Positions 1 through 64,000 of a stretch of DNA of 64,000 nucleotides are shown here, piece after piece; the first letter of the stretch is position 1, and each line of letters starts with the position of its first letter. The notes beneath the pieces are model-generated. The model did not search any database, was not told where the DNA came from, and worked only from the letters and a program-made list of their open reading frames with translations. The translations under genes and the position numbers were made by a program. This DNA is from Candidatus Thermosaccharophagus tengchongensis (lineage in GTDB: Bacteria; Armatimonadota; Fervidibacteria; Fervidibacterales; Thermosaccharophagaceae). The stretch lies in the NCBI GenBank assembly GCA_032161105.1, contig JAVHTD010000008.1. One strand, 5' to 3'.

Positions 1-1
1 C

Positions 2-532
2 TCGTTTGATATCATAGTTGCATCCGGATATAGGAGCGCGATGGCGCATGGGATTGCTTCGGATAAGGTTATTGAGCGCGGCGATTTGGTCGTGCTTGAC
101 TTCGGCGCTGTGTGCGATGGCTACCACTCCGATTTGACGCGCACGGTAGCCGTTGGGAGAGCCGATAAGATGGGGCGTTCAATATACTCCGCCGTGTTGA
201 GGGCACAACTTGCAGCCATTGAGGAGGTGCGCTCTGGGAAGACAATGAAGCAGGTTGAAGCTGTAGCGAGGAGGGAATTGCGCTCAAGTGGCTATGAGCG
301 TCATTTCAAGCACGGCATTGGGCACGGTGTCGGATTGGAAATCCACGAATTGCCCAGCCCAAAACAGAGTGGTGGCGGGTTGATGGAAGCTGGTTGCGTG
401 GTGACGATTGAACCCGGGGTCTACATTGAGGGTGTCTGTGGTGTGAGGATTGAGGACATGGTTTTGGTCAAGCAGGATGGTTATGAGGTGCTCACATCGG
501 CTCAAAAGGAAAGCGAACTGCCCGTGCTTTAA
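2..532 (+). CDS. Xaa-Pro peptidase family (M24B) protein, 5'-truncated by the window edge
   Basis: Frame is open from base 2 (SFDIIVASG..SAMAHG). Carries the DFGA..DGYHSDLTRT, HGIGHGVGLEIHE and TIEPGVY..GVRIEDMV metal-site motifs. Confidence 0.92.
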   Translation, partial: SFDIIVASGYRSAMAHGIASDKVIERGDLVVLDFGAVCDGYHSDLTRTVAVGRADKMGRSIYSAVLRAQLAAIEEVRSGKTMKQVEAVARRELRSSGYERHFKHGIGHGVGLEIHELPSPKQSGGGLMEAGCVVTIEPGVYIEGVCGVRIEDMVLVKQDGYEVLTSAQKESELPVL

Positions 533-775
533 TTTGCACCAACTGGCAATTGCGCTTTGTGTGGTAATTTGCGGGGCTGCGATATCGGATGCGGTGTATG
601 ACAAACACTGCGCTGCTGTTGTTCTGTGTTCATCAAATGGCTTGCATCGCTTGGGATTTCCCGCGCGCTGGTAATGCAGCAATTTGCTCCGCAACTTTGT
701 TGCAGGCGTTCAAATCTTAATGGGCGGATGGGATTGTTCTCCATTGGAAAATTTATCGGAGCGGAGGTGAGTTAA

Positions 776-1642
776 ATGGAGCGATATCGTGGCGGCTGTG
801 TTTCTCGGCGCAGCTTCATTGGGAGCACCATAAGAGGCGTTGCGGGAATGGCGCTTGGCGGTGCTCTCGGGTTTGTGCTATCACATGAAGCAAAAGGTGG
901 TGAGGCTGCGGTGAAGGAGCCATACTGCGGGTTCAGAGTCGGATTGCAGAGTTACTCGCTGCGCAAGTTTGGTGCTGAGGAAGCGGCTGCAATGGTTGCC
1001 CAACTCGGTCTCAAGTATGTTGAGGCGTATCCGGCTCACCTTCCGGCTCGCAAGGACATAGTTGAGGATGCAAAAGCGGTGCTTGAAAGGCACGGCTTAA
1101 AGGTTGTAGCGTATGGCGTCGTCAGACTGACTAAGGATGAGAAGGCGATGAGGAGCTTATTTGAGTTTGCGAAAGCCATGGGGATTGAAGTGCTATCGGC
1201 TGATCCAGACCCTGACAGCTTTGAGCTGCTTGATAAGCTCACCGAGGAGTATGGTGTTGCCGTTGGAATACACAATCACGGACCCGGACACAGGTGGAAC
1301 ACAACTGAAACAATGCGCAAGGCGATTGAAGGGCACAGCGTCAAAGTCGGCATTTGCCTTGACACCGGGCACTTGGCGAGAGCCGGTGATGACATCGTCA
1401 AAGCCGTGCACATCTTCAAGGAGAGGCTTCATGGTGTTCATTTGAAGGATGTGGATGCAAACAAGCGCGATGTGGTTGTCGGCTCGGGCGTCCTTGACAT
1501 CAAGGGCTTTTTCAAGGCATTGAAGGAGACGCAGTTCAAGGGCTACATTGCTCTTGAATATGAGCTTGAGCCGGATAACCCAATTCCGGGGATTCGCAAG
1601 TCGCTTGAATTCATTCAGAAGGTGTGCGCCGAATTGGCGTGA
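776..1642 (+). CDS. Tat-exported sugar phosphate isomerase/epimerase (xylose-isomerase-like TIM barrel)
   Basis: N-terminal SRRSFIG twin-arginine signal. Motifs IHNH, LDTGH, VHLKD, ALEYE. RBS GGAGGTGA upstream. Confidence 0.85.
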   Translation: MERYRGGCVSRRSFIGSTIRGVAGMALGGALGFVLSHEAKGGEAAVKEPYCGFRVGLQSYSLRKFGAEEAAAMVAQLGLKYVEAYPAHLPARKDIVEDAKAVLERHGLKVVAYGVVRLTKDEKAMRSLFEFAKAMGIEVLSADPDPDSFELLDKLTEEYGVAVGIHNHGPGHRWNTTETMRKAIEGHSVKVGICLDTGHLARAGDDIVKAVHIFKERLHGVHLKDVDANKRDVVVGSGVLDIKGFFKALKETQFKGYIALEYELEPDNPIPGIRKSLEFIQKVCAELA

Positions 1643-1729
1643 AGTTAAGCGGCGCACCAAAGGCGCTTTGCGGTGGAAAAGGCACTGTGGAGTGGGCTTG
1701 CAAAAATGGCAATGATGGTGGTGAGCGGT

Positions 1730-2716
1730 ATGAGAAAGAGGCACATCATTTTGTTGGTGGCTGTATGTGCCGCCTCATTTTTAGCGTTGGCGATTTGCAT
1801 GACGGTTGCGCAACAGGCGAAGCCCGTTAAGGTTCCCATTCGCGGTGCATGTCAAACATGTCACAAGGTGCACGCTGATGAGTGGCTAAAGTCAGCTCAT
1901 GCAAGAGCGTGGATAAGTGAGCTGTTCAAAGAGATGAGCAATGAGTATGAAGATGAGGACTGCCTTCACTGCCATGCACCGGAGCGCTTGCTTGATACAG
2001 GTTATGGCAACGAGCCGAAGTTGCGTGAACGCACAAGGGAAGGTGGCGTCGATTGCTCAGCGTGTCATGCCGACATAAAGGGTGCAATGCATGGTCCTTA
2101 CGAGATTGAGCGTGAGTTCCATGAGAATGTGAAAAATGAGAAGCTTGGCACAGTTGAGATGTGCGCAAGTTGCCACGCCAAGTTCGGAACTATAAGCGAA
2201 TTTAAGGGGAGCAGGTGGGGCAAGAGTCCAAAAGGCTGCGTTGAGTGCCATATGCCGAAGGTTGAACGCCCGATAGGCGAGATACCGACGGTTGAAAAGA
2301 AGTATCCAGTTAGGGCATCTCATGTGCACACATTCAGAGGCGTTGAGGATATTGAGTTTGTCCGAGAGTCACTCAAGCTTGAGGCTGCTGTTGATGGCGA
2401 TGAGCTTTTGGTGAAGTTGAGCAGCCTCAATGTGGGGCACAATTTCCCAACTGGCTTCAATGTGAGTGCAGCCTTAGTTGATGTATCGCTTCGTGATGGC
2501 GATAGGGTTTTGCAATCGTTTAAACATTTGCTCTCCGATGAGCGTCCCAGTGGTGGTAAGGACACTCGCCTGTTGCCCGAAGAAACACTCACGCTCCACT
2601 TCCCACTTGACGGCAAGAAGGGGATTGCTGTTGTGCGCTTGTTATACAAGCGCCCAAAGACGCTTCCCGATGAGAAGGCTCTTGAATTGCTCAGGGTTGA
2701 AGTGCCCGTCAAGTGA
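1730..2716 (+). CDS. exported multiheme (5x CxxCH) c-type cytochrome
   Basis: CQTCH, CLHCH, CSACH, CASCH, CVECH. Signal-like N-terminus MRKRHIILLVAV. GHNFPTG motif after the hemes. Start chosen at ATG 1730; the ORF is open from 1673. Confidence 0.88.
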   Translation: MRKRHIILLVAVCAASFLALAICMTVAQQAKPVKVPIRGACQTCHKVHADEWLKSAHARAWISELFKEMSNEYEDEDCLHCHAPERLLDTGYGNEPKLRERTREGGVDCSACHADIKGAMHGPYEIEREFHENVKNEKLGTVEMCASCHAKFGTISEFKGSRWGKSPKGCVECHMPKVERPIGEIPTVEKKYPVRASHVHTFRGVEDIEFVRESLKLEAAVDGDELLVKLSSLNVGHNFPTGFNVSAALVDVSLRDGDRVLQSFKHLLSDERPSGGKDTRLLPEETLTLHFPLDGKKGIAVVRLLYKRPKTLPDEKALELLRVEVPVK

Positions 2717-2807
2717 TCAAGTAAACTGTCGCACCAGTTCTGCCGTCATCGTGTGGCATTGATTCGGGTGCAGATGGCGGGGCTTTTTCTGCGGCATGAT
2801 GGTCATT

Positions 2808-3734
2808 CTACGAAGCGATGATGCGCATTGGGTTTGTCCAGGCGAAGTTGTCGTCGGCATCTACGCACTCAACCCTCAAAAAGCGTTCATTGCCACGCAG
2901 CTTGTAGTGCGCTTCGGTGAGCATGTCCTTCCCGATTGCCGTCCATTTTTCCCCTTTGCCGTTGTCCGAGATGAATGTGATTGCCCTGACCGGTGATGTC
3001 TCAACATGCACCCATTCATCCTCAATATGCACATTCAGGATTTGTGGTCCCGTGCTTGAGTAAAACATTCCTTCCCGCAGCGCCCCCAGGACATCTTGCA
3101 CTGTCAGTTGGCGGCACTTGACCATGACCCAAGCTCCGCAGATGTCAACCGGGCGATGCTCATTGAAGTGATAATGTGCATCATCCACAGCTACGCCCCA
3201 AATGAAGCGCCCGCGCAGGAGGAGATCATCCCAATGCGTTGTTGAAAAACCCTTACCAACAGCGTGGTGACACGATGTGTTGAATATCTCAATTGCGATG
3301 TAGCCATCAAATGAGAGCATGTCATGCGCTGTCAGCTGTGACCAGTATGGATGGCAAAGGACAGCGACGCCACCTAACGAGCGTATTTCCTCCACAAACC
3401 TGCCCGGTGATATGTCCATTGCTGAAATCCCATCTGGCTTCTCCCATTGGCGTTCAATCCCTATCGCAACAAAATGGAAGTCAGTGCCGGCTTCGGATAA
3501 GCCAACACTTATTTCTTCACCCGGTATGAGTAGCACTCCGTAAGTCTCCTCACCCTCAATCAGGGTTAGTTTGTTATGGTCGGTGATGGCGAGGAAGTGA
3601 TAGCCTGCTTCGGCGTATCGTCTCACCACATCTTTCGGTTCCAAGTCGCCATCGCTTCGTTTGGTGTGAGTATGCAAATTGCCCTTGAACCAAGCCCCAT
3701 CGGATGAGAACGGATTTGGGAATTCAACACGCAT
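2808..3734 (-). CDS. PHP-domain metallohydrolase (CehA/McbA-like)
   Basis: KGNLHTHT..SDG, LAITDHN, CHP and DDAH PHP motifs. Confidence 0.85.
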   Translation of the reverse strand: MRVEFPNPFSSDGAWFKGNLHTHTKRSDGDLEPKDVVRRYAEAGYHFLAITDHNKLTLIEGEETYGVLLIPGEEISVGLSEAGTDFHFVAIGIERQWEKPDGISAMDISPGRFVEEIRSLGGVAVLCHPYWSQLTAHDMLSFDGYIAIEIFNTSCHHAVGKGFSTTHWDDLLLRGRFIWGVAVDDAHYHFNEHRPVDICGAWVMVKCRQLTVQDVLGALREGMFYSSTGPQILNVHIEDEWVHVETSPVRAITFISDNGKGEKWTAIGKDMLTEAHYKLRGNERFLRVECVDADDNFAWTNPMRIIAS

Positions 3735-3909
3735 TTCAAATCACTCCCCATGCGCCCTCAAAATGCGGCGGAGTTCCGTTTGCCGTGCGGTCATTGAGGA
3801 GATTGTATCTCATGCCTTTTGATGGTTCACTGCGGTATAGTGATTATGGCGTGCCGATGGTTTTGCGCATGCAATGCCGATGCATTTAACACACAGGTGG
3901 TGAGGGAAG

Positions 3910-4464
3910 GTGAACTTCGTGATTTTGGCTGTCGGCGTTTTATTCGTTTTGGCTGCCTTTGTTGTGGTTGCATACAACAGGCTTGTGCGCTTGAGCATGC
4001 TCGTTGATAACGCATGGTCGGATGTAGATGTGCAGTTGAAGCGCCGCCACGACTTGATCCCGAACATCATTGAGGCTGTGAAGGGCTACATGAGTTATGA
4101 GCGGGCAACCCTTGAGAGGGTTGTGCAAGCACGCGGTCAGGCAATATCATCCTCAACGCCTGATCAAAGGGCGCAAGCTGAGGGCTTGCTCACGGCAGCA
4201 TTGAGGCAATTATTTGCGCTCGCCGAAGCATACCCCGACTTGAAAGCCAACCAAAGTTTCCTTGACCTGCAGGCGCAGCTCTCGGAGATTGAGGAGCAAA
4301 TTCAACTTGCACGCCGATACTACAATGCCGTTGTGCGAGATTACAACACCGCAACTCGCACCTTCCCAAGTAACATAGTTGCGGCTCTGTTCGGTTTCAG
4401 AGAGCGGCGCTTCTTTGAATTGCCCGATGTGCACGAGCGCGAGGTGCCTCAGGTGCGCTTTTGA
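3910..4464 (+). CDS. lemA: LemA family protein
   Basis: N-terminal TM helix. YNRLV..NAWSDVDVQLKRRHDLIPN, AEAYPDLKAN, ARRYYN..V..YN..FP. Confidence 0.95.
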   Translation: MNFVILAVGVLFVLAAFVVVAYNRLVRLSMLVDNAWSDVDVQLKRRHDLIPNIIEAVKGYMSYERATLERVVQARGQAISSSTPDQRAQAEGLLTAALRQLFALAEAYPDLKANQSFLDLQAQLSEIEEQIQLARRYYNAVVRDYNTATRTFPSNIVAALFGFRERRFFELPDVHEREVPQVRF

Positions 4465-4523
4465 TGGTTGGCGGAGCTGCGCAGCGTGGGCTGCAGCGTT
4501 TTTGAGTCAGACTCGCTTTTGAG

Positions 4524-6491
4524 GTGAGTGCAATGGATGTTGCGGTGAGCGGTAAAGTGAGCAGCGTGAATTCAATTTCCGTTGGATGGCTCTTTCGCGC
4601 GTGGTTATGTGTCCTTCTTCAAGTTGGCAGTGCATCAATCCGATGCAGCGGCTGGGAGATTGAGAGGTTCATCACCGATGTAATGGTGCACGATGATGCG
4701 CACATAACTGTAACCGAGCGGTTGAAGGTTGACTTCGGCGGCGAGTTGCGCCATGGCATCTTCAGGACAATACCATACCGCTATAAGCGCCATTTGAAGT
4801 TGCCCATGGGAAGCACGATGCCGCTACTCTACAACCTTCGCATTAAAGTCCGCCATGTGACCGATGGCTTCGGCAGAGGGTTAAAATATCGCGTCTCACG
4901 CAAGAACGGTTACATTGAGATACGGATTGGCGATCCAAAAGTGGTTGTGAGCGGCATTCAGGATTATGTCATCACATACGATGTTTGGCGCGCCCTCGTC
5001 AAGCTGCCGGCACATGCAGCGAGCGTTATGCGGCGTAAGTGGGAAGGAAGTCTTAGTGTTGTTGAACTCTATTGGAATGCCACCGGGAATGAGTGGCGTG
5101 TCCCAATAGGTGAGGCAATTGCGAATGTGATGTTGCCCAACGGCGTTGACGGGCTTGATGAGCGCTCAGTGATGGTGGCATTTTACACTGGACCTTACGG
5201 CTCAGCGGAGCACAAGGGATGGGTGCGGCGTTCCAAGGACTGCATCTCATTTGGGACGGACAGGTTGGAGCCGGGATGTGGATTAACAATTTCCGTCGGC
5301 ATGCCAGTTGATGCATTCTCATTTCCAAGCGCTGTTCAGGAATTGATCTGGGCGCTTCTGGATAACTGGCATTTGGTGGTTGCTTTACTTGCGCCATTGA
5401 TTGCGCTCATCTGCATGCTCACGATGTGGTATCGTTTTGGGCGTGACCCATATTCACACCTCCCCGTAGTTGTGCAGTATGAGCCACCGAAGGACCTGAC
5501 CCCGGCGGAAGCTGGCACATTGGTTGATGAGCGCGCTGATGTGGATGACATTACTGCGACAGTCATTGATTTGGCTGCGAGGGGTTACATCAGGATCCGA
5601 GAACTCAAGACGACCAAGTTCCTCTTCCTCGCAGACAAGGATTATGAGTTTACGCTGCTGAAGCCGCTTGCAGACATGTCAGTTCGGGGGGAAAGCAAGG
5701 GCGCAAAAGGGAGACCCTCAAGTGGAGTTGAGAGGCTGGATGCCGAAGCTGAGGCGAGAGCTGAAGCCTTTCACGGCGTCGGTGATGAGGCGCTTGAGAG
5801 GCATGAATATCTCATGCTCGTTGGGATGTTTGAGAGTGGTGACAGAGTTCTGCTCTCGCAATTGCGCAACAAGTTCTATCGCCACCTACCCGGCATTCGG
5901 GATGCGCTTTATAGGACGCTCTCCAAGCACAAGCGGTTGTTTTATGGCGACCCTGACGAAGTGCGGAATCGCTACCGATGCATCGGAATTATCGGAGCTG
6001 CAGCGCTCTGCGGCGTTGTTTTTGCCCTCTCGCAGTTACTTAATGTGGACTTCGCGTCAATGCTTGTAGCTATGTTTGGCGTCTCAAGCAGCGGTGCGGT
6101 CGTTTGGCTCCTTGCGCCGCTCATGCCCAGAAAAACTTCTCTCGGTGTTGAGGCGTTGCGATACATACTCGGATTTAAGGAGTTCATCATGCGCGCCGAG
6201 AAAGACAGACTTGAAAGGATGGCATCTGAAGACCCGACGTTGTTCGGGCGCATACTGCCGTATGCCGTTGTGCTCGGTGTGGTGGATGAGTGGGCTGAGA
6301 AAATGAGGGACATAATTCGTCATCCACCGGAATGGTATGAGAGCAGCGACTATTATGCCGGTGGGTTCAGTTCAACCCGATTTATTCACGACATTGGGCA
6401 TGCAATGCGAACGATGGGCAGCACTTTCACATCGGCTCCTCGTGAAGTTAGTGGAGGCGGTTTTGGTGGCGGTGGCGGTGGAGCTTGGTGA
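4524..6491 (+). CDS. DUF2207 family membrane protein
   Basis: ELYWNATG..W, PPKDLTPAEAG.L.DE, LPYA..LG...W and a Gly-rich C-terminus GGGFGGGGGGAW. Adjacent to lemA, as is usual. Start uncertain. Confidence 0.88.
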   Translation: MSAMDVAVSGKVSSVNSISVGWLFRAWLCVLLQVGSASIRCSGWEIERFITDVMVHDDAHITVTERLKVDFGGELRHGIFRTIPYRYKRHLKLPMGSTMPLLYNLRIKVRHVTDGFGRGLKYRVSRKNGYIEIRIGDPKVVVSGIQDYVITYDVWRALVKLPAHAASVMRRKWEGSLSVVELYWNATGNEWRVPIGEAIANVMLPNGVDGLDERSVMVAFYTGPYGSAEHKGWVRRSKDCISFGTDRLEPGCGLTISVGMPVDAFSFPSAVQELIWALLDNWHLVVALLAPLIALICMLTMWYRFGRDPYSHLPVVVQYEPPKDLTPAEAGTLVDERADVDDITATVIDLAARGYIRIRELKTTKFLFLADKDYEFTLLKPLADMSVRGESKGAKGRPSSGVERLDAEAEARAEAFHGVGDEALERHEYLMLVGMFESGDRVLLSQLRNKFYRHLPGIRDALYRTLSKHKRLFYGDPDEVRNRYRCIGIIGAAALCGVVFALSQLLNVDFASMLVAMFGVSSSGAVVWLLAPLMPRKTSLGVEALRYILGFKEFIMRAEKDRLERMASEDPTLFGRILPYAVVLGVVDEWAEKMRDIIRHPPEWYESSDYYAGGFSSTRFIHDIGHAMRTMGSTFTSAPREVSGGGFGGGGGGAW

Positions 6492-6512
6492 ACATGTGCG
6501 AACGGTCACCAA

Positions 6513-7745
6513 ATGTGTGCGATGGTGAGCGTTATGCGGCATCGGTGGGAAGAAGAACTTCGCGTTGAGGTGAAAGCGCCAGTCGTTGATTTTGAGCAGC
6601 ACAATGAAGAGGTAAAGCGCGTTTGGGAAGCTTACCGCATGAGGAAGCCAATCAGGGTGCCGATGATAATTGGCACAAATGTGCGCTACACGATGCATCG
6701 CAAAGGCGCAAATCCATCCGGCATAACTTTTGAACGCATGTTTTCCGACCCTGAGGCGATGCTGCGAAGGCAGCTTGAACACGAATGGTTTATGCGCCAC
6801 TTCATCACCCAAGATGCCGAGATGGGCTTGCCAAAGGATGGTTGGCATGTCGGCGTTCACTTCCAAAATGTTTACGAGGCAGCTTGGCTTGGGTGTGAGA
6901 TTGTGTTCCTTGAGGGGCAAGTGCCGGATACAAAGCCGATGCTCCCCGATGACGACCGCAAAAATATGCTCTTTGATTTGGGGATGCCAGACCCGTTCAC
7001 CGGCGGTTTGATGAAGCGCAATTGGGAGTTTTACGAGTTCATCAAGCGCAAGCAGGAGGAAGGGTTCACATTTTTTGGCAAGCCGATTGCAAGCGTAATG
7101 CCATGCGGGTTGGGGACTGATGGACCTTTTACAGTGGCATGCAAGGTTCGCGGCGTGGAGAAGTTTTTGCTTGACTTGATTTGTGATACTGAGTATGCGC
7201 TTCGCCTCCTTGACTTCGTCACGACGGCAATAATTGAGCGCATATTGGCTTACCGAAGGCATCTCGGGCTGGAGCTGAAGCCGAAGACATGGGGCTTCGC
7301 CGACGATGCGATACAGTTCATCTCACAGGAGATGTATCGTGAGATTGTCTTCCCATTTCACAAGCGCCTCGTTGACGAGCTCTCTTCCGGTGGACCGATA
7401 AGCATTCACCTTTGCGGTGATGTGGAGCGCCATCTCAAGTTCATCCACGAGAACCTCAATGTCTGGAGCTTTGATACTGGCTTTCCGATTGACCTTGCGA
7501 GGGTGCGCCGTGAACTTGGTCCCGATGTGGAGTTAATCGGTGGACCGACGATCACATTCCTTGAGCGTGCCACACCTGAGCAGGTTGTTGAAGAAGTGAG
7601 GCGCATATTGCAATCGGGCGTTATGGATGGCGGCAGGTTCATACTCCGTGAGGCGAATAATCTGCCACCCGGCGTTCCACTTGAAAATGTGTGGGCGATG
7701 TATCGTGCAGTGAAGCAGTATGGTGTGTATGAATATGTTGGGTGA
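6513..7745 (+). CDS. uroporphyrinogen decarboxylase (URO-D/MtaA-like) family protein
   Basis: GPFTVA..RG, ADD, IHLCG, GGRFIL..N.PPG.P.EN..AM motifs. Confidence 0.82.
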   Translation: MCAMVSVMRHRWEEELRVEVKAPVVDFEQHNEEVKRVWEAYRMRKPIRVPMIIGTNVRYTMHRKGANPSGITFERMFSDPEAMLRRQLEHEWFMRHFITQDAEMGLPKDGWHVGVHFQNVYEAAWLGCEIVFLEGQVPDTKPMLPDDDRKNMLFDLGMPDPFTGGLMKRNWEFYEFIKRKQEEGFTFFGKPIASVMPCGLGTDGPFTVACKVRGVEKFLLDLICDTEYALRLLDFVTTAIIERILAYRRHLGLELKPKTWGFADDAIQFISQEMYREIVFPFHKRLVDELSSGGPISIHLCGDVERHLKFIHENLNVWSFDTGFPIDLARVRRELGPDVELIGGPTITFLERATPEQVVEEVRRILQSGVMDGGRFILREANNLPPGVPLENVWAMYRAVKQYGVYEYVG

Positions 7746-7804
7746 TGATGCATCCGATTAGTGGCGCTGATTTAAAGCGCCATCGTTATCAGGGGTGTTG
7801 TCAG

Positions 7805-9568
7805 ATGGGGTCAAAGTTTAAGGTGCTAATCTGTCAGGGCACAAGCGGTCTATCGGGGGGAGCTCACATCGTTGCGGAGGCGCTCAGGAAGAAACTGCAC
7901 GAGAGCGGTCTTGCCGACAAATGCGAGATCAAAAGGGTTGGCGATAGGGGTTTGTTTAGGGATGTGCTCATTGACATCATCTCGCCCGACGGGAAAAGGT
8001 GGACATACGAGAGGGTGAGCGTTGAGGATGTGACCGAGATCGTTGAAAGCCACTTGGTCAAGGGTGAGCCGGTCAAGCGGTTGCTTGCTGGCGATGACTA
8101 CCGAAGGTTCTTTGAAGGGCAGCTGCGTTGGGTGCTCAGAAACTGCGGTGAGATTGATCCCGAGGACATCAACGACTACATTTCAGTTGGGGGTTATGAA
8201 GCGCTCAGGAAGGCGCTCACCGAGATGACGCCAGAGGATGTCATCAATGAGGTTGTGGAGTCCGGACTTCGCGGCAGGGGTGGCGCCGGCTTTCCGACCG
8301 GAATTAAGTGGCGAATATGCAGGGGGCATGAAGCCCCGGCCCGTTATGTCATATGCAATGCTGACGAGGGTGACCCGGGTGCATTCATGGACAGGAGCAT
8401 ACTTGAGGGTGACCCGCACTCTGTCATTGAGGGATTGATTATCGCCGGCTACGCCATTGGTGCGAGCAAGGGCTTCATCTACTGCCGTGCTGAGTATCCG
8501 CTCGCCATAAGGCGGTTGAAGGTGGCATTGCAGCAGGCAAGGGAGATGGGCTTCATCGGTGAGGACATACTTGGGAGCGGGTTTTCGTTTGACATCGCTC
8601 TCAAGGAAGGCGCAGGCGCATTCGTATGCGGTGAGGAGACAGCGCTCATCGCATCAATTGAGGGCAAGCGAGGCATGCCTCGCCCGCGCCCACCATTCCC
8701 AGCCGAAAAGGGCTTATGGGGCATGCCGACAATCATCAACAATGTTGAGACGCTGGCGAATGTGCCGAGGATAATCCTCAACGGCGCAAAGTGGTTTTCA
8801 TCGGTTGGAACCGACAGGAGCAAGGGGACGAAGGTATTTGCGCTTGCCGGGAAGGTGAAAAACACCGGCTTGGTTGAAGTCCCGATGGGCGTCACGCTTC
8901 GCCAACTCATATTCGGGCCGGGTGGCGGTATGGCTCGCAAAGGCTATGCATTCAAAGCCGTTCAAATCGGCGGTCCATCTGGCGGTTGCCTTCCGGAGGA
9001 GCTGCTTGACACGCCGATTGATTATGAGTCGCTTACACAGGTTGGCGCTATCATGGGCTCCGGTGGGCTGATCGTCCTTGACGAGGGCACATGCATGGTT
9101 GATGCAGCCAAGTTCTTTCTCAGCTTCACTTCCGCCGAATCGTGTGGCAAATGCATTCCATGCAGGGTTGGTTTGGTTAGGCTTTACGAAGTGCTTGATA
9201 GGATAACGAAAGGCGAAGGTAGGGAGGGCGACATTGAATTTCTTGAGCGCATGGGCAACGCCGTCAGGGAGACATCGCTTTGCGGCTTGGGCAAGACGGC
9301 TTTGAATCCGGTTTTGACAACCGTGCGCTACTTCAGGGATGAGTATGAGGCGCATATCAAGCATGGTCGTTGTCCAGCTGGCGTCTGCGTGCCATTGCTC
9401 CGCTTTGAAGTTGACGAGGGCAAGTGCGTCAAGTGCGGCAGGTGTGCGAGAGTCTGTCCGGTTGGTGCGATAGCATGGCAGCGTGGCAGCTTCCCCGTCA
9501 TAAACAAGGATGCGTGCATAAAGTGCCGTGCATGCATAATTGAGTGCCCTGAGCATGCTATAAACTGA
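7805..9568 (+). CDS. NuoF/HydB-like NADH-binding flavoprotein subunit 1, with C-terminal 2x[4Fe-4S] domain
   Basis: GLRGRGGAGFPTG, NADEGDPGAFMDR, GAFVCGEET, GGPSGGC, ESCGKCIPCR..C, then CVKCGRCARVCP and CIKCRACIIECP. Start taken at ATG 7805. Confidence 0.92.
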   Translation: MGSKFKVLICQGTSGLSGGAHIVAEALRKKLHESGLADKCEIKRVGDRGLFRDVLIDIISPDGKRWTYERVSVEDVTEIVESHLVKGEPVKRLLAGDDYRRFFEGQLRWVLRNCGEIDPEDINDYISVGGYEALRKALTEMTPEDVINEVVESGLRGRGGAGFPTGIKWRICRGHEAPARYVICNADEGDPGAFMDRSILEGDPHSVIEGLIIAGYAIGASKGFIYCRAEYPLAIRRLKVALQQAREMGFIGEDILGSGFSFDIALKEGAGAFVCGEETALIASIEGKRGMPRPRPPFPAEKGLWGMPTIINNVETLANVPRIILNGAKWFSSVGTDRSKGTKVFALAGKVKNTGLVEVPMGVTLRQLIFGPGGGMARKGYAFKAVQIGGPSGGCLPEELLDTPIDYESLTQVGAIMGSGGLIVLDEGTCMVDAAKFFLSFTSAESCGKCIPCRVGLVRLYEVLDRITKGEGREGDIEFLERMGNAVRETSLCGLGKTALNPVLTTVRYFRDEYEAHIKHGRCPAGVCVPLLRFEVDEGKCVKCGRCARVCPVGAIAWQRGSFPVINKDACIKCRACIIECPEHAIN

Positions 9569-9597
9569 AGCCGTGAAGTTGGCTATATGAGGGGTGA

Positions 9598-10089
9598 TTG
9601 CTGATGGGGTTGGTGGGTGGTGAATTGGAGCGCAGGTTGGAAGAGATTTTGGGCGCCTTCTGCGGCAAGCGCAGTGAGCTCATCCCGATACTTCAGCGCA
9701 TTCAAAATGAGTTCGGCTACTTGCCCGAAGATGCGCTCGTCAAGGTGTCAAGGTTCATCGGCGTCCCAGAAGCACATGTTTACGGTGTGGCTTCATTCTA
9801 CGAACAGCTTCGTCTCAGGCAGTTGGGAAAGAACATCATCACGATATGCAGGGGCACTTCATGCTATGTGTGCGGCTCATCAAAGCTGATTGACGAGGCT
9901 AAAAGTGTGCTCGGCATTGATGAGGGTGAGACGACGCCGGATTTGAAATGGACGCTTGAGACGGTGACATGCCTCGGGATGTGCGCGCATGCGCCGTGCG
10001 CAATTGTGAATGGGAAGGTATACGGCAAGATGACCCCGAAGAAGCTGGTGAGCATCATTAGGGCGGTGGAAGGTGGGAGGCGATCATGA
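9598..10089 (+). CDS. NuoE/HydC-like [2Fe-2S] subunit
   Basis: LIPILQ.IQ..FGYLP; CRGTSC ... CLGMC cluster ligands. Confidence 0.92.
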   Translation: MLMGLVGGELERRLEEILGAFCGKRSELIPILQRIQNEFGYLPEDALVKVSRFIGVPEAHVYGVASFYEQLRLRQLGKNIITICRGTSCYVCGSSKLIDEAKSVLGIDEGETTPDLKWTLETVTCLGMCAHAPCAIVNGKVYGKMTPKKLVSIIRAVEGGRRS

Positions 10090-11771
10090 CGGTAGATGAG
10101 CTTGACGAATTGCGCCAAACGGCAATGCGCCAGTGGGATGAGCTGCATTCAAAGCCGCATGTGACGGTCGGTAATGCCACATGCGGGCAAGGTGTTGGAG
10201 CGCTTGAGACACTCAATGCCATTCACGATTTCCTCACCGAGCGCGGTGTTGAGTGCGATGTGGTTGAGGTTGGTTGTATTGGCATGTGCTATGCCGAACC
10301 GATAATGAGCGTTTCGCTTCCCGGCATGCCCGCAGTCTTTTACGGCGAAGCCACGCCGGAGAGGGCTTGCGAGATACTTGAGCTGCATTTGCTCTCCAAA
10401 AAGCCAGTTGCTGAATATGCGCTCGGCACAGTTGGTGAGGGCTCCATTGATGGCATACCGAATTTGTTTGAGACGCCGATGATGAAGAAGCAAGTCAGGC
10501 GCTTGCTCTCACGCTGTGGATTTGTAGAGCCGACGAATTTGATGCATTACCTTGCCACCGGTGGATTTGATGGGCTTAAGAGGGCGCTCAGCATGGAACC
10601 ATCGCAAATCATAGATGAGTTGCGGCGTGCCGGGCTTCGTGGCAGAGGTGGCGTTGGCTTTCCGACATGGCGCAAGTGGTTGACATGCATTCAAACACCT
10701 TCGGACGAGAAGTTCGTGGTATGCAATGCTCATGAGGGCGACCCGGGGATATTCGTGAACAGGGTATTGCTTGAGAGCGATCCATACAGCGTGCTTGAGG
10801 GGCTTTTGATCGCCGGCTACACAGTCGGAGCTTCAAATGGGTTCATTTATTGCGGCGCCGAATACCCGCTCGCATTTGAGAGGTTGACGGCGGCGATAAA
10901 GGCTCTTGAGGGGGTTGGGCTGCTTGGGGACGACATACTCGGAAGCGGCTTCAGCTTCAGAGTGTGGCTTGTTAAGGGCGCTGGCGCATATGTGTGTGGC
11001 GAGGAGACGGCGCTCATCGCTTCAATTGAGGGTGAGCGTGGCATGCCGCGTGCTCGCCCGCCATTCCCGGCTGCAAAGGGTCTTTGGGATAAGCCGACGG
11101 TCGTCAACAATGTTGAGACACTCGCATATGTCCCTCACATACTCCGTCACGGAGCCGAATGGTTTGCCGAGTATGGAACTGAGAGGAGCAAAGGCACAAA
11201 GGCATTCTCGCTCACCGGGAAGGTTGAGCGCCCCGGTGTGATTGAAGTCCCGCTCGGGATGACCTTGAGGGAGATAATCAGTGAGTTAGGCGGTGGCTCT
11301 TCAACCGAGAAGCGAATTAAAGCCGTTCAAATTGGCGGTCCAGGTGGAGGGTGCATACCGGAAAGCATGTTTGACTTGCCCGTGGATTACGAATCGCTTG
11401 CTCCGACTGGCGCAATGATGGGTGCCGGAGGGATAGTCGTCATGGATGAGGACACCTGCATGGTTGACATGGCTCGCCATCTCATTCAATTCTCGCAGTG
11501 TGAGTCTTGTGGCAAGTGCGTCCCATGCAGGCTTGGCACGAAACAGATGCTTGCCATACTTGAGGGCATAACAGAGGGCAATGGCAATGAGAGCGACATT
11601 GTGCTGCTTGAGGAGATTGCGGATGCCATGAAGGTTGGGTCGCTATGCGGTCTCGGGCAAGCTGCGCCAAACCCGGTGCTCACAACTATCCGTCACTTCA
11701 GAGATGAATATGAGGAACACATAAGGTTGCATCGCTGTCGCGCCGGCGTCTGCAAAGCTTTATCAAGTTAG
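10086..11771 (+). CDS. NuoF/HydB-like flavoprotein subunit 2, with N-terminal thioredoxin-like Cys domain and no C-terminal ferredoxin domain
   Basis: GNATCG..VGCIGMC..EP, GLRGRGGVGFPT, NAHEGDPGIFVNR, GAYVCGEET, ESCGKCVPCR. ATGA overlap with the nuoE-like gene. Confidence 0.9.
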   Translation: MTVDELDELRQTAMRQWDELHSKPHVTVGNATCGQGVGALETLNAIHDFLTERGVECDVVEVGCIGMCYAEPIMSVSLPGMPAVFYGEATPERACEILELHLLSKKPVAEYALGTVGEGSIDGIPNLFETPMMKKQVRRLLSRCGFVEPTNLMHYLATGGFDGLKRALSMEPSQIIDELRRAGLRGRGGVGFPTWRKWLTCIQTPSDEKFVVCNAHEGDPGIFVNRVLLESDPYSVLEGLLIAGYTVGASNGFIYCGAEYPLAFERLTAAIKALEGVGLLGDDILGSGFSFRVWLVKGAGAYVCGEETALIASIEGERGMPRARPPFPAAKGLWDKPTVVNNVETLAYVPHILRHGAEWFAEYGTERSKGTKAFSLTGKVERPGVIEVPLGMTLREIISELGGGSSTEKRIKAVQIGGPGGGCIPESMFDLPVDYESLAPTGAMMGAGGIVVMDEDTCMVDMARHLIQFSQCESCGKCVPCRLGTKQMLAILEGITEGNGNESDIVLLEEIADAMKVGSLCGLGQAAPNPVLTTIRHFRDEYEEHIRLHRCRAGVCKALSS

Positions 11772-11841
11772 CGCAGCTTGGCTGGATGAGAGGGTGTATC
11801 TCATCTACATCTGAGTTGAATGGTGAAGGAGGTAGCAGGAT

Positions 11842-14505
11842 ATGCCTGTGATTTACATCAACGGCTCTGAGATAAGAGCGAAGGAAGATGCGACAATACT
11901 GCGAACAGCGCTTGATGCCGGCATTTACATACCACACCTTTGCTATCACCCCGACTTGAAGCCAGCTGGAAATTGCAGGTTGTGCCTCGTGGAGGTGGAG
12001 GGGAGGGGAATTGTGGCATCGTGTCAAGCACAAGTTGAAGATGGCATGAAAGTTTGGACTGAGACACCGACGGTGCAAAAGGCGCGCCAAATCTCGCTTG
12101 AGTTGCTGCTCGCAAATCATCATGGCGACTGCCTCTCCTGTCCAAAGAACAACGAATGCAAGCTCCAAGAGGTCGCCTCATACATCGGCATCAGTGAAGA
12201 GAGGTTCAAACAGCTGCGCATGCTTGTGCCGCAGTTCCCGATTGACGAAAGCAACCCTTTCTTCATGCGAGACCCAAACAGGTGTGTGCTGTGCGGGATA
12301 TGCGTTAGGACATGCGACGAGATACAGGGCGTTGGCGCAATAAACTACGCCTTCAGGGGCTTCGCCACAACCATTTCCACATTTGGGAACAAACCCATCG
12401 TTGAATCAGCTTGCGAATCATGCGGTGAATGCGTCGTTAGGTGTCCGACCGGCGCACTCGTCCCGAAGGACTACCTCAAGCCGGCGAGGGAGGTTAAGAG
12501 CGTCTGCACATACTGTGCTGTCGGATGCTCAATCTATCTTGGCGTGCGCGGGAATGAAATTGTATCCGTCCGTGGTGACAGAGAAAGCCCAGTGAATGAA
12601 GGGCAGCTCTGTGTCAAGGGGCGATTCGGGTTCAGATTTGTCAACAGCCCGGATAGGTTGAAGAAGCCCTTGGTGAAGCGCAACGGTGAGTTCATTGAAG
12701 CCTCTTGGGATGAGGCGCTTGATTTGGTGGCGAGCAAATTCTCGCAATACAAGGGTGACTGCTTTGCTGCCATCAGCTCATCGCGTTGCACGAATGAGGA
12801 AAATTACCTCGTTCAAAAGTTTGCGAGGGCAGTCATGCAGACGAACAATGTTGATAACTGCGCAAGGCTATGCCATGCTCCGACTGCCGCCGGTCTTAGC
12901 ATTGCGTTTGGGACTGGTGCGGGCACATCGCCGATAAGCGACATAGATGGTGCCTCATGCATCTTCGTTATAGGTTCAAACACAACTGTAGCTCATCCAG
13001 TTGCCGGGACAAGGATTCGCAGGGCTGTCAGGAATGGTGCAACCCTGATTGTTGCAGACCCGAGGAAGATTGAGCTTTGCAACCGTGCGCACATTTGGCT
13101 TCAACATTATCCCGGAAGTGATGTGGCTCTCATCATGGGCATGGCGAGGGTCATCTATGAGCAAGGGCTGCACGATGAGGAATTCATTCGCGAGCGGTGC
13201 GAGAATTTTGAGGCGTTCGTTGAGTCGTTGAAGCAGTTTGAGCTCGGATTTGTGGAGGAGGTCACGGGAGTCCCGAGGGAGAAGATAATTCAAGCGGCAA
13301 CCCTCTACGCCACAAGGAAGCCATCTCTCATCATCTACTCACTCGGTATAACCGAGCATTCGCATGGGACTGAAAATGTGCTTGCGCTCGCAAACTTGGC
13401 TATGCTCACCGGCAATGTTGGAAAGCCATACGCCGGTGTGATGCCGATGCGTGGTCAGAACAATGTTCAAGGAGCATGCGATATGGGTTGCATGCCAGCA
13501 GCGCTGCCCGGCTATCAGCCGTTGACGGATGATAATGTGCGGGGGAAATTTGAGGATGCTTGGGGATGCAAGTTGAGCGACAAGCCCGGGTTGACGCTCG
13601 TTGAGATGTTACGGGGGGCATTAAGCGGCACGGTGAAGGCGTTTTACATTGTCGGCATGGATGTAGCATATAGCATGCCGAACGCAGCCATTGTTTGGGA
13701 AGCGCTTAGAAGAGCTGAGTTCGTCGTTGTGCAGGATATCTTCATGACTGGCACAGCCGAGTTTGCTCATGTCATCCTTCCGGGGGCGAGCTTCGCTGAG
13801 AAGGATGGCACATTCGTCAACCTTGAAAGGCGAGTTCAGCTCATCAGGAAGGCGATTGAGCCAGTTGGCGATGCCCGTCCCGACTGGTGGATAACATGCG
13901 AGATAGCAAAGCGCATGGGCGCAAGTGGATTTGATTATTCACACCCGTCAGAGGTGATGGACGAGATAGCGAAGTTGACGCCATCGTTTGCCGGGATATC
14001 GTTTGAGCGGCTTGAGAAGGGCGGAATACAGTGGCCGTGCACATCGTATGACCATCCGGGCACATTGAGATTGCATACCGAGACATTCAGCACGCCGACT
14101 GGCAAGGGGCGTTTCTCACCGCTGAAATACAGACCGCCGGCTGAATCGCCAGATGATGAATACCCGCTCATCCTGACCACGGGAAGAAGCCTTTACCACT
14201 TCCACCTTGCGATGACGAGGCGAGTCAAAGGCTTAGTGGCTCTTCACCCCGAGGAACGGATATGGCTAAACCCGCATGATGCACGCAAGTTGGGCATATC
14301 TGATGGCGACAGGGTTAAAGTCATCTCAAGGCGCGGCGAAGTTTTGACGAGGGCGAAGGTGACCGAGGAGGTGGCTCCGGGAACAGCGTTCATGACATTT
14401 CACTTTTATGAGACTCCCACGAATCTCCTTACGGGCGATGCATTATGCCCCATCGCGAAGACGCCAGAATTTAAAGTGACGGCAGTGAGGGTTGAAAAGG
14501 TCTGA
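11842..14505 (+). CDS. fdhA: formate dehydrogenase alpha subunit (Mo/W-bis-PGD, Cys-ligated) with NuoG-like N-terminal Fe-S domains
   Basis: N-terminal 2Fe-2S, HxxxCxxCxxxxxC and 2x[4Fe-4S] motifs; CTYCAVGC; active-site DNCARLCHAPT and RGQNNVQG; C-terminal PEFK. Confidence 0.93.
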   Translation: MPVIYINGSEIRAKEDATILRTALDAGIYIPHLCYHPDLKPAGNCRLCLVEVEGRGIVASCQAQVEDGMKVWTETPTVQKARQISLELLLANHHGDCLSCPKNNECKLQEVASYIGISEERFKQLRMLVPQFPIDESNPFFMRDPNRCVLCGICVRTCDEIQGVGAINYAFRGFATTISTFGNKPIVESACESCGECVVRCPTGALVPKDYLKPAREVKSVCTYCAVGCSIYLGVRGNEIVSVRGDRESPVNEGQLCVKGRFGFRFVNSPDRLKKPLVKRNGEFIEASWDEALDLVASKFSQYKGDCFAAISSSRCTNEENYLVQKFARAVMQTNNVDNCARLCHAPTAAGLSIAFGTGAGTSPISDIDGASCIFVIGSNTTVAHPVAGTRIRRAVRNGATLIVADPRKIELCNRAHIWLQHYPGSDVALIMGMARVIYEQGLHDEEFIRERCENFEAFVESLKQFELGFVEEVTGVPREKIIQAATLYATRKPSLIIYSLGITEHSHGTENVLALANLAMLTGNVGKPYAGVMPMRGQNNVQGACDMGCMPAALPGYQPLTDDNVRGKFEDAWGCKLSDKPGLTLVEMLRGALSGTVKAFYIVGMDVAYSMPNAAIVWEALRRAEFVVVQDIFMTGTAEFAHVILPGASFAEKDGTFVNLERRVQLIRKAIEPVGDARPDWWITCEIAKRMGASGFDYSHPSEVMDEIAKLTPSFAGISFERLEKGGIQWPCTSYDHPGTLRLHTETFSTPTGKGRFSPLKYRPPAESPDDEYPLILTTGRSLYHFHLAMTRRVKGLVALHPEERIWLNPHDARKLGISDGDRVKVISRRGEVLTRAKVTEEVAPGTAFMTFHFYETPTNLLTGDALCPIAKTPEFKVTAVRVEKV

Positions 14506-14617
14506 AGAGTTGCCGCTGGTAAAGCCGGCGTGCAAGATTTAAGAGTAAGGCAGCCCGAGCTTTGTGCGCAGGGGATGACATTGTGCCGTTGTGGTTTACA
14601 TAAGGGGTGATACAAGC

Positions 14618-15517
14618 ATGCTTAGCGCTATCAAGGGGCGATGTTTCCCCATGTGGCTGTCATGCGTGATGCTCGCATGTGTGGCAGTTTGGTCTGCGTC
14701 CCCGCAGTCTGAGCAGGTCGGCAAGCAAAGCGGCATTGTGTTGCGTTACAAGAGCAGGGTGGGAGATTTGATGCGTTATAGGTCATGGTTTCGCATGCGC
14801 GCTATTGGGGTGAGCGATGGGGAGACTAAGTTGCGCACAACTTTTAGCTATGAGGCGATATACGCCCATGCGGTGAGTTCGGTCTCACCAGATGGGACAT
14901 TTGAGATGGAGACCACAAGGGAGTCTGGAAAAGTGCAGCGCGATGGTCGTGAGGAAGATTTGAGCGGGAAGCCATACAAGCGCATTGTGAGAATGAATGA
15001 CAGGGGCAAAGTGCTTGAGGAAAGGGTTGTTGAGGGCGAGGAGCGCGAGGACGAAAGTAAATTTGCCGACCCAATAGTGCTGATGGATGAAGTCCACTCA
15101 AGGGCTGTCCAGAACATAGCTTTTCCTGAGGGCGCTGTGAACAAAGGGACGGAGTGGACGACAGCATTAACGGAGCGCATTGCTAACTCGGTTGTGAACA
15201 TAACCATCAAGTCAAAGGTGGTTGACTTCGTTGAGCTTGATGGGCACAAGTGCGCTGTCATTGAATCGGAAATAAGCGCCCCTGTGGACATGTCGGTGAG
15301 GGTTGGCGAGTTTGACATAAAGCTTGATGGCGAGTTTAAGGCGTGGACAACGCTCCACTTTGATTACGAGAGGGGTATTGAAGTGCTTTCAGAGGACCAA
15401 ATTCGCGCTGTCATCAACCAAACAGCGCGAGCACAAGGCGGGAGCGTGAACTTACAATTCAAAGTGGCGGCAAATGCAAAATCAGTGCTGCTCAGTTATA
15501 GGGCAGCCGGCAAGTAA
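14618..15517 (+). CDS. hypothetical exported protein (beta-rich)
   Basis: Long ORF, RBS AGGGGTGA before ATG 14618, hydrophobic signal-like segment. No family recognised with confidence. Confidence 0.65.
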   Translation: MLSAIKGRCFPMWLSCVMLACVAVWSASPQSEQVGKQSGIVLRYKSRVGDLMRYRSWFRMRAIGVSDGETKLRTTFSYEAIYAHAVSSVSPDGTFEMETTRESGKVQRDGREEDLSGKPYKRIVRMNDRGKVLEERVVEGEEREDESKFADPIVLMDEVHSRAVQNIAFPEGAVNKGTEWTTALTERIANSVVNITIKSKVVDFVELDGHKCAVIESEISAPVDMSVRVGEFDIKLDGEFKAWTTLHFDYERGIEVLSEDQIRAVINQTARAQGGSVNLQFKVAANAKSVLLSYRAAGK

Positions 15518-15589
15518 GCTTTTTGAAAACCATCATTTGGCTTCCGGGAAAACTATTCGGGCACATCTTGAAAAGGAGGTTGCAAACTA

Positions 15590-16372
15590 ATGGGTGAACT
15601 CAGGGTGGGCACATCTGGCTACCAGTATGACGATTGGGTCGGATACTTCTATCCACAGGGTTTGCCGAAGCGTGAGTGGCTCAACTTCTACGCACGCCAC
15701 TTCAACACGGTTGAAGTGAATAGCTCGTTTTACACGATGCTCCCACCATCAACGACGGCTCGGCTGGCGAAAAAAGTTCCCGATGGATTTGACTTTGTCA
15801 TAAAGGCTCACAGGTCTTTCACGCATGACAGGAATGCCGATGAAGCTATGGTGCAAGATTTTCATGAAATGCTCAAGCCGTTAGCTGAGTCGGGCAAGCT
15901 TGGATGTGTGTTGCTCCAATTCCCGTGGGAGTTCAGATACGACCAATCCAATCGCGATTACCTGATAAGCGTTTGTCACGCCCTCGCCGATTACCCATTG
16001 GTGGTTGAGTTCCGCAATATTGGCTGGATAAGGGATGAGGTGTTTGACTTCCTGCGGGATTGGAACATAGGCTTCTGCTGCGTTGATGAGCCGAGGCTTA
16101 AGGGCTTGATACCGCCTATAGCTGTGGCTACTTCCGATGTCGCCTATGTGCGCTTCCACGGGCGAAACAAGGAGAAGTGGTGGCAGCACGAGCAGCCTTG
16201 GGAGAGGTATGACTACCTTTACACCGAGGATGAGCTGAGTGAGTGGGTTCCGAAGATACAAAGCCTATTGAGCAACTCCGAGCGATGCTATGTCTTTTTC
16301 AACAACCATTACCAGGGCAAGGCAGCCGTAAACGCACAGATGCTCCTCAAGTTGATGGGCAACAGCGGGTGA
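15590..16372 (+). CDS. DUF72 (YecE-like) domain protein
   Basis: VGTSGY.Y.DW.G.FYP, FNTVEVNSSFY, LLQFP, VEFR, YVRFHGR, YDYLY, FFNNH. Confidence 0.93.
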   Translation: MGELRVGTSGYQYDDWVGYFYPQGLPKREWLNFYARHFNTVEVNSSFYTMLPPSTTARLAKKVPDGFDFVIKAHRSFTHDRNADEAMVQDFHEMLKPLAESGKLGCVLLQFPWEFRYDQSNRDYLISVCHALADYPLVVEFRNIGWIRDEVFDFLRDWNIGFCCVDEPRLKGLIPPIAVATSDVAYVRFHGRNKEKWWQHEQPWERYDYLYTEDELSEWVPKIQSLLSNSERCYVFFNNHYQGKAAVNAQMLLKLMGNSG

Positions 16373-16376
16373 TGGG

Positions 16377-17027
16377 ATGAGTGTGAGTGAGTTGTTAAGC
16401 CGCTTGCAAGTCACTCTCCAACAAATACGCTCGCAGTTGGATGAGATTGATCAGCTGCGTGAGAAGTGTTTTGAGTTGTCTCGCAAGCTGGTAAGACAAT
16501 GCAGCACCGCGATAAAGCATGTCCATCGTGGTGAGCGTTCTGAGGCGGAAGTTGCATTGCGGGAAGCCGGCGCTATGGCGAGTGAGCTCTCCGAAATTGC
16601 GTCAGTGCATCCAGAAGTGTCCTCATGGGGCTTTGTGCAGGATGCGCAGCGTGAGTTTGCTGAGGCAGCGTTATTCTTTGCCATAGCCTTGGGGGATGTG
16701 CTGCCCGCGCTGGATGATTTGAAAGTCACCGGCGTGGCATACATTAACGGGCTCGCCGAAGCAATGGGCGAGTTGCGCAGGCTCATTTTGAGCAAGCTTG
16801 GTGATGGCGATGTTGAATCGGCAAGGGAATTGGTGAGCATTATGGAGAGTGTTTACTACGAGCTGCTCCCGTTTGACCATCCGGATGCCATCACGCTCGG
16901 CTTGAGAAGGCGTGTTGATCAGCTGCGCCACTCGCTTGAAAGGACGAAGGAAGACCTAACACTCACATTGCAATGCGCCGCACTTTTGCAATCGCTCAAG
17001 CGCACCGCATCCGGTGGCGCTCACTAA
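16377..17027 (+). CDS. translin/TRAX family protein
   Basis: RE....SR..VR.CS.AI..VHRG, QREFAEA, YINGLAEAMGELRR and LRRRVD motifs match the prokaryotic translin-like pattern. Confidence 0.82.
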   Translation: MSVSELLSRLQVTLQQIRSQLDEIDQLREKCFELSRKLVRQCSTAIKHVHRGERSEAEVALREAGAMASELSEIASVHPEVSSWGFVQDAQREFAEAALFFAIALGDVLPALDDLKVTGVAYINGLAEAMGELRRLILSKLGDGDVESARELVSIMESVYYELLPFDHPDAITLGLRRRVDQLRHSLERTKEDLTLTLQCAALLQSLKRTASGGAH

Positions 17028-17062
17028 CATGGCTTCAATTTGTCAGCTCATGCGAGCTGCCC

Positions 17063-17935
17063 CTATAGCGTTATACGCATGCCGTCGTAAGCCACCAGCA
17101 CTCCCTTCCTTCCGAGCTCCGCAGCAATGATGTGGTGTGGCGGTGTCCAGTGGGGCGAAATGTGAGTCAGGATGAACGGGGCATTGTCTTTGAGCATGCC
17201 CTCTGCAAGCATCCTTCGGCGCAACACCAGCGCAGCTTGAATGTTCATGTGCTCCTTAGTCGGCGCATCCACTCCGTATGTGGCATCAACTATTGCAGCA
17301 TCAAACTGGAACTGGCGCATGTATGACAGCGTTTCCTCGCCCGGAAAACCTGTATCAACCGCATACAGCAGCCACTTGCCAAATCTGCAGATGGCGAATA
17401 TGAGTGCATCTTCACTCCCGATACAATGGGCAGCTGGCATCGGATGCACAACTGTAACCTCATCAATTTGGTGTGGCTCAAATGGCTTCAACTTGATGAG
17501 CCTCACCTTTAAGTCGTGCTTTTGTTGTTCGGCGAGCCATTGCCGGACAAGCATTAATGGGCGTTCATTGCCGCATATCGTGAGTTCGGTGAGCGCCGTG
17601 ACCGGCTTCTTCGGTTTATAAGTTCGGTGCGCTGCCCATATGTTTGCGCGCCTTGAGTAGAGCAGTGTAGGGGATAGGTGGTCCGGGTGTGAGTGCGTGA
17701 TGAGCAATGTCTTGAGGTTCGTCAAGTTGATGCCGTGACGCATCGCCGACGAAATCACATCGGGTGGGCAGTCAATGAGCAAGTCGTCACAGATGAGCGC
17801 ACATGAAAATGAGCGCAGGTCGTTGCCGCCGTGGGCGCGTGCGGCATCGCAATTTTCGCAATTGCAAAATGGAGCCGGGTAAAGGTCCGCTGAGGCGGTC
17901 CCGAGGAGTGTAACGACCATCGTTTGGCAATCCAT
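17063..17935 (-). CDS. MBL-fold metallo-hydrolase (PhnP-like)
   Basis: LLGT, P.PFCNCENC..AR zinc motif, ITHSHPDH, DTG, DAT, THIS. Confidence 0.85.
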   Translation of the reverse strand: MDCQTMVVTLLGTASADLYPAPFCNCENCDAARAHGGNDLRSFSCALICDDLLIDCPPDVISSAMRHGINLTNLKTLLITHSHPDHLSPTLLYSRRANIWAAHRTYKPKKPVTALTELTICGNERPLMLVRQWLAEQQKHDLKVRLIKLKPFEPHQIDEVTVVHPMPAAHCIGSEDALIFAICRFGKWLLYAVDTGFPGEETLSYMRQFQFDAAIVDATYGVDAPTKEHMNIQAALVLRRRMLAEGMLKDNAPFILTHISPHWTPPHHIIAAELGRKGVLVAYDGMRITL

Positions 17936-17952
17936 CCTTAGCACCGTCCCAT

Positions 17953-20109
17953 TTAAGTCAACCCTCTCCATCTGCGAATGAGCCATTCAAACGAAAGCAA
18001 AGCCAACACGGCAAGGTATAGCCACGGGAGCGTGTTAAGCCTCCTCGCGGAGACCTCGGCTTGTTTCAGTTTTTTCGCGACCCTCCCCGCTGCAAACTTT
18101 AAAGCCTCATCCGGTGTTAGGAGCTTGCAATTGAGTTTTTCCGATAATGTGCGAAGTGCTATCTCGTTGCGCCCAACACGCATTCGCTCGCTCAGCTGCA
18201 TTGCAGTCACTACCGATGCGCGGTTGCCATTCATCCCGAGTGGCTTAAGCGTCCATGTCCCAGCTTTGTCAAGCCGCACGCGCCCAATGTAGACGCTGCC
18301 ATGCCTGTCCAGATTAAATGTCGCTTGACTGCCGTCCTCATGAGTTGCTTCCACTTTGATTTCGCTTGGTTGCCCCGAAGCCGGTCCACCGTGCCAGACA
18401 GCTCGCACAGTTAGGGTTTCTTTCACATCCGTGAGCGTCTTATCCGGTGTCAGAGTCACCCAGTTATCAACGAGTGGTGATGGCATACACCTTACAATGC
18501 CTTGCCAGAACTTCAAGAACTCAGTGGGCTGTGCTGAGCGCCTTGCTGCGTCCATCCACCATCGCCATGTATCAAATGGGGCGAAGACCATCACCTTACC
18601 GGCACCATAACGATGCCAAACGAGTGCTGCATCGTTGCTAACTGCAGCACCATCGTATCTGAGGAGGATTTGCGATGCCCCTTTTGGTCTCCCGAGGATG
18701 ACGCCATATTTAAGCTTTGGGAGACCCTTCCAAAGGCGCTTTGATGTTTCCTCTCCAAAGCCCATGTTTATCGCCGGGCACTTTAAACCGATGCCTGTGG
18801 GCATTAGCGAAAAGTCAGCAGTTAAAAAATTGCCTTTAGATGGCTCAACCGGAAGCAGCTGCATCAATGTCCTGTCCCTTGAGTTGAGCAAGCTCCTATC
18901 GCCGCCGAGTATGAGCAATGTCCCGCCACGCTCGCCAACATACCATGCAAGCTCATCAATCGCCCTCGGTGGAAGTGAGCTTGCATCAATGTTCCCAACG
19001 ATGACTATGTCAAACTTGTTCAGCGTTGCCCTATCAATGCTCAGCCTGAGCACCTGTTCGCCGCTTACTAAATCACCTTGCGCCAAGAAGCCGGCTCCAT
19101 CCCTCTCGCTGAGCGAGAGAAGCTCAATTGCGCCATCGCTCTCAAGTGCTCTTTTAATGAACTTGAACTCAGGGTTTGGTGAGCCGGCGATGAAAAGTGC
19201 CCTTACATTGCGCTCAACCGTCCTTATGAATGCCATTGCCCTGTTATCCTCGGTGAGTTGCTCATGCTCACCGGGTGTGCAACTCGCTGTAATCACATGT
19301 TCACCAGGCGGTGTGGAGAGGGTCAACTCAAATGTTTTTCTCGCATCGTGCCTCGTCAGCGCCAATCGGCTTTGATGTATTCGCCTCCCGTCAAGCGAGA
19401 CAGTTAGTTCGCCACTATAGCTTTCACCGCTCGCTAACCTAACTGAGCATCGGACTGATACCGTGCTCTTTGGGAAAGTGAGGATAAATCGCGGTGTCAC
19501 CTCAACTGAAACGCTTTGTGCCTCCCCCTTGCCGACGCCAACGATTGCCCAATTGCCGCCGATTGATAAATTGCCGATGGCACTTATAGCTGTTGATAGC
19601 CTATCGGAATCGGCATCTTGACCATCCGTGAGCACGATCACGATGGGTTCATCGCTGTTGCCAATTCGCTGGGCAAATGTAAGCATGTTGGCAACAAGCC
19701 TTGTTTGCTCATCGGCGAACTTGAGTGAGTTCAGTTCATCCAGGTTGACCTCACGGAGGAATTCCCCGAATGCCCAAATGTGTATGTCCGATGGCTCAAC
19801 TATCTTCCCCAACTTACGCGTCATTGTTTTTAGCACACTCATTGCCTCATCATCAGCTCCGCTCAAGCGCATGCTCAGTGAGGTATCAACAAGTATGTGA
19901 ATGGCGGGGTTATACGAACGCCAATGCTTAACGGTCAGCTCAATCGGGGATAGCAGCAGCCAAAGGAGCACAATGGCTAACATGCGCAAGAATAGCGCTA
20001 TAAGCCATCCCTTGCTGCGCCATCTTCGGCGCTCACTCAGGTATGCATACACTGAAAGCATGGCAACCGCAAGCAGAATGGTTTTAAGCATCATGAAGCG
20101 CTTCACCAT
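17953..20109 (-). CDS. membrane protein with vWA and glutamine-amidotransferase-like domains
   Basis: N-terminal TMs, vWA DTSLSM and VLTDG, EFKFIKRAL, G.G.V...DTWRW, C-terminal EWLIRR. Confidence 0.75.
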   Translation of the reverse strand: MVKRFMMLKTILLAVAMLSVYAYLSERRRWRSKGWLIALFLRMLAIVLLWLLLSPIELTVKHWRSYNPAIHILVDTSLSMRLSGADDEAMSVLKTMTRKLGKIVEPSDIHIWAFGEFLREVNLDELNSLKFADEQTRLVANMLTFAQRIGNSDEPIVIVLTDGQDADSDRLSTAISAIGNLSIGGNWAIVGVGKGEAQSVSVEVTPRFILTFPKSTVSVRCSVRLASGESYSGELTVSLDGRRIHQSRLALTRHDARKTFELTLSTPPGEHVITASCTPGEHEQLTEDNRAMAFIRTVERNVRALFIAGSPNPEFKFIKRALESDGAIELLSLSERDGAGFLAQGDLVSGEQVLRLSIDRATLNKFDIVIVGNIDASSLPPRAIDELAWYVGERGGTLLILGGDRSLLNSRDRTLMQLLPVEPSKGNFLTADFSLMPTGIGLKCPAINMGFGEETSKRLWKGLPKLKYGVILGRPKGASQILLRYDGAAVSNDAALVWHRYGAGKVMVFAPFDTWRWWMDAARRSAQPTEFLKFWQGIVRCMPSPLVDNWVTLTPDKTLTDVKETLTVRAVWHGGPASGQPSEIKVEATHEDGSQATFNLDRHGSVYIGRVRLDKAGTWTLKPLGMNGNRASVVTAMQLSERMRVGRNEIALRTLSEKLNCKLLTPDEALKFAAGRVAKKLKQAEVSARRLNTLPWLYLAVLALLSFEWLIRRWRGLT

Positions 20110-20171
20110 CCAGTGCGCATCTCATTCAAGTCGGCAATATCATGATCCAGCAGATGGCTGCATGAGGGTGC

Positions 20172-20870
20172 TCAGCCTTTTCCCTCAAGCCACTTTACGA
20201 TGGATTGCCAAAGCGTAAGACCGTCAGTGCTCCCGAGGATGGCTTCCGAGCATCTCTCAGGGTGTGGCATCATGCCGAGCACATTCCTTTGCTCATTGCA
20301 TATGCCGGCGATGTTTGCGAGTGAGCCATTTGGGTTAGCCATTGGCGTTACATTTCCATGTTCGTCACAGTATCGGAACACAATTTGCCCATTCGCCTCA
20401 AGCGCTTTGAGCGTCTGCTCGTCGCAGTAATAATTCCCATCGCCATGTGCGACCGGCATGCGCACAATTTGCCCGCGCCGATATAAGTTCGTGAATGGTG
20501 TATCGGTGGTCTCAACCTTGAGGTGAACAAACTTGCACACGAAATGCAGGCTGCGATTTCGCAGCATTGCCCCCGGGAGAAGACCAGCCTCAAGCAAAAT
20601 CTGAAAGCCATTGCAAATGCCTATGACAAGACCGCCTCGCTCGGCGAACTCCGTAACCGCATCCATGACTTTTGAAAACCTCGCAATAGCTCCCGGGCGA
20701 AGATAATCGCCATATGAGAAGCCGCCCGGAAGGATGAGGCAGTCAACATCCTTTAAGTTGGCATCTTCATGCCAGACATACTTAACCGGCTTTCCGAGGA
20801 CATTGCGGATGACATGGTAGCAATCCTGATCGCAGTTTGACCCGGCAAAGACAACGACACCAAAGCGCAT
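20172..20870 (-). CDS. purQ: phosphoribosylformylglycinamidine synthase subunit PurQ
   Basis: [40 protein letters not shown]. Confidence 0.97.
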
Positions 20871-20915
20871 CCAATCACCCCTTTAAGGTGGCGAGTTTGC
20901 GCACATCATCCAGCT

Positions 20916-21167
20916 CTAATCGGTGTTCTCCACGAGCACCTCATATTCCTCAGTAACTGGGTTTGCGAGAAGCCTCTCACACATCTCCCTTACCATCGCC
21001 GTCACTTCGCTCCCATCCTCGGAATCAAGCGTCAGCTCAATTAGCTTGCCCACTCTCACATCGGTGACAGAGTTATACCCAAGTTGAAGCAATGCCCTTT
21101 TAATCACAGCCCCTTGAGCATCCATTAATGAAGGCTTGAGCCGTATGAGCACTATCGCTTTCTTCAT
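20916..21167 (-). CDS. purS: phosphoribosylformylglycinamidine synthase subunit PurS
   Basis: LK....D.QG, VRVGK.IE, LLANPV.E.Y; immediately upstream of purQ. Confidence 0.95.
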   Translation of the reverse strand: MKKAIVLIRLKPSLMDAQGAVIKRALLQLGYNSVTDVRVGKLIELTLDSEDGSEVTAMVREMCERLLANPVTEEYEVLVENTD

Positions 21168-21613
21168 GTGAATCACTCCGCCATCAATCTTTGCTCCCGA
21201 AAGTCAACTCCCCGGCGTCTAAGATGCCATTATCCTTGATGCTGCCTTTCCCATTGAGCTCGTGACAGCCCCTTCCATCCCGCCTTAGCGAGGCACTCTT
21301 TAGAGCAGCGCCCTCTCTGCCGTGCACTGGTTGCACCCGCTTTACACCCATTTTGGCGCGCTTGCCGTTGCGGCATCCTTTGATCCCAAACAAAATTTGC
21401 CATCGCAACCGCACCGCATTTGCGCGAGCAATTCTTGAGAGCCATCAAGATCTGTTCACCATGAGAAGCCCAAATATCGCGGACCATTAGCGCAGGCTTG
21501 TGGAGGAGTAAGCCTCACTGCGTCGCAGTAGCATTTGAACCGGCATTGCGTCACACTGATGATGTCAATCAAGCACCCGCGCAAATGCGCGGTTCAAAAG
21601 AGGGGAATGAAGC

Positions 21614-22132
21614 ATGCATCTGATAACACAGGAGCAAGTGGAGCAAGTTTGGAGCGACATGGCAAAGTATGGTGAGCGGGAAGCGGAAGAGCTTGATGCT
21701 CGCGTCACGAGTGCGCAGCCGAATGTCTTGCCCTTCGCCTTCGCCATGTTGGAGGAACTTCCCGAGAGGGCACAGGAGTGGGCTGTGCACCTTTCATATC
21801 TTGTCACTGAGGTCTTTCTGAGGGCGAGCGGTAACGCTTTACCAGTGGTGTCACTTGAAGAATTCTTGGGAGCTTACGAACAAGTTGGCGACAAGCTTTC
21901 CGAACTTGCAGAAGCTGCGCAATCCGCTGAGGAGGGTGCTCCAACCATAACTGTGGATGAGTTGACAGACCAGCCGAATGTGCTCACCACTGTCATTGAG
22001 GTCCTTGAAGCTGGGGAAGAGGAAGGGGCACTCTCCGGTTCGGAAGCATCCACGATATTCTGCCTAATGCTTGCCGTCATAAATGCATACAATGATGCAT
22101 GGGCACGCTCCAGCGGTCATTCACAGGCGTAA
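21614..22132 (+). CDS. hypothetical acidic helical protein
   Basis: RBS AGGGG, host-like codon usage, two QPNVL segments. No family recognised. Confidence 0.65.
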   Translation: MHLITQEQVEQVWSDMAKYGEREAEELDARVTSAQPNVLPFAFAMLEELPERAQEWAVHLSYLVTEVFLRASGNALPVVSLEEFLGAYEQVGDKLSELAEAAQSAEEGAPTITVDELTDQPNVLTTVIEVLEAGEEEGALSGSEASTIFCLMLAVINAYNDAWARSSGHSQA

Positions 22133-22191
22133 ACGGCTTCCACACACTTTGAAGGGAGTCGTCGCTATCCTACCTGTGGGAGCGCTTTTGC

Positions 22192-22704
22192 TCAGAAGTA
22201 TCGCGCTAACAAGCGGCGGCTCCGTGAGTCAAGTGCGTCGCAGTTCGGTATCTCGTATCTCCGTCCATCTTCGTCTATGATGAAGATGCGCGGGTAGCGC
22301 GCTTTGTATATGTTGTCGGTATTCGGTATGTGAAGCTCCATCGCCCCGATATCGGTTTCCACTTCCCAAACCATCCCTCCGGATGCCTTCTCATGCCTTA
22401 TGCGGCGGACTCGCTTTATCTTCGGCATCATGTAGATTCGCTCAAGCTCCTCCCACAGGATTGCCCTTGATGCCGGTTCAATGTTCTGCAAGTCCCTTAT
22501 GATTCCGATCTCCCTTCCATCGGTGTCAAGCACCGAAATGTAATGCGACTTATCCGTTAGCGGTAGCAATCTCACCAGCCTGCCGATCTTCATTCTTTGC
22601 CCATCGCAAATGAGCCACAGCTCATTGTTTTCATCGCGCTCAACTTGCACCTCGCATTCGTCCAACCATCGTATTTCTAAATCCGGTTCAATGTCCCCAT
22701 CCAT
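22192..22704 (-). CDS. DUF1854 domain protein
   Basis: RL.PLT....ISV.D.DG.EIG.I.DL, EEL...Y..P.I, W.VETD.G, D.DG.RY.I. Confidence 0.85.
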   Translation of the reverse strand: MDGDIEPDLEIRWLDECEVQVERDENNELWLICDGQRMKIGRLVRLLPLTDKSHYISVLDTDGREIGIIRDLQNIEPASRAILWEELERIYMMPKIKRVRRIRHEKASGGMVWEVETDIGAMELHIPNTDNIYKARYPRIFIIDEDGRRYEIPNCDALDSRSRRLLARYF

Positions 22705-22766
22705 GCTCTGTCACCCCCACAGCCGCTTCAAAAAGGCATCCGGCAAGGGATTGACTGGAACTCATC

Positions 22767-24629
22767 TCATGCCCTGGATGCGTTTCCATTTGAGCCATCA
22801 TTGCCTTCACGGTTATGAGCGTTGCTTTCATTTGAGCTATCTAAGTCACCGTCACCTTTGCCGTTGCCATTATCGTTAAGCAAGCTGTTGCTTAGCATCG
22901 CCTGTATTTGAACGAGGCGCTTATATATTCCGTCTCGCTGCATCAACTCCTCGTGCGTTCCCATTTCAACCACTCGCCCGCTGTCAAGCACGATTAGCCT
23001 GTCGGCGTTGCGCAGCGTTGAGAGCCTGTGTGCTATGGCGAAAGTTGTCCTGCCTTTGAGCAGCCTCTCAAGCGCCTTTTGGATAGCATATTCGGATTCG
23101 CTATCCACTGAGGATGTGGCTTCGTCAAGGATGAGTATCTTTGGGTCTCTCAGGATAGCCCTCGCAATGGAAATCCTTTGCCTCTCACCACCGGAGAGCT
23201 TTGTTCCGCGCTCACCGACATATGTATCGTATGCGTCTGGAAAGTTCAGGATGAATTGGTGTGCATTGGCAGCCTTAGCTGCTTTTATGATCTCCTCCAT
23301 CGTTGCATTCGGTCGCCCGTATGCTATGTTCTCATAGATTGTCCCATGGAACAGGAATGGTTCTTGCAACACCACTCCCATCTTCTCACGCAATGCTTTC
23401 AAGTCAAGCTGCCTCAGGTCATGCCCATCAATCAGTATTCGCCCTTCCTTCGGGTCGTAGAATCGCGCGACGAGTGCTGTAAGAGTTGTCTTGCCGGCAC
23501 CGCTTCTTCCGACTATGCCTATGGTCTCCCCGGGACGGACTTTCAAGCTAATGTCTCTCAACGCCGGCACCCCATCATCCCGCTTTCCGTTGCCGTTGTA
23601 TGAGAAGCTGACCCTGTCAAACACAACTTCGCCCTTGAGTTCGCTCAACTTTATCGGTTGTGATGGTTGCTCAATTTCCGGCTTCGTATCCAGTATCTCA
23701 AACACCCTCTCCGCAGCTGCGGCAGTCCTTTGCCACACATCGTTCAGGTATGTGAGGTTTTGGACGGGCACATAGAACTGGCGGAGATACATCGTGAACA
23801 TTGTCAGCACGCCGATGGTTATTTGTCCATCAAGGACTTGATTGCCACCAATCCACCAGACAAGCATCAGCCCAAAGGTGGATATAAAGCCCATTGTCGG
23901 GAAGAAGAGTGTTGAGAGCCTTGCAGCATCAAGGTTTGAGCGCACTATCCTCTCGCATCTTCCCCTAAAGCGCTTCACCTCGCGCTCCTCTTGGTTGAAG
24001 CATTGGATGACCTTGATGCCGGAAAGCGTTTCAATGAGGAATGAGTGCATCTCAGCGATGACATTCCATAGCCTGCGATACACGACGATGGCGAGCTCAC
24101 GATAGTATACAGTGAGGATTGCGAGCAGCGGTGCCGGAAGTAATGCTATCAGGGCGAGGTGCACATTTGTCCTGAAGAGCACAATGGCGATCCCTACGAG
24201 GGTTATGAGGTCAATCAGTATGGATGGGACATTGTGGACAATGAATTGCTCAAGTGCAGTCACATCACCAGTTATGCGCGACATGATCTGACCGCTGCGG
24301 CGCGCTTCAAAGAAAGACATGTCAAGGTTTGCCACATGCTCGTAGAGGCGTGTGCGCAGGTCGTAGAGGACTCTTTGACCGAGCCATGCCATCAAATAAT
24401 TCCTAACCATGCTCAAAAGGGTTGAGGCAAGATACACGCCGAGTAGGGCGATGGTCAGCCACAGCAGCAAAACCCTGTTGTGCTTCATGATTGCGTCGTC
24501 AATCAGTATGCGCATGAGCATCGGTGGGACGAGCGAAAGCCAAGTAAGTGTGACAGCCAAGGTCAGTCCAAGGATTGCTTGCCATGCGTATGGTCTGAGG
24601 AAGCTGACCAATCGTCCAATTAGTGACAT
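22767..24629 (-). CDS. ABC exporter, fused permease/ATP-binding protein
   Basis: TM domain, Walker A GRSGAGKT, LSGGERQR, ILDEATS, AHRLST. RBS GGAGG before ATG 24629. Confidence 0.93.
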   Translation of the reverse strand: MSLIGRLVSFLRPYAWQAILGLTLAVTLTWLSLVPPMLMRILIDDAIMKHNRVLLLWLTIALLGVYLASTLLSMVRNYLMAWLGQRVLYDLRTRLYEHVANLDMSFFEARRSGQIMSRITGDVTALEQFIVHNVPSILIDLITLVGIAIVLFRTNVHLALIALLPAPLLAILTVYYRELAIVVYRRLWNVIAEMHSFLIETLSGIKVIQCFNQEEREVKRFRGRCERIVRSNLDAARLSTLFFPTMGFISTFGLMLVWWIGGNQVLDGQITIGVLTMFTMYLRQFYVPVQNLTYLNDVWQRTAAAAERVFEILDTKPEIEQPSQPIKLSELKGEVVFDRVSFSYNGNGKRDDGVPALRDISLKVRPGETIGIVGRSGAGKTTLTALVARFYDPKEGRILIDGHDLRQLDLKALREKMGVVLQEPFLFHGTIYENIAYGRPNATMEEIIKAAKAANAHQFILNFPDAYDTYVGERGTKLSGGERQRISIARAILRDPKILILDEATSSVDSESEYAIQKALERLLKGRTTFAIAHRLSTLRNADRLIVLDSGRVVEMGTHEELMQRDGIYKRLVQIQAMLSNSLLNDNGNGKGDGDLDSSNESNAHNREGNDGSNGNASRA

Positions 24630-24666
24630 CCTCAAGCCGCCTCCAATTTGGTGCTGTGGTGCGGTC

Positions 24667-24714
24667 AAAAATAAACGCCATCCGTGAGAGCGTGTCATAT
24701 GCTCCTCGGATGGC
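24667..24714 (-). terminator. intrinsic-terminator-like hairpin B in the ABC transporter leader
   Basis: GCCATCCG/CGGATGGC stem plus inner GAGC/GCTC, followed on the minus strand by GTTTATTTTT. Confidence 0.6.
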
Positions 24715-24753
24715 TGAAGCACTGCGCCGTCACGGGTCTCTAATTGTGCATGC

Positions 24754-24808
24754 AAAAATAAAATGGGCTTTGACTGGCGTGCACTTACGGCACGCCATCA
24801 AAACCCAT
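24754..24808 (-). terminator. intrinsic-terminator-like hairpin A in the ABC transporter leader
   Basis: ATGGG..TTTGA..TGGCGTGC / GCACGCCA.TCAAA.CCCAT stem, followed on the minus strand by TTTATTTTT. Confidence 0.65.
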
Positions 24809-25145
24809 CACTTTCACAGCCCGTGCGGTTTATCCACTTTCCACCACAGCACCTTTTTAGCTGCTTTGTTGCATATCCCAACTCACCAGCGGGCTTGCCC
24901 TACGACCACCCCATCCTTCAATCTCACCGCAAACTTACACTATCGTGGTGCGTTGCAGTATTTCAGCTGTCCAATGGCAGGTGCCCGCTGTTCAAAAGTC
25001 ATTTTAGCGCGCAATCGGTGAATGTCAAATTTAGCCGCATCAAAATCCGCTGCAAGCGCGTCCCGAAAGGCTTTTGAAGGTGTCATGCGCGGGCGTGTCA
25101 CACCATACTAATTGATGCATCCACTTCCGGCTCGGGAGGTAAGAC

Positions 25146-25805
25146 ATGACCTTGGGTCTTCTTCTGACGGCTTTGTTCATCTCTCTCTGGCATGCAATGA
25201 TGCCGACGCATTGGCTACCATTTGTGCTTGTAGGTAAAGCCCATCATTGGAGCAGGTTAAAGTTGCTCCTTACAACTTTGCTTGCCGGCGCTTGCCACGC
25301 TACAACGATGCTTGCACTCGGGTTGGTTGCGTGGTTCGTTGGGAAGGGAATAGTTGCAATCTTCTCTTCGGTAGCCAAATATGTCGTCGCATCGGTGCTC
25401 CTTCTCGTTGGTGCTGTCTACATAGCGAGCGCATTGCTCTCACCGCCGCACGGCAGCGGTGAATTCATCAACAAGTTCGGTCACATGAGGTGTGGCGAAT
25501 GCCATCCCAATAGCGGGGGAGAAAAAATTGAATGGTTCGCCGTATTGGCATTGATGCTCATGCTCACACTGTCTCCGTGTCAAGCTATACTGCCGCTTTT
25601 CTTTGCGGCTGCTGCAAGCGGTTTTGAATCGCTCACTGCGCTAATGTTGCTTACTGGCACGGTGACGATGCTCGTGATGGCTTCAATGGTCATGTTGGCT
25701 TCGTGTGGACTTAAGTTGCTCAAGTTGCAGGTGAGCGAGCGCATTGAGAGGATGCTGATTGGCTTAGTGTCAATAGCCCTCATTCTATTCGTCTTTCACC
25801 ACTAA
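25146..25805 (+). CDS. integral membrane protein, possible Ni/Co-transporter-related
   Basis: About 6 TM segments, HAMMPTHWLPF and LSPC motifs, His/Cys-containing loop, RBS GGGAGGT. Confidence 0.6.
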   Translation: MTLGLLLTALFISLWHAMMPTHWLPFVLVGKAHHWSRLKLLLTTLLAGACHATTMLALGLVAWFVGKGIVAIFSSVAKYVVASVLLLVGAVYIASALLSPPHGSGEFINKFGHMRCGECHPNSGGEKIEWFAVLALMLMLTLSPCQAILPLFFAAAASGFESLTALMLLTGTVTMLVMASMVMLASCGLKLLKLQVSERIERMLIGLVSIALILFVFHH

Positions 25806-26039
25806 TCCGACGGCAACTTTCGTTGGATTGGGTTGAGGTTACGATTTGACAATGCCTTCCGAAAGCCCAACAGTTGCTTCTGAGTTCAAGTGCGCAGCGC
25901 TTGATGAGGTTATCCTTAATCTGGGGTTGCCGGCGAGCTTCTTGGCGAAAACGAAACTATTGCTCAGGCTGGTGAGTTTGGTCAGCCTTAAAGCTGCCTT
26001 ATGATGCGCTGCTTATCCCGCGTGGTGGTGAGCGTCAGA

Positions 26040-26999
26040 ATGGGCACATTCACATCAGACGGTGTCTTTGGCAAGAGAGCTGCTGAGGTATGGTCAGCGG
26101 TTGACGAATTCGTTGACCACATGCGTTCCCTCAAATCCTCCTCCGTGCATACCTTAAGATGCTACGCAAATGACATCATTCAATTCGCTGCATTCCTTGA
26201 AAGGCTATTTGAGGGTGGCGAGCGGTTCTCGTGGGAAGAAGTCAATGCAACTCACGTAAGGCAGTTCGTGATGGAGTTGACGATGAAAGGCTACTCAAAG
26301 CGCTCAATCGCTCGCAAGCTTTCTTCGCTGCGCGCCTTCTTTCGCTACTTGGTCAGCAGGCGTCGCATAAAGTCAAACCCGGCGGTTTTCATCCGCGCCC
26401 CAAAGCTCCCAATGACGCTCCCAAGAGCGCTCACGGTCGCTGAGGTTGAGGCGTTACTTAAAGCGCCTGATGATAGCAGCCCGATTGGGCTGCGCGATAA
26501 AGCAATTCTTGAGGTGCTCTATTCAACGGGAATGCGCGTCGGTGAACTCGTTCGCCTCAATTGCACCGATGTCAACATGGCGGTTGGGGAGATCATCGTC
26601 ACCGGGAAGGGCGGGAAACAGCGGATAGTGCTCCTCGGTGAGCCAGCGCAAATTGCATTGAGGGAGTATCTTGAAAGGGCGCGCCACAAGTTCGCCACCA
26701 GTCGCAGCGGTGTAAATTCTGAGGCGCTCTTTTTGAGCAGACGCGGCACGAGGCTGACAGAGAGGCAAGTGCACAGGATAGTTGTGAGATATGCGCAACT
26801 CGCCGGATTGGGCGATAAGGTCACACCGCATACGCTGCGCCATTCATTTGCCACACACATGCTTGAGGGCGGTGCAGATTTGCGCGTTGTTCAGGAGCTG
26901 CTTGGGCACGCGTCGCTTATAACGACGCAAATTTATACTCGCACATCAATGGCTCACCTTAAGCGCGTCTATGACATGGCTCATCCAAGAGCAAGGTGA
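26040..26999 (+). CDS. xerC: tyrosine recombinase XerC
   Basis: HTLR.Y..D, RSIARKLSSLRAFF.YL, TGMRVGE, GKGGKQR, HTLRHSFATH, VQELLGH..L.TTQIY, AHPRA. Start uncertain (26001 or 26040). XerC versus XerD is not fully resolved. Confidence 0.85.
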   Translation: MGTFTSDGVFGKRAAEVWSAVDEFVDHMRSLKSSSVHTLRCYANDIIQFAAFLERLFEGGERFSWEEVNATHVRQFVMELTMKGYSKRSIARKLSSLRAFFRYLVSRRRIKSNPAVFIRAPKLPMTLPRALTVAEVEALLKAPDDSSPIGLRDKAILEVLYSTGMRVGELVRLNCTDVNMAVGEIIVTGKGGKQRIVLLGEPAQIALREYLERARHKFATSRSGVNSEALFLSRRGTRLTERQVHRIVVRYAQLAGLGDKVTPHTLRHSFATHMLEGGADLRVVQELLGHASLITTQIYTRTSMAHLKRVYDMAHPRAR

Positions 27000-27109
27000 G
27001 GTAAATGCATGCGCGTGTATTTTGATCAACAGGTTGCATTAAACTCAATGGTGGGTGATGCGCTGTTTTGAAGCGTGATAATGACGGCTGGATAAATTTG
27101 GGGGGCAAA

Positions 27110-27763
27110 ATGCCAATGTCGCAATCCATCATCTCTGAGTTGGCGCAGCGATTGGGAAAAAGCGAGGAGGAAGTTCTCAAGTTTTTTCAACTGCTATGGC
27201 AGGTCATGCCGCCATCCCCTGAAACACAGCCCTATTTTTTCCGTTACCTTGATGAGCGCTTCTTGCGTTTAGAGGACCGTTACACAACGCTGCGACAAGA
27301 AATGCACCAACAGATTGAGGCGCTCAGGAAGGACATGCAGCAGGGCGATGCGGCGCTTCAACAGCAGATTGAATTGCTGCGTGAAGACATGCAGCGCGAA
27401 ATTGGGCTGTTGCGCGAGGACATGCAGCGTGAGGTTGGGCAACTGCGCAAAGATATGCAACAACAGGTTGAGGCACTTAGGAAGGACATGCAGCAGGGTG
27501 ATGCAGTGCTTCAACAGCGGATTGAGTCGCTGCGCGAGGACATGCAGCGTGAGGTTGGGCAACTGCGCAAAGATATGCAACAACAGGTTGAGGCGCTCAG
27601 GAAGGACATGCAGCAGGGTGATGCTATATTGCGCCAAGAAATAGAGGGGTTGTGCAGGCATGTTGAGCGTGTGGAGAAGTGGCTTTTTGCACTTACGGTG
27701 CCAGTGTTAGTTTCAACTCTTGGTATCTTAGCTTTATTCCTTCAAGCCTACTTTAGCCGTTAA
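27110..27763 (+). CDS. coiled-coil repeat protein with C-terminal membrane anchor (DUF1640/CCDC90-like architecture)
   Basis: Repeated LRKDMQQ/LREDMQRE units and a hydrophobic C-terminus WLFALTVPVLVSTLGILALF. Confidence 0.75.
   Translation: MPMSQSIISELAQRLGKSEEEVLKFFQLLWQVMPPSPETQPYFFRYLDERFLRLEDRYTTLRQEMHQQIEALRKDMQQGDAALQQQIELLREDMQREIGLLREDMQREVGQLRKDMQQQVEALRKDMQQGDAVLQQRIESLREDMQREVGQLRKDMQQQVEALRKDMQQGDAILRQEIEGLCRHVERVEKWLFALTVPVLVSTLGILALFLQAYFSR
27310..27625 (+). repeat. intragenic tandem repeat, 33-nt base unit with a 120-nt higher-order period
   Basis: 27421-27480 and 27541-27600 are nearly identical (catgcagcgtgaggttgggcaactgcgcaaagatatgcaacaacaggttgaggc). Confidence 0.9.
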
Positions 27764-27889
27764 AAGAACTTTGTTCATCCGCAGTAGCTCGCAAGCAGGA
27801 TTGGCAAGGAGATGACATTTGATTGGAGCAATCACGGGTGCAACAGCACTTCATCTCACAAATGCTTGTGCAGGGCACGAGAAACGGCT

Positions 27890-29260
27890 TCACTCAATGC
27901 TCGCTGAGGACATCTCGTATTTTCCCTGCACACCCTTTATGAACCTCGTTGGGGCTCGCCTGAATATGCTTCCAAAGTGTGAGGAAAGGCGCTGTGCCTC
28001 CTCGGGATGCTCATCAATCAAGTTGTGCGTCTCCTTCGGGTCTTCAACGAGATTGTAAAGTTCATCTGGTTGACCTTGCGGTCTTTGGACGAAACTCCAA
28101 ACTTCGTCTCTTATGCACCGATCAACGCCCTCATGGTAGCCGCATATTACAGCCTTTCGGTGCTCGTCTGTCTCGCCCCTGAGGACTGGCACGAAGCTTT
28201 TTCCGTGCACAGCAATGTTGTTATTTCCGAAGCCGAGCAACTCAAGTATCGTTGGCATTACATCCGGGAACTGGATAAGAGCCTTCGTTCGTCTGCCACC
28301 ATTCTCACCGCCCGGAAGGCGCACGAGGAATGGCACCTTCAGGAGTTCGCTGTGCATCCTATCGGTGCCCTTCAAAAACTTTCCGTGATCGGCAAGCGGA
28401 TGACCGTGATCGGCAGTCAATATGATGAGCGAGTCATCAAAGTAGCCCAAGTCCTTCATTGCTTCAAACAACGGCTTAAGACAATGATCAACGAATGTCA
28501 CCTCGCCAGCATATAACCCTCGTATAAACCTTATCTGCTCCTCACTTGCCCACTCCTTTGCCCAACCACCCATCGGGAGGATAAGCCTTGGTCCTTTGTA
28601 GCTTGGGTCGGTGTAAGTGTCAAAGCGCTTTGGTGGATCCCAAGGTTCGTGTGGCTCAAATGAATCAATCCAAAGGAAGATGTGCCTGTGAACTCTATTC
28701 CGCTTAAGCCAATCTATGGCTCTGTCAACAACCTTCGCCACAAACCAATCGCTCTCGTCCCTAAAATCATCGGTGTTAGCCAAGAACTGTGCCACCCTCG
28801 CACGCCACTCTGGAGTGTAGTTTTCGTTGACATAGTCATCCACACTTCTTCTCGGCGGTGACGAAAACCAAGGGTCATACTCCTGCCCGCGGATCCATTC
28901 GTATGAATTGAAGCCGCGATGGTAATTCATGTTCGGCGCACGAAAATGGTATGTGTCGCTAATGAGACCGCACACATACCCCTCCTTGCGGAGTATCTCA
29001 GCGAGGGTAATGTCATAAGGTGTCAGAGGCATCCAGCCACGAAATGGCAGTGAGAAGTGCCCCGTCATGAGTTCGTATCGCACAGGCATTGTTGGCAAGC
29101 CACTTGGATATGCATTTTCAAAGATGATGCACTCGCTTGCGAACTCATCAATGTTGGGCGTCTTGCAAGCAGGCACATCGTCAAAGATTGGTTGTCCACG
29201 GTTGTAGATGCTAACATGATCTTGGCGCAGACTGTCAAGCATGATGAAGATCAAGTTCAT
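27890..29260 (-). CDS. sulfatase-like hydrolase (alkaline phosphatase superfamily)
   Basis: IMLDSLRQD, PTMPVR..LMTG, PHEPWDPP, TADHG, DELYNL..DP.E. RBS GGAGGTGG. Confidence 0.88.
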   Translation of the reverse strand: MNLIFIMLDSLRQDHVSIYNRGQPIFDDVPACKTPNIDEFASECIIFENAYPSGLPTMPVRYELMTGHFSLPFRGWMPLTPYDITLAEILRKEGYVCGLISDTYHFRAPNMNYHRGFNSYEWIRGQEYDPWFSSPPRRSVDDYVNENYTPEWRARVAQFLANTDDFRDESDWFVAKVVDRAIDWLKRNRVHRHIFLWIDSFEPHEPWDPPKRFDTYTDPSYKGPRLILPMGGWAKEWASEEQIRFIRGLYAGEVTFVDHCLKPLFEAMKDLGYFDDSLIILTADHGHPLADHGKFLKGTDRMHSELLKVPFLVRLPGGENGGRRTKALIQFPDVMPTILELLGFGNNNIAVHGKSFVPVLRGETDEHRKAVICGYHEGVDRCIRDEVWSFVQRPQGQPDELYNLVEDPKETHNLIDEHPEEAQRLSSHFGSIFRRAPTRFIKGVQGKYEMSSASIE

Positions 29261-32200
29261 CCTCACCACCTCCGGACTTTTTTATACGCCGACGGACGGC
29301 ATCTTCTTCACTCATTTGCGCCATTGCTTCATCCCTCAACTTGAGCACGGCAGCTTGGATATCGGCAGCCAACTTCCTGTAAGCTTCATGACGACTCATC
29401 TTGCCATCATCAATCAACCGCTTGTATGGCTCTGGGTCAATTGGGGCGCCTATGTGAACCGTTATCTTATGCCGTGATGGTATTCGCCTGTGCCTTGAGA
29501 GCGCTTGGAATGTCCCATGTATGAATGCCGGAACTACAGGGGCACCGGATTCAATCGCGAGCAAGCCCACACCCGGCTTGAACTGTTGCATTTCGCCTGT
29601 GGGTGAGCGTGTGCCCTCCGGAAAGACGAGAAGGGTATAGCCACGCTTAAGCGCATCAATCGCAAGTTGTAGACCCTCGGTGAAGCGAACATGCCTGTCA
29701 AATGGGATGACGCTGAGGAATGTGTGAAATAGCCACCCACGAACCTTTGAGTTGAAGAAGTAATCCTTTGCGCCGAGTATGCGCAGCATGCTTGCATGTT
29801 TTCCGCACGCCAGCAGTATTGCGCATGTGTCAAGGTGGCTGCAATGGTTTGCAGCGATGATGAAACCATCACCCTCCGGCAAGTTCTCTGCTCCGTGAAC
29901 TTCAAACCCGAAATAGGTTTTAAAAGCGAGGTGCATTAGCAGCCTCATTAACCACCTGCACATTCGTTTAAAGACACCGGCTTTTAGCCACCTGTTTGTC
30001 TCCGCAGTTGGCAGCCTTTTGGATTGCAGGACCTTTAAATGCTTTGCATCCATTTCGGCATGGGCATCCTTTGCGCTGGTGATTCGTCTCGCCACAGCAT
30101 CAATCACATCTTGCACGGTGTGCAGTGCCGGAAGAAGAGCCTCAGGGAATGTCGTCTTCAACCTCACTTCAAGTTCAACAAGCAGCTCAAGCCGCATGAG
30201 CGAATCAAGTCCGAGGTCAAATTCAAGATGATGCGTTGGTGAGATCTTGTCGCTCGGTTTATTTGCGACCAGCGCTATGGCATCTATGACGAGCCCCTTC
30301 AATCGCCCATCAACTTCACGGACGCGCGTTGTGGGCAGCTCCAATGGCTTTGATGTCCCTATGAGCAACCCCTTGACAGCAGCCCTGTCAATTCCCAAAG
30401 CGGGCGTCCTCGGCAGCTCGCATGTCAGTATGTGGACTCGTTGAATTCGCTGGTAGGATGGGAGGCGTGAGGAGATTTCCCGTATAGCTGCATGAAGGCG
30501 CTTTGTGAAAAGCTCCAAGCCCTCCTTATCGTTCCATAGGTTCTCATCCGGCACAATGACAGCGTGAATTGCCTCACCCATCGTCTCCTCATCCCATACC
30601 CCGACGACGCACATCTCTTTGACCTCTGGGAGGTTGCCGTATAGGGCTTCAATCTCTTCAGGGTAGACATTTTTCCCCGCCGCAGTGACTATCACATCTT
30701 TCATCCTTCCGCAGATGTATAGGTAGCCGTGTGGATCAATGTAGCCAAGGTCGCCCGTGTGGAGCCACCCATCTTTTATGACCTGCGATGTCGCCGCTTC
30801 GTCATTGAAGTAGCCGAGCATGACATTGCTCCCTTTGACGAGTATCTCACCGATGCCCCTCTCATCTGGCTGTGCGATCCTCACTTGCACTCCCGGCAGT
30901 GGCAATCCCACTGAGCCCCTCTTTTGGCGTTCAATGGGATTCACAGTTACCACTGGTGACGCCTCTGTAAGTCCATACCCCTCGCAGACAACGAAGCCAA
31001 GCGCTGTCAAATCATCAAACACGCTGATCGGGAGTGGAGCACCGCCGCTTATGAGAGCTCTGACCTTGCCGCCAAAGGCTTCGTGCACAAATGGAAAAAG
31101 CACCCTACCAATCCTCAGGTTAGTTGCTCTGTAGAGCAGCTTGCTGATCTTAAGCATTGCTCTGAAGAGCGCCCATTTGAACTTCCCACTCCTTCTAACC
31201 TCGGAGAAGATGGCGTCACGCAATATCTGCAAAGCCCTTGGGACTGCTATTATGCAAGTGGCGCCGACTTGGCGCATCGTTTCAATTACCGCTTTTGAGC
31301 GCTGCGTCGTCAGGTAGGTTATCGTGGCGCATGAATACAAAGGCACAAGAAAGCCGCCGGTGAACTCAAGTGCGTGATTGAGCGGAAGTATTGAAACGAA
31401 GTGGTCATTCTCGTTTGGCTTTAGCATGCGAGATATCGCCAGGACATTTGAGATCAAGTTGTGGTGCGAAAGCATAACTCCCTTAGGTTCGCTCCCGGCT
31501 CCCGAGATCACAATGATTGATGCGATGTCGCTTGGGGCGATCTCCCTCTCATACTCTTCAGTATCAATTGGCTCCGGATGGATCTGGTCTTGTTCTCCAT
31601 ACGGCAGGCACATGTTGTTTATGTCAAGCACTATCGGCGTCGGCTGCATCCTCTCCATCGCGCATTCCCAGATTGCCTTTGCGCATGTAGTTGAAGCCAA
31701 TATTGCAACAGCCCCAGACCACTTTGCGACCCTCAAAACATACTCTGGCGGGAGTTGCCTATCAACATGCACAACCGCAGCTCCAAGGCTTGACGCAGCC
31801 ATGTAAGAGATGCCCCATTCTGGCTGATTCTCGGAGTAGAGCAGAACTTTTGAGCCGTGACCAACACCGTTCTTGAGCAATGAAGCCGCCATAGTTCGGC
31901 GTAAGCGCTCAATATCGCTGTAAGTGTATCTGACCCAAATTCCATCCCGCTTTATTTGCATGGCGACCTTTTCTGGGGAAAGCGATGCAGCCCGTGCAAC
32001 TAAATCGGGCAGTATGCGCGGCTCCACTTTGTGGCGCTCCTTGATGTGCTGCTCCCCGACTGGCTCTTCAAACCTTTTGATGAGCATCGCTCGTGCCTTT
32101 GAGCCGTCCACTCCCAGTGCATACCGCAGCAAACCGGGTATGTGTATTCGCTGTATGTATTCAACCCAGTTGATTGAACGCACATCAAAGTTGAAAGTCC

Positions 32201-33701
32201 GCTTGTCATCATCCTGCAGGCGCTCAAACAGGTTGAGTAGGTTCGTCGTTTCGTAGCATGCTTTGACCTCCGTATATGAGCCGTAAAGTTCAACATAGTA
32301 TCTCAGGCGCTCAAGCATGAGGCGCATATTTCGCAGCTGTGAGTTTAGTTTCCTCATGCGGGCTGTGAACTGGAGCCGTTCCGTAAGCGGAAGCAAAATG
32401 CCGAGGAGAAACCACCGCATGCGCAGCTCTCTCAGGAATTCATCGCTTCGCTTGAATGTCCACTCTGGATATTGTGGGACTGCTGAAATGTCGTGCAGCC
32501 TCAGTGGGTTGCTCAGGAAGTATTCCCTGCCGATGCGATACAGCTCACCGAACTTTAGCGGGTTGACCGACCCAGTCGCAACATGAATGATGTGCAACCC
32601 CGGCTCCAACGCAGCCAGCATTACGGAGCAAAGCAGGGCGTTAACCACGAAGTCAACCGGGACAAAGTCAATGATGGCATTCGGATCGCCCGGGAAGTCC
32701 GGCAGCCTCCCACGCCCGTAGCCGATGATTATCGGGTCTGCCATCCTCAACCCTTCTATCCACCCGGGCGATGGCTCCAAGAGACCGCTCTCAATGATGG
32801 CTGGGCGAAGTATGATGGTGGGCACATCATCCCTGTAGCGTGTGATTAACTGCTCTCCCATCGCTTTGGTGAATGTATATGTATCGTTCCAACCGCGCCT
32901 CCTCGCCCACATCATACCTTCGCTGACGAGCATCTCCCTTAGCCGTTCACTCTGTGCCAGCTCAACTTGCCCTTCATCGCCAGCTTGATTGCGCTCTTGC
33001 CCTGCATGTGCATACAGTTCCTCAACTCGCTTCAGTATTGCCTGAACTTCATCATCAACATCATACCTCTCTATGGAGCCATCGGTTGGGCTTTTTCCGA
33101 GGCGCAGGTGCCACATTGATACATTGGGCATGAGCGGCTCCTCTTTGACCAAGCCCTCTCGCATCGCATTCACATAGCATGTGGAGACATGCACGAAGAT
33201 CGGTTTTTTCGCCCATGTCTTTACGAACTCAATGACACGCCTTGGAGCTATGGCGTTGAGCTTCGTTGCGACATCAATTGGGGCATCAAAAGAGACATCG
33301 GCAGCGCAATTTATGACTATGTCAACTTCATCTCGCACAGCCTCAAGCGCTTCCTCGCCCAGACCCAGCTGCTCGTTGAGCAAGTCGCCCTCAATTGGGA
33401 CGATCTTTTCGTCAACGAGCCCCTCAAGCTCCTCACCGAGCTCACGCCTCAACGGTTCAAAAGCCGTTGAGAGTAGAACCTCCTCATACAATCTCCTTCT
33501 GGCATCCATCACTTGACCATTTGGAAGTCTCCTTTTGCGCACAAGGACATAAGCGCGCCGTATGCAGCTTAAGTCCTTGAGCAACTTGGCTATGAGTGCC
33601 TTCCCGAGGAAGCCAGTGCCACCTGTGATGAACAAGGTCTTACCTCGGTAGAACTCACTCACCTTTGGCAACTTGTCCCTTCTTCCCACCTTGCCCACCA
33701 A
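29235..33701 (-). CDS. multidomain fatty acyl-CoA reductase / AMP-binding / ACP / PlsC-type acyltransferase (ElbD-like)
   Basis: TGGTGFLG and YTFTK (FAR); GYGLTE, LHTGDLG, GRMKDVI (adenylation); LGLDSL (ACP Ser); NHCSHLD and FPEGTRS (acyltransferase). Confidence 0.9.
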   Translation of the reverse strand: MVGKVGRRDKLPKVSEFYRGKTLFITGGTGFLGKALIAKLLKDLSCIRRAYVLVRKRRLPNGQVMDARRRLYEEVLLSTAFEPLRRELGEELEGLVDEKIVPIEGDLLNEQLGLGEEALEAVRDEVDIVINCAADVSFDAPIDVATKLNAIAPRRVIEFVKTWAKKPIFVHVSTCYVNAMREGLVKEEPLMPNVSMWHLRLGKSPTDGSIERYDVDDEVQAILKRVEELYAHAGQERNQAGDEGQVELAQSERLREMLVSEGMMWARRRGWNDTYTFTKAMGEQLITRYRDDVPTIILRPAIIESGLLEPSPGWIEGLRMADPIIIGYGRGRLPDFPGDPNAIIDFVPVDFVVNALLCSVMLAALEPGLHIIHVATGSVNPLKFGELYRIGREYFLSNPLRLHDISAVPQYPEWTFKRSDEFLRELRMRWFLLGILLPLTERLQFTARMRKLNSQLRNMRLMLERLRYYVELYGSYTEVKACYETTNLLNLFERLQDDDKRTFNFDVRSINWVEYIQRIHIPGLLRYALGVDGSKARAMLIKRFEEPVGEQHIKERHKVEPRILPDLVARAASLSPEKVAMQIKRDGIWVRYTYSDIERLRRTMAASLLKNGVGHGSKVLLYSENQPEWGISYMAASSLGAAVVHVDRQLPPEYVLRVAKWSGAVAILASTTCAKAIWECAMERMQPTPIVLDINNMCLPYGEQDQIHPEPIDTEEYEREIAPSDIASIIVISGAGSEPKGVMLSHHNLISNVLAISRMLKPNENDHFVSILPLNHALEFTGGFLVPLYSCATITYLTTQRSKAVIETMRQVGATCIIAVPRALQILRDAIFSEVRRSGKFKWALFRAMLKISKLLYRATNLRIGRVLFPFVHEAFGGKVRALISGGAPLPISVFDDLTALGFVVCEGYGLTEASPVVTVNPIERQKRGSVGLPLPGVQVRIAQPDERGIGEILVKGSNVMLGYFNDEAATSQVIKDGWLHTGDLGYIDPHGYLYICGRMKDVIVTAAGKNVYPEEIEALYGNLPEVKEMCVVGVWDEETMGEAIHAVIVPDENLWNDKEGLELFTKRLHAAIREISSRLPSYQRIQRVHILTCELPRTPALGIDRAAVKGLLIGTSKPLELPTTRVREVDGRLKGLVIDAIALVANKPSDKISPTHHLEFDLGLDSLMRLELLVELEVRLKTTFPEALLPALHTVQDVIDAVARRITSAKDAHAEMDAKHLKVLQSKRLPTAETNRWLKAGVFKRMCRWLMRLLMHLAFKTYFGFEVHGAENLPEGDGFIIAANHCSHLDTCAILLACGKHASMLRILGAKDYFFNSKVRGWLFHTFLSVIPFDRHVRFTEGLQLAIDALKRGYTLLVFPEGTRSPTGEMQQFKPGVGLLAIESGAPVVPAFIHGTFQALSRHRRIPSRHKITVHIGAPIDPEPYKRLIDDGKMSRHEAYRKLAADIQAAVLKLRDEAMAQMSEEDAVRRRIKKSGGGEDELDLHHA

Positions 33702-33876
33702 CCTCCGCTTGCATGTGGCAGCGAATGACCATCTATCTGGAAGGGTTATAGGGCAAGTTCAATCCACACCGCGTGACTGATTAAGGTTTGGCAACCGTTA
33801 ATAGGAATTGCCATGGTCACTGTGCAAAGGCAGGTGCATCATGTCCGCACAATGCGCGAATAAAGTGGCGTTGACT

Positions 33877-34395
33877 TCAAAGCTTAAGCTCCCTTCCATA
33901 CTGGTCGGAGAAAAAGATCTGGCTCATATCCTTCCTCGGGCGCTGCTTTGGGAACTCGTCCGGGACGCCGACAGGCGTCAGGGCAACCACATTGATGTCC
34001 TCAGGTATGCCGAGCACTTCCTTGACTTTCTCTTGGTTGAATGCCCCTATCCAGCATGTCCCATAGCCGAGTGCCGTTGCAGCGATAATCAAGTTCTGCA
34101 TTGCTATCATGACATCTTTATCGTGCCAGCGCTCGCTCTCAGCTGGCACGCTCAACCCGGCGATGATGACATCCGCATCAGCTATCCAAGTTTGGTTGTT
34201 GCAAGCCTCACCGAGCCTGCGCTTTACATCCGGGTCACGCACAACTACGAACCTCCACGGCTGTCTGTTTCCGGCTGACGGTGCCTGCCTTGCCGCTTCA
34301 AGTATAGTCATCAGGTGCTCATTTGGGATTGGCTGCGGTTTATACTTTCGCACACTGCGCCTCTCCATTATCGCCTCTATGGCATCCTTCGCCAT
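33877..34395 (-). CDS. nitroreductase family protein
   Basis: RRSVRKY, APSAGNRQPW.FVVV, GYGTCWIG. Start at ATG 34395. Confidence 0.92.
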   Translation of the reverse strand: MAKDAIEAIMERRSVRKYKPQPIPNEHLMTILEAARQAPSAGNRQPWRFVVVRDPDVKRRLGEACNNQTWIADADVIIAGLSVPAESERWHDKDVMIAMQNLIIAATALGYGTCWIGAFNQEKVKEVLGIPEDINVVALTPVGVPDEFPKQRPRKDMSQIFFSDQYGRELKL

Positions 34396-34601
34396 CTTAT
34401 CACACCCCCTCCACGAAGTTTCTCCGCCACTCCGAAATCTATCAAACATTGTGAAGCGATGTTCAGTTTGCTTCACACTTGAGGTGCGGACCAAACTGGC
34501 AATAACGCCGATCCGCAATCAAATGAGAGTAGCACAAGTTGAAGTTGAGCTGCACTATATTCGTAGCTGCAGCACCTAAGGATGATGGGGGTGCGGGTGG
34601 G

Positions 34602-35906
34602 ATGTCAATGGACAGGAGTTTAAGCAGCGGGCGCTGGTATGAGGGGTTAAGCGGGTATCATTTTCTCGTCCTCGTGGTAGCGTCACTCGGGTGGGCATTT
34701 GACACGATGGACCAATGGCTGTATGTGCTCGCACGCCAACCAGCACTTTCAGCGTTGCTAAATGTTCCCCCGGAAGATCCGCTGGTGGCGAAGTATGCCG
34801 GAATTGTGCAAGCCATCTTCATCTTCGGATGGGCTACCGGTGGCTTCCTGTTTGGCATTGTCGGCGATAAGATAGGGCGCACGAGGGCTATGATGATCAC
34901 GATTTTGCTTTATGCCGGCTTTACCGGCATGGCTGCGCTATCTCGGACTTGGTGGGAATTTGCGATCTACCGATTCCTTTGTGGGCTTGGCGTGGGTGGT
35001 GAATTTGCAGCCGGTGCAGCACTCGTTGCCGAGGTGTTCCCGGAGCGCTCCAGACCTGCTGCGCTTGGCATAATGCAAGCATCTTCGGCGTTAGGAAACA
35101 TCTCAGCCGGATTGATCAACCTCACCATAGGCGCGTCGCCGAGGCTTGGTTGGAGGTATGTGTTTGCGGTTGGAGTGCTGCCTGCATTGCTTGTCTTCGT
35201 CATCCGCCTTTTCATTCGTGAGCCGGAGCGTTGGGAGAGGGCAAAGATTGCCGAGGCGTCCGGCGCTGAGCGGCTCGGCAGCTTCATTGAGCTCTTCTCT
35301 GACAGGCGTTGGCGGCACAATACGATTGTTGGCGTGAGCCTTGCGGCGGTCGGCGTGATAGGTTTTTGGGGGATTGGAACTTGGTCGCCGGACTTGCTCA
35401 GGAATGCACTCAACCCAGACAACCTCCCACACTTGAGGGCGCTCACCGAAAGGGCTGTCAGCGTAGCCATAATGATGCAGAATGCCGGGGCGTTTTTTGG
35501 CATACTCGCATGGGCGTGGTTGGCTGAGCGCATCGGCAGGAGGGGCGCATTTGCATGTTCATTTCTGCTCTGCTTCATTGTCGTGCCCACAACATTTCAG
35601 ACCGTGAGCAGTTTCTCGGAATCGTTGGTGCTGTTCCCATTGATGGGGTTCTTCACGACAAGCTTGTTTGGCGGATATGCTGTATACTTCCCTGAACTGT
35701 ATCCGACACGCCTTAGGGCTACCGGGACTGGCTTTTGCTACAATGTGGCGCGCTACCTTGCAATAGCCGGTCCATACACATTCGGTCATTTGAGAGCCGC
35801 CTATGGCATAAGGAATGCCGGTTCAATCCTCTCGCTCATTTTCCTCCTCGGGCTGCTTGTCCTTCCGGTTGCGCCGGAAACGAAGGGTAAGCCGCTGCCG
35901 GAGTAA
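34602..35906 (+). CDS. MFS transporter
   Basis: GIVGDKIGR motif A, RFLCGLGVGGE, PELYPTRLRATG, PETKG. Confidence 0.92.
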   Translation: MSMDRSLSSGRWYEGLSGYHFLVLVVASLGWAFDTMDQWLYVLARQPALSALLNVPPEDPLVAKYAGIVQAIFIFGWATGGFLFGIVGDKIGRTRAMMITILLYAGFTGMAALSRTWWEFAIYRFLCGLGVGGEFAAGAALVAEVFPERSRPAALGIMQASSALGNISAGLINLTIGASPRLGWRYVFAVGVLPALLVFVIRLFIREPERWERAKIAEASGAERLGSFIELFSDRRWRHNTIVGVSLAAVGVIGFWGIGTWSPDLLRNALNPDNLPHLRALTERAVSVAIMMQNAGAFFGILAWAWLAERIGRRGAFACSFLLCFIVVPTTFQTVSSFSESLVLFPLMGFFTTSLFGGYAVYFPELYPTRLRATGTGFCYNVARYLAIAGPYTFGHLRAAYGIRNAGSILSLIFLLGLLVLPVAPETKGKPLPE

Positions 35907-35908
35907 GT

Positions 35909-35936
35909 TTGAAATGTGGCAATGCAAACATTTCAA
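35909..35936 (+). terminator. stem-loop immediately after the MFS stop codon
   Basis: TTGAAATGT / ACATTTCAA 9-bp inverted repeat, with no clear U tract. Confidence 0.35.
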
Positions 35937-36132
35937 GCAGTGTCAAATCAAAGGCGGATGAAATCATCCAAACCAGTCATGCGCGTCATATGTGACCTAA
36001 CCACCCATTGTGGGAACAGCTTCGGCTGTTAACTCAACGCCCTCCAGCGCGGTTGAAACTCGCTTTCATATGGGTGTTGGGCGAGTTGGTAGCTCCCACA
36101 GTTTGTGGTAAAGCCTTCCCAGTATGCGCTAA

Positions 36133-38343
<2,211 letters not shown>

Positions 38344-38384
38344 AAGAGCAACCTCAGGCAACAATGCGGAAAGCACAATGGGCG

Positions 38385-39647
38385 CTACCTTGGCTTGATG
38401 CTCTCTTTGACCCTCCTCTCGGCTTCAATCAGCATCTCAACGGCATCGCCTTCGCCATTTAATGATTCAACGATGGCATAATGCCAATCAATCTTTGGCG
38501 TCTCTTGCGTCCTGCCATCAAATGTGGCGGTGATTTTACCCTTCAGCCTCTCCATAGCTTTTGCTGCGCCCTTAGCACTTGTGTGTGGCATAGCTATTGC
38601 AAACTCGTTCACCTTCATCCTACCAACATAGTCAACCTCTCGCAAGGTTGAGCGAATGACTTCGGCAAGCTTTGATATGATTGAGTTGAAGTGCCTTGCG
38701 CGCCATCTCCTATGGTAGAGGCGAAGTGCTGGAGATATGATGTATGCCAGCGAAACCGAGAAGCTGTATCTCTGTGCCCTGCGCAAGTCCTCATTCAGGC
38801 GCTCAATGAAATACTGCTCCCCGAAGAAACCCGTCACCTCATCCCTTTCCATAGCCCTTCTCACCCTCATTGGCGCTTTACCGGTCAACAGCCCGCGCAG
38901 GTTGTGTAAGCCCCTTTGGAGCAGGTATGTGACATAGTTTGCCGAGATGCCGAGTATGCGAGCTATCTCCGTCTTCGTAAGCTCGTTGTAAAAGAACAAC
39001 TCAATGACTTTCCTCTGAAGCCTGCTCAGGTGCTGCAAAGCCTGTTGGATAGCCAGCCTGTCTTCAAGGCGTTGCATATCTTCCCAAAGACCCTCAAGCG
39101 CCCTCCTGTCAAGTTGTGAGTCAACCCCCTCTTCACCCTCCTCGCTGATCATCACTTCATCAAGCGATTCAACTTGAAATAGACTGCTTGAGCCGAGTAT
39201 GCGTTTCACCAACTCCAAACTCATCCCCGAGTATTCGGCTACCTCTTCCGGATCAGGTTCTCGGTGCAACTTTTGGCGCAGCTCTTCAATTGCCCTGTTG
39301 AGCCTGTATCTTTCCTCCTGCATCCATGCCGGCTCTTTGATCAATCCGCCGAGGTCACGAAGGTAATGCTTGAGGTGACCGTTTATGACATGTGTCGCAT
39401 ATGTGTTGAACTGCGTTCCCATGGAGGGGTCATATCGTTCAACGGCGTTTATCAACCCGATGCATGCTTCCTGAAACAGGTCGTCAAATGGTTCGTTGGA
39501 TATAGCTGCATAGCGCCGAGCAATGCGCCTTGCAAGCTCAATGTTGGCACTGATGAGTTCGTCCCTAAGCTTCGGGTCTCTCGTGCGCCTGTAGAGCCTG
39601 AATTTCTCTTTCTCAGCCTCGCGGTTGATCTTATCATCTTGCCTCAA
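38385..39647 (-). CDS. SigB/SigF/SigG-type sigma-70 factor with C-terminal degenerate GGDEF-like domain
   Basis: DLFQEA.IGLINAVERYDP..G.QF.TYA, LKHYLRD, region 3 REP..EEVA, region 4 LTKTEIARILGIS; then RDEVTG..RAQRY..REVD...RMKVNEF. Confidence 0.88.
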   Translation of the reverse strand: MRQDDKINREAEKEKFRLYRRTRDPKLRDELISANIELARRIARRYAAISNEPFDDLFQEACIGLINAVERYDPSMGTQFNTYATHVINGHLKHYLRDLGGLIKEPAWMQEERYRLNRAIEELRQKLHREPDPEEVAEYSGMSLELVKRILGSSSLFQVESLDEVMISEEGEEGVDSQLDRRALEGLWEDMQRLEDRLAIQQALQHLSRLQRKVIELFFYNELTKTEIARILGISANYVTYLLQRGLHNLRGLLTGKAPMRVRRAMERDEVTGFFGEQYFIERLNEDLRRAQRYSFSVSLAYIISPALRLYHRRWRARHFNSIISKLAEVIRSTLREVDYVGRMKVNEFAIAMPHTSAKGAAKAMERLKGKITATFDGRTQETPKIDWHYAIVESLNGEGDAVEMLIEAERRVKESIKPR

Positions 39648-39888
39648 GATGATGCGTTACACCTCTCGCCGAATTGGCTCATTACAACTACCGTCTTTTG
39701 ATCCCTCATTCCCAATCAGCAATTTAGCAGCGATGCGCGATTGGTGTTAACACTTATATGGCTTTACGACGCATCCACCAGCTGGCATCGCCAACTCAAA
39801 CATCGTGAGCTTGGGGTGAAGCTAACCCTCAATGCTTCAGCTCATGCATAATGCTTAGTTATGCGGCTGCAACTACCGTGCAAAAGGG

Positions 39889-40749
39889 GTGATTAAGATG
39901 TTGATGTTTCGGAATCTGAATCCGGGAGCCATCAGCATACACGCCGACCTTGAGAGGACGCTCAAGATTGCGCGTGATGCTGGGTTTGATGGGGTTGACC
40001 TCATGTTGAGTGAGGCTGAGAGGCTCTCAAAGGAGCATTCCATCAGCTTTGTCGTCTCACTCTATGAGCGCTTTGGGATGAGAGTTGGAGGGTGTGGGCT
40101 TCCATTCAACTGGCTAAGCGAGGATGATTATGAGCGCGGGTTAAGCGAGCTGCCGAGATGGGCAAAGCTCGCAAGAGATGTTGGATGCACAAGGTTCATC
40201 ACATGGGTGCCATCGTTCTCCGATGAGCGTCCATACGACGAGAACTTTAGATGGCATGTTGAACGCTTCAAGCCGATTGCTAATATTCTGGGTGAGCACG
40301 GTTGTCGGCTTGGACTTGAATTCCTCGGCACAAAGAGTCTGCGCATCGGGCACAAGTATGAGTTCATCCACACGCTTGACCAGATGATTGAGCTGTGTGA
40401 TGCCATTGGCACAGGCAATGTCGGATTGCTCCTTGATTCATGGCATTGGTGGACGAGCGATGGAACAGTTGAGGACATCAGGAAGTTAAGCTGCGATCAG
40501 GTTGTGTATGTTCATGTCAATGATGCTCCCGCTGGCATACCGAAGGATGAGCAGATTGACAATGTGAGGTGCCTTCCGGGCGAGACGGGTGTCATTGACC
40601 TCGTTGGCTTTCTTGGGGCGCTCAGGGATATAGGCTACGATGGACCTGTAACGCCAGAGCCATTCAGCAAAGCATTGAGCGAGCTGCCCGATGAGGAAGC
40701 CGCGCTTGTGACGGCAAGGGCGCTCAATAGGGTCTGGGAAATGATTTGA
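39889..40749 (+). CDS. sugar phosphate isomerase/epimerase (TIM barrel)
   Basis: LGLEF, LLDSWHW, VHVND, R.LPGE.G.IDL, GYDGPVTPEPF. Confidence 0.88.
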   Translation: MIKMLMFRNLNPGAISIHADLERTLKIARDAGFDGVDLMLSEAERLSKEHSISFVVSLYERFGMRVGGCGLPFNWLSEDDYERGLSELPRWAKLARDVGCTRFITWVPSFSDERPYDENFRWHVERFKPIANILGEHGCRLGLEFLGTKSLRIGHKYEFIHTLDQMIELCDAIGTGNVGLLLDSWHWWTSDGTVEDIRKLSCDQVVYVHVNDAPAGIPKDEQIDNVRCLPGETGVIDLVGFLGALRDIGYDGPVTPEPFSKALSELPDEEAALVTARALNRVWEMI

Positions 40750-40822
40750 TGATGAGCCGCAACCTAACCCATGTATGGGAGCAGCTTGCAAACGGGCGTG
40801 AAAGTCATGAGGTGAATGACAG

Positions 40823-41707
40823 ATGCAAGTCGTATTGGCTTTGATGCTCTTGGTTGGAGCCTTCTCCTATTTCTCCGAGCCATCACGATACGAAGCGCAT
40901 ATTGAGCGCGTAATGCGCTCTCTTTTCCCAAATGCAAAAAGCATCCAAGTCAGGATCAAGGGGAGCGGTGGCTTTGCAGCATTGCGCGGTGAGTTTGATT
41001 CGCTTGAGATAACGGTTGTGGGGGCAAAAGCGAAGAGTGAGGCGCTAACACAGCTCATAGCGCACGATGAAGGCAACCGAGCGCGTGAGAAAACCACCCT
41101 ACTGCCTACAGCTGTTGTGGGGCAGACAAAGAGGTCTGTCGGACATATAGCGAGCGTGATGGTGAAGTTTAGCGAGTGCGAGTTTGATGGGGTGCCGTTC
41201 ACGGAATTAACTGTTGGATTGACCAATGTGCGTTACGACCTCCAAAAGCTGCTGAGTGAGCAACGCATATGGCTAATTGATTTCGCAAACGGGTGGTTCG
41301 TGTTCAAGCTGCCATCAAGCTTCGTCTCGTCACTTATTGAGAGCGAGATGACCAAGAGCGGTTTGGTCAAGCCGGTGGCGAAGTTGCATGCTCAGGGAAT
41401 TCGCGTTGAGGCATCTTATCCCATTTGGTGGTTGCACATACCGTTCTCGGTTGATGGCGAACTCGTAGCGGTGCCACCATGTAAGGTTACTTTCAAACCA
41501 AAGCTCCTGAAGGTGTTCAGTGTCATTCCGATGCCGGGCAGCGCAGTTGAGCGGCTTATCGGGAAGACGGAATTTTCGTTTGAGCTGACGGAGCTGAAAA
41601 TGCCGCTTGAGCCACAACTTGAGTTGATTTGCGTCACCGAAGGGGAGGTTGAATTTCGCGGCATACTAAGATTGCCAAAGGCAGGCAGAGCCACAAGAAG
41701 CCGATGA
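40823..41707 (+). CDS. membrane-anchored DUF2993/LmeA-like protein
   Basis: N-terminal hydrophobic anchor, V.V.I.G....L.GEFD.L.I pattern, beta-rich. Confidence 0.5.
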   Translation: MQVVLALMLLVGAFSYFSEPSRYEAHIERVMRSLFPNAKSIQVRIKGSGGFAALRGEFDSLEITVVGAKAKSEALTQLIAHDEGNRAREKTTLLPTAVVGQTKRSVGHIASVMVKFSECEFDGVPFTELTVGLTNVRYDLQKLLSEQRIWLIDFANGWFVFKLPSSFVSSLIESEMTKSGLVKPVAKLHAQGIRVEASYPIWWLHIPFSVDGELVAVPPCKVTFKPKLLKVFSVIPMPGSAVERLIGKTEFSFELTELKMPLEPQLELICVTEGEVEFRGILRLPKAGRATRSR

Positions 41708-41742
41708 AGTAGCCCGGAAATTGAGTTGGGGGGTGAAGAGGA

Positions 41743-42141
41743 GTGGAGCTGCGCATCCCTGAGGGGCTGCTTTATTCCCCCACACATGAGTGGGTTAAGG
41801 TTGATGGCAACTTAGCAACTATAGGCGTAACTGACTTTGCGCAGCGCGAGATGGGGGAGTTGACTTACATTGAGCTCCCAGATGTCGGCGACCACATTGA
41901 GGCTGGGCAGCCGTTTGGCGTCATAGAGTCGGTGAAGGCGAGTGAGGAAGTTTACTCACCAGTGAGTGGGACTGTCGTTAAAGTGAACGAGCGTTTGCTT
42001 GACGACCCAACGATTGTTAATCAAGACCCATACGGTGATGGGTGGCTCATCGTTGTTGAAATGCCGTCCTCAGAGGAGACGAAGGCGCTGCTTACGGCAC
42101 AGGCGTATGTTGAGATGTTGAGGCGTGAAGGAAGGTTGTGA
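41743..42141 (+). CDS. gcvH: glycine cleavage system H protein
   Basis: HEWV, GVTDFAQ, IESVKA (lipoyl Lys), NQDPYGDGW. Confidence 0.96.
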   Translation: MELRIPEGLLYSPTHEWVKVDGNLATIGVTDFAQREMGELTYIELPDVGDHIEAGQPFGVIESVKASEEVYSPVSGTVVKVNERLLDDPTIVNQDPYGDGWLIVVEMPSSEETKALLTAQAYVEMLRREGRL

Positions 42142-42145
42142 ATGG

Positions 42146-42961
42146 ATGGGCGAAGGCATACGCGTTCGCCTGCTGATTGACAAGCCAGCTGATGGCGCAT
42201 GGAATATGGCGGTTGATGAAGCGGTGCTGAGGATGACATCAATCAGGCGAAACATGCTCACGGTTCGCCTATACATGTGGGAACGCCCAACGGTGTCAGT
42301 TGGATACTTCTCAAGGCTCACAGAGGGGCTGCTGGATAGATGCAAGAAGCGCGGAATTGATGTTGTCAGAAGACTGTCGGGGGGCGGCATAGTCTTTCAC
42401 GATGATGAGGTAACTTATTCGGTGGTGCTTCCAAAGGGACTGATTAGCGACTGTTCGGTGCTAACGGTGTGCAAGTTTGTGAGCGAGGGCGTCATAATTG
42501 GGTTAAGCGAGCTGGGTGTGGATGGGCGTCTTGCCCACAGTGTCTCGGCATGTGCGAGCGGTCGGGTTGAGGGAACGATTCATGGGGCATTGCCTAATGC
42601 GGCGGAATTTTGTTATGCCATGCACTCTCCAACCGACATCGTGGTTGGCTCGGCGAAATTGGTTGGCAGCGCACAGGCTCGTTGTAATGGCGCAATATTA
42701 CAACATGGCTCAGTGCCATTGGGATGGGATAAGGACATGCTTCGCCACTTGTTTGGCGATGGCGTGCTTGAACGACATGAGTTTACTTCGCTTGAGGAGT
42801 TGCTATCATACAAGCCATCGGTTGGAGATGTAATTGAGGCGCTCTGTGTTGGCTTTGAAAGGGCGTTTGGGCGAGCGCTTCATGTTGGCAAGCTGTCTGA
42901 TGACGAGGTTGACCTTGCCCTCAGGCTGGCGGGCAGAAAATGGATTTTGAGGTGCAGTTGA
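42146..42961 (+). CDS. lipoate-protein ligase / octanoyltransferase (LplA/LipM family)
   Basis: NMAVDEA, RLY.W..P.VS.G, VRR.SGGG.V.H, KLVGSAQ, LQHGS; adjacent to gcvH. Confidence 0.9.
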   Translation: MGEGIRVRLLIDKPADGAWNMAVDEAVLRMTSIRRNMLTVRLYMWERPTVSVGYFSRLTEGLLDRCKKRGIDVVRRLSGGGIVFHDDEVTYSVVLPKGLISDCSVLTVCKFVSEGVIIGLSELGVDGRLAHSVSACASGRVEGTIHGALPNAAEFCYAMHSPTDIVVGSAKLVGSAQARCNGAILQHGSVPLGWDKDMLRHLFGDGVLERHEFTSLEELLSYKPSVGDVIEALCVGFERAFGRALHVGKLSDDEVDLALRLAGRKWILRCS

Positions 42962-43062
42962 TCGGTCGCCATTCGCAATCATACTGGCTGTTGACATCCG
43001 ATGACTTAAAGGGCACGATATAGGTGGATGCCAATGGATGCACAAGCGAGGTGATTTGACAG

Positions 43063-43485
43063 ATGACGGCGCCAAGCGCAAGGAAGATACTCGTAGTCGA
43101 TGACGAGAAGCACATAGTCAGGCTTGTGCAGGTAAATTTGGAGAAGCGCGGCTACCAAGTCATAACGGCATACGATGGATTGGAATGCCTTGAGAAGGTG
43201 AAGCAGGAGAAACCAGACCTCATAATTCTTGATGTGATGATGCCGCGCCTTGATGGCTTTGAAACTTTAAAGCGCCTCAAGGCAGATCCAACAACGAGGG
43301 ATATACCGGTTGTGATGCTCACGGCGAGGGCTCAGGATAAGGATGTCTTGACGGGCTATGTCCTCGGAACGGACCTCTACCTCACAAAGCCGTTCAGCCC
43401 GATTGAGCTTTTGACCATGGTTGAGCGCATCTTCCAGAGCCGCGAGGAGGAAGAGGAAGGCATTTACGACCTTGACCGGATGTAG
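43063..43485 (+). CDS. single-domain response regulator
   Basis: ILVVDDE, IILDVMMP (phospho-Asp), MLTA, YLTKPF. Confidence 0.93.
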   Translation: MTAPSARKILVVDDEKHIVRLVQVNLEKRGYQVITAYDGLECLEKVKQEKPDLIILDVMMPRLDGFETLKRLKADPTTRDIPVVMLTARAQDKDVLTGYVLGTDLYLTKPFSPIELLTMVERIFQSREEEEEGIYDLDRM

Positions 43486-43751
43486 GCTCTGGATGGCAGC
43501 TCCTCAACAAGCGCGCTTATGCGCTTAATCGTGCAGTGCCCGTTGTAAGGGGTAAGCGCAATCACCTTGGATGCCAAGCAGTTTTGCGCGGCGAACCTCA
43601 TCCAATGCCCTCTATCTGCCCACAGCCTATGAAGGTAGCTGTCCGCTTTTGCCGCACCGTAGGGAGTTATTTTTGTGCGTCAAATCTTTTGAGCGTGATT
43701 GGCTAACTGCATTTGTGACGATCAAGGGCAAACGGTGTGGAGGTGAATGGG

Positions 43752-46217
43752 ATGTGGAAGCAGCCGCTTGACGGGCGGTGGGAGTTTAGAGAGGTCGGGA
43801 GCAAGGATTGGATGCCAGCTGCAGTCCCCGGATGTGTCCACACGGACCTGCTCTCCTTGGGCTTAATTCCAGACCCGTTCGTTGGAGACAATGAGAGGTT
43901 AGTCCAATGGGTTGCCGAGAGGGATTTTGAATACAGGAAAGTATTTGATGCCGATGAGAAGCTGCTTTCTGAGGGGCGTTTGTATCTTGAGTGCGACGGG
44001 CTTGATACCATAGCCACGCTCATCTTGAACGGTCGGAGGATAGGGCATGCTAATAACATGTTCTTGCGCTGGCGCTTTGATGTGAGTGGGCTGCTTAAAG
44101 GGAAGGGCAATGAGCTGCTCATACGATTCACATCGCCACTCAAGTATGTCCGTCCGAAGATGAAAGCTGAGCCTTTGATATCGCCGAGCATGTCCATTCC
44201 CGGTGCCCCATACATACGCAAAGCGCCATACCAGTTTGGATGGGATTGGGGACCAAAGCTCCCGACGATGGGCATATGGAGGAGCATACGCGTCTGTGGC
44301 TATTCAATCGCACGAATTGAAGATGTGCATATCAGGCAGATGCACACCCGCTCAAAGGTGATACTGACCGCACGAATCGCATTGGAGCGATATGAGGTTG
44401 CACCGCTCAGGTTGACTATGCGGGTGACTTCACCTGACGGGAATGTGATGGAGGCTGCAGGCGAGCTCAGGAGCAGTGATACTGTGGCAACACTTGTGGT
44501 TGAGATAACAGACCCAAAGCTTTGGTATCCGAGGGGGTATGGCGGTCAACCGCTTTATTGCGTGTCAATTGAATTGCTCTCATCAGATGGTGCGCTCCTT
44601 GATGCCGCTTCGTTCCGTGTCGGCTTGCGAACGCTCAGGCTCGTCCAGAAGCCAGATAGATACGGCAAGTCATTCACATTCGTCGTGAACGGCATTCCGA
44701 TATTCTGCAAGGGGGCTAATTGGATACCGGCGGATGTTTTCCCGTCAAGGGTTAGCCGGCAGCGCTATGAGCAATTGCTAAGGAGCGCAGCGGAAGCCAA
44801 CTTCAACATGTTGCGTGTATGGGGCGGTGGCATCTACGAAGATGATGCCTTCTATGACCTGTGTGACGAGCTTGGCATACTCATCTGGCATGACTTCATG
44901 TTCTCGTGCAGCGTCTATCCGGGCGATGATGAGTTCATTGAGAATGTGATCGCAGAAGTGACGGACAACATCAGGCGCATCAGGCATCATCCGTGCTTGG
45001 CGCTTTGGTGCGGGAACAACGAAATGGAGTGGGGATGGGTTGAGTGGGGTTGGAGTGAGCGCCTGCCGAGCAAGCACAAGGAGAACTATGACAGGCTGTT
45101 CCACAACATACTTCCACAAGTGTGTGCGAGAGAGGACCCAGATACGCCATATTGGGCAAGCTCTCCCACCTCCGGGACCCCATTCGTTGACCCAAATGGC
45201 GAAAGCATGGGCGATGGGCACTATTGGGAAGTTTGGCATGGCATGGTGCCGTTCACCGAGTATAGGAAGCACTTCCATCGTTTCGTGAGCGAATTCGGAT
45301 TTCAATCCCTGCCGCACATTGAGACGATCAAAACTTTCGCCACCCCAAAGGACTTCAACCTCACCTCGTATATCATGGAGCATCACCAAAGGCACCCTCG
45401 CGGGAATGAGCTCATGATAACTTACCTTGCTCGGACATTCCGCCTCCCAAAGGACTTTGAGAGCCTTGTATACTTAACGCAGGTTTTGCAAGCCGAGGCG
45501 ATAAGGTGCGGCGTTGAGCATTGGCGGAGAAATAGGCACAGGGTTAGCGGGACGCTGTATTGGCAGCTCAATGATTGTTGGCAGGTTGCCTCTTGGTCAA
45601 GCATTGACTACTTCGGGCGGTGGAAGGCACTCCACTACGCTGCGAGGAGATTTTACAAGCCGGTGCTTCTCTCGGCTGAGGATGAGGGCAGGAACATTCG
45701 GTTGCACATCACCAATGACACGCTTAGCGAATTTGAAGGGCTTGTCAGGTGGTCACTTGAGGGGCTAAATGGCGATGCTATTGAAGGCGGTGAGAAGAAG
45801 GTTGAGGTGGCACCACAATCAAGCGAGCGCGTTCTCAACCTGAATTTCTCGCGCATCGTTAATGAGGAGAATGAGCGCAGGGTCATCCTCGTATACGAGC
45901 TTATCCGAGACGGTGAGCGCATGAGTATGGGCACTGTCAGCTTTGTGCCGCCAAAGCACCTTGAGCTTGAGCCGCCGGAGATAAGCTTTACAGTGAGCGA
46001 TGGCGGGAATGAATTCGTCATCACGCTGTCGGCAAAGAGCCTCGCCAAATTCGTATGGCTGTATTTGCCGGACCAAGATGTGGTCTTCTCTGACAACTGT
46101 TTTGACCTCCCTGCGGGGAGAATCGTGACCGTCACCATCCCGAAGGTCAAAGGGTTAACAGCGAGGGCAGTTGAGCGTGGGCTGCGCATACGAAGCCTCT
46201 ATGATTCGTATGCGTAA
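43752..46217 (+). CDS. beta-mannosidase (GH2)
   Basis: VPG.VH.DL, IRKA.YQFGWDWGP, KGANWIP, RVWGGG.YE, WCGNNE, SEFGFQS, YWQLND.W. Confidence 0.94.
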   Translation: MWKQPLDGRWEFREVGSKDWMPAAVPGCVHTDLLSLGLIPDPFVGDNERLVQWVAERDFEYRKVFDADEKLLSEGRLYLECDGLDTIATLILNGRRIGHANNMFLRWRFDVSGLLKGKGNELLIRFTSPLKYVRPKMKAEPLISPSMSIPGAPYIRKAPYQFGWDWGPKLPTMGIWRSIRVCGYSIARIEDVHIRQMHTRSKVILTARIALERYEVAPLRLTMRVTSPDGNVMEAAGELRSSDTVATLVVEITDPKLWYPRGYGGQPLYCVSIELLSSDGALLDAASFRVGLRTLRLVQKPDRYGKSFTFVVNGIPIFCKGANWIPADVFPSRVSRQRYEQLLRSAAEANFNMLRVWGGGIYEDDAFYDLCDELGILIWHDFMFSCSVYPGDDEFIENVIAEVTDNIRRIRHHPCLALWCGNNEMEWGWVEWGWSERLPSKHKENYDRLFHNILPQVCAREDPDTPYWASSPTSGTPFVDPNGESMGDGHYWEVWHGMVPFTEYRKHFHRFVSEFGFQSLPHIETIKTFATPKDFNLTSYIMEHHQRHPRGNELMITYLARTFRLPKDFESLVYLTQVLQAEAIRCGVEHWRRNRHRVSGTLYWQLNDCWQVASWSSIDYFGRWKALHYAARRFYKPVLLSAEDEGRNIRLHITNDTLSEFEGLVRWSLEGLNGDAIEGGEKKVEVAPQSSERVLNLNFSRIVNEENERRVILVYELIRDGERMSMGTVSFVPPKHLELEPPEISFTVSDGGNEFVITLSAKSLAKFVWLYLPDQDVVFSDNCFDLPAGRIVTVTIPKVKGLTARAVERGLRIRSLYDSYA

Positions 46218-46324
46218 GCAAAGGGATTGCGCGATGTTGCGTATGTATGCCGGCAGTGTGTAGGTGATGAAAGCTTTTTGGTTGCACCTGAAGCTGCTCC
46301 TATGGATGGAGTTGAGCGATCTGC

Positions 46325-47488
46325 TCATCGCACAGCGCTTGCTGCGATTAAGTTAAGCAGTGAAAGCACTGCTGCAGCGATGAAGACATACTCATGTCCA
46401 TACTGCGCCCAGATATATCCGGCGAACCATGGGAGCGACATTGAAACAGCGTGGTCAAGGCTCACGCCGAGAGAAAGCGAAGCTGTGACATCATCATCGT
46501 CCTTGGCGATCCTCTTCAAGTAAGTTGCCCTTGCTATCCCGGTCACGAAGAGGAGTTGGTCAAGGATGTAGCAAGCGAATGCGATGTAAAGTCCAAATGC
46601 TATGTGGGATGCAATTGCGTAAGCCAGACATACGACTATGAGCAGCGCGGAATCAAGCATGAGAACTTTCCTCTCACCCCATTTATCCACAAGCCTCCCG
46701 GCGGCTGGGTTAAACAATGCCACCAGCGGCGACGATATGATCCACAAGCGGACGAATGTTGAAGGCGGTTGCTTAAATATCCTGACAAGCACCCAAGGAC
46801 CGAATGTCAGGAAAAGCTGTTTCCTCGCCCCAAAGAGGATGTTGAGCAGGTAGAACAACCCGTAGCGCCTATCCCATACGAATTTCGGGCGTGGCTGCTC
46901 CCTGCTTTTGAACTCGGGAAGTGTGGCAAAGGATAGAGCCGATACAGTTGCTGAGATGGCTGCGGCTATAAATAAGCCATCATAATGCCACCTTCCGAAC
47001 GCCGACCAAACGATTGCGCACCCGATGATCATGGCTACCGAATCCAGAGCGCGCAACTTGCCGAGCAAAGTTCCCCTTGAATGCGGCGGCGCAAGCTGCA
47101 TCGCTATTGAGCTTGTGAACGGCTGCGCCAGATGTGTTCCGGCGCTCCAAAACAGCAGTGCAGTGATGAGCATAATGTGGTTGCCCTCGGTGAGCGTGAG
47201 CATAGCCATCCCAACTGCTATGAGCAATGCCGCAACGCCGGCAGCCTTTGGTTCGCTCGCGAAATAAAGTGCCCCGCTGAACAGAGCGCATAGGAAGCCG
47301 GGTAGCTCCCTCGGCAGCTCAAGGCGACCACGCTCAATCGGGCTCATGTTGAATTCGTCGCTGAGGAAGTTGTTGAAAGTCGTTCCGTAAATTCCGCCGC
47401 TCACACCGAGCAGCGTTATGCCTATGGCGAACTTGAGGGTGTGCACCATGTTGGCTTTCTGCGCAATTGCCTTTTCATCGCTGTCCAT
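46325..47488 (-). CDS. MFS transporter
   Basis: LELPRELPG, GARKQLF.TF.PW.LV, GRLVDKWGER. Start moved to ATG 47488 to remove the head-to-head overlap. Confidence 0.85.
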   Translation of the reverse strand: MDSDEKAIAQKANMVHTLKFAIGITLLGVSGGIYGTTFNNFLSDEFNMSPIERGRLELPRELPGFLCALFSGALYFASEPKAAGVAALLIAVGMAMLTLTEGNHIMLITALLFWSAGTHLAQPFTSSIAMQLAPPHSRGTLLGKLRALDSVAMIIGCAIVWSAFGRWHYDGLFIAAAISATVSALSFATLPEFKSREQPRPKFVWDRRYGLFYLLNILFGARKQLFLTFGPWVLVRIFKQPPSTFVRLWIISSPLVALFNPAAGRLVDKWGERKVLMLDSALLIVVCLAYAIASHIAFGLYIAFACYILDQLLFVTGIARATYLKRIAKDDDDVTASLSLGVSLDHAVSMSLPWFAGYIWAQYGHEYVFIAAAVLSLLNLIAASAVR

Positions 47489-47629
47489 GACGCTCACCGC
47501 AACCAAGGGGGTTACAATCATTATGATGTCGCGTCGTTCAAAAAAGCTTTCGGCATATCGTGATGATGCGCAAAAGCTCAACGGGGTGAAATGCCATTGG
47601 CATGGGCATCTCAGTATCGCAAGAGCATC

Positions 47630-49882
47630 ATGCCGATTGTCGGATTGACACACTGCACTATTGTCATCTTGCTTTGCTGTGCAGTGCCGCGTGCCTTTGG
47701 CGCACAGCCAAGCCAACATGTGAAGCGCCATGTCCTCATCTTCGTGCTTGACTATGTGAGTTTCAGCGACTTGCTTGCTGTCCAACCGGCCGTCATGATG
47801 CGCTTAATTTCCTCCGGCGGCGTGGCGGCATTGTGCACGAGAGCTGAAGGGGCATTCAACCCGACAAATGCCTGCATGACCGTAGCATGTGGGGATAGGG
47901 CAGCGGCATCGGCGGATGGCGAAGTTGCCCTTAACATTTTTGAGCCACTTGAAAGCAGCGATGCGCTGTCGGCTTACAGGCGCTATACGGGACGCAACCT
48001 CAGCCCAAGCGAAGTGAGCGTCGTTCTTCCCTATGTGGAGGGTCTGAAAAAGTCGCTGGTGAAAAGGCTTCACCGCATCATACCTTTTGCGCTCGGCGAT
48101 TTAGTCAAGGCTTCTGGAATGCGAACGGCTATCATCGGGTGCGACGATGTGAGCCTTGGATATGATTGCGGCAGCCTCTTTAGGCATGCGGCGTTGATTG
48201 CATCGCCATCAGATGGCGCCATACCGCTTGGCGATGTGAGCAAGCGAATGCTCACACATGATGCCAATGCGCCATTCGGAGTCAGCGTCAATTTGAGGAT
48301 GCTTGATGAGCAACTTGAGGAATGCTTTTCAAGTGCCCAGTTGCTTGTCATTGACATTGGCGAGACTTACCGTGCTGCACTTTATGCCGCACGCGCTGGC
48401 GATGAAGTTGCAGTAAAGCTGAGGGCGATGGCATTGCTCAAATGCGACGAGGCACTCAAGCTCATACTGAAGCGCTTTGATGAGCGGCGTGACCTCCTCA
48501 TCATCTTCACCACAACGCCATCTGGCGCATTGAAAAACGAACTCGGATTCATCATTGCCTATGGTGCTGGCGTGATGAAAGGTTCGTTGCTCACATCAAA
48601 GACGACGAGGCGCATTGGGTTGGTCTCGCTCACTGACATTGCTCCGACCGCGTTGCATCACTTGGGCATTGAAACCGACGCGCATATGATCGGGCGAAGG
48701 ATGATCGCCGTCAAAGCCGATGACCATGTTGAGCGAACGCGCAAGCTGATAGAGCTCACCTCGCAATCTGACAGCATGCTCCGTTCAGCCGCGCTCTATT
48801 TCATGGGCGTATTACAATCGCTGCAAGCTGTGCTTGTGTTGATTTGGGCATTGTGCGTCCAACGCAATCGCGGCATGCTGGCGGCAGCTTTCGGGAAAGC
48901 CAGCAATGGCATTAGTGCATTCATCATGGCATTGCCAGTTTCGTATTGGTGCGAGGTGGTGCTCAGGGAACAAATCGGAATGCCATTCATAACGCTGCAA
49001 GTTATTTGGCTGATTGCGCTCGCACTCAGCGCTGTGCTTTGGATGGCGCTGCGCAGCGGGTTGCGCTACATCGTTTTACTCAGTGCCATTTCCTTTCTCG
49101 TGATCCTAACCGATGCCCTCACTGGCGCAAAACTTCAACTCGCATCCATCATGGGTTACTCGCCGTATTATGGCGGGCGATTTTATGGGCTCGGTAATGT
49201 AGGTATGGCTGCGGCACTCGGATGCGCCCTGTTGCTCTCGTGTGCGGCGAGCAGCATTTTGGCTCATAGCTTTCTCAGGGGTTTTCTCTGGCTTGCGCTC
49301 GGCTTACTGACAGCGGTCATCGTAGGGCATCCAAATGTGGGGGCAAACTTTGGCGGGTTGCTATCGGCAGTTCCATCATTCATGGTTGGTTACATCGCGA
49401 TGCAGCGCATAAAGGTGGGCTGGCGTAGCACCCTCTTTGTGTTCGCTGTGCTTTTGTGCGCGCTCGTTGCCTTCATCACCTTTGATCTGCTTCGCGGAGT
49501 TGAGGGCATGAGCCACCTTGGGAGGCTTGTCATTCTCCTGCAGGAGCGTGGCTTTGAAGCGCTTGCGTCAATGCTTTTAACCAAAGCACTCATTTGGTGG
49601 CGTGCATTCAAGCATGTGCCATTCACGGTCGCTCTCTTCGCTTACATCGTCTGCGGGTTTGTAAGTGCTTCGCTTCTGTGGCGCGAGATTAAAAGCGCAG
49701 TTGCATCCGATGAATTGCTTGCAGCATTGATTGCATCATTTGCGTGTGGTGCACTTATATCCCTCCTCGTCAACGATTCAGGTCCACTCACACCAGTCGT
49801 GATGCTCTCATATGGTTGGTCAGCAATTTGGCTCATCATTATCCGAGCGATTGGAAATGCAAGTGGACAGAGCGGAGCTTGA
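47630..49882 (+). CDS. membrane protein with N-terminal alkaline-phosphatase-like extracellular domain
   Basis: Signal peptide, TTRR.GLV.LTDIAPT, then many TMs with GGRFYGLGN, GANFGG, SHLGR, NDSG. Confidence 0.7.
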   Translation: MPIVGLTHCTIVILLCCAVPRAFGAQPSQHVKRHVLIFVLDYVSFSDLLAVQPAVMMRLISSGGVAALCTRAEGAFNPTNACMTVACGDRAAASADGEVALNIFEPLESSDALSAYRRYTGRNLSPSEVSVVLPYVEGLKKSLVKRLHRIIPFALGDLVKASGMRTAIIGCDDVSLGYDCGSLFRHAALIASPSDGAIPLGDVSKRMLTHDANAPFGVSVNLRMLDEQLEECFSSAQLLVIDIGETYRAALYAARAGDEVAVKLRAMALLKCDEALKLILKRFDERRDLLIIFTTTPSGALKNELGFIIAYGAGVMKGSLLTSKTTRRIGLVSLTDIAPTALHHLGIETDAHMIGRRMIAVKADDHVERTRKLIELTSQSDSMLRSAALYFMGVLQSLQAVLVLIWALCVQRNRGMLAAAFGKASNGISAFIMALPVSYWCEVVLREQIGMPFITLQVIWLIALALSAVLWMALRSGLRYIVLLSAISFLVILTDALTGAKLQLASIMGYSPYYGGRFYGLGNVGMAAALGCALLLSCAASSILAHSFLRGFLWLALGLLTAVIVGHPNVGANFGGLLSAVPSFMVGYIAMQRIKVGWRSTLFVFAVLLCALVAFITFDLLRGVEGMSHLGRLVILLQERGFEALASMLLTKALIWWRAFKHVPFTVALFAYIVCGFVSASLLWREIKSAVASDELLAALIASFACGALISLLVNDSGPLTPVVMLSYGWSAIWLIIIRAIGNASGQSGA

Positions 49883-50138
49883 GATGCTGGGTTCAATGGC
49901 TGGGCACGAGGGTGAGAGGGTGACATCTCTTAGGATTTCTTGAAAGCACAATCATCGTGAAGATATGCAAGCTTGTGCGCAAAAGTTGAGAGATGCGAGC
50001 ATGGTATAAATTAAATGGCTTTATCCGTCGATGGATGTTATTGCCGACTTGTGCAAAGCGTTCAGTGAGCGATGAATCTTCAGGACGGCTTTTACGAGCA
50101 GATGGAAGTGATAGCCAATTTGGAGGGCGATATCAAAG

Positions 50139-51689
50139 ATGGCTCTCAAAGCTTTGATGGGGAGCTTAAACCTCGCACCAAGTAGTGTCCGCAAAGACAG
50201 AATGCAATGTGGCATTAGCTTGATTGAGGTGTTGGTGGTCATCGCATTGCTCATCATCGGACTCTGGCTGATGATGAATGTTTTTCCGGTTGGTCAGCGT
50301 GCGCTTAGGGTGTTGAGGGAGCGCAACCTCGCAAGGACAATTGCGGAGCGCATCGCTTATGAGCTCGCAAACTCGGCAAAGTTTGAGGGTGGCTTATTGC
50401 CCGACAATCCGGCGCTATATGAGTATCCATTAGCCGACCTTCGACGGCTTGATTTGCCAGTTGACAGGACTGGCGATGGGATTCCAGACGAGCCACCAGA
50501 TGGTAAAAGAACAATTGAAGATTTGCTTGAACTGCGAAGGCGCTTGAGGTGGGTTGTGGGGGAGAGTTTAACGAGCGCCCCTGCCATAACTGCCTTGGCA
50601 CCCATAAACTCCGTCATCGAAACCCATAGATATCAGCCATACACTGAAGCCAGTAGCCTCACCGAAGTAACTCCAGGCAAATACTTTGTGGATTATTCAA
50701 GAACTCCGCCGGAGATTGTGGTGATGTTCGCCCCGAATCAAACGAAGCGATACCGGATATCTTACATTGCCCAAGTCGGGGGGCAAAAATTCATTGCAAA
50801 TGAGGAACTCATTGAAGCAGCGGCAGATGCAAGCGGCATTGCAAGAATAACGCCACGGCTTTTGGTAAACGCCCAGGGACAAATCATTTTAGTCATTAGT
50901 GTCAAAGAAATTGAACTTATTACAAATCCATTGACTTTAACTGACGAGCAAAAGCGAGCGGGAGTTATCCCGCCCAGCATTCCACCTCCTGAATATATCT
51001 CCTACGAGTTGGGTTCGGATGGCGCTTGGATGATGTGTTGGGGAAGGACTGAGGGATCAACTGGAGGTGTGATATTTGACCCGATTCCGAAGCCTCTAAT
51101 TTCAAAGCTGCAGTCGGAGAGCAGCACCACAGCTGGTATTGCAGCTTTTGGTTCATCTTTACTTACAGTTCCTGATACGGAATTTGAAATTAATCAAACT
51201 GGAATGGTGCTTTTTAGCAACCTCAATCCTGATACCCTCATTCGTCTATCCTACAAATCCGCGAGATCTCCAAATCAGCTCATTGACAACTGGTTCTTTG
51301 TGCCATTTGTCCCGCCATTATCATTTACTCCTTCACCAGCTATTGTTGGTGGAACGCCTGTTGAGGTTTGGCGTGAATATTTTTTGGACCTAAGTGATAG
51401 AGAAAAAATCTTTGTTGCAGGGATGTGGAGTGGATTGCTGCTTAATGTTACATATGTTGACGCAGGTGGGAACAGGAGGTCAATTCTTCGGCGTGTTGAG
51501 TATGACCCGCAAAGGGTAAGCTGGAAAGGCGTGATTTATCTTCCAACACCGTATGTGCATGTTGAGAAGGTGGAAGGCGCTTCAATCAAAGTTTGGGTTA
51601 GCGGTAGATTCTTCTTGGGAGTGGTTGGTGGGAAGCGACCATTAAATTTGGGGAGCGTGATTGAAAAAGAGGCCCTCATTGTGAGGTGA
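50139..51689 (+). CDS. prepilin-type N-terminal cleavage/methylation domain protein (PilV-like, large)
   Basis: G|ISLIEVLVVIALLIIG with Glu at +5; RBS GGAGGG. Confidence 0.82.
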   Translation: MALKALMGSLNLAPSSVRKDRMQCGISLIEVLVVIALLIIGLWLMMNVFPVGQRALRVLRERNLARTIAERIAYELANSAKFEGGLLPDNPALYEYPLADLRRLDLPVDRTGDGIPDEPPDGKRTIEDLLELRRRLRWVVGESLTSAPAITALAPINSVIETHRYQPYTEASSLTEVTPGKYFVDYSRTPPEIVVMFAPNQTKRYRISYIAQVGGQKFIANEELIEAAADASGIARITPRLLVNAQGQIILVISVKEIELITNPLTLTDEQKRAGVIPPSIPPPEYISYELGSDGAWMMCWGRTEGSTGGVIFDPIPKPLISKLQSESSTTAGIAAFGSSLLTVPDTEFEINQTGMVLFSNLNPDTLIRLSYKSARSPNQLIDNWFFVPFVPPLSFTPSPAIVGGTPVEVWREYFLDLSDREKIFVAGMWSGLLLNVTYVDAGGNRRSILRRVEYDPQRVSWKGVIYLPTPYVHVEKVEGASIKVWVSGRFFLGVVGGKRPLNLGSVIEKEALIVR

Positions 51690-51696
51690 TACTGAG

Positions 51697-52530
51697 ATGA
51701 AATGGGCGAGAGGGGAAAATGCCCTAACACTGACAGAGTTGCTCATAGTGTTGGGACTTATAGCCATTGCTGCCGCCATAATTTTGCCGACGATCCCTGG
51801 GGTTAGCACAAGGGGATTGGGAATCCAATGTCAGTTGAATTTGCAGGCAATTTACCAGGCTGTTAAGCTCTATCATCTTGACTATCAGGGCTATCCGCCA
51901 TTTGATTTCGCAAATTGCTCACCATCAAATCCACCAGTCGGCAGAGGGCTGTTAAGCCTTTACAGCTTTGTGCAACCGGATTCAACAGCGCCGCTTGGCT
52001 ACAGGCGAATTAGAACTGGCTACTTAAATTCGCCATCATATTTGCATTGTCCTTTGGATAAAACTCAAAAGTTCGGAGTTGATGATGACAACGATGGCAA
52101 GATAGATGAAGAGTTGTTCAATTTTGTTGACATTGATGGTGATGGAAAGGATGATCTTCCTGTTGACGATGATGGCGATGGGCAGTTTTATGACGATTTG
52201 AAACGCGCAGAATATTGCTCATATCAAGTTCCTGAGGATTTGGATTCTGTGAAGGAAGTTGGCGATAGTTTCACATACCTACGCACTCGCACCGCCAACA
52301 AAGATGATCCAGATGCCATGCGCCAGTTGAGTAGAATTTGCATTGATGGCGATAAAATCCCATATTTTGCTGATGATACGACGGTCATTACATGGTGCAA
52401 ACATCACCGTCGCACTTTAAAGCGCGGCAATGAACCAGCTGATTTGGTTCTTTTCCTTGATGGGCACATAAAAATTATGGAGGCGCCAAGCCAAACCAAT
52501 AATGTTGTGGGATGGCGAAGGAAGCCATGA
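51697..52530 (+). CDS. pilin/pseudopilin-like protein with acidic DxDxDG insert
   Basis: A|LTLTELLIVLGLIAI, C..NL.AIY.A..LY..DY..YPP, C-terminal WC.HH...LFLDGHIK. Confidence 0.82.
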   Translation: MKWARGENALTLTELLIVLGLIAIAAAIILPTIPGVSTRGLGIQCQLNLQAIYQAVKLYHLDYQGYPPFDFANCSPSNPPVGRGLLSLYSFVQPDSTAPLGYRRIRTGYLNSPSYLHCPLDKTQKFGVDDDNDGKIDEELFNFVDIDGDGKDDLPVDDDGDGQFYDDLKRAEYCSYQVPEDLDSVKEVGDSFTYLRTRTANKDDPDAMRQLSRICIDGDKIPYFADDTTVITWCKHHRRTLKRGNEPADLVLFLDGHIKIMEAPSQTNNVVGWRRKP

Positions 52531-53660
52531 TGCCAAAAAGGAGAATACACGGAAGATTTTTGCAAATTGGAGGGATCAAATTGCGTGGGATAGGAGGAAA
52601 GAGCGGAAGAATTTGCCATATAGTTGCGGGCAATTCTGCCGATAAAGTTGGCATGACTCTGGTTGAAATCCTTGTAGCACTCGCTCTGCTCAGCATAGTT
52701 TTCGGGCTTGTTATATTGCCATTTACCAAATCTTTTGACCTTCTTCGCCGTGCGAGAATTGCTGGCTCACTTGAGTCGGCGATTATGTTGGCTATGCGGC
52801 AAATTGAGGCAGATCTTTCAAGGGCAAGGATTGTGTTTTTGATGAAAAGCCCATATGACCTTCAGGATGGCGAAATAGGTGATGACGATTCCTTCGGTAG
52901 AATTGACATTGTTATAAGTGATTCAGAGAGTGCCCTTAAGTTTGGCACCCCACTTGTTCCGCAGGGGAAAATTGTCACATATTATGGGAGATTTCTCGAC
53001 CCGACCAAGCGATACAGTATGGACCCCAAATCCACCAATCCAAGGGTCCTTTACCGAGTTGAGCACATACCAAATGACTTCGATGGAGATGGCAGATATT
53101 CAGAGGATCCGATTGAGGGGATTGATAATGATGGAGATGGAAGAATTAATGAGGATCCGATTGATGGGATTGATAATGATGGAGACAGAAAAATTGATGA
53201 GGATCCGATTGAGGGGATTGATAGTGATGGAGATGGAAGAATTGATGAGGATCCGATTGATGGGATTGATAATGATGGAGACAGAAAAATTGATGAAGAT
53301 CCGATTGGGGGGATTGATAATGATAAAGATAAAAGAATTGATGAGGATCCATTTAATGCCCCAGAAAATGCAATAACGCCGCTTGATGGAACGGATTTGG
53401 CAGGGCTGAGATTTTGGTATTTGGGAGTTGATAATGACGGAGATGGGAAGGTTGATGAGGATCCGATTGATGGGATTGATAATGATAGGGATGGAGAAGT
53501 TGATGAGGATCCGGATGAGGCATCAAAAATGATAATTGTTGACATCAAACTGCAGAAAGTAGATCCGACAGTTCGTGTGCGAGGGGAGAGAAAATTGCTG
53601 CTAATTCGCAGGCAAATTCGGATACGCTTAGATCCATGGGTGGAGGTATTTTATCAGTAG
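52512..53660 (+). CDS. prepilin-type (PilW-like) protein with acidic tandem repeats
   Basis: G|MTLVEILVALALL and eight DxDxD..DEDP units. Start uncertain. Confidence 0.82.
   Translation: MAKEAMMPKRRIHGRFLQIGGIKLRGIGGKSGRICHIVAGNSADKVGMTLVEILVALALLSIVFGLVILPFTKSFDLLRRARIAGSLESAIMLAMRQIEADLSRARIVFLMKSPYDLQDGEIGDDDSFGRIDIVISDSESALKFGTPLVPQGKIVTYYGRFLDPTKRYSMDPKSTNPRVLYRVEHIPNDFDGDGRYSEDPIEGIDNDGDGRINEDPIDGIDNDGDRKIDEDPIEGIDSDGDGRIDEDPIDGIDNDGDRKIDEDPIGGIDNDKDKRIDEDPFNAPENAITPLDGTDLAGLRFWYLGVDNDGDGKVDEDPIDGIDNDRDGEVDEDPDEASKMIIVDIKLQKVDPTVRVRGERKLLLIRRQIRIRLDPWVEVFYQ
53076..53351 (+). repeat. 48-nt (16-aa) tandem repeat, about 6 units, consensus DNDGDG(R/K)IDEDPIDGI
   Basis: gaggatccgattga(g/t)gggattgataatgatggaga... 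repeated with an alternating 96-nt super-period. Confidence 0.95.
53429..53520 (+). repeat. two further copies of the 16-aa acidic repeat
   Basis: DNDGDGKVDEDPIDGIDNDRDGEVDEDPDE. Confidence 0.9.
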
Positions 53661-53679
53661 CATTGCGAGGTGATTAATA

Positions 53680-56316
53680 ATGCTTTGCAAACTTAACTAC
53701 ATGAATGTAAAAGGTCAAGCTGCTATACTTGCTGTCATGTTAATTACCGGTGTTGCCCTCGTCAGTGCCGGGTTTGCAGCATTTGTTGCCAATTCAATCC
53801 ACCACGCAAGAGCATTGACTGGGAAGATATCTGGGAAAGACATTGCAATGTATGGCATTGAATATGCAATGCAGCAACTTTTAACAAGTCCCGAGGGGGC
53901 TGATTGGCGACCAGTCCAAGATCCAAATCTGCCATGGGATGCATATGAGCAAAGGCGTGGCTGGAATACACAATATGTAAAGTATATGGCTCCAAATGGC
54001 TATTTTTTGCTTAAAGTAAGCAATCGCCCCGACGACTATATTAAGGACGACTATATTAAGCGCTATATTGAAGCTGGCTATATTGTAATTGATTCAATTG
54101 GAAGACCGGAGCCAAAATCACCAGTTTACTACCGCATAATTGCCATTGTCCCTCAGCCGATGATCCAGTATGCGCGTTTCCTCGGGGGCAGGAGAAGTGA
54201 TAATGATAAAGATGGAAAAATTGATGAGGATCCCATTGATGGGATTGATAATGATAAAGATGAAAGAATTGATGAGGATCCCATTGATGAACATGTTATT
54301 GGTATAGGTCAAATTGATTTTGATGGGGATGGGGTAGTCAATCAATTGGAGGAAAATTCCAGTATAGTGACGATAAATGGTGGGATCTTCTCAAACGGCG
54401 ACCTCAGGATCGCTTCTCAATCACTTATGAAATTGCTTTTTGACAGTGCTAACCCAAATCACGGGCTATTTGTAGCAGGCGAGTCTACAGTTAGCCAAGC
54501 CAGGGTTGAACTCTGTGATAAAAATGGTAATCCAATTTCTTCAAGTTCACCCCGGGATTCCAGTGACCAAAATTTTGAAATTTTCCCGTTAAATGGCATC
54601 CCAAGGTATAGAGATGGCTATTACTCTAACAAGCCTTCGCTTGGTAGGATTGATATTGATGTTTATAGGCGCTTACAACCGATTTTGCCGCCAACAATTG
54701 ACGCCGAAAGGTATCGCAGGCTTATCTCACATGATAGCAGTGGAACACAGGTCATTTATATTGACAATACACAAGTCATTTATGTTGACAATAAGGGTGA
54801 TATTCAGGACAATATTGCTGGAGCACCTTCGGGGCTTAAGCCGGCACAGGTTCAATTTTGGGATTGGGTCAATGTGCCACCAGAACCAGAAACGGATCCG
54901 AGAACGAGAAGAAGTGACCCGAAAAGCGGATGGTATTATAACCCAAATGGGGATCCATATCGCAGAAACCCTCCGATTAATAACACTTTGCCGGATTATT
55001 TCCGATATGTTCCGCCGGGATGCGAGGTTGAGCTTCAAGGTGCAGGCATAGTAATAACGCGACATGATAAACCTAATGATGTGTCGCCAATTTCTTATTA
55101 CCCAGTAAATTCGGAAAAACCAGTGGTCATTTTTGCTGAGGGGAATGTGAGGATAAAGGGCAAAATAGATGCATCGCTAACTGTCATTTCAATGGGCACA
55201 ATTTACATTGAAGGTTCGTTGGAAACAGCGGATCCAGAGCGGCAGCATATTGCCCTTCTCGCAAAACATAATGTTTGCCTGAATACAACGGCATTGTTGC
55301 CGATTATAGAAAGGACCACTGGCACGATAGAGATTAAATCCGATGACCCAGAATATTGGGATCATGACAAAATACCGCTACATTATGAGTTTCCGGACTC
55401 TTCGCCCTCCTCGTTAACTTGGCGGATACCGCATTTTAACGAACAGGGACAAAAAATAAGGATAACGCTGCTTCATAGTGGGCTTGGCGACCCAAAGGAG
55501 GGTAATATCTCCATCGAGATCACCTTGAATGACTCCCAGGGCAATCCTTTGTATTGTGCCCCACCTGGTGAACCTTTACATTATGACCCAGACAATGATG
55601 GAAAAATCGGCGAAGACCCAATTGACAATATTGACAATGATGGAGACGGAATGACCGATGAGGATTCGGGGCAACCGATGCCTTGCTACAAGAGTGGTTC
55701 TTCACATGGCATATATTGGATTGAATATGAATTCAAAGAAGGCGAGTCAGTCTATTCCGTAACTGTTAAGGTATTAAATGCCAACGAAATTACATATCGT
55801 CTCTCTCGCTTCAAAGTTGAGTTGGTTGACGCAAGTGGCAATCCGATACTATGGAAGATAAGGATAAATGCGGCAATTTATGCAGAGTCCGGCTGCTTCT
55901 TCATCTTGCCGCCACCATACTTTGACAACATGTTGAACTTGGCAAAGGGTGACGGTGCCGCTCGATTCCGAAGGTTCAATTACTTTGACATTGAGATAAA
56001 CGGTTCAATAGCCGAGTATACGACCGCCGTGACAATGGCGAAGTCAATCGGTTTGAGTGACGAGGAAGCTGTGGATAAATACCGCAAAGTGCTTGATAAG
56101 TTAGCATATCCAACCAATAAAGTGAATGACGATCGCGATGATGAAGTTGACGAGGACCCACTTGATGGAGTCGATAACGATGGCGATGATAAAGTTGACG
56201 AGGACCCACCCGGTTGGGGGTCGGTGCGTTTCAGATACGACCCGTGGTTACTTCAATATCCACCGCCATTCTTGCCAGTCTCTCCGAGACCGATAATCAT
56301 TTATTCTGGCTTATAG
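53680..56316 (+). CDS. large PilX/GspK-like protein with three paired acidic repeat inserts
   Basis: KG|QAAILAVMLITGVALV (no Glu5, as in PilX/GspK), A..GIEYA, VIFAEGNVRIKG, LTVIS.GTIYIEG. Repeat pairs near 54199, 55585 and 56125. Confidence 0.78.
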   Translation: MLCKLNYMNVKGQAAILAVMLITGVALVSAGFAAFVANSIHHARALTGKISGKDIAMYGIEYAMQQLLTSPEGADWRPVQDPNLPWDAYEQRRGWNTQYVKYMAPNGYFLLKVSNRPDDYIKDDYIKRYIEAGYIVIDSIGRPEPKSPVYYRIIAIVPQPMIQYARFLGGRRSDNDKDGKIDEDPIDGIDNDKDERIDEDPIDEHVIGIGQIDFDGDGVVNQLEENSSIVTINGGIFSNGDLRIASQSLMKLLFDSANPNHGLFVAGESTVSQARVELCDKNGNPISSSSPRDSSDQNFEIFPLNGIPRYRDGYYSNKPSLGRIDIDVYRRLQPILPPTIDAERYRRLISHDSSGTQVIYIDNTQVIYVDNKGDIQDNIAGAPSGLKPAQVQFWDWVNVPPEPETDPRTRRSDPKSGWYYNPNGDPYRRNPPINNTLPDYFRYVPPGCEVELQGAGIVITRHDKPNDVSPISYYPVNSEKPVVIFAEGNVRIKGKIDASLTVISMGTIYIEGSLETADPERQHIALLAKHNVCLNTTALLPIIERTTGTIEIKSDDPEYWDHDKIPLHYEFPDSSPSSLTWRIPHFNEQGQKIRITLLHSGLGDPKEGNISIEITLNDSQGNPLYCAPPGEPLHYDPDNDGKIGEDPIDNIDNDGDGMTDEDSGQPMPCYKSGSSHGIYWIEYEFKEGESVYSVTVKVLNANEITYRLSRFKVELVDASGNPILWKIRINAAIYAESGCFFILPPPYFDNMLNLAKGDGAARFRRFNYFDIEINGSIAEYTTAVTMAKSIGLSDEEAVDKYRKVLDKLAYPTNKVNDDRDDEVDEDPLDGVDNDGDDKVDEDPPGWGSVRFRYDPWLLQYPPPFLPVSPRPIIIYSGL

Positions 56317-56372
56317 TGCAGGTAATAAGCATCATCGGCTGCTGAGCAGCGAGGGTGAGTGGGGTGAATTAA

Positions 56373-56936
56373 ATGCGCTATGGTAAGAGTTTAGTGGCTG
56401 CAGCTGTTGTGTTTATTGCATCAACAGCAATATGTGATTTGCGCAAAGGTGAGACTATTTCCCCATTTTCTTTGAGCACTGCCGATGGGCGAGTGATTTC
56501 TTTGGAATTCGTCAAGAGAAACGGGAATAAGAGGGGTCTAAAGGTCACATTGACATCAATTTCGCCGAGCGGGAAGAAAAACCGACAAGAGTTAAAATTT
56601 AAGCTCTTGCTGATTGATTTCTCAACCACATGGTGTCCGGGATGCCATATCTTGCGCGATGTCCTGACGAAATTGTGGAAAAGATATTCAAAAGGCGGGT
56701 TGCTAATAATTGCTATTTATGATGACGAACCCGGGGCAACAAAAGTCTACGCGAAGTTGCACAAAATACCATACATTGTGGCGATAGATAACAAAAGCAA
56801 GGTGACAACAAGCTATAAAGTTGAGGCATATCCTACAGTTTATCTCGTAGATACTTCGGGGACTGTCGTTTCGGTTCCGGATGATTATTCTGAGGCGAAT
56901 TTGAGCAAAATTGTGGAAAGTTTTGGGGTAAAATGA
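56373..56936 (+). CDS. exported TlpA-like thiol-disulfide oxidoreductase
   Basis: Signal peptide, DFSTTWCPGC, YKV.AYPTVYLVD..G. Confidence 0.85.
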   Translation: MRYGKSLVAAAVVFIASTAICDLRKGETISPFSLSTADGRVISLEFVKRNGNKRGLKVTLTSISPSGKKNRQELKFKLLLIDFSTTWCPGCHILRDVLTKLWKRYSKGGLLIIAIYDDEPGATKVYAKLHKIPYIVAIDNKSKVTTSYKVEAYPTVYLVDTSGTVVSVPDDYSEANLSKIVESFGVK

Positions 56937-56938
56937 GC

Positions 56939-56963
56939 GATGGCTGGCGGATTGCCATCCATC
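56939..56963. terminator. hairpin between the convergent tlpA-like and M48 genes
   Basis: GATGG.TGGC / GCCA.CCATC inverted repeat. Confidence 0.35.
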
Positions 56964-56975
56964 CCGTAATGGAAT

Positions 56976-58199
56976 TCAATTGCCACCTAAGAGTTGTTCA
57001 GCGATGAAAATGTTTGTCAGAGCTTTTAGCCACTGTTCTGCCAATTGTTGCTTTGTTAGCCCACACAATTTTGCGTCCTCTTCGGTCACTTCAACGAGTA
57101 TTTCATCACGGGCTCTGATTGCCACTTTTGAGCCATCCATCCAGAGGTGGACTTCATGCCTTTTCAAGCCCGAATCAAGCAAACGATTCAGCTTTTCTGC
57201 GGCAATTTTTGCCCTTTTCACGCCATCGCACTCCTCGCTCAAGCTGGCGAGCTTGCAAAATGTTATTGAGCGCACCTTAACAACTCCCACGACTTCTTTC
57301 CCGTTTTTTTCCACTTCTACGGTTGCTTTCCCTCCAGAAACAACACCTCTTCTGACAATTGGGATGCCAAGCTTTTCCAGTTTTTGCTTGACCCAGCTAA
57401 TTCTGTCCCTCAATCCGGGGTGAGTAGCATTATAAGCCTGCCATAATGTTTGCCCGCCATAGTTGAATGCCTCAATTCTCTCAAGCTTTTCAAGCACGGT
57501 AAGCATCCCGACGGGGTTAAAGCCCGCTTTGAGCAAGTAGTCAAAGCCGTGAATGTCAGCCTCCATCTCAAACTTGCGGCTATAGCCGAGCGTGACTGCA
57601 TCAATCAAGCTGGCGACAATCAGCGGTAGTTGCCTTGCAAGCTCACTGCTTGAGGTTGTCGCTCCGATGATAGCTGCTATAACAACTGGAGCCCACTTGC
57701 GCTCCTCTTCCAGTGCCCTTAGCGCATGCCTCAAGACATTGTGCGCAATCTCATGAGCAAGCACTGCCGCAATTTCGTGCTCACTTTCTGTCATGTCAAT
57801 TAGCCCCTTCGTCACATACACAAATCCGCCAGGGAAAGTGAAAGCGTTTGGAGTTGCACTGTCAATCACTTTGACGACATAGTTGATCTTCGGGCGCTCT
57901 GTAACCGAGGAAATCTTTTTGGCGATCTCGTCAAGCCTGTTTAGCAGTCCCTTATCGGTGACGAGTTTTTCCTTCGCCTCAAATGCCTTTGCGGCTTGCT
58001 TTCCAAGTTCAATCTCTTCGGGTGTCGCTTCTGGCGGGGGCTGTTGGCTGCCCTTTGTGGCACGCGCTTGCGAATGGGCTGCAAGAGAGACATGAAGCAA
58101 TGCTGCTATGCACATAAGCATCATTAGTGCCATCTTAAGCTTTGTCTGATAGGGATGCATTCCCATCACCATTAACTTAGACGCTGCTGAGTGCCCCAT
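56976..58199 (-). CDS. M48 family zinc metallopeptidase, exported
   Basis: PNAFTFPGG.VYV..G, AVLAHEIAH, YSR..E.EAD, THP...RI; signal-like N-terminus. Confidence 0.92.
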   Translation of the reverse strand: MGHSAASKLMVMGMHPYQTKLKMALMMLMCIAALLHVSLAAHSQARATKGSQQPPPEATPEEIELGKQAAKAFEAKEKLVTDKGLLNRLDEIAKKISSVTERPKINYVVKVIDSATPNAFTFPGGFVYVTKGLIDMTESEHEIAAVLAHEIAHNVLRHALRALEEERKWAPVVIAAIIGATTSSSELARQLPLIVASLIDAVTLGYSRKFEMEADIHGFDYLLKAGFNPVGMLTVLEKLERIEAFNYGGQTLWQAYNATHPGLRDRISWVKQKLEKLGIPIVRRGVVSGGKATVEVEKNGKEVVGVVKVRSITFCKLASLSEECDGVKRAKIAAEKLNRLLDSGLKRHEVHLWMDGSKVAIRARDEILVEVTEEDAKLCGLTKQQLAEQWLKALTNIFIAEQLLGGN

Positions 58200-58207
58200 C
58201 TCAAAGC

Positions 58208-58990
58208 TTACGGGCGCAAGGTCTTGCGCAACTCCTTAAGCATTTCATCGGGTATGGTTGTGATGCCCTCCCTCGTGATCGTCTTCGCCAAAGGTAACGC
58301 TCTATCAACTCCGCCAGTTGCAGGGTCTATTCCTGAGGCGATGTCGAGGAGCAACATGGTTTCCTGCAATGCCTCTTCAAGTTCCATCTCATGGAATGGG
58401 TGTCTCCTTCGGACAATGTAATCAAGTGCACCACGAATGCGCTCTGCGCCGGAGCCAACAGCACCATACTCTCGGCTTTCAAACCTTGCCCCCAATGCAT
58501 CATAGAAGAAGATGCGCCCTTCATCCCTCTTTAAATCGTATGTGCTCACGATCGGGAGGAAACCACCTATGCCTTGCATCAACTCTGGAATGGTTCTCAT
58601 TAGCACCCTTGAAACTTCGTTAAGCTTCCCTTCCAAGCTGAGTTCCTGAAGCTGACTCCTTGCGTAGTATTTGAACGAGTGTCTGAGTAAGCGGACTGCT
58701 TCAACTGCCCTTGCGTAAGAGCCGGCAATCGCAATGAGTGTGTAATCATCAAGCTCCATTATCTTCTCGGCTTCCTCGTAAAGGATTGTGTTGCTTGCCA
58801 TCGCCCTCCTATCCGCTATGTTCAGGACGCCATCCTTAAACTTGACTGCAATGACCGTAGTGCCGTGAGCGATTGTCGCCCCTGCAACTTGTGCCTCACT
58901 GTGATGATGAGATTGCATAATTGCGGCATGTTGAAACGGCTCATAGCCATGCTCTCTCAGCAACTCCAAGAAGTCGCCGTGCGCATTCAC
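58208..58990 (-). CDS. prcB: 20S proteasome beta subunit
   Basis: Propeptide then HG|TT with Thr1, Asp17 (ADRR) and Lys33 correctly spaced; GSG; D..TGG. Start reassigned to GTG 58990, just after the UBact stop. Confidence 0.9.
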   Translation of the reverse strand: MNAHGDFLELLREHGYEPFQHAAIMQSHHHSEAQVAGATIAHGTTVIAVKFKDGVLNIADRRAMASNTILYEEAEKIMELDDYTLIAIAGSYARAVEAVRLLRHSFKYYARSQLQELSLEGKLNEVSRVLMRTIPELMQGIGGFLPIVSTYDLKRDEGRIFFYDALGARFESREYGAVGSGAERIRGALDYIVRRRHPFHEMELEEALQETMLLLDIASGIDPATGGVDRALPLAKTITREGITTIPDEMLKELRKTLRP

Positions 58991-58997
58991 AAGTTCC

Positions 58998-59174
58998 TCA
59001 CTCCCCGCTGCGCTGTCTGTAGCGGCGAGCCTCACGAGGGTCTATTCGGCGCATGCGCTCAAGCAATTCCTTTGTGTCCGGAGGTTGAACATCCGGCGTC
59101 CTCGGGGCATCCTCATTATCGTGATGCTTCGGCATCAGCTCATTGGGCATTTGGCGGCGCACTTGCTCTGGCAT
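58998..59174 (-). CDS. ubact: ubiquitin-like protein UBact (58 aa; absent from the ORF track)
   Basis: Hand translation: MPEQVRRQMPNELMPKHHDNEDAPRTPDVQPPDTKELLERMRRIDPREARRYRQRSGE. RBS GGAGGTG; C-terminal YRQRSGE; located between dop and prcB. Confidence 0.92.
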   Translation of the reverse strand: MPEQVRRQMPNELMPKHHDNEDAPRTPDVQPPDTKELLERMRRIDPREARRYRQRSGE

Positions 59175-59189
59175 TTGTCACACCTCCTC

Positions 59190-59205
59190 GGTTAAAATTT
59201 TAACC
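59190..59205. promoter_or_regulatory. perfect 16-bp palindrome GGTTAAAATTTTAACC
   Basis: Read directly between the dop stop and the UBact RBS. The palindrome is certain; its function is unknown. Confidence 0.4.
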
Positions 59206-59213
59206 ATCGCAGC

Positions 59214-60743
59214 TCATGAGTTCTCGCTTGAATTTGCGTTCGCGGAATTGCAAAGCTCAATCAGTTCATCAATTGGGATGTCTTCATCCACCAACTTGCT
59301 CAACACATCTTGTGCATCTTCCCCAACCATGTTGCGAAGGTCAATGGTTCGTTCCACACCGTTGACACAAACCTTCGCCATACCCCATGAGACCTTCATC
59401 ACCGACGAGCAAAAGCGCTCAATCAACCATCCCCGTATCAATGCGCGCGTGTTGTTTGGTGGGTTATAAATTGCCTTTTCAATGTCCTCATCGGTGACCA
59501 ATCGCCTCATTGAGCCATTGGCTTCAAGCGCGTAGTAGAGCCCGTCGTTCAAGTCCACATTGTGATATGCCAAGTCAATTGCCCTCAGCCTTTCGTCGCT
59601 CCAATCCGTCCCTTCAGCCTCAATGAACATCTCCATCAAGCGCCTCTTAGCGACCCAATCAAGTCTATCGCTGAGTGCCATCGGCTCCCTTTCAAGCCAA
59701 TCAAGGACTTCACACCACTCACGCAGCACCCATTGGACATCCTCGTCCTCATCATGTAGAAGCGTTTGTGCAGCCGACAGATAAAGCCTGTGCAATTCAA
59801 CCGCGCTTATCTTTCGCCCATCGGCGAGCTCAACAAGCCATCGCATGCTTTCATCCATTGAGAGCTCGTGCAGCGTTTTGATTGGGTGCGCAATCCTCAA
59901 CCAATCCGGCGCACGCCAACCGCGCTCAAGCAACTTCACAATGATGGCAGTCGTCCCAACCTTAAGTGCGGTGGCATATTCCGACATGTTTGCATCCCCG
60001 GTGATGATGTGCAAGCGCCTATATTTGCTCCTATCGGCGTGAGGCTCATCCCTCGTGTTGAATATTGGGCGGCGGGACTGGGTGTCCGTTCCAATGAGCG
60101 AACTGAAATGCTCGGCACGCTGCGAGAGCTGATACCGCACGCCTTTACCGGCGTCAGCCTCGCTTCCGACTTTACCGGCGCCTGTGTAAATGATTCGTGT
60201 GCAAAGGAACGGTATGAATGCATCCACCACGGCATCAAATGGGACGAGGCGAAGCATCAAATAGTTTTCGTGCGTTCCATAACTTGAGCCATGAAAGTCG
60301 GTGTTGTTTTTGAAGACCTTCACAGTGGTGCCAAGGCGCTTTGAAAGGTTGTGTGCGCACATCAGGATGATGCGTTCACCGGCTTTATCGTGAGCCACCA
60401 AGTCCTTAAGCCGACGGCACTCAGGCGTTGAATACTCCGGATGAGCGTGGTCATGATACAACCTCGCGCCGTTTTGGAGCACTCTATCACACGGCTCAAA
60501 TGCGTCCGGTGACCTTGAAAGCGTCTCCCTATCCAGCTTCTCCTCCTTTGGGTTAACTTCCAAGCGCTTGGCTACAAATCCCCTCATGTCAAGCCTTGGG
60601 GATTCGTGTGAGTAGTCCCAGTTTGAACATGCCTTATGCGGGTAGCTCTCAATCAGCTCTTTCACCGCACACGGCAAATCAATGAGCGAGCATCCGTCAA
60701 TCAAAACACCGTATTCATTTTCAAGCCCAAAAAGCAAATCCAC
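59214..60743 (-). CDS. dop: Dop-like deamidase/depupylase (PafA2 family)
   Basis: FGLENEYG, NGARLY.DHAHPEYSTPEC, KNNTD..G.SYG.HENYL, SQRA, RP.FNTRDEPHA, RRLHII.GD.N.SE, DLAYH. Confidence 0.9.
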   Translation of the reverse strand: MDLLFGLENEYGVLIDGCSLIDLPCAVKELIESYPHKACSNWDYSHESPRLDMRGFVAKRLEVNPKEEKLDRETLSRSPDAFEPCDRVLQNGARLYHDHAHPEYSTPECRRLKDLVAHDKAGERIILMCAHNLSKRLGTTVKVFKNNTDFHGSSYGTHENYLMLRLVPFDAVVDAFIPFLCTRIIYTGAGKVGSEADAGKGVRYQLSQRAEHFSSLIGTDTQSRRPIFNTRDEPHADRSKYRRLHIITGDANMSEYATALKVGTTAIIVKLLERGWRAPDWLRIAHPIKTLHELSMDESMRWLVELADGRKISAVELHRLYLSAAQTLLHDEDEDVQWVLREWCEVLDWLEREPMALSDRLDWVAKRRLMEMFIEAEGTDWSDERLRAIDLAYHNVDLNDGLYYALEANGSMRRLVTDEDIEKAIYNPPNNTRALIRGWLIERFCSSVMKVSWGMAKVCVNGVERTIDLRNMVGEDAQDVLSKLVDEDIPIDELIELCNSANANSSENS

Positions 60744-60795
60744 GGTTACCACCAAGCCCCTTATTGAAAGCGCCACGCATAAACTAACGCAAACC

Positions 60796-62547
60796 CTAAA
60801 CCACTGTGCCTATGCTGACATCTCGCTCGCGGCGCCATATCGGACGAACCTCAACAACATTCTCGGGATCGTAGTCAATGAGCTTGAGCCAGTCCTCAAG
60901 GTTGTCGCTCTTCGGGAATATCTCGTTTTCACGATACTCAAGCGACACAGCCTCAAACAGGTCTTGCTGTGTTATTCCCTCGCCCTCATCTCCTTTCTCT
61001 ATCGCCCTTCTCAGCGCAAAGTCCTTCGCACGCTCAACCACCGACATGATGAGGGCGCCGCTAACGAGGTCGCACCAGTAAAGTGTTTGCCGCCTGCCGT
61101 TTCGCAGGTATATGTCAACGAATGCCTTCTCGTGATCCCTTTGGAAGAGGAAGTCAATTGTGCGCTCTATCAGAAATTGCCTAGCAGCTTCGTGGCTACC
61201 ATGTTCCGCTATCAGGCTTGAATGTATTGGGATGGACTCGTTCAAATAGATTGCGAGTATTTCCTTTGACGCCTCTTTGTTCGGGCGGGCTATCTTCAGC
61301 TTTCGGTCAACCCTCCCCGGGCGAAGTATTGCCGGGTCAATGTAATCCGGGCGGTTTGATGTGAGCATGACAACAACATTCTCGGTGTCAACTAAGCCAT
61401 CCATCTCAGCTGCGAATTGTGGGACAACGGTGTTCGCCATATCAAGCCATTTGCCCGAGCTCCTCGTCCGAAGTATGGCATCAGCCTCATCAACGAAAAT
61501 GAACACAAGATACCCTTCCTTTGCGCGCTGGCGTGCTGTGGCGAATATTTCCCTTATCGCCCTCTCCGTCTCGCCAACCCACATGCTCAGTATCTGCGGT
61601 CCGTTGATGAGCATAAAGTATTCTCGCACATCGCCGCCAACCTTCTCCCTATATGCTTTTGTCACATTGTAAGCTGTGGCTTTGCCTATGAGCGTTTTCC
61701 CGCATCCGGGTGGTCCGTATAGCAAGATGCCTTTCACACGCTGCTTTCCAAACTTGCGATAAAGCTCGGGATACAGAAGCGGGACTTCAATCAATTCCCT
61801 TATGACTTTAATTGCCTCATCCTGCCCTCCTATCTTGCTCCAAGGTATTTCGGGAACCCTCTCAAGGAAGTAATCCCTCACCTGTTTCCTTCGGAACAGC
61901 TCAACTGCTACCCTGAGTGTCGGTTCAAGGCGCACTTCATCTCCAACTTCCATCTCGCATTCGGATAGGTCACTTGAGCGCCTCACTATCCTCGCCGATA
62001 ATCCATGCCCATCAAGCGACACCCTCACCCTGCCATCGGGCAAAAGTTCAGTCACCTTTGCGGTTGGTCCATCTGGCGCATAACCCAAATCACCTATGAC
62101 AGCAAACGCATCGTTTATCTTCACCCTCGTGCCGACCTTCAATGAGGATGCATCCAAGTTGGGGTCAATGTTGGCATAGTATTCGGCATCGCCAACGGCT
62201 ATGTGTGCTATGCCCTTTTCTGGCGACCCGAGAAATGTGCCGATGCGGTTCGCTGGCGATGTGAGTTTCTCGTAGACCTCTTGGAATTGCTCAATAACGC
62301 GCCTTGCCTCTTCAAGCTGCCTTTCATCCACCTCAAGTTGATGGCGCAGCAAAAGCAGCAGCCTATAGCGCCTATCATTCTCCGATGTCTGCATGAGTAT
62401 CTCGTCAAGTAGCGCTGTCGCTTTAAAGCGCGTCTCAAATCCGAGGTTGAATGCTCCCTTACCAAACGGTGAGCTTGAACTCCTCTCCTTGCTATCCTCA
62501 TCCTGCTTATGATTCCGAGACCCTCTTCTGTCGGGCATCACTTTCAC
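60796..62547 (-). CDS. arc: proteasome-associated AAA ATPase (ARC/Mpa)
   Basis: N-terminal coiled coil plus OB-like region, GPPGCGKT, MWVGETER, FVDEAD, AEMDG, IDPAILRPGR.D, SGA....VVERAK. Confidence 0.92.
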   Translation of the reverse strand: MKVMPDRRGSRNHKQDEDSKERSSSSPFGKGAFNLGFETRFKATALLDEILMQTSENDRRYRLLLLLRHQLEVDERQLEEARRVIEQFQEVYEKLTSPANRIGTFLGSPEKGIAHIAVGDAEYYANIDPNLDASSLKVGTRVKINDAFAVIGDLGYAPDGPTAKVTELLPDGRVRVSLDGHGLSARIVRRSSDLSECEMEVGDEVRLEPTLRVAVELFRRKQVRDYFLERVPEIPWSKIGGQDEAIKVIRELIEVPLLYPELYRKFGKQRVKGILLYGPPGCGKTLIGKATAYNVTKAYREKVGGDVREYFMLINGPQILSMWVGETERAIREIFATARQRAKEGYLVFIFVDEADAILRTRSSGKWLDMANTVVPQFAAEMDGLVDTENVVVMLTSNRPDYIDPAILRPGRVDRKLKIARPNKEASKEILAIYLNESIPIHSSLIAEHGSHEAARQFLIERTIDFLFQRDHEKAFVDIYLRNGRRQTLYWCDLVSGALIMSVVERAKDFALRRAIEKGDEGEGITQQDLFEAVSLEYRENEIFPKSDNLEDWLKLIDYDPENVVEVRPIWRRERDVSIGTVV

Positions 62548-62753
62548 CTCACGACAGTGTCATAAGATGTCAAATGCAAAGGCTAACGCATCTCACCGTC
62601 CATTGGAAGGTGCCTGAAGGAAATGGTGTGACAGGCATCGCTGAGTGGGGTGAGCCTCCTTCCACCGCAGTGGCGATGGGGAAGGTAAGGTTCAATTATG
62701 GCTAAAGTCACAATGTCATGGTAGCGCGAATGCGGCAGATCGCCAACAGTGCT

Positions 62754-63419
62754 TCACGGGAGGAATGAGGTTGCGCTCTTGAGCGCCATAAAAATGAAAG
62801 TGCATCCAAACCCAACCATGAATATTCCGCATCCCTTAATTAGCGCTTTGTAGGCTGTGCCGCCAAACAGCGCTATCCCTCTTACAACGGCAATCCCGAT
62901 TGTGACTAACCAAAGTATGTCTCCAAGTATGTGCCCGATGTAGAATGCGCCGACGCCGATAACGCCAGCGTTGAGCGAATTGCTGATCATGCTTGTCCCA
63001 ACAGTTAGCCACCAAACAGACCAATAAGGGTTGGAGATGCTGCTCACAATGCCAGACGAAATTGAGCCAAGTTGTGCGTGCCTATCAAGCCTCATGCCGA
63101 CTTCCAGATTGCCCGCGCTTTTGCCAGCGCGCAGCATGCCGAGACCCATGAGGATGATTGTAGCTCCCCCGACAATTCCGATGAGCACCTTCAACGGCTT
63201 AACATCGGCGATGTGCAACCCAAAAGCGAGCACAACTGTCGTTGGAAGCTCAAGTGCCGAGTGTCCCAACGCGACGAGGAATGCCGCAAAGGCACCATAA
63301 CGCATGGCGCGCTCAATCGCCGATATAGTCAGCGGTCCGGGCATGAGTGCACCAGATAGCGCAACGGCGAATGAACTTATGACCAAGCTGACAAAAGTTA
63401 AAGCACTCTCCCACATCAC
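62754..63419 (-). CDS. LysE family translocator
   Basis: SGALMPGP, GH..LE, S.SNPYW..WW...G, GHI..D. Confidence 0.9.
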   Translation of the reverse strand: MMWESALTFVSLVISSFAVALSGALMPGPLTISAIERAMRYGAFAAFLVALGHSALELPTTVVLAFGLHIADVKPLKVLIGIVGGATIILMGLGMLRAGKSAGNLEVGMRLDRHAQLGSISSGIVSSISNPYWSVWWLTVGTSMISNSLNAGVIGVGAFYIGHILGDILWLVTIGIAVVRGIALFGGTAYKALIKGCGIFMVGFGCTFIFMALKSATSFLP

Positions 63420-63506
63420 GCGCTCACCGATTTTCTGTCATCCACTTTGCTCACACCCGCTTGCTCAGCCGACTGAGGAAAAAGGCTTTGGCTTTGAATT
63501 GCCCGC

Positions 63507-63800
63507 TTACTGTGCCTGCTGTCCCTCTGTGGCTTTCCCACAGCTTGGGCAATAGCGCCATGATGGATGAAGTTCCTTCCCACAACCTTCACAACGCCGC
63601 CTCAGTTGCGCACCACAGTGCGGGCATACATTGTAATCGCTTCTGACCGTCTTACCGCAACTTGGGCATGGATGGCAGCACACAAACCTGAATGTCTCGC
63701 AGATCCCCTCAAGCAACCATCCGAGTGATGCGCCCACACAGCATGTAAACCGATGCCATCCGTGATGATGCGCATGGCAGTGCCAATCACACATGTTCAT
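63507..63800 (-). CDS. double zinc-ribbon domain protein
   Basis: CPSC, CPHC, CEGC, CPSC pairs; RBS AGGGGTG. Confidence 0.8.
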   Translation of the reverse strand: MNMCDWHCHAHHHGWHRFTCCVGASLGWLLEGICETFRFVCCHPCPSCGKTVRSDYNVCPHCGAQLRRRCEGCGKELHPSWRYCPSCGKATEGQQAQ

Positions 63801-63999
63801 CACCCCTTAAATGCTGTCTTGCCTTCGTGCGCCATTTTGCGAGTTCGCTGACGAGCTTGATCACCCTCTCACGGTCGCAATTGAAGCGCAAGCGCACACT
63901 CCTGAATGAAGCAAGCGGCGTCCACCTTTCAAACGGTGATAGCACAATCCCATCCTTATCAAGGTAACACGCTTTGACGCGCTCCCATTCAATTGAGCG
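63787..63999 (-). CDS. 3' end of a hypothetical protein, truncated by the window edge
   Basis: Open frame RSIEWERVKACYLDKDGIVLSPF...FRSVRLRF...RGDEHV*, whose end overlaps the start of the zinc-ribbon gene. Confidence 0.6.
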   Translation of the reverse strand, partial: RSIEWERVKACYLDKDGIVLSPFERWTPLASFRSVRLRFNCDRERVIKLVSELAKWRTKARQHLRGDEHV

Positions 64000-64000
64000 C

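Follow-up and report, generated by a model that had tools for sequence, protein, structure and literature searches.

The question raised by this locus is whether a sigma factor can read c-di-GMP, a second messenger, with a receptor domain of its own. Within the window, by which the whole 64-kb stretch of DNA analysed is meant, the open reading frame (ORF) at 38385-39647 on the minus strand encodes a group-3 sigma-70 core (regions 2, 3, and 4), to which a GGDEF domain is joined by a linker of 12 aa (Table 1). Public annotation calls such sigma-GGDEF proteins merely "sigma-70 family" or "sigma-B factor"; full-text searching found no published description of the fusion within the collection searched, and it is absent from the searched passages of a review of c-di-GMP effectors (PMC12564702) and of PMC9239204. 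The answer preferred here, with a probability of roughly 0.6, is that the gene would encode a group-3 alternative sigma factor whose dead C-terminal GGDEF domain serves as a c-di-GMP receptor.

Table 1 Features of the sigma-GGDEF locus, in window coordinates
Feature	Position	Strand	Basis or remark
Whole gene, sigma factor + degenerate GGDEF	38385..39647	-	420 aa, TTG start, stop at 38385-38387
Upstream intergenic region	39648..39888	-	Presumed to hold the promoter and RBS; shared with the TIM-barrel gene (divergent)
Sigma-70 region 2, residues 31-99	39351..39557	-	Pfam PF04542 (Sigma70_r2), 60.7 bits; core binding, -10 recognition
Sigma-70 region 3, residues 111-154	39186..39317	-	Pfam PF04539 (Sigma70_r3), 45.5 bits
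Sigma-70 region 4, residues 198-251	38895..39056	-	Pfam PF08281 and PF04545 (r4, r4_2); -35 recognition HTH, beta-flap binding
Linker from region 4 to GGDEF, residues 256-267, GKAPMRVRRAME	38847..38882	-	pLDDT <50 at 258-265
Degenerate GGDEF domain, residues 268-410	38418..38846	-	Pfam PF00990, AF2, Foldseek, PDB profile search
R290	38778..38780	-	Aligned with PleD R313 (reaches into the neighbouring domain's I-site) in 1w25_A
I304	38736..38738	-	At the metal-binding Asp position of active cyclases (lost); phmmer alignments to 7e6g, 6zxm, 6d9m
YHRRWRARHF, Arg/Trp-rich, residues 311-320	38688..38717	-	In place of the substrate-guanine-binding segment; peculiar to the clade of the window
I-site RxxD, R336-E-V-D339	38631..38642	-	Translation; aligned with PleD R359/D362 (1w25_A)
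KVNEF (K345-F349), degenerate catalytic signature	38601..38615	-	Replaces GG[DE]EF; translation and phmmer alignments
R367	38547..38549	-	Counterpart of PleD R390, the third primary I-site residue, in the alignment with 1w25_A

The same length and the same start were found in a 100% identical protein (P0002) and in 82-87% orthologs, the N-termini of the orthologs beginning with M-R-Q-D at the matching position. A putative RBS, GAGAGG, can be read about 12 nt ahead of the TTG codon, and when the upstream region was aligned with its counterparts from three orthologs, no conserved promoter block emerged. The gene is flanked by gyrB (convergent) and by a xylose-isomerase-like TIM-barrel gene (divergent). 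The ORFs of the low-GC island of the window had no defence-system match in PADLOC.

The N-terminal part carries regions 2, 3, and 4 in order according to Pfam and, since region 3 is present, belongs to group 3 and not to the ECF sigma factors. For the sigma-70 superfamily model of NCBIfam (TIGR02937), the score was 97 bits, well over the cut-off of 42.9. At the same time, all of the more specific models stayed below their curated cut-offs: the top match, SigB/F/G (TIGR02980), reached 163 of 234 bits, cyanobacterial SigF (PRK07408), the second best, 157 of 261, and FliA/WhiG (TIGR02479) 122 of 190. The core thus resembles SigB/F/G, SigF, and FliA/WhiG and is, by these cut-offs, a member of none of them, and a profile search of the PDB was headed by SigF (1l0o_C), WhiG (6pfv_A), and SigB (8x6g_H). 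Residues D56, G64, T82, A84, R97, and D98 of region 2 are invariant in a full-length alignment of 58 family sequences.

A GGDEF fold in the C-terminal region had been set beforehand as a point on which the proposal could fail, and here it held. The Pfam GGDEF family PF00990 was matched at E 3e-12 (47 bits against a gathering cut-off of 23.8), the domain-only AlphaFold2 model had a pLDDT of 94.0 and a pTM of 0.88, and Foldseek placed this model on SiaD, WspR, PleD, and a T. maritima GGDEF domain in the PDB with a TMq of 0.75-0.82 and an rmsd of 2.2-3.4 Å; the family profile, when used to search the PDB, returned 6d9m, 3ign, and PleD with E values of 2e-31 to 8e-27. The linker in front of the domain has 12-13 aa in the window's clade; most family members have one of 24-30 aa. 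Long-linker forms among the cluster representatives include P0018, P0096, P0123, P0119, and P0019. The full-length AF2 model (pTM 0.44, linker pLDDT below 50) predicted no interdomain packing with confidence and therefore gives no structural hint of the route by which a signal would be transmitted; a complex prediction of residues 1-257 with residues 262-420 and two c-di-GMP molecules scored 0.01, which counts neither for nor against docking.

The candidate ligand-binding site is the I-site. The REVD motif is followed by the five residues YVGRM and then by KVNEF, and no insertions occur between the motifs in a 71-protein alignment; the first-pass annotation was therefore right about the five-residue spacing of RxxD, and only its span, 38601-38643, was one base too long. 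The phmmer alignments keep the same register, REVD and KVNEF falling on RExD and GGEEF of 7e6g, RKSD and GGEEF of 6zxm, and REVD and GGDEF of 6d9m. When the family profile was aligned with PleD (1w25_A), the two conserved residues of RxxD (Arg and Asp), the Arg of "sRAs", and the Arg of "aeRl" fell on R359/D362, R313, and R390, respectively. These are the residues which, according to PMC7288161, make up the I/I' sites, where (c-di-GMP)2 is bound and a pair of GGDEF domains becomes cross-linked. The sequence features by which a degenerate-GGDEF I-site receptor is recognised, namely, the RxxD spacing and the equivalents of R390 and R313, are all present.

These residues are also conserved. Among the genome loci, the cluster representatives, and the further database proteins, respectively, RxxD is kept in 79/80, 67/71, and 113/114, R367 in 77/80, 66/71, and 114/114, and R290 in 74/80, 69/71, and 113/114, counts that are not independent events, because the three sets overlap and share phylogeny. 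Conservation of RxxD in orthologs was the second point fixed in advance as able to overturn the proposal, and it came out in its favour. R336 and D339 occupy two of the nine invariant columns of the 58-sequence full-length alignment, and the RxxD Arg, the RxxD Asp, and one Pro are the only invariant columns in a 36-sequence alignment of the domain. All four PleD I/I'-site residues are thus, by alignment, conserved across a family that has diverged to about 30% identity. RxxD together with the R390-type Arg is common in active cyclases as well, as stated in PMC7288161, so that part of this conservation could be inherited; inheritance alone fails to explain invariance of the I-site once catalysis has been lost. 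We infer, with good support from the sequence, direct sensing of c-di-GMP by the sigma factor.

The most serious competitor, which we consider unlikely, is that the dead GGDEF domain mediates protein-protein contacts independently of any nucleotide and that RxxD is kept for structural or interface reasons. It might then dimerise, or it might dock an active GGDEF cyclase, a component of the pilus, or an anti-sigma factor encoded elsewhere. The segment of 24-30 aa that precedes the domain in most relatives is charge-rich and helix-like, as are the stalks that dimerise cyclases, canonical cyclase genes adjoin the fusion in three of the 80 loci (an arrangement that also fits GGDEF-GGDEF heterodimers), and the lack of predicted interdomain packing in the full-length model is in line with such a module. 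However, apart from a single Pro, what the domain holds invariant is exactly the Arg and Asp of RxxD, the other c-di-GMP contacts of PleD correspond precisely to its two further near-invariant arginines, and a pure interface is not expected to freeze four ligand-contacting residues amid drift to about 20% identity.

The former active half-site of the window protein is degenerate. The first-pass annotation had noted KVNEF at the active site and a missing metal-binding Asp, and both observations agree with the phmmer alignments to solved cyclases, in which I304 stands at the Asp position. In the same alignments, H312 and R318 occupy the Asn and Asp positions of the cyclase D-x-D-F-F-K-x-x-N-D ... 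G-D block, an Asn and an Asp that in PleD bind guanine. A GG[DE]EF signature was found in none of the 80 genome loci, 71 cluster representatives, or 114 further database proteins, and the clade of the window has in addition lost the metal Asp and the Asn and Asp equivalents. The GGDEF domain of the fusion is, judged by these residues, catalytically dead.

This loss also bears on the idea that the site serves another nucleotide, be it a different cyclic dinucleotide, (p)ppGpp, or GTP bound at the active-site remnant, which is improbable in our estimation. Degenerate GGDEF domains of some GGDEF-EAL proteins bind GTP, the new YHRRWRARHF segment of the window's clade lies at the former substrate-guanine site, and two of the Foldseek matches, 9g85 and 9g86, bear titles that name PleD bound to c-di-GMP together with ppGpp or pppGpp. 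At the same time, I304, H312, R318, and KVNEF leave the active half-site of the window protein destroyed, and the residues that are conserved belong to the c-di-GMP I-site and not to the GTP site. An enzyme-sigma hybrid with weak diguanylate cyclase activity, to which the above-cut-off Pfam match and the retained E348 and F349 of the signature might point, is effectively refuted by the absence of GG[DE]EF from all three sets, the missing metal Asp, and a Pfam score of 47 bits against 152-159 bits for canonical cyclases of the same phylum.

The fusion is not a peculiarity of one genome. Loci were collected with an 11-sequence alignment and two family-specific search patterns, the best 80 of 215 relatives being kept, and all 80 of these species-representative loci carry the fusion; because of this selection, they speak for this family and are silent on sigma-GGDEF fusions of other origin. 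The earlier proposal of a sigma factor fused to a dead GGDEF domain is upheld by the Pfam sigma and GGDEF matches, by the lost signature, and by an architecture shared throughout. Joining of two genes by an assembly or gene-calling error, in favour of which nothing was found beyond the reminder from one record (L078, where the fusion is broken into two overlapping ORFs) that single records can break, is refuted by an ORF that runs without a break in the window, as it does in 79 of the 80 independent genome assemblies, and by the presence of both domain types in 120/120 database proteins among the matches listed. Since architecture and motif pattern recur in 80/80 related loci, the observation lies far beyond chance. 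All named records that carry the fusion are from Armatimonadota; it spans the orders sampled, follows their taxonomy, and is ancient. The window's own clade sits on a long branch (length 1.75).

The gene neighbourhood indicates what the sigma factor might control. The commonest place of the fusion gene is directly after pilC, as the last gene of a pilB/pilT-pilC operon that sometimes begins with pilQ: in 49 of the 80 loci, pilC is the immediate upstream neighbour, in the same orientation, with pilB/pilT ATPase genes further upstream, and one locus (L014) has the order secretin-PilB-PilT-PilC-sigma. This position is probably the ancestral one, and the fusion probably governs type IV pilus or surface genes. 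The pil linkage has been lost in the window's own clade, whose regulon may therefore differ, the more so as it is on a long branch. Three prepilin-like ORFs are located 10.5 kb from the gene, at 50139-53660 of the window. Canonical GG[DE]EF cyclase genes (152-159 bits) stand beside pilC-sigma in three loci (L007, L009, L018), and no cyclase or phosphodiesterase was detected by Pfam among the scanned ORFs of the window. A MshEN c-di-GMP-binding motif, written as a possibly imprecise regular expression, had no match in any of the 19 PilB-like ORFs of these loci; either the expression misses it, or these PilB proteins do without it.

The absence of an adjacent anti-sigma gene, also claimed earlier, was confirmed on a wider scale: the Pfam scan of 48 other window ORFs of at least 100 aa (E up to 1e-5) yielded no anti-sigma, STAS, or HATPase-type partner, and no anti-sigma-like neighbour is conserved across the 80 loci. 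Additionally, the RsiG-type motif E(X)3S(X)2R(X)3Q(X)3D had no match in the six frames of the window. An unlinked anti-sigma partner may lie outside these 64 kb.

If the fused domain is indeed a c-di-GMP receptor, its working could be as follows. An intercalated c-di-GMP dimer would bind R336, D339, and R367 and cross-link the domain to R290 of a second copy, giving a ligand-dependent sigma dimer by the route known from PleD; alternatively, the ligand might tie the GGDEF domain onto the surface of its own sigma domains. The domain follows the last helix of region 4 after no more than 12 aa, or after 24-30 aa in most relatives, so that immobilising it should alter how well region 4 can reach the beta-flap and the -35 element, and sigma activity would thereby be switched. 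High c-di-GMP would inhibit the sigma factor, by analogy with RsiG-(c-di-GMP)-WhiG, the sign being the weakest step of the scheme; the regulon would likely comprise type IV pilus, pilin, and surface-behaviour genes. The most far-reaching version, to which we would give even odds, is that this is the first sigma factor with its own second-messenger receptor, a single polypeptide in which the I-site of a fossil cyclase is coupled to promoter selection, ancient and Armatimonadota-wide, and the master switch of the type IV pilus/pilin repertoire in these largely non-flagellated bacteria.

The known routes by which c-di-GMP reaches transcription are repressors, activators, enhancer-binding proteins, and riboswitches, to which RsiG adds a single anti-sigma factor. 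A receptor carried in cis by the sigma factor would, if true, be the shortest possible path from c-di-GMP to promoter choice and would illustrate how the feedback site of a cyclase can outlive the enzyme and become a sensor. The Armatimonadota are a poorly studied phylum, for which the fusion gives a testable handle on surface behaviour; because the gene occurs throughout the orders sampled, and usually in a pilus operon, it is a concrete entry point to the regulation of that behaviour. The module is also compact, about 160 aa, and hence a possible c-di-GMP-responsive part for synthetic transcription control.

Control in cis by a fused C-terminal extension, with no separate anti-sigma factor, is known from sigma factors of the ECF41/ECF42 type, which the present protein resembles in having a C-terminal domain that would regulate sigma in cis. 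Those are, however, group-4 factors without a region 3, they carry SnoaL-like or TPR-like extensions, and to our knowledge no second-messenger ligand of these extensions has been described. SigF of Synechocystis is needed for pilin expression and motility. Cyanobacterial group-3 SigF is similar in its core, its NCBIfam model being the second-best match (157 bits, below the cut-off of 261), and differs in having no C-terminal sensor domain; judging by the title of one paper, SigF of Synechococcus is tied to biofilm genes.

With PleD and WspR, the GGDEF domain shares the fold (TMq 0.77-0.81 to 3bre, 9g85, 2v0n, and 1w25) and has RxxD and the R390 and R313 equivalents at aligned positions. The I-site of these proteins serves product inhibition of an active enzyme, whereas the sigma fusion, with KVNEF and no metal Asp, has no enzyme to inhibit, and the attached domain is a receiver in the former and a sigma factor in the latter. 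PelD, PopA, and SgmT are degenerate-GGDEF receptors of c-di-GMP in which the domain is inactive and RxxD is kept as a ligand-binding module, a description that would also fit the domain seen here. Their outputs, as described, set them apart, being polysaccharide synthesis, protein localisation or degradation, or a histidine kinase, and we know of none of the three that is fused to a sigma factor. PelD structures are counted among the I-site receptors in PMC7288161.

A parallel in regulatory logic is RsiG-WhiG. In PMC8325347, c-di-GMP is described as controlling a group-3 sigma factor, the Rubrobacter regulon of which consists of type IV pilus and DGC/PDE genes; here, 49 of the 80 loci have the group-3 sigma gene within a pil operon, and three have it beside a cyclase gene. 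A partner anti-sigma factor with the RsiG motif was not found within the 64-kb window. RsiG is a separate anti-sigma coiled-coil that takes up c-di-GMP through that motif, whereas in the Armatimonadota protein a GGDEF module, the candidate receptor, is fused to the sigma factor in cis.

The sigma-GGDEF gene is a single ORF of 420 codons with a TTG start, GAGAGG located about 12 nt 5' of it, and a start position that is shared with close orthologs. The complete sigma core claimed in the first-pass annotation was borne out, as Pfam matched regions 2, 3 and 4, followed by a GGDEF domain. The top NCBIfam matches, SigB/F/G (163 bits), cyanobacterial-type SigF PRK07408 (157 bits) and FliA/WhiG (122 bits), all fell below the curated cut-offs, so that no curated sigma subfamily was reached and only the generic sigma-70 model passed. 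These scores, together with the GGDEF match, mark the protein as a group-3 sigma factor that is divergent and carries an additional C-terminal domain. Both motifs on which the earlier reading relied, REVD and KVNEF, were found with the five-residue spacing described, and only the end coordinate of their range had to be corrected, being one base too long.

The GGDEF fold of the C-terminal region was recovered in a domain-only AlphaFold2 model built from an alignment of 36 sequences (mean pLDDT 94.0, pTM 0.88). The top Foldseek matches of this model in the PDB were all GGDEF domains, namely SiaD 7e6g, WspR 3bre and 3i5c, T. maritima 4urs and PleD 9g85/2v0n/1w25 (TMq 0.75–0.82, rmsd 2.2–3.4 Å). 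In the full-length model (mean pLDDT 83.6, pTM 0.44), the N-terminal part matched sigma factors and the C-terminal part matched cyclases, with linkers 159–188 and 258–265 of low confidence. A phmmer comparison with three solved cyclases placed REVD..KVNEF exactly in register with RExD/RKSD/REVD..GGEEF/GGDEF. The metal-binding Asp is missing, as the annotation had noted, its aligned position being occupied by I304, while H312 and R318 aligned to the cyclases' Asn and Asp, the guanine-binding residues of PleD. Cyclase identity was rejected on the KVNEF signature and I304; judged by its residues, the domain cannot be a cyclase. The Arg/Trp-rich stretch YHRRWRARHF, standing in place of the cyclases' substrate-guanine segment and conserved in the clade of the window only (P0003–P0008), could form a second nucleotide or nucleic-acid contact.

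All four I/I' residues are retained. The family profile of the C-terminal domain matched PleD (1w25_A, E 8e-27), with the conserved R..D (R336/D339) aligned on R-A-I-D, R290 of the helix motif sRAs on the R of K-R-A-T, and R367 of aeRl on the R of A-E-R-I; these correspond to R359/D362, R313 and R390, numbers derived by counting the printed chain indices. According to the review PMC7288161, these four PleD residues together constitute the I and I' sites, three coming from one GGDEF domain and R313 from the adjacent one, and c-di-GMP dimers held there in intercalated form cross-link both domains. Loss of RxxD from orthologs would have spoken against the receptor reading, and the motif proved to be conserved. 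Among the 71 proteins supplied by the first two protein searches, RxxD was present in 67, R367 in 66 and R290 in 69; for 80 species-representative genome loci the figures were 79, 77 and 74, and for 114 further proteins from the profile search 113, 114 and 113. GG[DE]EF occurred in none of the three sets (0/71, 0/80 and 0/114), which overlap and consist of related sequences, so that the counts are not independent events. The query-identical P0002, P0061 without a sigma part, and the fragments P0110 and P0135 were left out of the 71.

The sole RxxD miss among the 80 loci was L078, from Armatimonadetes bacterium Uphvl-Ar1 (complete genome), where the gene is divided into two overlapping ORFs (352 and 92 aa); the gene is intact in L077, whose sequence the tree does not separate from that of L078 (branch length 0), and the split is a frameshift or sequencing error. 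R336 and D339 are among only nine invariant columns when 58 full-length sequences are aligned (mean column identity 31%) and, with P354, are the only invariant columns of the 36-sequence domain alignment (mean identity 34%, most rows being 16–25% identical to the query). At the signature position, 68 distinct pentapeptides were counted among the 71 proteins. The alignments clearly show that the catalytic signature drifted freely whereas the ligand-contact residues were frozen, selection having kept the ligand-binding pocket.

Of 225 stretches matched in the genome scan, 215 were confirmed relatives, and the fusion was present in all of the best 80 of these 215 that were kept (71 ORFs by greedy picking, nine by extension of the matched frame). 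All taxon-named records belong to Armatimonadota (Fimbriimonadales, Chthonomonadales, Abditibacteriales, Armatimonas, Candidatus Zipacnadia and Candidatus Thermosaccharophagus), the remainder being named "bacterium" only. A profile search of a 5.8-billion-protein set, taken to E 1e-30, yielded 242 proteins; among the matches listed, PF00990 accompanied sigma domains in 120 of 120, the only names were "sigma-70 family RNA polymerase sigma factor" or "RNA polymerase sigma-B factor", and the named taxa were Armatimonadota, Fimbriimonadaceae, Chthonomonas and Capsulimonadales. In a quick maximum-likelihood tree, the 81 proteins followed taxonomy, which is what an old gene inherited vertically should show. 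The protein of the window clustered on a long branch (1.75) with the two Thermosaccharophagus loci and L001 (82% identical). L030 and L063 come from the same assembly; therefore, occasional paralogs exist. Additionally, five longer relatives of 457–590 aa (P0018, P0096, P0123, P0119 and P0019) begin the GGDEF-like domain at residue 324–436, after a linker about 70 to 180 aa longer than that of the query, and retain RxxD, e.g., as CRSTD or CRDVD.

Clustering of neighbors within 4 kb across the 80 loci gave only two widespread families, T2SSF/PilC (Pfam, 223 bits) and T2SSE ATPases of the PilB/PilT kind, with no conserved anti-sigma neighbor. As scored by tblastn, pilC lay directly upstream on the same strand in 49 of the 80 loci, 46 within the spacing set and three overlapping, apparently only through the choice of the longest start. 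Divergent pil genes were seen in two (L071 and L074), nine had less than 720 nt of upstream sequence and could not be judged, and upstream pil genes were absent from 20, comprising the Chthonomonadales clade, the clade of the window, L019 and L061. The fusion usually closes a type IV pilus operon, in the order secretin, PilB, PilT, PilC, sigma exemplified by L014, where PilB carries an MshEN domain. Since there are pil-linked loci to either side of the midpoint root, the linkage was probably ancestral and then lost in the lineage of the window. In some genomes a cyclase gene is placed next to the fusion: in three Fimbriimonadia (L007, L009 and L018) a canonical cyclase with intact GG[DE]EF and RxxD (152–159 bits in Pfam; one with HAMP) adjoins pilC-sigma, and in L075 the sigma gene is followed by a CBS-GGDEF gene. 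The phylum is therefore equipped for c-di-GMP synthesis.

In the window itself the gene stands alone, convergent with gyrB and divergent from a xylose-isomerase-like TIM-barrel gene. The claim that no anti-sigma gene is adjacent held, as a Pfam scan of the 48 other window ORFs of at least 100 aa (49 were chosen, the fusion being scanned separately) yielded no partner of the anti-sigma, STAS or kinase type. The window holds no pilB, pilT or pilC. At 10.5 kb from the gene, a cluster of low G+C content (0.43–0.48 against ~0.52) comprises three ORFs in succession whose N-termini are prepilin-like, and then one of 878 aa. No ORF of the cluster was matched by Pfam, and one resembled the GspG/PilA N-terminus weakly (E 6e-5 and 1e-4); the cluster may encode minor pilins or an adhesin and is a candidate target for the sigma factor. 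A stand-alone receiver-domain protein of 140 aa is encoded 3.4 kb from the sigma gene, and no histidine kinase in the window. Elsewhere lie a Pup-proteasome set, notable outside Actinomycetota; a 1488-aa fusion, possibly an enzyme that makes lipids (ether or wax-type) on a single chain; and a gene set with the appearance of a formate dehydrogenase, soluble and NAD-linked, or of a bifurcating complex.

Coordinates of the sigma-GGDEF gene, its motifs and other features in the window and in related loci
Feature	Position	Strand	Remark
Sigma-GGDEF gene	38385-39647	-	
Sigma-70 region 2	residues 31-99		Pfam
Sigma-70 region 3	residues 111-154		Pfam
Sigma-70 region 4	residues 198-251		Pfam
GGDEF domain	residues 268-410		Pfam, E 3e-12, 47 bits against gathering score 23.8
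REVD	38631-38642	-	RxxD, five residues from KVNEF
KVNEF	38601-38615	-	degenerate signature
YHRRWRARHF	residues 311-320; 38688-38717	-	
gyrB	36190-38343		
Xylose-isomerase-like gene	39889-40749		
Receiver-domain protein	43063-43485	+	
Prepilin-like ORFs	50139-51689, 51697-52530, 52512-53660	+	N-termini …GISLIEVLVV…, …ALTLTELLIV…, …GMTLVEILVA…
Prepilin-like cluster	50139-56316	+	
Pup-proteasome set	58208-62547	-	proteasome subunit, Pup-ligase family protein (522 bits), proteasomal AAA ATPase with OB domains
1488-aa fusion	29235-33701	-	fatty-acyl reductase (NAD_binding_4 + Sterile), AMP-binding ligase, carrier domain, acyltransferase
Oxidoreductase set	7742-14505	+	two NuoF-like flavoproteins, NuoE-like 2Fe-2S protein, molybdopterin oxidoreductase with NuoG-like N-terminal clusters
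Pilus operon with fusion	L014:3-7326		
Split sigma-GGDEF gene	L078:5869-7202		
Canonical cyclase	L018:3498-4379	-	
Canonical cyclase	L009:3403-4470	-	
Canonical cyclase	L007:2352-3389	-	
CBS-GGDEF gene	L075:7182-8765	+	

The observation made in the first-pass annotation was thus confirmed, and its reading of the protein as a direct c-di-GMP-sensing sigma factor is supported as far as computation on sequences and models allows. In the proposed mechanism, c-di-GMP, probably as an intercalated dimer, would be bound by R336, D339 and R367. The retention of R290 suggests a PleD-like mode, in which the ligand would bridge two GGDEF domains and so dimerize the sigma factor; alternatively, arginines of the sigma domains may hold the second face of the ligand. 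The GGDEF domain begins 12 aa after the last region-4 helix (24–30 aa in most relatives), and owing to this closeness its immobilization in either mode should change how the beta-flap and the −35 element can be reached, although the route by which the signal would pass from the GGDEF domain to the sigma core is a guess. By analogy with RsiG-(c-di-GMP)-WhiG, inhibition of the sigma factor at high c-di-GMP and a regulon of pilus or surface genes are favored, the sign of regulation likewise being a guess. Type IV pilus genes are under control of RsiG-(c-di-GMP)-WhiG in Rubrobacter, according to passages of PMC8325347, and the F. ginsengisoli genome paper counts "one fliA" among the sigma genes and 79 pseudopilin genes of PulG type, and reports a lack of motility.

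A sigma factor and an I-site receptor in one chain were not found in full-text searches of openly readable main texts, nor in the matching passages of the 2025 effector review (PMC12564702), of PMC9239204 or of the 2026 WhiG-diversification preprint. The fusion is relevant to specialists in c-di-GMP and in transcription, and it is directly testable. Membership of the RsiG system was rejected because neither the RsiG motif nor a partner was present in the window searched. The protein is predicted to work like the degenerate-GGDEF I-site receptors PelD and PopA, and to resemble the RsiG–WhiG switch in outcome.
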